Assembly (NCBI GenBank): GCA_977020255.1
Contig: CDROCS010006758.1
Coordinates: 1-57,627 of the forward strand
Direction: 5' to 3'
Length of the DNA stretch: 57,627 bases
From: Obrimoposthia wandeli
Lineage: Eukaryota
Shown here: one piece after another, positions 1-57,627 of the stretch
Layout: every line of letters begins with the position of its first letter
Numbering within the stretch: the stretch's first letter is position 1
Notes under the pieces: generated by a model
What the model was told of the DNA's origin: nothing
What the model saw: the letters and a program-made list of their open reading frames with translations, nothing else
Database searches by the model: none
Translations under genes and position numbers: made by a program

Positions 1-1000
1 TACGTGAAATCTATTAGTTGTCCGAATCATCTCTAATATTTATCAATAGTCGTGTATAGAAAAGAGAGAAACTGAAGATACATTGGTTGATCTATACACA
101 TACCGAGCGTCCCCATTCTAGTTTCATTTTTAGATATCCGTATTATTCTCAAAAGGGAATTCTCTGTCCTCCTACAAGCGTTGGTTCTATATTAATTAGT
201 ATAAATATAAATGATTAACAGCATTTAAAAGTTTTGGCCTTATTTTAGCTTTCTATGGTTTTTATTGTATGGGTTTCAAAGGTATTTCTGTTTAAACCAT
301 ACTTTTAGCGAGTTTATCATCAAATAAAACTCGTATTATATTGCCTCTTTACTGTAAACGTTATTTTACCATTTTTAATGTTACACATTTATCGAAATAT
401 TCACTACATTCCTTCTGTATTAATTCTACAGAAATTCACTCTACTATCTAATTTATAATCTTTTGAAAATAATTTCAGTTCCACTACATACTTTGGTCTC
501 TGTTTCAACTAAAAACACTTTTGTTACTCTATCAGGAACATTTTTAAACGATTTAGATGAGGCTATATCGAATCTCTTCATACCTACTACATGTCCACTG
601 TCAAAAAACCGAATTGGAAGAGCTTCTCTATCAGATCCAAATATAATTTGAATAGGTTTTAAAAATGTTTTAGTCTATTTTTAAATCTGACTTTGTTTTT
701 CATATATTACTTTCACTTCTTTATCTATACAATTGTAAAAGAATTTTCCTTTACTATCAAACCCAATCACAACTTCGAATGATTTTTCATGATCAACTTC
801 TTTTTGTAAACGAAATATGTGAGTTTTTCTGATAGTAATTGGAGAATAATAAAAAGGAAAATTCTGTTAAGCAACTTCCCATTCTCCTTGGAGATTTATA
901 GATTTTCCCAATCGATAATGGGGTGGAAGCTACTAGCGTCACATTGATCGGTTAGTCTCGGACATCCGTTACTAGGTAAAACCAAATACATAGACTTCAT
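1..1000 (-). pseudogene. Polinton minor capsid (penton), copy 1, frameshifted and cut by the window edge
   Basis: Nucleotide-colinear with intact ORF 37428-38492 but with many indels. Confidence 0.85.
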
Positions 1001-2029
1001 ATTATATTAGATGCTGATATCCGTTGGATCTGAATAACCATGCCATTTAACATAGTATTGTTTATGTTTACTGGCACCCATTAGATTTTAATATTTTTGA
1101 ATACGGAAAACGCTAGGTTTATTTTTGATATTACTTGTAGTTCTTGCTCGTAAAATTTACCGTGAACGATATTATTGTCAGAATCTTTAATAGTACACAT
1201 TATTGGATTACTCTTTGATCAATTTTTACTTATACAAAATATTTAAATCGCTCCAATTCCTGATCAAAGTTTTAATAAATGGAGTAGAGCTAATTTTCGA
1301 AATTCGGACATATTCGTTTTTCTTATATTTAGCTTTCTCATAATATTTTCTTTTTTATTCCTGTTCATCCAAATATCCATATAATTTTATTAGTAACATC
1401 AACAGGTCTCATTCCCATGAGACCTCTATATTCCGAGTGATTATAGGCATGTATTATTTTAGGTAAACTTGGATCCATTTTTATTTCCTTCTTTTGTGAA
1501 ATACTTTTTATTCGATCTCTTAAAGTACGATTAAATATTTCTACTACTGCTGCTTTTATACTGTGAAAAACACAGAGTAGTGATTTATATTATTTTATTT
1601 AAATAAAGATTGAACTTGCTTATTATAAAATTCTTTTCCTAAATCAGTTTGCACATTTTGTAAATGTCCTCTTTATTTCTTTAATGGCTTCAAGCATAGC
1701 TGTATTGAAGACTTTGCTTTAACTGGAATTGCACGAGCAAACCTGCTAAATACATCAATAAATGTTAAAATATATCGATATCCCTTATTAATGGAAGAAC
1801 AGGATCCGTATCTCCATCAAATCCATTTGCCATAAATTACTAGGACCGCTGATTTGTAAGCTCTCTTGGTGGAAACCTTCTTCTCATCGGCCTGTTCAGA
1901 CTGTAGGCTAACTGGTTGCTCTGCCATTTCTGCGTTTTCTTGTAGTTTTGTTTTTGTTCTTTTTGCTAATTTTGAAACTCCGGTGTAGCCAATTGGATCT
2001 TGGGTGGGTAGGTGAACCATATCTTCCAT
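997..2029 (-). pseudogene. Polinton integrase, copy 1, frameshifted
   Basis: Colinear with 38489-39517. Confidence 0.85.
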
Positions 2030-2115
2030 TACAACAATTTGAATAGAAAGATAATTTAAATTTAGGTAAATAAGGGTTAGCACCCATATCTTTAACTGAT
2101 TTTATAAATAATTGT

Positions 2116-2446
2116 TTATGAGGATATGTCGCAGCTATAATACTACTGATAATTGAAGCAACAACTGGAATAACAGCCCTATGAAACCACCATTCTGTTT
2201 AAGAATAATATTTCTTTTCCTTTTTTTACTTTTACATTCTTAATATCTAGAAAGAGTTTTTTCTATATTTCTTTAATATATTTTCCGATTTTCAACTTTT
2301 AATTGACCCAAAACTATATTATAAAAACTTCCAATAAATCATCTACAACAAAAGATGGAAATGCTTAAGAATAAATCATTCTCTTATGAGAAGAGGCTTT
2401 GACTAAAGCTTTAAAATAGGGTATGCTTCTTTTGTATTTTCTTCAT
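2116..2446 (-). pseudogene. Basic QxGGF core-like protein, copy 1
   Basis: Colinear with 39604-39934. Confidence 0.65.
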
Positions 2447-2627
2447 TTTAATAGAAAAGGTTTAATTTAAATATTGTTTATATTCAAAGCCATTTAAGTT
2501 TTTTTTTTTATTTCTAACTACAGATTTGATTAATTTTTTCACTTATTTTTTCTTAATGATTCTTTTTTTGATTTCTTAGGCTTTGCTTTACGCTCTTTAC
2601 TATCAACTTCTTTAAAAGGCATTATAA

Positions 2628-3279
2628 ATTTATCTTTTATGATTGTTCTCTATTTGTTTGCGTATAAACAGTTACTCCTTAGAATTAAATATGTCGGTTA
2701 AACACGTAAATCATCTGGCAAGCTTGTGTAAAGTCAATAAATATATACCCATGTGCTTGTTTAGCAGCATCGTGGAATGAATCAACTAAAAGTTATTATT
2801 TTGGGAAATGCCTGTCTGGCCACGAAATTAACAACTGTTTGATCTCTAGGATTTTAAATAAAACTAAGTAATGCACATTAAGATTTCTAATTCTATGGTG
2901 ACCTCCTTGGTGAAACAGATTTTGAGTGATAAATATAACTGTTACTTCACGATGTCTTGCAATCTTTGTAAATAAATTACAAAGTCTGATTCCTTTTGTT
3001 AGCTTCCTGATACAAATCATCAATTATTATTACATCTTCTTTTTTTTCAATCTTTCACACCAATTTGCATCAAATCCTTCAATAAATTGTATTCCTTCAA
3101 CTTGCAAACTTCTGTTTTGGTTAATCCGCTTTCCCCTCCTCCACCATGAGATACCAATAAATATTTTTGAAACTAGATTTGAAAAGAGATTCATTTTGCA
3201 ACAATTTACAGACGAAATGTGTCTTTCCACTTCCACTGGGACCAACTATTTGAAATACAGCATTATTATTTAGCTCCAA
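2628..3279 (-). pseudogene. Packaging ATPase, copy 1, frameshifted
   Basis: Colinear with 40113-40760; ORF-track fragments 2796-3023 and 3030-3245. Confidence 0.85.
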
Positions 3280-3626
3280 ATGCATATACTCTTTCATTTT
3301 TAATATTGTTTATATTATCATAGAAGTTTTCTTATTGAAATGTACAATGTTAGAGCTATGTTAGATGAAATACAAAAATTAATTAATGAATATTTGGCTA
3401 CAATTTATTTATTTGTGTACGATTTCTAAATTCTCGAATAACGTGTGATCTAACCAATATTTCAATGTTATCTCTTGTTATCTCTTGTTATATCATTATT
3501 TTTAATTCTGATAAAATTTCTTTACCCCTAATTTTTCCAGAAAATATTTCGTCGGCAAGCCGATCCACTTCATTGTCTCTATTTATAGTATTATTCATTT
3601 GAAACAATAAGTTTAAACGGGTTTTT

Positions 3627-4123
3627 TTATAGAAAAGATAATAAGATGTAATAAGATATATTTTCTAAAATCAAATCAACAATGTCTATATAATCAAAAA
3701 TTTTCAATCCCAATATCATAACTTTACCACTAGAAAATATATTTACACAGCGGTTTAAACTTCAAATAACTGAAAGCAGGAAAAATTTCTGGTTCAAACA
3801 TGCATTCTTCTTTCATTTTCTCTGCAGTTTTAAAAAGATTTATCTGTTCCCGAGATTAGCCGAAATCGTGATTGATTGTATTGCAGTGATTTGAATTCCA
3901 AATGGTAAATTGAACCCAAGCATTGGTATTTTGCATCCCATAACACGACAATTTCCTAAAAGAATTCAATATGAAAATAAAATAAAAAACTAACCTGTAG
4001 GAAAAATAACATCTGTAAAATTGTCAAACTTTTCCACATATTGTCTGGCTTCTATTCATTGAATGGTAAGTACGAAACATCATCTTCTGTTCTACCTTTA
4101 TAATTTATATTTACGAGTTTCAT
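3627..4123 (-). pseudogene. TBP-like gene, copy 1
   Basis: Colinear with 41109-41608; has the same intron, TAG and frameshift, plus extra indels. Confidence 0.7.
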
Positions 4124-4371
4124 TAGACTAAAATTGTATTCTATAAAATCTTCTTTATATATGTCTGAACCTGCTTTTTTATTGCACGTTTCTTGTAATT
4201 ATCTTGCAAACCTATTATAATTGGATGATATATTTCTTCCAATCAAATTTGATTTTTAATATGGATTTAGTCAAAAAAATTCAATGCTTTAGTTATATTA
4301 ACCAATGAGATTCATGTCTTTGTTACAAATTAGTATAAAAGAATGCGTCATTGGAGGACAAATCATAGTAA

Positions 4372-4853
4372 ATGCATTCATATCAAAGACAATTATCAAC
4401 GATGGACGATAGCCAACGGGTATTAAGCGGTGACGAAGATTCGGAAATATTTGAAGAATCGGATAAGGATATGTTTGAAGAAGTGAAACAATATTTCAAA
4501 TACAAAGTCAGATTCTTGAAGAAGGCTCAACTGATTGCTTTAGTAAATCCTGTGACAATTGAAAGAAGAAAGTTCAGCTACTATCTATCAAATATTCAAA
4601 AACCAGATTTTCAATACTTAAACAAAAAAGTGGCAAGGGAAGTTCGAAATTTAACTTTCAATAAGAACGAATTTTATATCCGAGGACCCGATGAAGCATT
4701 TCTAGATGACTATGGAAGATATGTTGATTTTGATGCATTTCCGAAAAGAAGCAATGGACTGTAACAATTCGACTTTATGGTTACAAGAAAGATGAAATGG
4801 GGACAAAGTTGCCTATGTGGAAAATTGAACGTGCTCATATTTCTATGTTTTAA
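4372..4853 (+). pseudogene. Polinton accessory ORF A, copy 1, frameshifted near its 3' end
   Basis: Matches 41858-42340. Confidence 0.7.
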
Positions 4854-4989
4854 CTTTTGCGTGTAATAAATTGTAATCGGTTTTACTATGTTTCTTTCAT
4901 TTAATAATCAGTTTTATTTTTTTAAATATTTGTATCTTATATGTATTTTTTTTATAAACATTGTTTTTAATCAGTTTCCTTATTTTAGA

Positions 4990-5394
4990 ATGGATAAGAG
5001 ATGTGTAGCAAATTTTTATTATCCAGAAAGAATTTCAAAAGGAAAACTATGTAATATATTAAAGAGGCATCAAATTATACGAGTTATGAATCCTGTGAAA
5101 ATATCAAAAGTGGAGAATAAATATCTCATCGAAATTTTAACAACATCTGATATTGATCAATTGAAAAATATTTTGGGATTTTATATTCCTGATTATGTAT
5201 ATGAAGGAAATTGTTTCCAGCTTGAAACTGATCCCAGTCTGGATTTTAAAGATGATCTAGGATATTTGATTGCTCCAATTCTAGATGAAGAACTATGGAA
5301 TATCTCAATACGTCTCAATAGATATTTTGCTGATGACGGGGAAATGCAGCCTCTTTGGACTTTGAGTGAAGCCAATATGTTGTTTTATGTTTAA
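4990..5394 (+). CDS. Polinton accessory ORF B (134 aa), copy 1
   Basis: Open and identical in translation to 42476-42880. Confidence 0.7.
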   Translation: MDKRCVANFYYPERISKGKLCNILKRHQIIRVMNPVKISKVENKYLIEILTTSDIDQLKNILGFYIPDYVYEGNCFQLETDPSLDFKDDLGYLIAPILDEELWNISIRLNRYFADDGEMQPLWTLSEANMLFYV

Positions 5395-5629
5395 TAAATA
5401 TTTTGAAAAATAATTTTGTCTCATATTTTGTTTTTTCTCCTCTATATTATATAGATCTGACCGATTTTTTATCCTATAAATAGATATATAACATGTAGTA
5501 ATTTATTAATCTAAAATCTTTCTCTAAAATAGTAGTAATATATTATTTGAAATCTCTGTGATAAGCCGCCGGGACCAATATGGATTCCCGTGGTCTTCTC
5601 TAACCACTTTTGAGATTTGCAGTAAAATT

Positions 5630-5872
5630 TTTTAAAATTGTGGTGGGGGTACCCCTTCTTTCTCCCTTTGGGTGGAGACATACATTAAATTTGACTCCAC
5701 ACACATACACGGTTTTAAAAGAACAGGGGGCCCTTCACCCTTTGGGTGGAGACACACGTGCACAAAATTTCACTCCACACACATGCACGAAATTTCCCTC
5801 CACACCCCTGCACGGATTTAAAGGACAGATGGGGTGGAGGGGTGTGGATTACACCGGACAGATCCACCTACT
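5630..5872. repeat. Putative Polinton terminal region ending ...GATCCACCTACT, copy 1
   Basis: GC-rich block with repeated CCCTTTGGGTGGAGACAC and CTCCACACACAT motifs; end reads 5'-AGTAGGT on the minus strand, fitting the AG...CT termini of Polintons. Confidence 0.6.
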
Positions 5873-7140
5873 CAATAGGGCTTGCAGTTGTTCGTGGCCT
5901 ATTTAGATTTTTCCTTACCTGTCTCAATTTATAATCTGAAGATTTTGTTTACAATCTGTGTTGTGGAGATGTGTAAAGAGTTGTGTACACGGGGTACTGG
6001 AAAATTTTCCTTATTGTGGTGTAGTGTATGGCGGTTTGGTACTTGCCTGGTTGTAGGGATTTGTTCAATTTAACACTGCTAAATTGTAGGAAAACTTTAT
6101 TATCTTAACTCACTCTAACTAAGTTCCTAAAAATTACAACAATTAGTCCTAACTGCTTCACTAAACTTCAAACAAATGAGGATGTCTTAAAGTATCGATT
6201 TTAATCAGTCTAACAAATTTACGAGTTCTATACTCTTTATTTCAAAATACAATTTATTTTAGTCAAAACACAATTTATCTTTTAGTCAAAACGCAATTTA
6301 TCTTTTAGTCAAAACACAATTTATCCTTTAGTCCAAACGCAATTTACTTTCTTTAATCAAAAGACAATTTACTTTCTTTAATCAAAACACAATTTACTGT
6401 CTTGAATCAAAATACAAGTTACTTTCTTTAGTCAAAACACAATTTACTTCTTGAATCGAAACAAAATTTACTTTCATTAATCAAAATACAATTTACTTCT
6501 TTAGTCACTCACTTTCTGCTGGGCTTGACTGTGTCCTCTCGTCCGTTTATGCTCCCTCAATGACTCTCTTCTGTACTTGGTTCAGGTATGGATTCAATGG
6601 CCTATTGTCTGCTGGTACTTCTTCCACGTCTCTTCTCAACTGGGCTTCTCAGCAACTGGCACAATCGCTTCACCTGCAAACTCGGTAATCTGATACTTTT
6701 CTTCAATTTCAATTTAATTGTGTTTTTGCACTCTGAGCTATCTTCTTATATAGTCTGTAGATCTGGCGCTAATGGAATTGTCTTCTTTTCTTGCGAGTTC
6801 GTTTCTAGCGCTAATGGACTAGAGGTCTGACGCTAATGAACTTGTCGTCTGGTGATTTTTTTTCTTGCGAGTTCGTTTCTTAATCACTCTTCTTAGCTTC
6901 TTCTTAATTACACTCAGTTCGACTTAATCACTGTCAGTTCTTTTTTGAGACGCAAACTTTCCCTTACATATCTCACACCACACATGACCTTTCAAGGTCC
7001 TAAAATACTTTTTGAGATTTTATTACATTTAATTTTAATTCTAATTTAATTATATATTCTTTTTAACCTTGCTTTCAAGGTTTTATATTCCTATATAATA
7101 ATATTTATTTTCAAAAAATATTAAATTCCTATTCCTAACA
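5873..7140 (-). mobile_element. LTR-family remnant C
   Basis: Shares GGACCTTGAA(G)AGG(T/C)CAT and CTG(T/C)AAGCCCTATTG motifs and AT-rich blocks with LTR A (16343-17645) and LTR B (19980-21590). Confidence 0.6.
6236..6505 (+). repeat. Degenerate ~23 bp tandem array (TCAAAACACAATTTA...)
   Basis: About 11 visible units; copy 2 (~43690-43910) has fewer units. Confidence 0.85.
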
Positions 7141-8146
7141 CTATAGTACTTTTTCGGAGAACAAAGATCATGAGTCATTGATGTGTCATGGTATTTGTCT
7201 CGGGGAGGGGTAATGCTTTTAATCCTAAAAACAAACATCTTCTTACTTTTTGCATTTCTCGTTTTTTTGTTGCTTTTATTCCATAATCAAATGGGTTCTT
7301 AATTAATTTAAAAACTAAAATATACCGATTTCTCTATATAAAAGTGCTTCATTTTAAAATTAATATATATATTTTTTTACGGTTCCGAAAAGTATTTTCC
7401 ACCTAGTTTTAAACTTCTAAATTGTTATTAAAATATATAAGTATTAAGTATTTTAGAATCAAAACTCGTTATAGTGATGACTCACTGATGAGTGATATGA
7501 TAATTTAAACTTCTGTTTTATTAAAACTTTATTGTGTATCATATACAAAAAATATATACATTTTATAAAGTTCTTCTATTTTACAGACTAAATTTTGTTA
7601 TTTTTATTCATAAAAACTTTTTAATTCGTTTTTTAATTTAATTATTTATTTTATATTTATTTTATAATGGTAGCTGAGGTAATTATAATAATTTAAACTA
7701 TTAAAACTATGATCATTTGAGTAAATGACGGTTATGCATCAATTGTATACTACGGTTTGCGTGAATGTGGATAGGTATAAAACGCCTAGCAGCTAAAATG
7801 AGTTTGACAGCCTTGATATAAACAAACACATTGAAGATTAATCAATTTATTTTATGTTATTAATTTATTTTGATTTAAGTCAAAAATTGGAATCAAACAA
7901 GACAAACATTTAGAGAATTATAGTATGACTGTTAAATTAAAAAAAAACAGTTTAATTTATTAATTAAAAGTTAACCGGTATTCTACTGCTACAAAAGAAA
8001 TTAAAATATAGTTTATTAGGCCACAAAAATCCAAAGAGGATAGCGGTCTTGGTGAGTAAAAAGCGAATCAACTCACGACATATATATCATAAACATGACC
8101 AATACCAAAGACTGTGTCAGAGTTTTATTGTCCAATCTTCCAATAG

Positions 8147-8938
8147 TCAGGCCTCAAAAATGTAATCTTGTGTTTCATACTCGCCAATGAGATCCATATA
8201 AGCCACAACTTTAGCTCCCTCTGACCAAGATCCACCGTTGGGTACATACGTTATCACAGGATTCACTTTGGTGGAGAGATCATATTCGCAGTGTTCATAA
8301 CTCGATATGGTGGCCAGGAAGCCAATATCATCTTTACACTTCAAACCGGAGACCTTCATCAGGAATCTGCGATGGACATTTTCAATTCCGGCTAAACTAA
8401 ACTCATCATAGGTAGTCATTTTAATTACTCTAGCACTCCAGGGAAAGCTGAACACGACATTGGTTTTGTTGAACCAGGATACTGTGGAGGCAACCGGTGG
8501 CACAGAGAACTTCAAGAAGGCCAAGACTTTACCGGGTACATCGTACAGGTTCACCCGGATCCCGGATGGCTTCAGCTGGTCCCAGTCGTTCAGCAGTGAA
8601 TGGCGGTAGTTGCCATAATTAGTCAGCATGGGTGAGCCTGACATCCAGAACTCGTACGGATCAGCACCTCCGCCAGTCTTAATAGTGAGCAGCTTGATAT
8701 TAGAACCCATTGAGCGGTACAGTTGAACTGCGCTGTCAGTACGGTCTCGGTGGAACTTGTCACTACTAATCAGACATTTGCCTGACCTGAGCATGAACCT
8801 TTTAGAGCGTTTTGAGTAGGCGTAACCCGCACAAGTAACAAGCTTCGAGCAGTGACAACGAAAATCTGTAAGCAGCAAAAAAAGGACAAGCAAAATGAGA
8901 CACAATTGCATTTTCACTTGCTGAGCTAAACTGACCAT
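8147..8938 (-). CDS. Single-exon 263 aa putative secreted protein, copy 1
   Basis: Intact ORF; hydrophobic N-terminal stretch LCLILLVLFLLL; Cys-containing; visibly GC-richer than flanks; open in both copies. Confidence 0.75.
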   Translation of the reverse strand: MVSLAQQVKMQLCLILLVLFLLLTDFRCHCSKLVTCAGYAYSKRSKRFMLRSGKCLISSDKFHRDRTDSAVQLYRSMGSNIKLLTIKTGGGADPYEFWMSGSPMLTNYGNYRHSLLNDWDQLKPSGIRVNLYDVPGKVLAFLKFSVPPVASTVSWFNKTNVVFSFPWSARVIKMTTYDEFSLAGIENVHRRFLMKVSGLKCKDDIGFLATISSYEHCEYDLSTKVNPVITYVPNGGSWSEGAKVVAYMDLIGEYETQDYIFEA

Positions 8939-9689
8939 GTTTGTGGTTGTTATTTTAGTATTGTTTATAATGTATATTTGTTGTTACCAAACAATGCTCG
9001 TCATCTGTCATCAAAATGTTGTTTGTACTGTAAACATACAGTAGGATGTGGAATATCTATTAAACAGTTTAGGGCATATTTTTAAAAATGAAAAAAAAAA
9101 AGCATTTTAAAATGAAAAGGTTTTTAATAACCAATAAAATAAATAATCATCTAAGCCTGTAATTAAGTAAATAGCATTCATATGCGGTGAACTGCGACAG
9201 GCTAACACCAGGAAAATTAGAGAGTCAAAATCGAGTCAGGAAGAAAGAAAAAATAAAAGTGCAGAGTTAAAGAAGTTAAATTTGGCTTAGTTTGAAGGTA
9301 GGCGCTGGGGTAGCAGCCAGAGTGGTGGTGGACAGGATTGCACAGACACCAGCTATGGAATCGATGACTCCAATCAAAAATTTCAGGTAGCGTCGAAACA
9401 TGTCATTATTTGGCTCCCACGGACTAAGCAGCTCACCAAGTTCATAGTGCCGTAGAAAAACGGAGGAGCTAATTAATCTTGGGTGACCTCTAACTCTATT
9501 ACTAGTAAAATCCCCTAAATAACCACAACAATGGTGGGTTTTAGCAGAGAATACATAATGGGAACTACCTACCTTACAGATCAGAAAATTTTAGCAGATT
9601 TAGCAGCTATTCCGATGTTTTAATTTTGATAAGAAGCAGTGTCGACAGCCAACAATTTAGAAGTGGAAATTACGGAAAGTTGAAGACTC

Positions 9690-10800
9690 AAGAGTCAGAA
9701 GCTTGTAAGGAAGGTGAAGAAGCAAAAATATCAAATCAGCTACAACACAATATACATGGCTAAAAAAACGCTGTGACAAGGCATGTTAGACTTCAATTTG
9801 GACATATGCAAGTAATAAAGAGTTACTACTGATGGAGCACCTGCGATGATGAAAAAGAAATTATGCACAAACAAACAACTATATTTTTAAATTGCATTGT
9901 ATTGTTCACCAGAAGAAATTGTGCTGCAAGGCCATAAAATTTCAAGGCATCATATCAGTTGTCGTGAGGTACGCGATTTTATTCTTTCTTGGGGGCTCAA
10001 TCATCGCTAATTAAATAGTTATAATTGAATGTAAAAATGATCATGATATTGTTTACCTTTGCCATGGTTGAGCAAAGGAAATATGCTGAAACTTATTTTT
10101 AGTGTATGAGAGTAGATATGAGAGATTATTATTTGAAGGGAAAACCTGTTGATGTCTTGCGTAATACAGATTTTATTGAAACATGATCTTTTGGTCGACA
10201 TTATGACACATTTTAACCAATTCAATGAACAGCTTTAACTCGAAATCAATTTATTAAGATGTCTGACAATGTCAATGCTTTACAAATAAAACTTTGTTAA
10301 TTTCCCAAGCCGTTTTAGAGTAAAGACTTCTCTCCCTTTCCGTCGCTGCAAATGTTAAGATGTTCATACCGATATTTTTGTTTTGACTATCCACAAACTT
10401 CTTGAACAGTTTAATACACGATTTGGAGACTTTGAAAAACATTCTAACTACATTAAACTTTTTATAGTTTCATTTTCCGTCCATGTGAATGATTTTGATT
10501 CACGTATTCAAAAGAAAATAATTGAAACACAAAGCGACTCTCAATTAAAAAGTATATTTCTTCTTGGTTCTACTGTTATTCTCTCATTTTAGGAAAAATA
10601 CGTCCCAAATCAATTCAAAGCATTCAAACATTGTTTCATGTGTAAAAATAATGACATGTATTTTTAGAAGTAATATAGCCTAAGCCTTTTTACCAATATC
10701 AAATACACCAAAAGCAATAATCGCACTCCTTTGATTGAAGAAAATTTATAATTCACGTATAAATCATCAACTTTTAATGTGTCCGGATTTGAAAACCTTA
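9690..10800 (+). pseudogene. Degenerate hAT (SPIN/Buster/GTF2IRD2-like) transposase
   Basis: Translated motifs VTTDGAPAM, LHCIVHQ, LLVDIMTHFNQFNEQL, QFNTRFGDF, IETQSD; many stops and frameshifts. Confidence 0.75.
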
Positions 10801-13480
10801 TTGGTGAATAAAGAATGGCACAAAAAACATTCATAAATGTTATTTACTTATTGTTGATAAAATTTTAAACAACTATGAAAAATTATAAAATGTGTCGTAT
10901 TTCACTTGGCACAAATTAGTTAGTTTTGGATTTAATTTTAGGATTGATTTAGAAGAATATGTTCGAGAGTAAAATTTCAATCTCACGAAAAATCCTCATT
11001 AATCGCACTGCCATGAAGGAAAGGATTTAATGCCTATTATTGAAGATGATTAAAATATATATTATGTCTTGAATCAAAAGAAAATTGATGTATTAAAAGT
11101 TAAATTTCCTAATTTGAAGTTTTCCAAATTTAATTTCAATGCTCAAACAATGATGGAGTATCCTAGAAACATTAAATGTCCGTTTTGTGAGCATGGTTAT
11201 AATTGTGTTTATTACAATTGTATAAATATGTGTTGTTATTTTATATCTAATAATTTAATTTTTTAATTTATTAATATATGTATATACAATGCCATATTTT
11301 TCATATTTATTTAAATTTAGCTAAGAGTAGCCAAATCTAAACTAACTCTATTGTAAAATGCTTACACGCTTCTATCATGCTTATATATATATATATTATG
11401 CTTAAAATTAAGCTTTAGTAACGTAAATTTATATTGAACAATAACAGTTTAAAAACTTTAAAATTATGAAGAAATTTATTTAGGTTTTTTAATTTGTAGA
11501 ATACTTACCCATGTGGCAGTCTGATATGCTGTTTGGTAATGCTTCATTGGTGTAGAAATTTTTGTTACCTGAGTGTGAATGAATTATTAAATAAAATAAT
11601 CATGCTACGATAGTAATAATATTTAGATATATTAATATTGTAAGTATGTAATAAAATTACGTTTGATTCATCTTCTAAAATCCTATATAAAAGTTCCCAC
11701 GATGCTGCTTGATTCTGTAACATAGATACATCGGTGTTAATAAATATCTGTAAAGATGAAGACATTAATAAAGAAACAAGTGTTAAAAACATCTTGCCTC
11801 ATCTAATATCTGACCAATTTCAGTGTAAGTAGACAATGAAGATTGATGTTGAACCTCCTCTAATAGCTGATCAATTTCCGGATTAGTAGCCAGTGATGAT
11901 TGATACCGCTGATATGTTTTCATTTATATATAATTAAAATAAAACTTCCAATATGCTTTTTTCCTTGAATATGTGCTCTGAATGAGAATTCGTTCATTTT
12001 TCCTGTTTTACATAATTTGCAGTACATTTTGAAATTTCAAATCCTAAAAATAGAAATGAAATTTAGATTAATTTTAACATTATTTGTTAACTAATTAAAC
12101 AATATATAGAGATTTTTAAAAAAAGGTCCTGCAAACGAGATATTGTCATGTTTCCTATATAGGTACAAATACTTGATAATTAAGAAATAAAAGTAAGCGA
12201 ATGAGATATTTAAAAAAAAATAGACTTCACAAACATTTTCTATTAGTTTTTAAATCTGATTTATTTCGATACGTATGCTTCTTCAATTTTGTTAATACAA
12301 TTTTCTCAAGCAAAACTAATTTTAATAATAAATTCATCGAATGATTAAGAAAAATAATTGCCTTATTATAAATTATATTTCATTTTTCTAGTTTTCAGAC
12401 GACAAAGATATTATCAGTGCTATTTATTTAAAAAAATATATTATTTTCAAAGTTTGATTAATAAAAAATTCAAATAAAATTATAAATTATTTTTAATTTC
12501 TTAATCAAATAAAAATATTGAACTTCACTTTAATGACAATTTAACAATGGGAATTAAAAGTAGTAACATCTTCAATTTTGTTTTTATTTTTTTTAAAACA
12601 AAACTAATTTTTAATAATAAATTATCGGAATCATAAGAAAAATAATTGCCAAAGATTTTTCTAATAAAGTTTTGATAATTAAAATCGTAAAACAATCGAA
12701 AAATGTTGTTCTCGTTTGAAGTGTGGAAATTTTTGACGCTTTGACATCGCATGAAATGTGTAACAGGAAAAGAAACTCACTGAAAGGATTAAAATCGTAG
12801 TTTTAATATTACTAGAGAAGGAGTTCAAATTTTGATGCTTAGTGAACTTAATAAATTGTTGCAAAGAACTTGTTTGAGATAAAATAACAATTTAAATAAA
12901 ATGTATCACTAATCGAATTAATGATTAACTAATTGTACTGATTGTTACTGATTGTTACTGATTGTAATAATCATATTTTAAAATGCAGTGTGCATATCCT
13001 GTTATTTAATAAAATATTACATCAAGATTTGTATCAAATAATCAAATATGATGTTCCTATAGTCATCGATTTACCGGTGGTGAGTTCAGCCATTTAATAT
13101 ATTATTGTCTCCTGTTTTTATTTAGTCAATATTATAATTCGTAAAAATGTTATTAAAAGGATTCTCATGTAATATTTTACTAACATTCTACATTTAAAAT
13201 ATTAAATTAATATTACTACAAGTCAATTTTGACAGTAAAAACATTAATTTATATTTAAGAAAAAAGTTATTTTGATATTCTTTGTTGATTAATATCGTAT
13301 TTATCGACCATAATAAAATAAAATGTAATAATTAAATTCTTATAAAAAATGTATGAAAAACACTTAATATTGCTAATACATAACGTTACGTAATAATTAC
13401 ATTATTTACGTATTGCCCTTTGTATCACCCTACTGCTAACGCACTACATTACGTAACAATTACATTATTGATGAGTCATT

Positions 13481-13523
13481 GAGGGTAGAGGGTACTGTGC
13501 CCGAATCGACACATCTACCTACT
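13481..13523. other. Second AGTAGGT-type element terminus
   Basis: ...ACACATCTACCTACT abuts and truncates the retroelement ORF at 13524; copy 2 ends at 50992. Confidence 0.45.
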
Positions 13524-15900
13524 ATACACATTCATTTTCTCAAACATAACTTCTTCATTGATTAATTTGATTAAAATATATATTGTCTCCTTTTGGTTTG
13601 CTCTTTGTATACAACGACCATATCCTTTTAATAATCCTCGCGCTGCACGTCTGCATGTCAGGTTTTCATAACTGTGTTTAACCAATTCTGTTCGCAATAC
13701 TCCTAATTTTTGTGATTTAACTTTTTCTAACTTTATAAAAACTTCCGGAGCTTTGCTTGCTTCATCCAGAGATTGACTCAATATTTCTTTAGCTTCACTA
13801 AGTATTTCGTTGACATTTTCGATACTATTTGTGTTTATTGCTGTATCTATGTGATCAGTCATAGGTTGTGCATTACAACTCTTTTTCATGAGTGTTTTGT
13901 ACGCTTCTAATATTCGATTCATAAAATCATTAATCTCTTCTGTAGTGTGATGTTTTTTTACCTTAACGTGATAACATAGATTAATTCGATATCTTTGTGT
14001 GGGTGAGTTCTCAATTATTCTCAACATTTGTTCAAATTTATGGTAATTATATTCAAAATATATTTCATGTCTAAGTTCTATCTCACGCTTTCTATCATTT
14101 ATGTAACTAAAATTTCCTTTTGGTTTCGATTAACTTTTACGACTATTCGAATTTTCAACATTATTATTATATCTTCCTGAATTATTGTATCTCTCGGCTA
14201 CGTGCTGTATATCTGTATAATTATTATATCTTCCTGGTGACTGTTGTCTATCCATATACTGATTATTCGTTCTCCATTATGGTGGAGTATACCTGCCACC
14301 TATATTCCATGATGAGGATGAGTTATATCCTCTGTAATTACTATTACCAAATTCTTTTCATCTTGTACAATTGCTTGCGTAATGATCCATTTGTTTACAT
14401 ATATAATGCTGCATTTTTCTCGAATATCTAGCTTATTCTGTTTATCTTTGAACTGCACTCGACGACTATTCTGTATATTTTCATATCGTCCTCTAAAATC
14501 ATTTATTTGGAAATTGGATTCATAAGAAATTGGATTATTGAATTTTCTATCTCTATCTCCTGAATTATTTCTCAATCGAGAGTCATTTCGCTCTCCTCTG
14601 TTCACACTATTATTCCGATCATCTCCTCTCCAGTTAAGGCCATTTCCTGAATTGTTTATTATCGAATTTAATGTTTCTTTGATCATAAAATTCCCTGTTA
14701 TTCTCTGTTCTTCTATTTATCGAATAATTTTAATTTATATTACTCGAATAATATATCTCAAATCATCTCTATTTCTACTTCTGAAATGATATCTATTTCC
14801 GTTAATAAATTCATATCTTTTCTCAAATCTATTTATATCTTTGAAATCGTATTGTCCATAATTTTAACTTTGAAAAGTATTTGGTTCTGTCGTACTCACA
14901 AACACTCTTGTCTTATTATCATAATTTGTCGTAACTGCGTAAATCGCTAATGCTGCATGTTTCAAAATATTATTCTCAATTTCTCTCGCTTTTCGTACGG
15001 CTTTATCAAAATCATTTGTATCTAATACTGCTAATAACACTTTAATATCCTTGTTCAGTCCACTTCTTAATATATCTAGCAAAACTTCTGCAATTTCGCA
15101 TTCATTCCGATTATCTCCTGCTAATTGTACTTATGCAGCTACAGGTTCGCCTGCATGATTTCTCAATATTTTTCTTGGATGCGCTCGTGCTGCAAAGTTC
15201 TCAAAATATACGCGTATTCATTCACGCTTTCATCATGTTTATGTTTCCGTTCTCTCAAATTTCGTTATTCACTTTCACTAAATCTCCCAATACCAATTTT
15301 CCTATAAAAGCATTTTCCAATGTTTCCAATTTTCACGTTCTGCTTCTGTCATATGTTTATAAACCTCGAGTGCTAATCCTGTCAAATGTGCTTGTACGCG
15401 GACATATGTTTCTATATCGTTTCATCCTTAAACATCTGCGCAACTTCTTCAATATTCTTCGATAAAGTCATAAATACTTTCCTCATCTCCTTTAAACTTC
15501 ACGATCTGCAGTGAGCCTGTAAATTTGGGTCTCAACGTCGCATTCAAAACTTGTGTTAACTGTTCCACATTCATATTACCTGGATTTGCCATATTCTCCT
15601 TAATTACCTTTTCAATATTATTCAAATTAATATCCTCAATCTCTTCTGGAATACGATTTCAATTTCTTCTTGATTTACTTCAATATCTTCTTGACTCACT
15701 TCGCCGATTAAGTAAGTCAAATCAAAACTGTCGGTTGAAACTGCTGACCGATTTATGTCTCTAATAATACTGTTTCTTCGGCTCTAAATTCTTCTGTAAC
15801 TTCTTTATCTGCACGAGGAACCTGTTCAACTTGGCTCTGTCTGTTATTGTTTATATCTTCTCGAGAAAACTGTTCAACTTGACTTTGTCTTCTAGTATTA
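13524..15900 (-). pseudogene. Ty3/Gypsy-like gag plus downstream unknown ORF (element A)
   Basis: Manual translation gives KFKGDEESIYDFIEEY, LTGLALEVY...WKTLENAF and ILRSGLNKDIK...FDKAVRKAREIE (retrotransposon capsid-like), an R/N-rich segment, then the 170 aa ORF at 13515-14027. Confidence 0.7.
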
Positions 15901-16317
15901 AACGCGGGTCATCCTTGATTATCCGTTATCTTATCAAATACGAATTTATTTATCTCTTTACAATTTCGATTCTCTAATTTCTTTTATCTCTTACATCTCG
16001 ATTACTCAACTATTATTTTACAAACTATTATATCAATTTATCCGCTTCGAGGAACCTATTCAACTTAATTTTTCACCTTATTCAATTTATCTATTCAAGG
16101 AAGTTATTCGCCTCGATTAACGTATTGATTCTCTTATTAATTCTCTTATTTTCTATTCAATTCTCTTATTATATCTCTTATTCAATTTTTATTTTCAAGT
16201 AAATTATTCTCCATTCGCTTATATACTCTTATTCTCTTATTCTTCTTAATTTCTTCTAAAACTTCTTCTCAAATTATCTCTCTATTCTATCTGAATTCAC
16301 TGTGTCTGACGAGCTAT

Positions 16318-16334
16318 CCTCATTTGGGGTACCA
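16318..16334 (-). promoter_or_regulatory. Primer-binding site of element A (TGGTACCCCAAATGAGG)
   Basis: TGG-initiated, between LTR-like sequence and the gag leader; TGGTACCCCA is complementary to a ...UGGGGUACCA tRNA 3' end such as tRNA-Arg(CCU) (inference). Copy 2 is at 53789-53805. Confidence 0.55.
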
Positions 16335-16342
16335 ATTTAATA

Positions 16343-17645
16343 TGTTGGGGTTTCTCCGGAGACCCCCAATCTGAGTTCTGTAGCGATAGGGTTTACAGAC
16401 GTACGTGGCCTACCTATTCTAATTTTCTAAAGGTTTGTCTCACTTATCTGAAGGTTTCTATTTGTGTTATGTTATTTTGTGTTGTGTATGGAGATTATGT
16501 TCAATATAACTAGAGGGACCCTAAAACTATTGTGGTGTGGTGTGAGGCTGATGTATTGAGTCGGTTAATCTAATTATGATTTTATTTCAAACAAGGGTCT
16601 GATACAATCAAGACCAAAATTAAGCAAATGAAGCCAGAACCAAGCAACGCTAACGACGACCCTCTGAATATATCATGATCTGAGTCATCATCATGTGGTT
16701 AGCTCTCAGCTGGCTTTTACATTAGTGAATCCGAAGATGCTGTGAGGCTGCTTATTTCTAAAACACAATTCGTGAGATTACTCTAAAATACTAATTTTAT
16801 TCCTTAATACACCAGAGTGGAGATTGCTTAAAACAATTAGGTTACTGCTAAAACTCCAAGGGAAATAGGGCGACACTCTAACCGGTATTTTATTAGTTTA
16901 ATTAGAAAATATTATTCCAATCTACTTCTTTTCAAAATACGTTTCCTTACTAAATTTCTAATGTCAATGTAACTTTTACACGTCTTTTTACACAATAGCT
17001 TAGCTTTCAATAGCTTTGACTAATACACGAATTACACTGAATTTAATTTATCCGTTCGTCTATCTCTTGTTACTTGTACTGCGTTTACTCTGGTGCGATT
17101 GAAACTCTTTACTGTGATCTATATCTTATTGCTTGTTTCCGAATTCGCCTTGTATTCGTTTTGCTATTTTTAAATTATTGACAAAATTGTTTATTTTTAC
17201 GCTTAAAGTTTTAGTGTGCTGAATTGGAACGTGTGCTGAATCGGAATGTCAATATGGTCGGGTTGCTTATGGTCAGTGTTACTGTAGGCCAGATGTTCGG
17301 AATTATTCGAAATAGATTTCTGCTATCAGTTTCTGACTCCTTCAAACCTGAATTCCGCTGTCGGAATGCACAATTCTAAATATAGAATTTTTCTGAAACT
17401 GAACTTTTTTGTAATTTAATGACTTCGAATTTCCAAAGCCTTTTTGTAAAATTTTTTGTTTATTAAATACACATTTTATGACCTCTTCAAGGTCTCAATT
17501 TACTCAATATTATATATCATAAATTTATTTTCAATTTAATTCTAATTTAACCTTGTTTGTTTTTTTACATTTTACAAATTTTCCTAATCTAACAATATTA
17601 CAGATAACTTAACTACAGCAGTTAAATAACAAATGATAGCAGTAA
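16343..17645 (-). mobile_element. LTR of element A
   Basis: Upstream of PBS and gag; the reverse complement of 16350-16400 matches 21515-21555, and that of 17478-17496 matches 20145-20163. Confidence 0.6.
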
Positions 17646-17649
17646 ATAT

Positions 17650-18770
17650 GATGGCTAAAAGCCAGTGATATCATGTATCAGTTGACAGATTTTACGAGGG
17701 AGGGAGTATTGCGAGATTATTGGGAAGTCAGCCCCCAAGTAAGAAAATAGTCATAGCGACTACATGTTTATGTCTTCAGTTAACAGAAAGGACAAGTAAA
17801 CCGAAAGAAATCAAACAAGGAATAAATGAGGAAATGTTTCTGATTGAAAAATATTTCAACAACGTATCGACAAAAACGGAAGATGGATAAAATTGAGTTA
17901 TTATGCTTAAACATTTATAGAAGTAACCTAAGTCGACGGTGAACAAATTCATTAAAATTGTGACAAAACGAATAAACAGTGTAGTGAAATTGAAAAAAAA
18001 TAATCAACCTAACAATGACGAGGATGATGTTAGTTACGTTTATGGGAATGCAACATCTCATGAGCAGTGGTAGCGTATAATTGCAGACTACCAAAGATGG
18101 GACAGAAGTACTCAATACTTGACAGTGAAGATTGACCAGAATCACAACCCCCGAAATTGACAGTAGTAGGTATAGCAAATTATTTTGTTTATCAAGAAGT
18201 CGATAAATTACAAGTTGAAGTAAGAGAATATATAATTCACCTAAGTTATCAAGAGTTCTACTGTGGATAAAGAAGTACACAATATATTCTTAGAGATTGT
18301 GCGGAGGAGTTTAGAACAGGAAGAATACTAATAGATAAAGAATATCAACATGTAGCTAAAGTTGTTATACGCCGATATGAAGTAGTTACGAGAATAGGAA
18401 GACGATGGGATAATGGGGCTTGCATCGAAAAAGCTAGATATGTATGCGGTACATTTGTTCATTAATTGGTACTATATACATTGTACGAAATAGAATTGAA
18501 GACAAGCACAGCTAGTTTTGATATAACTATGAAACGAATTTTGAAATAGCCAGAATGTAAAGCGTCAGGTATGTATTTTCATACAGGCAACTCCACAATA
18601 GAGAAACCCGAGAAAAGTTTCTTTAGTACTATAAAAGTGAAATGTAATAAAAAAAAGAGTTATATAATAAAGGATGTACGGGATTTCATGACACAACATG
18701 AGCAATGCTGATATCACCCACACTACTAATGGTGACATTAGCTGAAGATGTAAAAAAGGATAATAAGGTA
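17650..18770 (+). pseudogene. 5' fragment of chuvirus/gB-like envelope gene
   Basis: Nucleotide-homologous to 23390-24500 (e.g. aaacaaggaataaa...atgtttctgattgaaaa; agttctactgtggata). Confidence 0.65.
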
Positions 18771-18772
18771 TA

Positions 18773-18774
18773 TT

Positions 18775-18813
<39 letters not shown>

Positions 18814-18897
18814 TGACGTAATCAGTGCAAACTAATCACTTGCAGTTACTAGGGGATTCCTCGTTCATGTGGAAAAATTGCAATCCACAATTCCTGA
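18773..18897 (-). pseudogene. 18S rRNA 3'-region fragment (~125 nt)
   Basis: Reverse complement contains the universal TTGTACACACCGCCCGTCGCTACTACCGATTGAA; flanks are not rRNA. Confidence 0.92.
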
Positions 18898-19129
18898 TAT
18901 GGCAGTGTTTAAAGTCAGTACTACAAACTTTGGTAACGCAAGGGACAACATTTTTTGAGTGTACATGGAAGTTGAAAACGTGAATCCTAAACAAATTTAT
19001 TTACTTCTAATGGTTGACAAAAAATAAAAATATATTAAACTAAATGATACGAACAATCACTATATACTGACATAGGGTATGTACAAATGTATTTATTTCA
19101 CAATAGAAACATTTGATTAAAACGATTTT

Positions 19130-19560
19130 CTTTCAACAGTTTTGTACTTGAATAATATATTTATAATGAAGCTATCCTTCTTTTGATGGAGTAATGGTAC
19201 TTTGTTGTGCCAGTCACTGTTATGATCGAGTCATATTAAGACTTGATCTCTTTTACCCTTTGTTCAATCAGTTTAACTCTGCATGTAGACAATCTCGGTA
19301 GATTCAGTATTCTTTAGGGTATCTACAAACGATATAGGATCATGAATCACTGCTTCCTTTTTCTGCTGCATGTGAGGCTCACTTTTAAAAGTTCGTCAAT
19401 TTTATTCACAGTGCTGTTGTCATGCATGACGCAAAGAAGTGTCAAACAAATCGTATGCCAACTTTATGTTCAGGAATGAAGAGGTAATAAAAATTGAACT
19501 TATATGATAATGGTGACGCTGACGTATCATTGAAGATATTATTGATATAATTACAAATAT
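19130..19560 (-). pseudogene. Highly degenerate DNA-transposase remnant (family uncertain)
   Basis: Traces such as IFNDTSAS..YKFNF, HFFAS and VTGTTKYH resemble SDG..QFKN / FFATSHGK / GT.K.H transposase motifs. Confidence 0.3.
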
Positions 19561-19979
19561 AGAATATGTGTTAGGTGTTTGATGGAAAAAGTATCTCTAT
19601 AAGTTTATAATACTTTAAAATATTGGAATCTTATTAATAAATTTGTTGGATTATGCATCAATACTACAGCAAGTAATACAGAACTATATAATGGTTCAGC
19701 CCACTTATTAGACAGCATATTTTATTCAAATTTAGTTATTGGAATTAGTAGTAGGTTATGTATTCAAATATTCATTCGTACCTTCTAATCAATCAAATAT
19801 AAATAATTATTTAAATTTTCAAAATTTTAAAAGCGTTTACGTTAATAATAAAATATTTTAAAATAGATTACATAGGTCACCAAGATTAAATTTACATAAT
19901 ACTGATATAGCAGGTATAATATAAATACTTGATAATGGTTGCAAACATATAAGAAACGACTACCAGGAATGCTGCAAGA

Positions 19980-21590
19980 TACTAAGTAGAATTGCATTAA
20001 AAAAATCAAACTGTTAAGATTAGGAACTTATAGAATTAAAAAAATGACTATAAAATAAGAAAAAAGTAAAAACCTTGAATTAAAGGTTAAACAAAATAAA
20101 TTAAAATTAAAATAAAAATTAATAAAATTAAAATAAAAATGGTTAGGACCTTGAAGAGGCCATGTGCGTTGTGTGGTATATATAGGACAGTTAATTAATT
20201 AACGAGGCACAAAGAAGGAGTTAGATAGACAAAAAAGCAGAAACAAGTGAAAAAGGAAAAATCGAGAAAGTTCAATTAATTATGGAGTGTGAGAAAAAGT
20301 CCGTCTGGCCATCAGTCCCAGACGTCTCCTGCAAAGAAATATACAAGTATCTCATATAGAAAAAAAGCATACGAGGATCTCAGAAGAGGAAAGTGCCATA
20401 TGTGAATCATCGTCACTGTAAGTACGTTAAGTGGCACTAATTGACTTTCTGTTTTTTTTAAAAGTATAAAAGTATATCAGACGGGAAAAGTGTATAATCG
20501 CCAATTTAGTATTACTGCGAAAAGGAAAAGTGTATAATCGCCAATTTAGTATTACTGCGAAAAATAAAAGTGTGCAAGCGGCGGATCAGTGTTGCTGCGG
20601 AAAATACTCAAGTAAGCAACGAGTTTCAGACAGAATTCCCATAATCCAATAAACTACTTTAGCAGAGATACCGGCACGATAGAAACAAATCAGATCGGTT
20701 AAAACTGAGGAGAAGCCGAGACAAGAAACTTAGATCATGAATCTCGACAGAAGAGAAACCAGGACTTTGTGGACCTATCGGAAGATTTATCGACCTGATA
20801 GAGAGAGGTGAAAGGTTGTGAGAAAAAGAAAGGACATTGTAATTTGTAATTTTGATCGTTTTAATATCGTTAAATATAATATTCACACACGTGAATTTGA
20901 ATAGGAATTTTAATCGTTTTAAGATCGTTAAATCTGTTATTCACACAGGTGAATTATAACTTTGAATTTGAGTTTGTTCGTTTTTAAGGGAACGCTGAAT
21001 TGATCGTTTTAAGGGATAGTTGAGTTAGTTACACACACCCGAACAAACTCCGTTGGAAAAGTGAGGCTGTTTTGATAAACACGTAGCTTGATACCCCAAT
21101 TTAAGTAAGAAGACAGAGTAAAGTCAATTCGGAAACTTGAACCTAAGAGACGTAAAAAAGTGAACCTCTAAAATCACTAGGCCGAATTAAAATCAATACA
21201 TTAGGTTAAAGTCATCCTTGTTTACCGTATGTCGAGGCGAGTGTAATAAGACCAGTTATTGTCAACTGTAGAACCTTTTCTTTAGCTAGGTGTGAATTAA
21301 TATAGTTTTTTCCTACAAGTCAAGTAAAGTTATTTCGGTTAATCCCATATGGAAATAGAACGATACGAATCTCTCTACACACAACACTACATTAGCGGAA
21401 ACTCTTCTGGTGCATTGTGAACACAAATCTTTACACACCCTGCAACACATTAGAACAAGAAACCCTCAGAATTGAGGCTAAATAAAATAAACCCAAAGAA
21501 TATGCCCCATCCTTCTGTAAGCCCTATTGCTACAGAACTCACGTTGGGGACCTCCATAAGAGGATCTAGTTTCGAATAGAAAAAACTATT
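19980..21590 (+). mobile_element. LTR of element B
   Basis: Same conserved motifs as LTR A in the opposite orientation; TATA-like GGTATATATAGG at ~20176; precedes ORFs homologous to element A. Confidence 0.6.
20484..20563 (+). repeat. Perfect 40 bp tandem duplication inside LTR B
   Basis: GGAAAAGTGTATAATCGCCAATTTAGTATTACTGCGAAAA x2. Confidence 0.9.
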
Positions 21591-22059
21591 AAAGCCTGGT
21601 CCAGTATCTAATGTACGATTGATGTCAAAAATTATATACTCCTATATTGAATATAGATACTAGTGAAGAAATGCAATCTTTCATTTTATTTATTTTATGC
21701 GGTTATATCCACTTCTGGATAGACGCACTAAGTCCTCAAAGAGAAGCATAAAATGACTCTCTTATGCTATGTAAATGGAGAAAATCGTATCGTTTAAATA
21801 ATAATATGAATAATCTTATAAATACTGCAAATAAAAATATTCAAAATGCGTACCAATTTTATATTTATGTAGTCCAAAATGTTCCAGCAGTAAATGATGC
21901 AACAAAAAGAGCCTTATATAAATATAAAAAAGCTATTTTGAAATCTAAAATTGAAGATAAAATACAAAAAATGGTATGCCTGATGTAAATATAAACATAT
22001 TATATATTTTTTCTTTTCTTTCCATTGTTCTATTGTTCATTGTGAAATAGATTTGAAGA

Positions 22060-22560
22060 TAATGATAATAAATTTTAACGAATGTTGGGAATAATTGGGA
22101 ACTCACACACACAAAGATAACGAATTCATCTACATTAGCACGTAAGGGTAAAAACACCACAGCAGAGAAGAGTTTAATGATTTGATGAATAGAATACTAG
22201 AAGCGTGTGAAACAACTATGGAAAACATGTAGAAACAGTGATAAATTCAGACAGTATAAAAGATGTAAACAAAATATTTAGTGAAGCTGAAAAGTACTGG
22301 GCCAGCATCTGAACAAAGTAAGTGAAGCTCCGGAAATCTTAAAAATTTACAAAAAGTTAATTCACACAAATTGGGAGAATTGCGAACATAATTGATTAAA
22401 AACAGTCACGATAACGTGATATATAGACATTTAACGCTTGAATTATTTAAAATGATATGGTCGTTATGTACAGAAAACAAACCAAAAGAAGATCACAAAT
22501 ATTTTAGTCAGATTAATTAATGGAAACCTTTTACTCGAGAAACTTAATGTATACCAGACA
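22060..22560 (+). pseudogene. Diverged homolog of the element A 170 aa ORF
   Basis: gaatgttgggaataattgggaactcacacacacaaagat matches aaatgttgagaataattgagaactcacccacacaaagat; shared SEAPE...KLG.LRT.L.K.S motif. Confidence 0.7.
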
Positions 22561-23389
22561 ATAAAGACTATTCGAAAGAGGGTAGCACAGAAAACTGGGA
22601 TAGACGGAATGAATTTGCTATTTCATTTCGACAGAAGATCGTTAGACGATGAGGACATACCAGTTGAGTACAGATATCCAATAGAAAACGAATCAGAGGA
22701 AAATATTATTCACTAGAAACGCTAAAATTACATATAGATATTAGGCTGAACCGAACCAGAGTGTAAATAATGATATAAAAGAAGTCTGGAACCGAACGTC
22801 CACACCTAAGGAAGACTACAATGGACCATAAATCAATAAACGAGATACAAGTTATTAGACCGACAGGGCATGATCAAGTTATGAATGCAGCCGAACAAGT
22901 TAGAGAAGATGAAGTATCGGAGATTGTAGGTCTAAATTCACCAAATTGGCATGTTGCATCAAGAGATACACAAGCTGATCAGACAGTACGACAAAGCGAA
23001 GAAATACAATATAACAATGTATCGTAATATCAAACAGATTATCAAACGGAGAATTAATACTTATGAAGAGGACGAGGAAGACCTAGAAAAGATGAGAGTG
23101 CACTCTGAAACATTTTGTCTGCACCTCAGACTAAGGAAGAGAAACACTACTGTATTGTACAGTTGGCAGCATCATTAAAACAGTACAGCGCAGTGCAAAA
23201 TGAAAAGTAAGAGTTAATTCGAATTTGGATGTTTCGAGAAATAAGAAAATAATTATATTTATTATCAGGCAGGGAAAGCCGAAGTTGTTGAAAATGTACA
23301 AAGATGAAACCACTGGTATTACAGACAATTTGACTAAAGCAGTTAGGTCACAAATGTCAGCAATAAAAAGAAAGATTGCGAATCAATGA

Positions 23390-25500
23390 TATCATGTATC
23401 AGTAGACAATTTATACGATGACGAAGTTATTGCAAGATTGATGGGAACTCAACCCACTAGTAAAAATTAATTACAGCGATTACATATTTATATTTTTAAT
23501 TAACAGAAAGTACGAGTCGACCTAATGAAGTCAAACAAGGAATAAACGAAGCAATGTTTCTGATTGAAAATGTATTACAATAATGTATCAATAAGAACGG
23601 AGAATGGATAAAACTGAATGATTATGCTAAAACATTTATAGAAGCTACTGAAGATGATGACGAACAAATTCATGAGAATCGTCAAAGAGAAAAAAACCCA
23701 ATACCATTCGAGAGACAGAACTAGTCATATGAATATATCTACAACGATGATAATGATGATGTCAGTCATGTTTATGGGACGAAAACATTCACCAGCACTG
23801 GTATCACACGATTGTAGCGTACTAAAGATGGAACAGAGGTATTCATTGCTTGACCAGAATCACAACCCTCAAAATGAACAATATAAGGTATAGAGATTTA
23901 TTTCAATTACCAGGAAGTCAATAGAGTACAAGTACAAGTAAGAGAGTGTTCTGTTCAACTGAGTTATCACGAGTTCTACTGTGGATACAGAAGTTTCTTA
24001 TCAGAAAAAAATACCTACTAAACCTTTTAAACCAACGTTCTTCAAAAATATTTTGAAGATGCGTTTCGAACAGGAAAAATACGAATAGATAAGAAATACG
24101 AACCCGAAGCCAAAATTGGTGTACGACGTTATGAAACAGTTACAAGAATAGAACAACGGTGAGATACTAGACCTTATTACGGAAAAGCAAGAGTCGTAAA
24201 AGTGGATTCTTTGGTATTAGATGCGAGTTACCAGATTTAACTGAAGACATAGACCGCCAGTTTTAATATAACTACGAAACACATTATGAAATATTCAGTG
24301 TAAAATGACTGACACATCTTAACACAATAATATATTAGGCAGACCAGCGAAAATGTTCTTTAATATTGCTAAAAAATCAAATTTAATATAGTAAAAGGTT
24401 TTCTGTATAATAAAGCAGGCGAAGGATTTGATAACATAACAGGATCGATTCACAAAACACCGACATCTACACTATTAATGGTGACATCAGCTGAAGAAAG
24501 ATTGAAATTTATTTAAGAAAAGAAAATAAGTCGCTATGTGGAATGACAATTTGTACTACAAACTATACTGGAATAGAACTAATAGTGATGGCTAGAGCTA
24601 AATTAGGTCGAAAGAAAATTATGTTACACACATATTTTAACAACAAAATCGACTTTTATTATCACAAAGATTAATACAAATGGAACAACTATATCAAATG
24701 ATGGTTGAAAGAAATTGTAAGTTAAATAAAGAGATAATAAGAACTCAGTTGGCACTAGCTATTACGAATCCAGACATGGTAGCGCCATGATTACCTTTAG
24801 ACGAAGGAGTATTTACTAAAACCATGGGAAAAATACTGTACACTTACAAGTGTAAAAACGTATAGGTACAATTAAAAACAGTCAGATAGATATACGAGTG
24901 AATTACCCGTAAAGTATAACTTAAAATATTATTTTGTAGAACCAATAAGAAGAATGATCCTTCCTAAACACACTTCAATTAAAGAATTCAATTGCTCTAA
25001 TATAATGGCACTTAAGTATTAACTTCTAAGCGGTCTATGGATAACATTGCCTGACTGTAAACCAACAGAGACTCCAAAAATGATAAAAATTACAACACTA
25101 ATTGGAAAGATGGAGTTCGAAGCTGTATAGAATGTTAAAAAGGCAGATTTATATAATAAGATGGACCTAAAGGCGGCCAGAAACGAAATAACTTTTCCAG
25201 TAAGAAAGACCAGGATACTCACGGAAATAGTGCATCGTACAATTTCTCCAATAGCCACATGTGCAAATTTTGATATAATTTTATCAGCGCGTCACTTCAA
25301 AGAAGCGGCACATCAAAAAATTAGGAAAATGTGGTGAAAATTCCTCATTTTAGAACAGTTATTCTCAGGTATAATAAGAATTTATGTCATAATTAAATTT
25401 GTACAAATAATTATAACTCAGGTATTGTTCACATATAGTTTATCATCTGGCAGCTTATAATAGGATGTTTTCCATTTTTAGAAAAGTATCTAATGCACCA
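23390..25500 (+). pseudogene. Chuvirus-type (gB-like, class III) envelope glycoprotein, decayed
   Basis: Manual translation: VQVQVRECSVQLSYHEFYCG; QLALAITNPDMVAP*LPLDEGVFTKTMGKILYTYKCKNV; SELPVKY..YFVEPIRR; LYNKMDLKAARNEITFP; C-terminal hydrophobic segment at ~25330-25470. Confidence 0.7.
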
Positions 25501-26192
25501 TCCTCACGAGAATGAATTGAGCCATCAGAAAGTAGCAACACCTAGCTAGAACTGTATCACGAGAACCAAGACATAGACAAGATTTTGATGACGATGATAA
25601 CGATGGTCGTGGAGACTTTTTCAAGATACCAAATATGGTATATGCAAAGATTCCACTGCAAAATAAAGAATATTCAGTACCAAACATATACCCAACAAAT
25701 GAACTGAATGAAGAAAAATATGTACAAAAGAAGAATTCTGATGATAAGAAGGCAGCGGAACCAAAGGAGATTAAAGATAATTCCTAAAGAATTCTGAAGG
25801 CAACAATATCTAACGAGAATTTAAATGCTCCTAGACAGAATGCTGTAGATCGTCCAACAACTTTGGTGGAAGCAGCAAGAAAACCGAACATTATCTTTGA
25901 AAATTTCAAGGCTGCCATCAAACGCCCGGGGAATCCTCGCTCCAGACTCTGACGAGGACCTCTTCGAAGAACCGACGGCAAATGATACAAGTTTCATACC
26001 GCCGACACAGGAGTAGGATCTGACTTCTTTAATTGACGAATACGACGACGTGACTCCGGTTCTTACATGCGATACTGTTGCTCGACAAACCAGCGACTGT
26101 ATTAGGGTAAACTTTGACGAGGAGAAAGATCTCACTCCTTTCTTCGACGAGTGACTACTCCAAGTCTCCCTGTAAGTAACAGCGCTCCAGCC

Positions 26193-27099
26193 ATGAACAA
26201 CTCAATCGTCGCCGAGTTGGACGAAGATGAGTGACGTTTGTTCACAGACGAATGGAATGGTCTTATCCCTTCTGCTACTCTGTCTCCTACTGCAAACGAT
26301 ACAATGTCTAAAGTATTCCAAAGGCCACAGACTCCATTGAGACGAGGCAGGAGAATAAAAGCAACGAATGAGATTGGATAATTTAATTAATTTATTTTTA
26401 TTTTTATATAGAAACTTCAACTGAATATTCAGTGACTTCAGTGAAAAGACAGCTGGAACCTGAGATCATCGAAAGTCAATGCAGCCAGGAGTTGCCAAGG
26501 ACTCAACTGCGATATCTGTTATCCTTCGATAATATTCGGGTAAATTATTTTGAAAAATATAATTAATTATTGACTTAAGAACCCGAGCAGGTAGAGGACG
26601 TGTTGGAAGAGGCGTCTCTTATATTACCGGTGGACCGGAAACAAGCAGTTGTGCAGAAGAGACACAAGATAACGCTGAAAATCGTCAGAAGGAAGAAGGT
26701 GAAACAGACGAAAATACCTATAATAGAGGTACATTTTTAATATTAAAAATATATATATTTTTAATGCAGGAACCAGATAAGGTGCAGCTACTGGAAAACT
26801 GGTTGGGAAAATCTACTCCTATTCCTTCAAGGTGCAAGCAGCAGGCAATGGGGCACAAGAAGAAGAGGAGGAAGGTGACGGAGTTTATCGAAGCGGCGAT
26901 TGAAAAGCAGGAGATTCTACCATATCCGGTTGATGATGGGCCGATCTTGTACGAGAGGATACCCGTTGCTCCGACCAGGATAACTCCTCCTCCTAGCCAG
27001 TGTCGTCTGCAGAAGACATTGCTGAATAACTTTACTCCGTCACCACCACCGGTTATTCAGCAGTCATTAAGCATCAGTAAAAACTTGGTGAGAGTTTGA
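26193..27099 (+). pseudogene. Decayed 4-exon gene of unknown function (K/R- and Pro-rich)
   Basis: GC-richer exons split by AT-rich GT-AG introns at 26540-26579 and 26729-26769, plus a donor-mutated intron at ~26377-26411; exon 3 splices in frame to exon 4 (IIE|EPDK). Confidence 0.5.
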
Positions 27100-27143
27100 G
27101 AGGCTGCATCTCCTCTTCCTGTGGCATTCACAAGCCAAAAAAT

Positions 27144-27928
27144 GGGCTAGATCCATGCATTTCTATAGTTTACCTGGTCTTTCATGGGCAACGGCAATAA
27201 AAACTCTTTAGATTAATGTCAAGTTACTGCAAGATCCGGTGACGTATAAAAGGTATGATTATGGTATACGGGGTGGATTGACTTTCGTCAACAAACATCA
27301 TCTTGTAAAGTATCAATCCACGGAGATTCTGTACATCAACATTAATAATTTGTATGGATGGGCACTTACTAAACCTCTACAACATGCCAACTTAAAGTGG
27401 TTGTATGATATGGAAGAGTTGAATAAGTTGATGATAGATTTGCTTACTGTTGATACAGTTTCATCAAATGTCGGCTATTTGATTGAGGTCTATTTAAAAA
27501 TCCCTCCCAATCTGCATGATAAATTAGATGATCTTCCAGTAACACCTTTTCATCAATGTCCACCTAATTCAAAGGTTAAGAAATTATTGTTGACAAGTTG
27601 AATTATGTGGTGCAATAGGTGGCTTCTTCAAATCTATGTAAAGTTAGAACCAAAAGTCACTTGTATTCATCGTGCTATAAGATTTAGTCAAAACTTTGTG
27701 TTTAAAGACTATATTGAGAAGAATTCTATAAAACGTTATTTGACCACTAGCAAATTTGATCGGGATTTTTACAAGTTAAAATTTAATGGTCTCTTTGGAA
27801 AAACTTTAGAGGACTTGCAGAAACATATTTGTATACGGTTTTGCAATGACGGGCGTAAACTAACGACATATACTAGCAAGTACAACTTCAAGCGATGTTT
27901 TACAATTACAGAGGATTATATAATATAA
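27144..27928 (+). pseudogene. Protein-primed DNA polymerase B, middle fragment
   Basis: GLDP..FYSLPGLSW, GIRGG, motif A ILYININNLYGWAL (catalytic D appears as N), motif B KLKFNGLFGK; internal TGA and frameshifts. Confidence 0.9.
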
Positions 27929-28597
27929 TTTGAGGATTAATTTGGTTTAACCACACAGAAACACACAAGAGGTTAAAGTTACATGTATCAATTAATTTTG
28001 ATATTGTGATATATAAATGACAAACCATGGTATACCGTTAAGTAGAAGGCAAAGGATGTTTTCCCAGTAACTTACTAAAATAAAAAAACATTATTAAATA
28101 GGTATTCAAAAAGTTATTTCAACTTTTAATGGGAAATAAATATATTTAAGTAAAAGAAAAGATCGAGATAAATTATTTGTATCGAAATAACTATTTAAAA
28201 GCAGTATATGGCTCTTAAATCGCATTGGGATTTTATTAAGAAATTTTAAATTATTTTTTAAATAACAAGTTAAGTTTCTGAAAATGAAATTTCTTAAATT
28301 TTTTTAACATATGGTAACAAATAACGATAAAATAAAATAACGATTAGTTTTAAAATCATTACATACACTTTTGTACACATAAATTGTGTTTGGATAAAAT
28401 TAAACAATTTCAAATTGATACTTTCATTTATTTTCAATATATTACACAATAACGTAAAAGTCAATTTATTAAATTGTGAGCCAATTAAATTGAAGTAGAA
28501 ATTACAAACTCACAATTTCTTTTCTTGCGTCATCAAAAAGTGGACAATATAAAAGAAAATTGGAAATTTTAAAATTATTCAACAGTAAAACTCAGAA

Positions 28598-28978
28598 ATG
28601 GCAATTGGAGGAAAGATTTCAGCAAAGTCAGCAAAGAAGATAAGCAGCAGCGCTGTAGCCAAGCCTGCTGGTGAGAAGAAGGTGAGGCGCGCCAAGAGAA
28701 AGGAGTCATATGCCATCTACATTTACAAGGTGCTGAAGCAGGTCCACCCTGACACCGGTGTTTCCGGCAAGGCCATGTCCATCATGAACTCGTTTGTCAA
28801 TGACGTGTTTGAGCGCATCGCTACCGAAGCCGCCAAGCTGGCCCAGATCAACAAGAAGTCCACTATCAGCAGCCGAGAAATTCAGACCGCTGTGAGACTC
28901 ATTCTGCCTGGAGAGCTGGCCAAGCACGCCGTCAGCGAGGGTACCAAGGCTGTCACAAAGTACACTGGTTCCAAGTGA
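28598..28978 (+). CDS. H2B: Histone H2B, replication-dependent type
   Basis: Intact intronless 126 aa ORF with [19 protein letters not shown]...[30 protein letters not shown]; CCAAT and TATA-like motifs upstream. Confidence 0.98.
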
Positions 28979-29006
28979 TTTTTCATCTGAATGAGAAAGA
29001 TTCAAA

Positions 29007-29022
29007 GGTCCTCTTTAGGACC
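29007..29022 (+). terminator. Histone 3' stem-loop
   Basis: GGTCCT-CTTT-AGGACC: 6 bp stem, 4 nt loop, preceded by CAAA, 28 nt after the stop. Confidence 0.92.
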
Positions 29023-29677
29023 AAACATTTAGATTGAATTACGACATTTGTTTCTTTATCTTGTAAATGTTAATCTTATTATTTTAACGATATTTTTTGT
29101 ATTTTTAAAATTTTATATTGTCAATTAATGTAATTCTCGAAAATGTCTTAATCATCAACAAAATATATATAGCTTTCTCAAAATATAATTTTATGCATTT
29201 AAGGAATATTTTAATTTCAATAATAGTAATCATTATTCTTCATAAATATTTCTGTTAAAACGGTTTTAATTTGACCTGAATGCTCAATACAGAATTATTT
29301 TAATTTTCGTAAATATTTTAAATTTTTATTGCATTTTATATAATTATTTTTTAATTCAATTTTTGAATGTGGTCACAAATTTAAAAGCACAAATTCTTAA
29401 AACATAAATATCCAATAATTGAAGTTATTTCTTTAAGTAATGAATATTAAACTTCATTGTTTCGTTTCTGTCAATTATACTCTCGATTACGTTGTACCCG
29501 TTATAGTTATAATGTGCCAAGATTTGAGTTTAATTTGATCTTTTTGAGAATAATATTTTTTTATTTATTTATATTAACTTGCTTCAAAATTTTCTATGCT
29601 TGCTGTGATTAAAAATAAGCTTTTTAAATTTGTTATGGAAAGTACTACTGAAAACTCGAAAGAAGTATATGTGTACA

Positions 29678-29890
29678 ATGACTATTGTAAACAAATTAAA
29701 ACATGTCTGTAAATGTCACAAATAGTGATTTTATAACAAAGGTAATATGTGCGACTCTCGAAAAGCTACCTGATTTTCATTTTTTCTCCTTATAATTGGT
29801 GACTATTGTAAACAAATTAAAACATGTCAGAAAATGTCACAAATAGTGATTTTATAACAAAGGTAATATATGCGACTCGAAAAGCTTCTT
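29678..29890 (+). repeat. ~120 bp tandem duplication
   Basis: gactattgtaaacaaattaaaacatgtc...ggtaatat.tgcgact occurs twice. Confidence 0.85.
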
Positions 29891-30249
29891 TTCTTTTTCA
29901 TTTTTTTTTCTCCTTATAAGTGGTGTATGCATATTATTTCACCAAAAGGAATATGAAAAGTATTCTATTCTGTCAGTAACATTATTTTTCAACTGCACTG
30001 GGAGTATGTATATATATATACTTTCAAAATAAGCGTAAACTACAAAAGGAGGTTGAATTTACTTTTACCAATCTGTGAATTCACAATATTTATTATCCGG
30101 TATAGTGAATAAAGTTGTAGCATCAGTATTAAAATTACAATGTGTTCTATGTTTACCACAAGCAGCCATAGTTCAAAAACCCAAAATGAATTTCGGGCCC
30201 CAGTAAAGTTGTAAACCATAACTATGACAATTAAATAATCTATTTAAAT

Positions 30250-31059
30250 TAGATAATGATAAATGTTACGGTCTAACAAAAGTAAATTTGATTACAATTC
30301 CGTATTATTACCATTTTATTTAATAATTTAAGTGGTGTTATATATGAAGAACCCGATAATTTAGTTGATTTAAAGGAAATTTGTAATATTTTATGGATTG
30401 ACCAACCGCTACTCAATTCCGATTACTTTTCAATACAATTATTTAACTTGTCTGTTCTAATAACAATAAATCATAATCGAAAACAGCTGCTTTACAACTA
30501 ATATGCCATGTTTTAAATTGATTTTCTATGTTTATAAATTGAGCTTGAATACCAAATTATATTTTACAAGGCCCAAATGCATGTAAAATTTTATTTTACT
30601 TAGTAAATCATTTTTCACATCATTATTAATAACCAGTTTCAACATATTCTGGTTAGATGTAGTATCAAAAATAAGATTATCTTGAAGTGCACCACTTATT
30701 TGAGTATCATTATTTGTTATTGCTTCAGTTGCTACAAAATCATTATATAATTCATTAACAAATGATTTTTCATGGGTATAAAGTATATCATTTAAATCTG
30801 GAGATTCATTTAAAAATGTAGTGAAATCAAAATTAGGTGGAAATGTTGGACTATAAGGACGTGAGCAACTATCAACTATTTGGTATCTATTATTAAAACT
30901 ATCAACTGGTATTATATTATTAATTATTTCTAGTTTTATAATTTTAATTCTGCCTGATGATGATGATTTACGCTTATAGTTTGATTTCTTAGTATTAAAA
31001 TAAGTTAAAGGATTTTTATGATTACAATAAAACTTTAAATGTTTTATGCATGTAAACAA
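30250..31059 (-). pseudogene. pPolB N-terminal region (inverted fragment)
   Basis: The 175 aa ORF is followed after frameshifts by ELSSGWSIHKILQISFKSTKLSGSSYITPLKLLNKMVIIRN, matching the GSGW...GSSYI.LP..L..K..IIN motif N-terminal to the exonuclease in Polinton pPolB. Confidence 0.65.
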
Positions 31060-31181
31060 TATATTACATACAAGACATATGTACCCGTTTTTAAACTTGT
31101 AATATTTTTTCGTAATATCATGACAATTTAAATCATGGTTATTGTTAAATCTGTATAATACTTCAAACTATATTAATCATC

Positions 31182-31545
31182 AGTAGGTAGAAGGATGGAG
31201 TCTAGATCACTTGACCCCCCCCGTGTGCGCACACCAAGTTAAAGGGTAGTGTGAGCACACCAAGTTAAAGGGTGTCACACCATAAGGGTGTCTTGCCACA
31301 CCATAAGGGTATATGTTGCCTAACCATAGAAATGTCACAACATAAGGGTGTCTTGCCACACCATAAGAGTCTGGCTCAGAAAGGTTATGAAGGTTTGAAG
31401 GTATGGTCGTGACCGTCTATGGTCGACCAACATACCCAAGGGGTTGTGGTCGTCCATAGATGAAAGGGTCAAGGTCAGTTTTGACTTAAAGGTTTTAAGG
31501 GGGGAGGGGGGAAGGGTCAATTGATCTAGTCTCCACCCTTCTTTG
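31182..31545. repeat. AGTAGGT-type terminus with internal inverted repeat
   Basis: Begins AGTAGGTAG; 31189-31217 pairs with 31514-31542 at 26/29 nt; internal CACACCAAGTTAAAGGGT and GTCTTGCCACACCATAAG repeats. Confidence 0.6.
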
Positions 31546-31990
31546 GTATACCACTATGGTCGTCCATAGGTCAAAGGGTCAAGGTCAGTATTGACTTGAA
31601 ACTTTGAAGGTATGGTCATGACCGTCTATGGTTGGCCATCACATCTAAAGGGTTGTGGTCGTCCATAAATCAAAGGGTCAAGGTCAGTTTTGACTTGAAA
31701 CTTTGAAGGTATAATTAAGGTCAACTAGGTTGGCCATCACATCTAAAGGGTTGTGGTCGTCCATAGGTCAAAGGGTCGAACAAAAAAAAAAATTAAAATA
31801 TCAAGGTTTTAGTACATGGTTGTAATCATCTTTAGAAGACGAAGTCACCCATAAAGTATGACTGTCCATAAATCAAAGGGTCGGGATATAGACCAAATCA
31901 AGTTTTAAATGTCAAAGTTTGAATACATGGTTGTAATCATCTTTAGAAGACGAATTCATCCATATAGGTATGGTCGTCCATAGATGAAGG
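31380..31990 (+). repeat. Degenerate ~110 bp G-rich repeats (GGTCGTCCATA..TCAAAGGGTCAAGGTCAG)
   Basis: Motif recurs at about 31450, 31557, 31657, 31755, 31860 and 31972. Confidence 0.75.
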
Positions 31991-32129
31991 GTTAAAAAAA
32001 AGTTGGAATTTCATAGTTTCAAGTACATGGTTGTATTTGTCAACATATTACGAGTTTAATCATGTAAAATTTTTATGGTCGTTCACAAGTTAAGGGTCAG
32101 ATTTGTCATAAATTAAGAAATTATATAGT

Positions 32130-32892
32130 ATTCAATCAATTATTCTATGTGAAAGTTCACTCTTAAAAGTTAAGGAATGTATTACGTAATCACACACACA
32201 CTATTCTATGTGAAAATTTAGTCTAAAGTTCACTCTTATCATTTAAGGAATGTGGTTTTTAACACACATACTATTCTATGTGAAAATTTAGATCAAATAT
32301 AACCTTAAGGTTATTCATACTTTAAGAGGTTCTGGTGAAAAAAAAAATAAAAATACTTGTAATTTTCTAAAATAAAAATAAAAATATTTTTTACATATAA
32401 ATTTGTGCCAAATTATTTTGTTAGATTTTGATAAAGTTAAACAAATTTTTAACATTATTTAAAATAAATATTAAGGAAAATGTTAATAAACTCAAATTAC
32501 TTTACTAACAGTATTATTATTATTATTTTTTTTCATAAATATTTAAATTTACGCAAATTTTTATCCATTTTATTAATGTAATTAAACAATTCTTGTCGGA
32601 AAAATTACTTGTAATTTTGTTTTCTTCAAAATAATAATAATTTAAATTTAAATTTGCACCACTTTAATTTGTTAGATATTAATAAAGTTAAACAAATTTT
32701 AACAAGTTTTTAAATATTAAAGTACCAACACATCTATCAATCAATTATTCTATGTGAAAGTTCACTCACTCAATGTATTACGTAATCACACACACACTAT
32801 TCTATGTGAAAATGTAGTATAAAGTTAACTCTTATCAGTTAAGGAATGTGGTTTTTAACACACACACTATTCTATGTGAAAATTTAGATCAA
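32130..32892 (+). repeat. Duplicated ~165 bp block with CTATTCTATGTGAAA sub-repeats
   Basis: 32130-32295 recurs at 32735-32892. Confidence 0.8.
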
Positions 32893-33229
32893 TGTTTTTT
32901 TTTCTAGGTTTACACATCTTAAGAATTATGATAAAATTTCTTTAAATAACTTAAATTATATATTAAAATAAAAAAAAAATAAGAAAGAAGTCAGAAAATA
33001 ATACAAAATTAAACATATTTATTATGTAATTTCATAATATCATCTTCAAACTCAAGTAAATAACATTTGCAAAGTAAGAAAATTCATTCTTTATACATTC
33101 TTTCCGATTTAACGACTAAGTTACAGCGGGGAAAAAAAACAAAACAACAACACTAAGTTTAACGCTATGAATGAAAATTAGTAAAATATTAATTTATTTG
33201 AATACTTGAATGATAGTTTGAATAAATGA

Positions 33230-34440
33230 GAGTTAGATTGAATGTAAATGAATACAAGTATGAATGCAAATGAATGCAAATACAAGTAAGAGTCTTAGCA
33301 AGTGAATGTAATTTTAAAATAAGAGTGTCGATAGTATGATTGAATGTGAGTATAATTTAGACTATAAGTAAATAAAAATCGATTTTCGTAAGCAACTATA
33401 AGAAGCAGTGATATTGAGTTATGTTAAAAGTTAGAATGACTAAGTTACAGCAATATTAATAGAAAACAATACGATGTTTGACGGTATAAGTGAAAATTAG
33501 GAAAATATTAATGAATTTGAATGCTACTTAGAATGATTGTAAGTGAATACAAGTATGAATGCTAGTACGAATGTCAATACAAGTAAGTGTCTTAGCAAGT
33601 GAATGTAATTTAAAAATAAGAGTGTCGATAGTTTGATTGAATTCGAGTGTAATTTAGACTATAAGTAAATTAAAATAGAGTTTTCGTTGAATAAATTATA
33701 GTTAGATTGAATGTAAATGAATGCAAGTATGAATGCAAGTGAATGCTAGTATGAATTTCAATACAAGTAAGTGTCTTAGCAAGTGAATGTAATTTAAAAA
33801 TAAGAGTGTCGATAGTTTGATTGAATTCGAGTGTAATTTAGACTATAAGTAAATTAAAATAGAGTTTTCGTTGAATAAATTATAGTTAGATTGAATGTAA
33901 ATGAATGCAAGTATGAATGCAAGTGAATGCTAGTATGAATTTCAATACAAGTAAGTGTCTTAGCAAGTGAATGTAATTTAAAAATAAGAGTGTCGATAGT
34001 TTGATTGAATTCGAGTGTAATTTAGACTATAAGTAAATTAAAATAGAGTTTTCGTTGAATAAATTATAGTTAGATTGAATGTAAATGAATGCAAGTATGA
34101 ATGCAAGTGAATGCTAGTATGAATTTCAATACAAGTAAGTGTCTTAGCAAGTGAATGTAATTTAAAAATAAGAGTGTCGATAGTTTGATTGAATTCGAGT
34201 GTAATTTAGACTATAAGTAAATTAAAATAGAGTTTTCGTTGAATAAATTATAGTTAGATTGAATGTAAATGAATGCAAGTATGAATTCAAGTGAATGCAA
34301 ATACAAGCAGGAGTCTTAGCAAGTGAATGTAATTGAAAAAATAAAAATAAGAGTGTCGATAGTTTGATTGAATGCGAGTGTAATTTAGACTATAAGTAAA
34401 TTAAAATAGAGTTTTCGTATGAATAAAGTTATGTTAAGTT
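33230..34440 (+). repeat. 184 bp tandem array, ~6 units, homogeneous in the centre
   Basis: ATGCAAGTATGAAT recurs at 33721, 33905, 34089 and 34273 (184 bp period). Confidence 0.93.
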
Positions 34441-34550
34441 ACAGTAAATTAATAACAAGTAAGCAACTATAAGAAGCAGTGATATTGAAGAATGTTAAAA
34501 ATTAGAACGACTAAGTTATGGCAAGATTAATAGAAAACAACACTAAGTAG

Positions 34551-35202
34551 TTTTACAATTGCAGATGACTTGGTAGCAATGTTATTAGGAAAACAGTGTA
34601 TTTGTCTCGATTGACCGAGTTATATAGGTCAAACGGTTTTAGACATTTCTAAACTCAGAATGTACGAGCTTCAATACATAGAATTGGAGAAATATCGACG
34701 AAAATTCAATTGTGAGATCAAAATCGCAGCTGGGGACACTGACTCTTTCTTTTTAGAATGTAAAAATGTTAGTTTAAATAATCAATTATTACCGGCAATG
34801 TTTAGGGACAACTTATTAGATACCCATAAATATCCCGCTAACCATCCTCTACACTCTATGAGTTTAAAGGATATTATCGGGAAATTTAAGGATGAAAGCG
34901 AGGGACAGGTTTTGTATGATGATTTTATTTTCCTACGCCCTAAATGCTACAGTTTACATGCATCTAATAATACATGTTCAATGAGAGCAAAGGGTGTGGG
35001 AAGAAACAATCTTACACATGAGGCCTACCGGAAAGTTTATGATACTGTGTGTATTGAAAGCGTTGAGCAAACTAGATTTATTTCAAGAGCCCATCAACTG
35101 TATTCCCATAAATCAACAAAAAACGCTTTGAGTAGTAATGACGACAAGCGCTTTTGGGTAGAAAAGAACGCTAGCCTGGCTTATGGATACTTCCGAATTT
35201 AA
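34551..35202 (+). pseudogene. pPolB C-terminal fragment
   Basis: FTIADDLVAM...PSYIGQTVLDISKLRMY, motif C GDTDS, GKFKDE, LRPKCY, RAKGV, NDDKR. Confidence 0.92.
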
Positions 35203-35427
35203 ACGGTTTTGATTTTTTGATTTTTTTAGTTTAGTTTTTTAAAATTTTAGATCCCTATGGCACCTTGACTCTAACTTTTTGTTATTTCAAAACATTTTAT
35301 AGGATGGACCTTATCTTTGCTGACAGATCTCATTGTGATGTTGTTTTTAATAAATGTATTAAAAAAAATTTCGTCTTATGTCTTTTAATATTTTATCCTT
35401 ATATATTTAGGGATTTAAAAAAATAAT

Positions 35428-35847
35428 TCAAAATAAAACATTTAATTTTTTTATTTTTATGACACACTTATCATTTTGCAACGATAACCATAAAATACAT
35501 AAATGTCCACAGTTTCTCGTCACAGGATCCTGATATTGTATCTTGTTGTAAAATACTCTTCTTCGTCCTTTTTGAATAGTTGAAACAAGTTTGTGTGGAT
35601 AATACATTGCAAGTGGATCAAATACATGTATTGTCCACTCTCTAACATAAATAGCTATCCAATGTTCTCCTGGTAAATTCGAAGTATGAGTATTGATAAT
35701 GTATCCTCCAGATTGAAAAAATGGAATCATATCAATAGGATAAACTCCATTGAATTTATCACCCAAGACCTTCTCTGCTGATTCTTGTACTTGTACTGAA
35801 CTAAATAAAAATTAATAAATATAAATTTAAAAAATGTCTTACTTCAT
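35428..35847 (-). CDS. Adenain-like cysteine protease, spliced (exons 35847-35843 and 35800-35428)
   Basis: The 42 nt GTAAGA...TTTAG intron gives MNSVQVQESAEKVLGDKFNGVYPID; catalytic GEHW, FDP and Q...CG motifs present. Confidence 0.88.
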
Positions 35848-35848
35848 T

Positions 35849-37076
35849 CTATAATATGACAGTTATGTTTTTATTGATTTGTATTTCGGAATCAAACACT
35901 CCGTAAATAAGCACCGTAGTAGGATGTGTTAAAGCTGCATTGAATTTAATTTCTAGTCGTAAATTTCCATCCTTTGGTAGTTGGCATTGGTTTATATCAA
36001 AGTCAGGTGCCAAAACAAATGTGAAGAAGGGGCAGCTGCTTTTAAACTCAGTGAAAGAAATACCATTGTTTATATTTTTATCTAGTTGGCCCAAATTTCG
36101 AATAATAGATTGCGTATAAGCCAAAGCATAAGCGTTACCTTCGAAGTCTGTTTTATATGTTTCGCGATAATCATTATTTCTTGAAAGTGTCACTGAACCT
36201 ACATTATGATTGTCAAATTGAGTTGCATCTGTCGTATAATTTCTTAGATACTTTGCAGTTTTTTGAAAAGAAATTAAAATGAATTTCGGTAATCTTACAT
36301 TACCAAAAATTTGATCCTTATTAAAAGCTTGTGTACCCGTACCTAAAGAATAGGATATAAGTTTAGTTTCTCTAATAGGATAACAAGCATTGTTTTTTCC
36401 ATTCCTATATTATGTGCCATTAAAACTGATTGCTCGGTTTTAACTCTTCGGACATACAATTTTGGATCCAAAATATAAAGTCTAGGTTTTAGAAAGTCTG
36501 TGCTTATCAAAGAAAAATTCCTTTATTACGTTTCAAACGAAGATGTACATTAACACCGGGAATTAAATATTTCGGTTGTTCAAAGAAATTCAATCTCAAA
36601 GACCCACACATTTCGTAAGCTTTAGAACCTGCAATCCATTCTTTGTGAGTTGCGACCGTTTTATCATAACCAATGGTTGCCAAATTAGTATTTTGAGTAT
36701 CAGTACTATAATTCAAAAGACTTTCAATCAAAGCTTTATGAGCATAGGAAGAATATTCACCTTCAATTTTGACATTATTAAGAGTAACAATGGCATCACT
36801 AAATAAAAAATTAAAGAGATAATTTACAGGTGTTACATCTGCATTTTCATCTAAATTAGTACCATCCCGATTTAATACTTTTATTTGAACATAAAGCAAA
36901 GTATCATTCATATCTAAATACTCGCTATTGGAACCATTAATATTAAATTCTAAATCGGTTAAAGTGGTTCCTGAAACTGAGTTAACTAGAAATATTTCTT
37001 CAAAGGAAGCATTATCTACAACTACTTGTGGAAGCGGTTTATCAAAAATACACAATTCAGTTTTGGCGCAACTCAT
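35849..37076 (-). pseudogene. Major capsid protein (double jelly-roll/hexon-like), disrupted
   Basis: MSCAKTELCIFD..PQ, LEFNING...YLD, G.LRLEIKF..AL; frameshift near 36520 and an in-frame TAG near 36485. Confidence 0.88.
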
Positions 37077-37450
37077 TTTGGAAATATTGTTCCTTCAACT
37101 TTCTTACGTTTGTTTATATTGATTTTTTGCTTCTTTTTACTTTTAAATCCACTACCTCCTTGGCTTTTATTTGATTTACGTTTTCTAATCAAATTAGCAA
37201 CTTCAGGTAAAACATTATCAAGTTCATCAAGCGCATGCTTCTTAAAAGTTGGTATTAGTTTATTGTCATTAGATGAAAGGTAATCCTTTCCTAATTTTGA
37301 TATAAATCGCCCGAGTCTCTTTAAAAGAGGAAAGGCAAATCTACCTAATGTTCTAAGCCAGCCAGATCCATATTGTTTACCAACAAAATATGGTAATTCT
37401 CCACCTTGTTGGCTTTGACTATAAGCTTCAATTATTGCTGGATTCGCCAT
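37073..37450 (-). CDS. Basic Gly-rich virion core/cement-like protein (125 aa)
   Basis: QQGG..YFVGKQYGSG, an amphipathic WLRTLGRFAFPLLKRLGRFISK helix and a K-rich tail; stop overlaps the MCP start (ATGA). Confidence 0.8.
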   Translation of the reverse strand: MANPAIIEAYSQSQQGGELPYFVGKQYGSGWLRTLGRFAFPLLKRLGRFISKLGKDYLSSNDNKLIPTFKKHALDELDNVLPEVANLIRKRKSNKSQGGSGFKSKKKQKININKRKKVEGTIFPK

Positions 37451-38492
37451 TTTGTTTTCTTAAATGTATTGTTAAACTTGTCTTGGCTCCGTACGTGAAA
37501 TCTATTAGTTTTCCGGAATCATCTCTAATATTTACTTCAATAATGTTTATAGAAAAGAGAGAAACTGGAAGATACATTGGTTGATCTATACACATACCGA
37601 CAGCGTCCCCATCTCTAGTTTCATTTTTAGATATCCATATTGTTTTCAAAAGTGGAATTCTCTGTCCTCCTACAAGCGTTGGTTCTATTAAATTAGTATA
37701 AATATATAAATGATTAACAGCATTTAAAAGTTTTGCCTTATTTTTAGCTTTTATGGTTTTTATTGTATGGGTTTCAAAGGTATTTCTGTTTAAACCAAGG
37801 TTTTTAGCGAGTTTATCATCAAATAAAACTCGTATTATATTGCTCTTTACTGTAAACGTTATTTTACCATTTTTTAATGTTACACATTTATCGAAATATT
37901 CACTACATTCCTTCTGTATTAATTTACAGAAATTCACTTCACTATCTAATTTATAATCTTTTGAAAATAATTTCAGTTCCACTACATACTTTGGTCTCGT
38001 TTCAACTAAAAACACTTTTGTTACTCTATCAGGAACATTTTTAAACGATTTAGATGAGGCTATATCAGATCTCTTCATACCTACTACATGTTTACTGTCA
38101 AAACCGAATTGAAGAGCTTCTCTATCAGATCCAAATATAATTTGAATAGGTTTTAAAAAATGTTTTAGTCTATTTTTAAATCTGACTTTGTTTTTTTCAT
38201 ATATTACTTTCACTTCTTTATCTATACAATTGTAAAAGAATTTTCCTTTACTATCAAACCCAATCACAACTTCGAATGATTTTTCATGATCAACTTCTTT
38301 TGTAAACGAAATATGTGAGTTTTTTCTGATAGTAATTGGAGAATAATAAAAGGAAAATTCTGTTAAAGCAGCTTCCCATTCTCCTTGGAGATTTATAGGA
38401 TTTTCCCAATCGATAATAAAGCTACTAGCGTAATTATCTGGTTGAGTCTTCGGACATCCGTTACTAGGTAAAACCAAATACATAGACTTCAT
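37428..38492 (-). CDS. Minor capsid protein (penton-like, 354 aa)
   Basis: N-terminal YLVLPSN...DN..SSF...PI.L.GEWEAAL and C-terminal LYIYTNLIEP..VG..R.PLL...IEVNIRDDSG..IDF motifs. Confidence 0.88.
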   Translation of the reverse strand: MKSMYLVLPSNGCPKTQPDNYASSFIIDWENPINLQGEWEAALTEFSFYYSPITIRKNSHISFTKEVDHEKSFEVVIGFDSKGKFFYNCIDKEVKVIYEKNKVRFKNRLKHFLKPIQIIFGSDREALQFGFDSKHVVGMKRSDIASSKSFKNVPDRVTKVFLVETRPKYVVELKLFSKDYKLDSEVNFCKLIQKECSEYFDKCVTLKNGKITFTVKSNIIRVLFDDKLAKNLGLNRNTFETHTIKTIKAKNKAKLLNAVNHLYIYTNLIEPTLVGGQRIPLLKTIWISKNETRDGDAVGMCIDQPMYLPVSLFSINIIEVNIRDDSGKLIDFTYGAKTSLTIHLRKQNGESSNN

Positions 38493-39517
38493 ATTATATT
38501 AGATGCTGATATCCAAGTTGGATCTGAATAACCATGCCATTTAACATAGTATTGTTTATGTTTACCGGCACCCTTAGATTTTAATATTTTTTGAATACGG
38601 AAAACGCTAGGTTTATTTGATATTACTTGTAGTTCTTGCTCGTAAAATTTACCGTGAACGATATTATTGTCAGCATCTTTAATAGTACATATTATTGGAT
38701 TACTCTTTTGATCAATTTTACTTATACAAAATATTTAATCGCTCCAATTCTGATCAAAGTTTTTAATAAATGGAGTAGAGCTAATTTTCGAAATTCGGAC
38801 ATATTCGTTTTTCTTATATTTAGCTTTTATAATATTTTCTTTTTTATTCCTGTTCATCCAAATATTCATATAATTTTTATTAGTAACATCAACAGGTCTC
38901 ATTCCCATGAGACCTCTATGTTCCGAGTGATTATAGGCATGTATTATTTTAGGTAAAACTTGGATCCATTTTTTATTTCCTTCTTTTGTGAAATACTTTT
39001 TTATTCGATCTCTTAAAGTACGATTAAATCTTTCTACTACTGCTGCTTTATACTGTGAAAACACAGAGTAGTGATTTATATTATTTTGTTTAAATAAAGA
39101 TTGAACTTGCTTATTATAAAATTCTTTTCCTAAATCAGTTTGCACATTTTGTGGAATGTCCTCTTTTAATATTTCTTTAATGGCTTCAAGCATAGCTATT
39201 GAAGACTTTGCTTTAACTGGAATTGCACGAGCAAACCTGCTAAATACATCAATAAATGTTAAAATATATCGATATCCCTTATTAATGGAAGAATATGGGA
39301 TCATCTCCATCAAATCCATTTGCCATAAATTACTAGGACCGCTGATTTTGTAAGCTCTAGTTGGAAACCTTCTTCTCATCGGCCTGTTCAGACTGTAGGC
39401 TAACTGGTTGCTCTGCCATTTCTGCGTTTTCTTGTATTTTTGTTTTGTTCTTTTTGCTAATTTTGAAACTCCGGTGTAGCCAATTGGATCTTTTGGGTTG
39501 AACCATATCTTCTCCAT
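38489..39517 (-). pseudogene. Polinton DDE integrase with chromodomain-like C-terminus; frameshifted near 38740-38700
   Basis: WQMD, QTDLGKEF, AAVVERFNRTL; out-of-frame tail QYYVKWHGY...WI. Confidence 0.9.
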
Positions 39518-39603
39518 TACAACAATTTGAATAGAAAGATAATTTAAATTTAGGTAAATAAGGGTTAGCACCCATATCTTTAACTGATTTTATAAATAAT
39601 TGT

Positions 39604-39934
39604 TTATGAACGTGTCGCAGCTATAATACTACTGATAATTGAAGCAACAACTGGAATAACAGCCCCTATGAAACCACCATTCTGTTTAAGAATAATATTT
39701 CGTTTCCTTTTTTTACTTTTTACATTAGCAATATCTAGAAGAGTTTTTCTATATTTCTTTAATATATTTTTTCCGATTTCCAACTTTTACTCGACCCAAA
39801 ACTATATTATAAAAAACTTCCAATAAATCATCTACAACAAAAGATGGAAATGCTTTAAGAATAATCATTCTCTTATGAGAAGAGGCTTTGACTAAAGCTT
39901 TAAAATAGGGTATGCTTCTTTGTATTTTCTTCAT
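39604..39934 (-). pseudogene. Basic QNGGF core-like protein; one homopolymer frameshift
   Basis: MKKIQRSIPYFKAL... joins ...KSKKRKRNIILKQNGGFIGAVIPVVASIISSIIAATRS*. Confidence 0.7.
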
Positions 39935-39971
39935 TTTAATAGAAAAGGTTTAATTTAAATATTGTTTATAT

Positions 39972-40105
39972 TCAAAGCCATTTAAGTTTTTTTTTATTTC
40001 TAACTACAGATTTGATTAATTTTTTCACTTCTTTTTTCTTAATGATTCTTTTTTTGATTTCTTAGGCTTTGCTTTACGTTTTACTATCAACTTCTTAAAA
40101 TGCAT
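39972..40105 (-). pseudogene. Very small Lys-rich ORF
   Basis: MHFKKLIVKRKAKPKKSKK...KLKWL*, requiring one homopolymer frameshift. Confidence 0.4.
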
Positions 40106-40112
40106 TATAAAT

Positions 40113-40760
40113 TTATCTTTTATGATTGTTCTCTATTTGTTTATAAACAGTTACTCCCTTAGAATTAAATATGTCGGTTAAAACACGTAAATCATCTGGG
40201 CAAGCTTGTGTAAAGTCAATAAATATATACCCATGTGCTTGTTTAGCAGCATCGTGGAATGAATCAACTAAAAAGTTATTATTTTGGGGAAATGCCTGTC
40301 TGGCCACGAAATTAACAACTGTTTGATCTCTAGGATTTTTAAATAAAACTAAGTAATGCACATTAAGATTTCTAATTCTATGGTGACCTCCTTGGTGAAA
40401 AAGATTTTGAGTGATAAATATAACTGTTACTTCACGATGTCTTGCAATCTTCGTAAATAAATTATTAAAGTCTAATTCCTTGTTAGCTTCCTGATACAAA
40501 TCATCAATTATTATTACATCTTCTTTTTTCAATCTTTCACACCAATTTGCATCAAATCCTTCAATAAATTGTATTCCCTTCAACTTGCAAACTTCTGTTT
40601 TGGTTAATCCGCTTTCCCCTCCTCCACCATGATACCAATAAATATTTTTGAAACTAGATTTGAAAAGAGATTCATTTTGCAACAATTTACATACGAAATG
40701 TGTCTTTCCACTTCCACTGGGACCAACTATTTGAAATACAGCATTATTATTTAGCTCCAT
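40113..40760 (-). CDS. A32/FtsK-like DNA packaging ATPase (215 aa)
   Basis: Walker A GPSGSGKT, Walker B IIIDD, RHR...TQNLF, YLVLFKNPRD. Confidence 0.95.
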   Translation of the reverse strand: MELNNNAVFQIVGPSGSGKTHFVCKLLQNESLFKSSFKNIYWYHGGGGESGLTKTEVCKLKGIQFIEGFDANWCERLKKEDVIIIDDLYQEANKELDFNNLFTKIARHREVTVIFITQNLFHQGGHHRIRNLNVHYLVLFKNPRDQTVVNFVARQAFPQNNNFLVDSFHDAAKQAHGYIFIDFTQACPDDLRVLTDIFNSKGVTVYKQIENNHKR

Positions 40761-40798
40761 TGCATATACTCTTTCATTTTATAATATTGTTTATATTA

Positions 40799-41080
40799 TC
40801 ATAGAAGTTTCCTTATTGAAATGTACAATGTTAGAGCTATTGTAGATGAAATACAAAAATTAATTAATGAATATTTGGCTATAATTTTATTTATTTGTGT
40901 ACGATTTCTAAATTCTCGAATAACGTGTGATCTAACCAATATTTCAATGTTATCTCTTGTTATCTCTTGTTATATCATTATTTTTAATTCTGATAAAATT
41001 TCTTTACCCCTAATTTTTCCAGAAAATATTTCGTCGGCAAGCCGATCCACTTCATTGTCTCTATTTATAGTATTATTCAT
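40799..41080 (-). pseudogene. ~93 aa ORF with C-terminal hydrophobic helix and one internal TAA
   Basis: MNNTINRDNEVDRLADEIF...IMI*QEITRD...YSLINFCISSTIALTLYISIRKLL*. Confidence 0.4.
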
Positions 41081-41108
41081 TTGAAACAATAAGTTTAAAC
41101 GGGTTTGT

Positions 41109-41608
41109 TTATAGAAAAGATAACAAGATGTAATAAGATATATTTTCTAAAATCAAATCAACAATGTCTATATAATCAAAAATTTTCAATCCCAATATCA
41201 TAACTTTACCACTGGAAAATATATTTACACATAGCGTTTTAAACTTCAAATAACTGAGAGCAGGAAAAATTTCTGGTTCAAACATGCATTCTTCTTTCAT
41301 TTTCTCTGCAGTTTTAAAAAGATTTATCTGTTCCCGAGATTAGCCGAAATCGTGATTGATTGTATTGCAGTGATTTGAATTCCAAATGGTAAATTGAACC
41401 CAAGCATTGGTATTTTGCATCCCATAACACGACAATTTCCTAAAATAATTCAATATGAAAATAAAATAAAAAACTAACCTGTAGGAAAAATAACATCTGT
41501 AAAATTGTCAAACTTTTCCACATATTGTCTCGGCTTCTATTCATTGAATGGTAAGTACGAAACATCATCTTCTGTTCTACCTTTATAATTTATATTTACG
41601 AGTTTCAT
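41109..41608 (-). pseudogene. TATA-binding-protein-like gene, spliced (intron 41478-41440)
   Basis: MKLVNINYKG...DVIFPTG|NCRVMGCK...IQSITISANLG..(fs)NLFK...FEPEIFPALSY...VNIFSSGKVMILGLK; one TAG and one frameshift. Confidence 0.78.
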
Positions 41609-41857
41609 TAGACTAAAATTGTATTCTATAAAATCTTCTTTATATATGTCTGAACCTGCTTTTTTATTGAACGTTTCTTGTAATTATCTTGCAAACCTAT
41701 TATAATTGGATGATATATTTCTTCCAATCATATTTGATTTTTAATATGGATTTAGTCCAATAAAATTCAATGCTTTAGTTATATTAACCAATGAGATTCA
41801 TGTCTTTGTTACAAATTAGTATAAAAGAATGCGTCATTGGAGGACAAATCATTGTAA

Positions 41858-42340
41858 ATGCATTCATATCAAAGACAATTATCAACGATGGACGATAGCC
41901 AACGGGTATTAAGCGGTGACGAAGATTCGGAAATATTTGAAGAATCGGATAAGGATATGTTTGAAGAAGTGAAACAATATTTCAAATACAAAGTCAGATT
42001 CTTGAAGAAGGCTCAACTGATTGCTTTAGTAAATCCTGTGACAATTGAAAGAAGAAAGTTCAGCTACTATCTATCAAATATTCAAAAACCAGATTTTCAA
42101 TATCTTAAGCAGAAAGTTGCAAAGGCAGTTCCGAATTTTACTTTCAATAAGAACGAATTTTATATCCGAGGACCCGATGAAGCATTTCTAGATGACTATG
42201 GAAGATATGTTGATTTTGATGCATTTCCGAAAAAGAAGCAATGGACTGTAACAATTCGACTTTATGGTTACAAGAAAGATGAAATGGGGACAAAGTTGCC
42301 TATGTGGAAAATTGAACGTGCTCATATTTCTATGTTTTAA
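41858..42340 (+). CDS. Polinton accessory ORF A (160 aa, acidic N-terminus)
   Basis: Intact ORF behind a TATA-like GTATAAAAG at ~41820; paralogous to ORF B. Confidence 0.75.
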   Translation: MHSYQRQLSTMDDSQRVLSGDEDSEIFEESDKDMFEEVKQYFKYKVRFLKKAQLIALVNPVTIERRKFSYYLSNIQKPDFQYLKQKVAKAVPNFTFNKNEFYIRGPDEAFLDDYGRYVDFDAFPKKKQWTVTIRLYGYKKDEMGTKLPMWKIERAHISMF

Positions 42341-42475
42341 CTTTTGCGTGTAATAAATTGTAATCGGTTTTACTATGTTTCTTTCATTTAATAATCAGAT
42401 TTATTTTTTTAAATATTTGTATCTTATATGTATTTTTTTATAAACATTGTTTTTAATCAGTTTCCTTATTTTAGA

Positions 42476-42880
42476 ATGGATAAGAGATGTGTAGCAAATT
42501 TTTATTATCCAGAAAGAATTTCAAAAGGAAAACTATGTAATATATTAAAGAGGCATCAAATTATACGAGTTATGAATCCTGTGAAAATATCAAAAGTGGA
42601 GAATAAATATCTCATCGAAATTTTAACAACATCTGATATTGATCAATTGAAAAATATTTTGGGATTTTATATTCCTGATTATGTATATGAAGGAAATTGT
42701 TTCCAGCTTGAAACTGATCCCAGTCTGGATTTTAAAGATGATCTAGGATATTTGATTGCTCCAATTCTAGATGAAGAACTATGGAATATCTCAATACGTC
42801 TCAATAGATATTTTGCTGATGACGGGGAAATGCAGCCTCTTTGGACTTTGAGTGAAGCCAATATGTTGTTTTATGTTTAA
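42476..42880 (+). CDS. Polinton accessory ORF B (134 aa)
   Basis: Intact ORF with AATAAA at the stop; paralogous to ORF A. Confidence 0.75.
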   Translation: MDKRCVANFYYPERISKGKLCNILKRHQIIRVMNPVKISKVENKYLIEILTTSDIDQLKNILGFYIPDYVYEGNCFQLETDPSLDFKDDLGYLIAPILDEELWNISIRLNRYFADDGEMQPLWTLSEANMLFYV

Positions 42881-43099
42881 TAAATATTTTGAAAAATAAT
42901 TTTGTCTCATATTTTGTTTTTTCTCCTCTATATTATATAGATCTGACCGATTTTTTATCCTATACATAAATATTTAACATGTAGTAATTTATTAATCTAA
43001 AATCTTTCTTAAAAATAGTAGTAATATATTATTTGAAATCTCCGGGACCAATATGGATTCCCGTGGTCTTCTCTAATTACTTTTGAGATTTGCAGTAAA

Positions 43100-43324
43100 A
43101 TTTTTTAAAATTGTGGTGGGGGGGTACCCCCTTCCTTCTCCCTTTGGGTGGAGACATACATGAAATTTGACTCCACACACATACACGCTTTTAAAGGACA
43201 GGGGGGCCCTTCACCCTTTGGGTGGAGACACACGTGCACAAAATTTCACTCCACACACATGCACGGTTTTAAAGGACAGATGGGATGGAGGGGGTGTGGA
43301 TTACACCGGACAGATCCACCTACT
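43100..43324. repeat. Putative Polinton terminal region, copy 2
   Basis: As 5630-5872; ends CCACCTACT. Confidence 0.6.
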
Positions 43325-44570
43325 CAATAGGGCTTGCAGTTGTTCGTGGCCTATTTAGATTTTTCCTTACCTGTCTCAATTTATAATCTGAAGATTTTGT
43401 TTACAATCTGTGTTGTGGAGATGTGTAAAGAGTTGTGTACACGGGGTACTGGAAAATTTTCCTTATTGTGGTGTAGTGTATGGCGGTTTGGTACTTGCCT
43501 GGTTGTAGGGATTTGTTCAATTTAACACTGCTAAATTGTAGGAAAACTTTATTATCTTAACTCACTCTAACTAAGTTCCTAAAAATTACAACAATTAGTC
43601 CTAACTGCTTCACTAAACTTCAAACAAATGAGGATGTCTTAACGTATCGATTTTAATCAGTCTAACAAATTTACGAGTTCTATACTCTTTATTTCAAAAT
43701 ACAATTTCTTTTAGTCAAAACACAATTTATCCTTTAGTCCAAACGCAATTTACTTTCTTTAATCAAAAGACAATTTACTTTCTTTAATCAAAACACAATT
43801 TACTGTCTTGAATCAAAATACAAGTTACTTTCTTTAGTCAAAACACAATTTACTTCTTGAATCGAAACAAAATTTACTTTCATTAATCAAAATACAATTT
43901 ACTTCTTTAGTCACTCACTTTCTGCTGGGCTTGACTGTGTCCTCTCGTCCGTTTATGCTCCCTCAATGACTCTCTTCTGTACTTGGTTCAGGTATGGATT
44001 CAATGGCCTATTGTCTGCTGGTACTTCTTCCACGTCTCTTCTCAACTGGGCTTCTCAGCAACTGGCACAATCGCTTCACCTGCAAACTCGGTAATCTGAT
44101 ACTTTTCTTCAATTCCAATTTAATTGTGTTTTTGCACTCTGAGCTATCTTCTCATATAGTCTGTAGATCTGGCGCAAATGTGGTCTGGCGCTAATGGAAT
44201 TGTCTTCTTTTCTTGCGAGTTCGTTTCTAGCGCTAATGGACTAAAGGTCTGACGCTAATGAACTTGTCGTCTGGTGATTTTTTTTCTTGCGAGTTCGTTT
44301 CTTAATCACTCTTCTTAGCTTCTTCTTAATTACACTCAGTTCGACTTAATCACTCTCAGTTCTTTTTTGAGACGCAAACTTTCCCTTACATATCTCACAC
44401 CACACATGACCTTTCAAAGTCCTAAAATACTTTTTGAGATTTTATTACATTTAATTTTAATTCTAATTTAATTATATATTCTTTTTAACCTTGCTTTCAA
44501 GGTTTTATATTCCTATATAATAATATTTATTTTCAAAAAATATTAAATTCCTATTCCTAACACTATAGTA
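43325..44570 (-). mobile_element. LTR remnant C, copy 2
   Basis: Colinear with 5873-7140. Confidence 0.6.
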
Positions 44571-45570
44571 CTTTTTCGGAGAACAAAGATCATGAGTCAT
44601 TGATGTGTCATGGTATTTGTCTCGGGGAGGGGTAATGCTTTTAATCCTAAAAACAAACATCTTCTTACTTTTTGCATTTCTCGTTTTTTTGTTGCTTTTA
44701 TTCCATAATCAAATGGGTTCTTAATTAATTTAAAAACTAAAATATACCGATTTCTCTATATAAAAGTGCTTCATTTTAAAATTAATATATATATTTTTTT
44801 ACGGTTCCGAAAAGTATTTTCCACCTAGTTTTAAACTTCTAAATTGTTATTAAAATATATAAGTATTAAGTATTTTAGAATCAAAACTCGTTATAGTGAT
44901 GACTCACTGATGAGTGATATGATAATTTAAACTTCTGTTTTATTAAAACTTTATTGTGTATCATATACAAAAAATATATACATTTTATAAAGTTCTTCTA
45001 TTTTACAGACTAAATTTTGTTATTTTTATTCATAAAAACTTTTTAATTCGTTTTTTAATTTAATTATTTATTTTATATTTATTTTATAATGGTAGCTGAG
45101 GTAATTATAATAATTTAAACTATTAAAACTATGATCATTTGAGTAAATGACGGTTATGCATCAATTGTATACTACGGTTTGCGTGAATGTGGATAGGTAT
45201 AAAACGCCTAGCAGCTAAAATGAGTTTGAGAAGCCTTGATATAAACAAACACATTGAAGATTAATCAATTTATTTTATGTTATTAATTTATTTTGATTTA
45301 AGTCAAAAATTGGAATCAAACAAGACGAACATTTAGAGAATTATAGTATGACTGTTAAATTTAAAAAAATTCAGTTTAATTTATTAATTAAAAGTTAACC
45401 GGTATTCTACTGCTACAAAAGAAATTAAAATATAGTTTATTAGGCCACAAAAATCCAAAGAGGATAGCGGTCTTGGTGAGTAAAAAGCGAATCAACTCAC
45501 GACATATATATCATAAACATGACCAATACCAATGACTGTGTCAGAGTTTTATTGTCCAATCTTCCAATAG

Positions 45571-46362
45571 TCAGGCCTCAAAAATGTAATCTTGTGTTTC
45601 ATACTCGCCAATGAGATCCATATAAGCCACAACTTTAGCTCCCTCTGACCAAAATCCACCGTTGGGTACATACGTTATCACAGGATTCACTTTGGTGGAG
45701 AGATCATATTCGCAGTGTTCATAACTCGATATGGTGGCCAGGAAGCCAATATCATCTTTACACTTCAAACCGGAGACCTTCATCAGGAATCTGCGATGGA
45801 CATTTTCAATTCCGGCTAAACTAAACTCATCGTAGGTAGTCATTTTAATTACTCTAGCACTCCAGGGAAAGCTGAACACGACATTGGTTTTGTTGAACCA
45901 GGATACTGTGGAGGCAACCGGTGGCACAGAGAACTTCAAGAAGGCCAAGACTTTACCGGGTACATCGTACAGGTTCACCCGGATCCCGGATGGCTTCAGC
46001 TGGTCCCAGTCGTTCAGCAGTGAATGGCGGTAGTTGCCATAATTAGTCAGCATGGGTGAGCTTGACATCCAGAACTTGTACGGATCAGCACCTCCGCCAG
46101 TCTTAATAGTGAGCAGCTTGATCTTAGAACCCATTGAGCGGTACAGTTGAACTGCGCTGTCAGTACGGTCTCGGTGGAACTTGTCACTACTAATCAGACA
46201 TTTGCCTGACCTGAGCATGAACCTTTTAGAGCGTTTTGAGTAGGCGTAACCCGCACAAGTAACAAGCTTCGAGCAGTGACAACGAAAATCTGTAAGCAGC
46301 AAAAAAAGGACAAGCAAAATGAGACACAATTGCATTTTCACTTGCTGAGCTAAACTGACCAT
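45571..46362 (-). CDS. 263 aa putative secreted protein, copy 2
   Basis: Intact; differs from copy 1 at 4 residues. Confidence 0.75.
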   Translation of the reverse strand: MVSLAQQVKMQLCLILLVLFLLLTDFRCHCSKLVTCAGYAYSKRSKRFMLRSGKCLISSDKFHRDRTDSAVQLYRSMGSKIKLLTIKTGGGADPYKFWMSSSPMLTNYGNYRHSLLNDWDQLKPSGIRVNLYDVPGKVLAFLKFSVPPVASTVSWFNKTNVVFSFPWSARVIKMTTYDEFSLAGIENVHRRFLMKVSGLKCKDDIGFLATISSYEHCEYDLSTKVNPVITYVPNGGFWSEGAKVVAYMDLIGEYETQDYIFEA

Positions 46363-47114
46363 GTTTGTGGTTGTTATTTTAGTATTGTTTATAATGTATA
46401 TTTGTTGTTACCAAACAATGCTCGTCATCTGTCATCAAAATGTTGTTTGTACTGTAAACATACAGTAGGATGTGGAATATCTATTAAACAGTTTAGGGCA
46501 TATTTTTAAAAATGAAAAAAAAAAGCATTTTAAAATGAAAAGGTTTTTAATAACCAATAAAATAAATAATCATCTAAGCCTGTAATTAAGTAAATAGCAT
46601 TCATATGCGGTGAACTGCGACAGGCTAACACCAGGAAAATTAGAGAGTCAAAATCGAGTCAGGAAGAAAGAAAAAAATAAAAGTGCAGAGTTAAAGAAGT
46701 TAAATTTGGCTTAGTTTGAAGGTAGGCGCTGGGGTAGCAGCCAGAGTGGTGGTGGACAGGATTGCACAGACACCAGCTATGGAATCGATGACTCCAATCA
46801 AAAATTTCAGGTAGCGTCGAAACATGTCATTATTTGGCTCCCACGGACTAAGCAGCTCACCAAGTTCATAGTGCCGTAGAAAAACGGAGGAGCTAATTAA
46901 TCTTGGGTGACCTCTAACTCTATTACTAGTAAAATCCCCTAAATAACCACAACAATGGTGGGTTTTAGCAGAGAATACATAATGGGAACTACCTACCTTA
47001 CAGATCAGAAAATTTTAGCAGATTTAGCAGCTATTCCGATGTTTTAATTTTGATAAGAAGCAGTGTCGACAGCCAACAATTTAGAAGTGGAAATTACGGA
47101 AAGTTGAAGACTCA

Positions 47115-48230
47115 AGAGTCAGAAGCTTGTAAGGAAGGTGAAGAAGCAAAAATATCAAATCAGCTACAACACAATATACATGGCCAAAAAAACGCTGTGA
47201 CAAGTCATGTTAGACTTCAATTTGGACATATGCAAGTAATAAAGAGTTACTACTGATGGAGCACCAGCGATGATGAAAAAGAAATTATGCACAAACAAAC
47301 AACTATATTTTTAAATTGCATTGTATTGTTCACCAGAAGAAATTGTGCTGCAAGGCCATAAATTTCAAGGCATCATATCAGTTGTCGTGAGGTACGCGAT
47401 TTTATTCTTTCTTGGGGGCTCAATCATCGCTAATTAAATAGTTATAATTGAATGTAAAAATGATCATGATATTGTTTACCTTTGCCATGGTTGAGCAAAG
47501 GAAATATGCTGAAACTTATTTTTAGTGTATGAGAGTAGATATGAGAGATTATTATTTGAAGGGAAAACCTGTTGATGTCTTGCGTAATACAGATTTTATT
47601 GAAACATGATCTTTTGGTCGACATTATGACACATTTTAACCAATTCAATGAACAGCTTTAACTCGAAATCAATTTAATAAGATGTCTGACAATGTCAATG
47701 CTTTAAAAATAAAACTTTGTTAATTTCCCAAGCCATTTTAGAGTAAAGACTTATCTCCCTTTCCGTCGCTGCAAATGTTAAGATGTTCATACCGATATTT
47801 TTGTTTTGACTATCCACAAACTTCTTGAACAGTTTAATACACGATTTGAAGACTTTGAAAAACATTCTAACTACATTAAACTTTTTATAGTTTCATTTTC
47901 CGTCCATGTGAATGACTTTGATTCACGTATTCAAAAGAAAATAATTGAAACACAAAGCGACTCTCAATTAAAAGTATATTTCTTCTTGGTTCTACTGTTA
48001 TTCTCTCATTTTAGGAAAAATACGTCCCAAATCAATTCAAAGCATTCAAACATTGTTTCATGTGTAAAAATAATGACATGTATTTTTAGAAGTAATATAG
48101 CCTAAGCCTTTTTACCAATATCAAATACACCAAAAGCAATAATCGCACTCCTTTGATTGAAGAAAATTTATAATTCACGTATAAATCATCAACTTTTAAT
48201 GTGTCCGGATTTGAAAACCTTATTGGTGAA
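47115..48230 (+). pseudogene. hAT transposase remnant, copy 2
   Basis: Colinear with 9690-10800. Confidence 0.75.
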
Positions 48231-50992
48231 TAAAGAATGGCACAAAAAACATTCATAAATGTTATTTACTTATTGTTGATAAAATTTTAAACAACTATGA
48301 AAAATTATAAAATGTGTCGTATTTCACTTGGCACAAATTAGTTAGTTTTGGATTTAATTTTAGGATTGATTTAGAAGAATATGTTCGAGAGTAAAATTTC
48401 AATCTCACGAAAAATCCTCATTAATTGCACTGCCATGAAGGAAAGGATTTAATGCCTATTATTGAAGATGATTAAAATATATATTATGTCTTGAATCAAA
48501 AGAAAATTGATGTATTAAAAGTTAAATTTCCTAATTTGAAGTTTTCCAAATTTAATTTCAATGCTCAAACAATGATGGAGTATCCTAGAAACATTAAATG
48601 TCCGTTTTGTGAGCATGGTTATAATTGTGTTTATTACAATTGTATAAATATGTGTTGTTATTTTATATCTAATAATTTAATTTTTTTATTTATTAATATA
48701 TGTATATACAATGCCATATTTTTCATATTTATTTAAATTTAGCTAAGAGTAGCCAAATCTAAACTAACTCTATTGTAAAATGCTTACACGCTTCTATCAT
48801 GCTTATATTTATATATTATGCTTAAAATTAAGCTTTAGTAACGTAAATTTATATTGAACAATAACAGTTTAAAAACTTTAAAATTATGAAGAAATTTATT
48901 TAGGTTTTTTAATTTGTAGAATACTTACCCATGTGGCAGTCTGATATGCTGTTTGGTAATGCTTCATTGATGTAGAAATTTTTGTTACCTGAGTGTGAAT
49001 AAATTATTAAATAAAATAATCATGCTACGATAGTAATAATATTTAGATATATTAATATTGTAAGTATGTAATAAAATTACGTTTGATTCATCTTCTAAAA
49101 TCCTATATAAAAGTTCCCACGATGCTGCTTGATTCTGTAACATAGATACATCGGTGTTAATAAATATCTGTAAAGATGAAGACATTAATAAAGAAACAAG
49201 TGTTAAAAACATCTTGCCTCATCTAATATCTGACCAATTTCAGTGTAAGTAGACAATGAAGATTGATGTTGAACCTCCTCTAATAGCTGATCAATTTCCG
49301 GATTAGTAGCCAGTGATGATTGATACCGCTGATATGTTTTCATTTATATATAATTAAAATAAAACTTCCAATATGCTTTTTTCCTTGAATATGTGCTCTG
49401 AATGAGAATTCGTTCATTTTTCCTGTTTTACATAATTTGCAGTACATTTTGAAATTTCAAATCCTAAAAATAGAAATGAAATTTAGATTAATTTTAACAT
49501 TATTTGTTAACTAATTAAACAATATATAGAGATTTTTAAAAAAAGGTCCTGCAAACGAGATATTGTCATGTTTCCTATATAGGTACAAATACTTGATAAT
49601 TAAGAAATAAAAGTAAGCGAATGAGATATTTAAAAAAAAATAGACTTCACAAACATTTTCTATTAGTTTTTAAATCTGATTTATTTCGATACGTATGCTT
49701 CTTCAATTTTGTTAATACAATTTTCTCAAGCAAAACTAATTTTAATAATAAATTCATCGAATGATTAAGAAAAATAATTGCCTTATTATAAATTATATTT
49801 CATTTTTCTAGTTTTCAGACGACAAAGATATTATCAGTGCTATTTATTTAAAAAAATATATTATTTTCAAAGTTTGATTAATAAAAAATTCAAATAAAAT
49901 TATAAATTATTTTTAATTTCTTAATCAAATAAAAATATTGAACTTCACTTTAATGACAATTTAACAATGGGAATTAAAAGTAGTAACATCTTCAATTTTG
50001 TTTTTATTTTTTTTAAAACAAAACTAATTTTTAATAATAAATTATCGGAATCATAAGAAAAATAATTGCCAAAGATTTTTCTAATAAAGTTTTGATAATT
50101 AAAATCGTAAAACAATCGAAAAATGTTGTTCTCGTTTGAAGTGTGGAAATTTTTGACGCTTTGACATCGCATGAAATGTGTAACAGGAAAAGAAACTCAC
50201 TGAAAGGATTAAAATCGTAGTTTTAATATTACTAGAGAAGGAGTTCAAATTTTGATGCTTAGTGAACTTAATAAATTGTTGCAAAGAACTTGTTTGAGAT
50301 AAAATAACAATTTAAATAAAATGTATCACTAATCGAATTAATGATTAACTAATTGTACTGATTGTTACTGATTGTTACTGATTGTAATAATCATATTTTA
50401 AAATGCAGTGTGCATATCCTGTTATTTAATAAAATATTACATCAAGATTTGTATCAAATAATCAAATATGATGTTCCTATAGTCATCGATTTACCGGTGG
50501 TGAGTTCAGCCATGTAATATATTATTGTCTCCTGTTTTTATTTAGTCAATATTATAATTCGTAAAAATGTTATTAAAAGGATTCTCATGTAATATTTTAC
50601 TAACATTCTACATTTAAAATATTAAATTAATATTACTACAAGTCAATTTTGACAGTAAAAACATAAATTTATATTCAAGAAACAAGCTATTTTGATATCC
50701 TTTGCCGATTAATATCGTATTTATCGACCATAATAAAATAAAATGTAATAATTAAATTCTTATAAAAAATGTATGAAAAACACTTAATATTGCTAATACA
50801 TAACGTTACGTAATAATTACATTATTTACGTATTGCCCTTTGTATCACCCTACTGCTAACGCACTACATTACGTAACAATTACATTATTGATGAGTCTGT
50901 AACATAGATACATCGGTGTTAGTAGGGACATTACTGTTAAAAACATCTGTAGGGTAGAGGGTACTGTGCCCGAATCGACACATCTACCTACT

Positions 50993-53370
50993 ATACACAT
51001 TCATTTTCTCAAACATAACTTCTTCATTGATTAATTTGATTAAAATATATATTGTCTCCTTTTGGTTTGCTCTTTGTATACAACGACCATATCCTTTTAA
51101 TAATCCTCGCGCTGCACGTCTGCATGTCAGGTTTTCATAACTGTGTTTAACCAATTCTGTTCGCAATACTCCTAATTTTTGTGATTTAACTTTTTCTAAC
51201 TTTATAAAAACTTCCGGAGCTTTGCTTGCTTCATCCAGAGATTGACTCAATATTTCTTTAGCTTCACTAAGTATTTCGTTGACATTTTCGATACTATTTG
51301 TGTTTATTGCTGTATCTATGTGATCAGTCATAGGTTGTGCATTACAACTCTTTTTCATGAGTGTTTTGTACGCTTCTAATATTCGATTCATAAAATCATT
51401 AATCTCTTCTGTAGTGTGATGTTTTTTTACCTTAACGTGATAACATAGATTAATTCGATATCTTTGTGTGGGTGAGTTCTCAATTATTCTCAACATTTGT
51501 TCAAATTTATGGTAATTATATTCAAAATATATTTCATGTCTAAGTTCTATCTCACGCTTTCTATCATTTATGTAACTAAAATTTCCTTTTGGTTTCGATT
51601 AACTTTTACGACTATTCGAATTTTCAACATTATTATTATATCTTCCTGAATTATTGTATCTCTCGGCTACGTGCTGTATATCTGTATAATTATTATATCT
51701 TCCTGGTGACTGTTGTCTATCCGTATACTGATTATTCGTTCTCCATTATGGTGGAGTATACCTGCCACCTATATTCCATGATGAGGATGAGTTATATCCT
51801 CTGTAATTACTATTACCAAATTCTTTTCATCTTGTACAATTGCTTGCGTAATGATCCATTTGTTTACATATATAATGCTGCATTTTTCTCGAATATCTAG
51901 CTTATTCTGTTTATCTTTGAACTGCACTCGACGACTATTCTGTATATTTTCATATCGTCCTCTAAAATCATTTATTTGGAAATTGGATTCATAAGAAATT
52001 GGATTATTGAATTTTCTATCTCTATCTCCTGAATTATTTCTCAATCGAGAGTCATTTCGCTCTCCTCTGTTCACACTATTATTCCGATCATCTCCTCTCC
52101 AGTTAAGGCCATTTCCTGAATTGTTTATTATCGAATTTAATGTTTCTTTGATCATAAAATTCCCTGTTATTCTCTGTTCTTCTATTTATCGAATAATTTT
52201 AATTTATATTACTCGAATAATATATCTCAAATCATCTCTATTTCTACTTCTGAAATGATATCTATTTCCGTTAATAAATTCATATCTTTTCTCAAATCTA
52301 TTTATATCTTTGAAATCGTATTGTCCATAATTTTAACTTTGAAAAGTATTTGGTTCTGTCGTACTCACAAACACTCTTGTCTTATTATCATAATTTGTCG
52401 TAACTGCGTAAATCGCTAATGCTGCATGTTTCAAAATATTATTCTCAATTTCTCTCGCTTTTCGTACGGCTTTATCAAAATCATTTGTATCTAATACTGC
52501 TAATAACACTTTAATATCCTTGTTCAGTCCACTTCTTAATATATCTAGCAAAACTTCTGCAATTTCGCATTCATTCCGATTATCTCCTGCTAATTGTACT
52601 TATGCAGCTACAGGTTCGCCTGCATGATTTCTCAATATTTTTCTTGGATGCGCTCGTGCTGCAAAGTTCTCAAAATATACGCGTATTCATTCACGCTTTC
52701 ATCATGTTTATGTTTCCGTTCTCTCAAATTTCGTTATTCACTTTCACTAAATCTCCCAATACCAATTTTCCTATAAAAAGCATTTTCCAATGTTTCCAAT
52801 TTTCACGTTCTGCTTCTGTCATATGTTTATAAACCTCGAGTGCTAATCCTGTCAAATGTGCTTGTACGCGGACATATGTTTCTATATCGTTTCATCCTTA
52901 AACATCTGCGCAACTTCTTCAATATTCTTCGATAAAGTCATAAATACTTTCCTCATCTCCTTTAAACTTCACGATCTGCAGTGAGCCTGTAAATTTGGGT
53001 CTCAACGTCGCATTCAAAACTTGTGTTAACTGTTCCACATTCATATTACCTGGATTTGCCATATTCTCCTTAATTACCTTTTCAATATTATTCAAATTAA
53101 TATCCTCAATCTCTTCTGGAATACGATTTCAATTTCTTCTTGATTTACTTCAATATCTTCTTGACTCACTTCGCCGATTAAGTAAGTCAAATCAAAACTG
53201 TCGGTTGAAACTGCTGACCGATTTATGTCTCTAATAATACTGTTTCTTCGGCTCTAAATTCTTCTGTAACTTCTTTATCTGCACGAGGAACCTGTTCAAC
53301 TTGGCTCTGTCTGTTATTGTTTATATCTTCTCGAGAAAACTGTTCAACTTGACTTTGTCTTCTAGTATTA
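50993..53370 (-). pseudogene. gag plus unknown ORF of element A, copy 2
   Basis: Colinear with 13524-15900. Confidence 0.7.
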
Positions 53371-53813
53371 AACGCGGGTCATCCTTGATTATCCGTTATC
53401 TTATCAAATACGAATTTATTTATCTCTTTACAATTTCGATTCTCTAATTTCTTTTTATCTCTTACATCTCGATTACTCAACTATTATTTTACAAACTATT
53501 ATATCAATTTATCCGCTTCGAGGAACCTATTCAACTTAATTTTTCACCTTATTCAATTTATCTATTCAAGTAAGTTATTCGCCTCGATTAACGTATTGAT
53601 TCTCTTATTAATTCTCTTATTTTCTATTCAATTCTCTTATTATATCTCTTATTCAATTTTTATTTTCAAGTAAATTATTCTCCATTCGCTTATATACTCT
53701 TATTCTCTTATTCTTCTTAATTTCTTCTAAAACTTCTTCTCAAATTATCTCTCTATTCTATCTGAATTCACTGTGTCTGACGAGCTATCCTCATTTGGGG
53801 TACCAATTTAATA

Positions 53814-55130
53814 TGTTGGGGTTTCTCCGGAGACCCCCAATCTGAGTTCTGTAGCGATAGGGTTTACAGACGTGCGTGGCCTACCTATTCTAATTTTCTA
53901 AAGGTTTGTCTCACTTATCTGAAGGTTTCTATTTGTGTTATGTTATTTTGTGTTGTGTATGGAGATTATGTTTAATATAACTAGAGGGACCCTAAAACTA
54001 TTGTGGTGTGGTGTGAGGCTGATGTATTGAGTCGGTTAATCTAATTATGATTTTATTTCAAACAAGGGTCTGATACAATCAAGACCAAAATTAAGCAAAT
54101 GAAGCCAGAACCAAGCAACGCTAACGACGACCCTCTGAATATATCATGATCTGAGTCATCATCATGTGGTTAGCTCTCAGCTGGCTTTTACATTAGTGAA
54201 TCCGAAGATGCTGTGAGGCTGCTTACTTCTAAAACACAATTCGTGAGATTACTCTAAAATACTAATTTTATTCCTTAATACACCAGAGTGGAGATTGCTT
54301 AAAACAATTAGGTTACTGCTAAAACTCCAAGGGAAATAGGGCGACACTCTAACGGTTAGAGTCTAACCGGTATTTTATTAGTTTAATTAGAAAATATTAT
54401 TCCAATCTACTTCTTTTCAAAATACGTTTCCTTACTAAATTTCTAATGTCAATGTAACTTTTACACGTCTTTTTACACAATAGCTTAGCTTTCAATAGCT
54501 TTGACTAATACACGAATTACACTGAATTTAATTTATCCGTTCGTCTATCTCTTGTTACTTGTACTGCGTTTACTCTGGTGCGATTGAAACTCTTTACTGT
54601 GATCTATATCTTATTGCTTGTTTCCGAATTCGCCTTGTATTCGTTTTGCTATTTTTAAATTATTGACAAAATTGTTTATTTTTACGCTTAAAGTTTTAGT
54701 GTGCTGAATTGGAACGTGTGCTGAATCAGAATGTCAATATGGTCGGGTTGCTTATGGTCAGTGTTACTGTAGGCCAGATGTTCGGAATTATTCGAAATAG
54801 ATTTCTGCTATCAGTTTCTGACTCCTTCAAACCTGAATTCCGCTGTCGGAATGCACAATTCTTAAATATAGAATTTTTCTGAAACTGAACTTTTTGTAAT
54901 TTAATGACTTCGAATTTCCAAAGCCTTTTTGTAAAATTTTTGTTTATTAAATACATTTTATGACCTCTTCAAGGTCTCACTGGCTCAATATTATATATCA
55001 TAAATTTATTTTCACCTCATTTAATTCTAATTTAACCTTGTTTGTTTTATTACATTTTACAAATTTTCCTAATCTAACAATATTACAGATAACTTAACTA
55101 CAGCAGTTAAATAACAAATGATAGCAGTAA
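53814..55130 (-). mobile_element. LTR A, copy 2
   Basis: Colinear with 16343-17645. Confidence 0.6.
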
Positions 55131-55139
55131 ATCTGATGG

Positions 55140-56250
55140 CTAAAAGCCAGTGATATCATGTATCAGTTGACAGATTTTACGAGGGAGGGAGTATTGCGAG
55201 ATTATTGGGAAGTCAGTCTAAGTAAGAAAATAGTCATAGCGACTACATGTTTATGTCTTCAGTTAACAGAAAGGACAAGTAAACCGAAAGAAATCAAACA
55301 AGGAATAAATGAGGAAATGTTTCTGATTGAAAATATTTCAACAACGTATCGACAAAACGGAAGAAGATGGATAAAATTGAGTTATTATGCTTAAACATTT
55401 ATAGAAGTAACCTAAGTCGACGGTGAACAAATTCATTAAAATTTGTGACAAAACGAATAAACAGTGTAGTGAAATTGAAAAAAAATAATCAACCTAACAA
55501 TGACGAGGATGATGTTAGTTACGTTTATGGGAATGCAACATCTCATGAGCAGTGGTAGCGTATAATTGCAGACTACCAAAGATGGGACAGAAGTACTCAA
55601 TACTTGACAGTGAAGATTGACCAGAATCACAACCCCCGAAATTGACAGTAGTAGGTATAGCAAATTATTTTGTTTATCAAGAAGTCGATAAATTACAAGT
55701 TGAAGTAAGAGAATATATAATTCACCTAAGTTATCAAGAGTTCTACTGTGGATAAAGAAGTACACAATATATTCTTAGAGATTGTGCGGAGGAGTTTAGA
55801 ACAGGAAGAATACTAATAGATAAAGAATATCAACATGTAGCTAAAGTTGTTATACGCCGATATGAAGTAGTTACGAGAATAGGAAGACGATGGGATAATG
55901 GGGCTTGCATCGAAAAAGCTAGATATGTATGCGGTACATTTGTTCATTAATTGGTACTATATACATTGTACGAAATAGAATTGAAGACAAGCACAGCTAG
56001 TTTTGATATAACTATGAAACGAATTTTGAAATAGCCAGAATGTAAAGCGTCAGGTATGTATTTTCATACAGGCAACTCCACAATAGAGAAACCCTTGAGA
56101 AAAGTTTCTTTAGTACTATAAAAGAAATGTAATAAAAAAAGAGTTATATAATAAAGGATGTAATGGATTTCATGACACAGCATGAGCAATGCTGATATCA
56201 CCCACACTACTAATGGTGACATTAGCTGAAGATGTAAAAAAGGATAATAA
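55140..56250 (+). pseudogene. Envelope 5' fragment, copy 2
   Basis: Colinear with 17650-18770. Confidence 0.65.
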
Positions 56251-56256
56251 GGTATA

Positions 56257-56380
56257 TTCAATCGGTAGTAGCGACGGGCGGTGTGTCAAAGGGCAGTGGA
56301 CGTAATCAGTAAACTAATCACTTGCAGTTACTAGGGGATTCCTCGTTCATGTGGAAAAAATTGCAATCCACAATTCCTGA
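56257..56380 (-). pseudogene. 18S rRNA fragment, copy 2
   Basis: Same fragment with small indels. Confidence 0.88.
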
Positions 56381-57627
56381 TATGGTGTTTAAAGTCAGTA
56401 CTAAACTTTGGTAACGCAAGGGACAACATTTTTGAGGTACATGGAAGTTGAAAAACGAATCCTAAACAAATTTATTTAATTTCTAATGGTTGACAAAAAT
56501 AAAAATATAGGTTTAAACTAAATGATACGAACAATCACTATACTGACATAGGGTATGTACAAATGTATTTATTTCACAATAGAAACATTTGATTAAACAT
56601 TTTCTTTCAACAGTTTTGTACTTGAATAATATATTTATAATGAAGCTATCCTTTTGATGGAGAAATGGTACTTTGTTGTGCCAGTCACTGTTATGATCGA
56701 GTCATATTAAGACTTGACCCTTTTACCCTTTGTTCAATCAGTTTAACCTGCATGACAATCTCAGATTCAGTATTTTAGGGTATCTACAAACGATATAGGA
56801 TCATGAATCACCGCTTCCTTTTTCTGCTGCATGTGAGGCTCACTTTAAAAAGTTCGTCATCTTATTCATTATGCTGTTGTCATGCATGACGCAAAGAAGT
56901 GTCAAAACAAATCGTATGCCAACTTTATGTTCCGGAATGAAGAGGTAATAAAAATTGAACTTATATGATACAATGGTGACGCTGACGTATCATTGAAGAT
57001 ATTATTGATATAATTACAAATATAATATGTGTTAGGTGTTTGATGGAAAACGTATCTCTATAAGTTTATAATACTTTAAAATATTGGAATCTTATTAATA
57101 AATTTGTTGGATTATGATCAATACTACAGCAAGTAATACAGAACTATATAATGGTTCAGCCCACTTATTAGACAGCAATATTTTATTCAAATTTAGTTAT
57201 TGGAATTAGTAGTAGGTTATGTATTCAAATATTCATTCGTACCTCTTCTAATCAATCAAACATAACAATCATTTAAATTTTCAAAATTTTAAAAGTTGCT
57301 TACGTTAATAATAAAAATATTTTAAATAGATTACATAGGTCACCAAGATTAAATTTACATAATACTGATATAGCAGGTATAATATAAATATTTCTGATAA
57401 TGGTTGCAAACATATAAGAAACGACTACTAGAATGCTGCAAGATACTAAGTAGAATTGCATTAAAAAACTCAAACTGTTAAGATTAGGAACTTATAGAAT
57501 TAAAAAACGACTATAAAATAAAAAAAGTAAAAACCTTAATTAAAATTTAAACAAAATAAATTAAAATTAAAATAAAAATTAATAAAATTAAAATAAAAAA
57601 TGGTTAGGACCTTGAAGAGGCCATGCG

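Follow-up and report, generated by a model that had tools for sequence, protein, structure and literature searches.

A broken envelope gene with a predicted class III fold, very probably from an old Ty3/gypsy copy of Burro-type layout, in Obrimoposthia wandeli

Results

Organization of the locus

The window analysed here is the whole of a 57,627-nucleotide stretch of O. wandeli DNA (assembly GCA_977020255.1, contig CDROCS010006758.1), in which a sequence-only reading had proposed a fusion glycoprotein gene at 23390–25500. The copy that carries this region, element B, begins with a 5′ LTR (20012–21580, + strand) that has the TGTTA(A)G start of its family and whose two ends match the LTR ends of full copies at 70–83% over short stretches; it lacks the conserved 3′ end motif, and a search of the window on the + strand found no primer-binding site (PBS). 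The LTR is followed by an unassigned stretch of ~460 bases (21582–22042) in the place expected for the PBS and the first two-thirds of gag; among 21 fetched loci, this stretch matches the duplicate locus C3924 only. Next comes a remnant of the region past the gag zinc knuckle, including a putative ubiquitin-like domain (22043–22810, +; tblastn match to residues 667–951 of an open family frame); this is the ORF said to be shared with a neighbouring element A, and the two indeed have a common region (13525–14067 versus 22043–22553, 73% identity). Further downstream, all on the + strand, lie a Bcl-2-like domain remnant (23207–23640), in frame with env in better-kept copies; a Met-rich hydrophobic segment (23729–23800) that is likely the internal signal sequence of env and would be cleaved, a hydropathy peak being present at the matching segment in a family frame; a decayed gB/chuvirus-type env ectodomain (23801–25337), its fold taken from a stop-free family copy; and a hydrophobic segment (25338–25415) predicted to be the transmembrane anchor, the sole segment above 1.7 in hydropathy in a 3020-aa family frame. 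The env tail and a linker (25416–25847, +) end the element with neither pol nor 3′ LTR after them, and no match to protease, BIR, RT, RNase H, integrase or phosphatase was found in window 1–37491. Element B is truncated by another multi-copy repeat (25860–27130; at least 49 genome matches from 40 candidates scored), which extends to Polinton-like DNA at 27136.

The proposed region does hold an env remnant, although its first ~340 bases are the end of the Bcl-2-like domain and a linker, with env running from near 23729. The motifs on which the proposal was based are all present on the + strand and in the order given (~23944–25200), namely ECSVQLSYHEFYCG at ~23944, LALAITNPD at 24749 with EGVFTKTMGKILYTYKC directly after it, ELPVKY..YFVEP at ~24900 and LYNKMDL..ARNEITFP at ~25149, and the C-terminal hydrophobic segment follows. 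They do not, however, form the single decayed frame of ~700 codons that had been described, as they are distributed over all three frames; alignment with an open family frame over 484 codons reveals 11 stops and 9 frameshifts in the ectodomain, and the anchor–tail part has 3 stops and 4 frameshifts. The Pfam profile PF24664 (Monjiviricetes_fusion) matched three of five scanned pieces (E 6e-05, 1e-08 and 5.4e-23), with no match for two middle pieces of the window env, nor for the one piece of a second copy. Element B, having lost its PBS, most of gag, pol and the 3′ LTR and carrying many stops and frameshifts, is a dead copy. The missing pol and second LTR could suggest an endogenous viral element standing alone, or a fusogen domesticated by the host, that happens to lie near LTRs, but the probability of this is close to nil: element B is collinear with full elements from LTR through gag remnant, Bcl-2-like domain and env to tail, the copy is full of stops and frameshifts, and full-length copies with env inside the element refute it.

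The second, diverged copy of the 5′ half of env that had been noticed upstream is likewise real. It belongs to element D (17595–18748, +), a separate and older family member comprising the end of the Bcl-2-like domain, the signal segment and the first half of env, and it aligns with the window env at 68.5% identity (17596–18748 versus 23317–24497, E 3e-126); its dS to the family copy C5558 is 1.37, versus 0.91 for element B. Element D has a second copy (55081–56232, +) within a 20-kb direct duplication (1–20164 equals 37492–57625, 97%). This duplication and the near-identical locus copies C3924 and C1876 reflect either segmental duplication or uncollapsed haplotypes; C3924 and C1876 were rejected as new insertions, as at 96–99% identity they look like duplicates of the window locus.

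Element A lies on the − strand, with an LTR (16343–17594) whose terminal TG abuts the first base of D homology, a degenerate tRNA-Met PBS (16317–16334) that differs from the family site at 3 of 18 bases, and a truncated gag (13482–15953; tblastn to residues 4–844 of the open family frame, 50–56% identity in the long pieces). The PBS attributed to this family is present in element A and in family copies elsewhere, but not in element B, which has lost both the LTR end and the PBS. Most likely, element A inserted into D in opposite orientation and both were cut later. We prefer a nested insertion since the LTR of A ends exactly at its junction with D, the other junction having been lost. On the family map, the point where A stops lies within ~900 bases of the point where D starts, so that 17595–18748 was also considered as the inverted env of element A itself; the exact LTR end at the junction disfavours this. 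An incomplete third LTR of the same family occupies 5876–7140 (−). Across these LTRs (5876–7140, 16343–17594 and 20012–21580) and those of other copies, only the ends are common, and the middles vary in length and sequence even between copies with close coding regions.

The window also holds unrelated features. Just past element D, 18783–18905 is what we take to be a decayed piece resembling the reversed 3′ end of 18S rRNA; as rRNA it falls under the Rfam threshold, and Rfam and ARAGORN found nothing over the window. Polinton/Maverick-like genes occupy 27136–27930 and 34547–41711, with Pfam matches to an rve integrase (E 2.9e-12) and an A32-type ATPase (E 1e-05), and polymerase, protease and capsid-like ORFs there were recognised by eye. 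An apparently intact histone H2B gene sits amid repeats at 28598–28978 (+), its best full-length relatives being ~80% identical, and a 278-aa open frame with a signal-peptide-like start is present at 8147–8983 (−) and 45571–46407 (−), with no Pfam match below E 0.1.

The family in the genome

In the 1.35-Gb genome of the species itself, a DNA search gave at least 47 matches (40 scored candidates, most at 72–79% identity) and a stop-free env used as protein query yielded at least 76 scored matches, 30 of the 76 without an internal stop; these counts are lower bounds, not copy numbers, and they bear out the assignment of the gene to a multi-member family. We fetched the surroundings of 21 copies, picked as top matches or for long open frames. 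Better-kept copies have the order LTR, PBS, gag with one CCHC knuckle, ubiquitin-like domain, Bcl-2-like domain and env, then a protease-like domain, BIR, RING, protease, RT, RNase H and integrase, and finally dual-specificity phosphatase in two stretches, a number of membrane segments, small RING-like pieces and the LTR. Judged by its pol order (PR–RT–RNase H–integrase), the family is Ty3/gypsy. Env is in frame with its neighbours on both sides in copies C3263 (an open frame of 3020 aa, CCHC–env–BIR–RING–PR–RT–RNase H) and C1974 (2914 aa, gag–env–BIR–RING–PR), and a further long open frame occurs in C3351 (2271 aa, integrase–phosphatase–tail). None of the fetched copies has the whole polyprotein open; a single chain of ~5,400 residues is what the overlapping open frames of different copies would add up to.

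Complete elements measure 22.6, 23.8 and 24.2 kb (C2227, ~21.6 kb), and C5558 and C956 are internally deleted 14-kb copies with matching LTRs. Both ends were found in five of the nine copies examined for them, and four of these five are recent insertions with a 4-bp target duplication and LTR pairs that differ by 0.5–1.6% substitutions; the fifth, C3263, lacks a target duplication and its two LTRs are unlike each other (16.2%). A PBS was found by pattern in seven of the nine; over 19 bases it matches a host tRNA-Met gene at its 3′ end, and it is offset by 8 bases from the LTR end in C5558, C956, C3351 and C3473. Full-length copies with paired LTRs and pol thus place env inside an LTR-bounded element with gag and a PBS, as had been proposed. 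In C5558, C956, C3351 and C3473, what precedes the 3′ LTR is no plain run of purines. The tRNA-Met gene matched by the PBS occurs in tandem arrays, such as that at C2252:200–11858 with a period of ~284 bases.

Several domains were scored in individual family copies. BIR (PF00653, E 2.9e-12) and RING (E 1.4e-11) form an IAP-like pair that in C5558 (L018:1–5838) is flanked by two aspartic-protease-like domains, the first directly downstream of the env tail and the second ahead of RT. Dual-specificity phosphatase follows integrase in frame as two stretches (PF00782, E 1.8e-39; L058:2–4360 (−) in C3351 and L008:8669–9586 in C2227), and the catalytic motif of the first stretch in C3351 looks intact; a narrow literature search gave no account of phosphatase cargo in such elements, which does not imply its absence from print. 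The ubiquitin-like domain falls below the cut-off (PF00240, E 0.0047), and the Bcl-2-like domain is weak (Pfam Bcl-2, E 0.062). A model of the 166 residues upstream of env (pLDDT 63) retrieved Bcl-2 family proteins in all Foldseek rows listed, the best at E 0.038 and none below E 0.001, and a protein atlas search with the stretch upstream of env gave no usable match. The family frames scanned had no match to MATH or ankyrin, and the ~200-aa stretch between PR and RT, where Burro has a dUTPase-like domain, has no Pfam dUTPase match, a comparison to be read with the use of HHpred in the Burro paper. A sequencing-run search for env returned no RNA dataset among those listed.

The DNA has ~30% GC. 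The cox1 copy C109, of the commonest mitochondrial-like class, has AAA at four of five scored conserved Asn columns and ATA at five Ile and no Met columns; the code with AAA as Asn and ATA as Ile is that of rhabditophoran flatworms, and also of echinoderms. Together with the GC content and the Burro-like layout, this makes a flatworm host most likely and a planarian likely. The assembly is contaminated, with many stop-free bacterial-type cox1 and one cox1 (C5352) in the general invertebrate code.

Predicted fold of Env and selection on it

The env of C5558 matches PF24664 with E 1.7e-91 over model positions 4–632 of 653. An AlphaFold model of the stop-free family env C180, built with 104 relatives, has a pLDDT of 93.0 and a pTM of 0.74 as a monomer, and displays long strands and, after them, a central helix of 48 residues. 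In a structure search, the PDB rows listed were all herpesvirus gB (best E 2.4e-13, TM ~0.4), and the best viral rows were chuvirus-like glycoproteins (E 8.5e-41). A single-sequence PDB search gave nothing relevant, and a profile search gave weak matches to gB only (best E 0.019). Taken together with the Pfam matches, the family env is predicted to fold as a class III fusogen of the gB/chuvirus type, in agreement with the glycoprotein class first suggested from the motifs.

Env is under purifying selection: dN/dS of the ectodomain is 0.15–0.27 in 16 of 16 comparisons with C5558, about as in the BIR–RING region and above the protease, and for the window copy (dS 0.91) it is 0.19. Conservation among copies extends over the whole ectodomain and includes its set of cysteines. 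Stops in env would be selected against whatever its role, because env shares a frame with pol; the low dN/dS would not be explained by that alone.

Two versions of the predicted env domains I–II

Comparison of 15 copies revealed a ~250-codon block that splits ten otherwise close copies into two sets, 69–78% identical inside the block and mostly 85–97% identical outside it. The block covers env residues ~34–290, the strand-rich part ahead of the central helix, which on the model we take to be domains I–II, i.e. the fusion-loop domain and its neighbour. One version is carried by C5558, C2227, C5489, C323, C25, C180 and C956, and the other by C649, C1542, C1633, C1472, C1427, C3263, C1974, C3351 and C3473; overall, versions ~74% identical sit on backbones 91–97% identical. 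In trees of the two flanks the ten copies form one clade (100/100 and 100/98), which the block rejects (AU p 3e-22); there, five of the ten cluster with two older copies, an arrangement that the flanks in turn reject (p 4e-123 and 0.0003), and as the block and the groups were picked after viewing the identities, these p-values flatter the contrast. Six further copies follow the same pattern: against C3263, two of the new copies are 73.5–73.7% identical in the block and 90.9–97.8% elsewhere (protease–RT, 97.3%), and three others are 95–99.7% identical throughout. The 76 env protein matches fall into 19 at 80–83% identity and 57 at 87–100%, with none between.

Between versions, dN/dS in the block is 0.18. 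Positive selection in the swapped block, which we considered, is not seen; the block is under purifying selection, and therefore old versions were exchanged rather than one part having changed fast. As judged from these comparisons, the presence of both domain I–II versions on such similar backbones reflects a recombination swap. The block of the window copy groups with neither set. Narrow literature look-ups gave no account of a domain I–II swap or of env ectodomain recombination among subfamilies, which does not imply that none exists.

Discussion

The region 23390–25500 is, with high probability, the broken Bcl-2-like and env part of an old, deleted Ty3/gypsy copy with the layout of the planarian Burro elements. 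The sequence-only reading had gone further in proposing a candidate new lineage that had captured its env independently. The first part of that proposal is superseded, as enveloped gB-type LTR elements in planarians have been in print since 2019: according to the accessible text of PMC6431247, Burro/GYPSM1 has a polyprotein of 4,873–5,140 aa with gag, ubiquitin-like, BCL2-like and BIR domains and an env between BCL2 and protease that matches mononegavirus fusion glycoproteins; the paper presents it as the first env located in frame between gag and pol. Such elements are catalogued again among flatworm errantiviruses in PMC13524379, the accessible part of which lists nine HSV/gB-type elements for Platyhelminthes, six of them from S. 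mediterranea, and describes elements of Platyhelminthes, Nematoda and Bryozoa as having only HSV/gB-type env in GAG-ENV-POL order.

As to the second part, this flatworm family might be suspected of having captured a chuvirus glycoprotein independently, given the best viral structural matches, which are chuvirus-like, and stand-alone proteins of ~650 aa that match env at 21–29% identity. However, a search for homologues of near env length found none: relatives of env are longer polyproteins, and the closest of those listed (30–43%) are the env regions of long polyproteins, mostly with protease or RT, three of which also have a Bcl-2-like stretch upstream of env. We built an env tree of 53 regions, namely two family copies and 51 of 150 listed matches, taken from the best 68 ranks and leaving out most short fragments and all ranks beyond 68; in this quick tree, which carries long-branch warnings, both family copies group with 15 env–protease/pol polyprotein rows against 36 stand-alone proteins (SH-aLRT 99). 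Since env nests among env–pol polyproteins, a fresh capture by the family is very improbable. PMC13524379, in its accessible text, argues for ancient inheritance of such env elements; it also reports that the pol tree does not unite the GAG-ENV-POL elements in a single clade, which would allow several deep origins of the layout.

As for the role of env in the active family, we consider it probable that it serves as the fusion protein of enveloped particles. An RNA started in the LTR would be translated into one polyprotein of ~5,400 residues, of which the gag, ubiquitin-like and Bcl-2-like parts would remain cytosolic, while the internal signal sequence would thread the ectodomain into the ER; the one membrane anchor would then stop transfer, so that protease, BIR–RING, RT, RNase H and integrase would again lie on the cytosolic side. 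The chain would be cleaved by signal peptidase and by the aspartic protease(s) of the element, host tRNA-Met would prime reverse transcription, and env, as a trimer, would enable fusion of particles with other cells. The window copy performs none of these steps now.

Env might instead be a membrane anchor or structural part that localises particle assembly, with spread remaining intracellular and cell entry playing no part. Env has no R-x-K/R-R furin site, the accessible text of PMC13524379 states the entry mechanism of gB-type elements as open, and the internally deleted 14-kb copies with matching LTRs are also in keeping with such a role. Yet the furin site, by the same text, is not always conserved in this type of env, and an anchor would need neither a whole ectodomain conserved with its cysteines at a dN/dS near 0.2 nor two maintained versions of domains I–II. 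We therefore consider the anchor role unlikely, and retain the fusion protein as our reading of env.

The family would circulate with at least two interchangeable versions of domains I–II on one near-identical backbone, the window copy having a third, and it is conceivable, though we put it forward tentatively, that they are variants in entry or interference; the envelope subgroups of vertebrate retroviruses offer a comparison. Were it true, it would show at the population level that the env of a gB-type retrotransposon serves cell entry in a flatworm, and env would be under diversifying pressure from receptors or silencing. Recombination of env within species has been suggested in general terms in the accessible part of PMC13524379, and the domain I–II swap appears to be a concrete case of it within a host. 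The family is a large and recent example with many stop-free env genes, usable for the question of whether the env of gB-type errantiviruses mediates infection, for which the swap provides a natural contrast. The suggestion to look for expression in stem cells is touched by PMC8532177, in the accessible text of which BURRO1 is expressed in differentiated cells after PIWI loss.

Among known systems, Burro of the Dugesiidae, as described in the accessible text of PMC6431247, resembles the family in its giant polyprotein of ~5,000 or more residues, with gag, a ubiquitin-like domain that in the family is putative, a BCL2-like domain that in the family is a weak but consistent match, env in frame ahead of the protease, BIR, the order PR–RT–RNase H–integrase and long LTRs. 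The two differ in length (22.6–24.2 kb in the family versus more than 30 kb), in CCHC knuckles (one versus two or three) and in MATH and ankyrin domains, present in Burro and without a match in the family; a second protease-like domain after env and the two phosphatase stretches after integrase are found in the family and unlisted for Burro in that text. The family therefore appears Burro-like, by comparison with a description of layout, and because of the differences in size, knuckle number and MATH/ankyrin we do not file it as Burro1–4.

The glycoproteins of chuviruses/Monjiviricetes and herpesvirus gB share with the family env a class III fold, as modelled, and its cysteine frame, whereas identity is ~20% to chuvirus G and 10–13% to gB, and the family env is internal to a retroelement polyprotein. 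Mosquito BEL/Pao elements with a chuvirus-like glycoprotein also carry this glycoprotein family in an LTR element (PMC13524379, accessible text), but belong to another LTR superfamily and host, and the family has env upstream of PR–RT–RNase H–integrase. In the same text, Smed_errantivirus_1-6 (cysteine class C1a) agree with the family in gene order, env type and host phylum, and by eye the eight cysteines of domains I–II and the TNY before the central helix agree with the Platyhelminthes C1a rows; that text reports no PBS for the six Smed elements, whereas in the family a tRNA-Met site lies 8 bases beyond the LTR. By the operational definition in the accessible part of PMC13524379, the family is a GAG-ENV-POL errantivirus.
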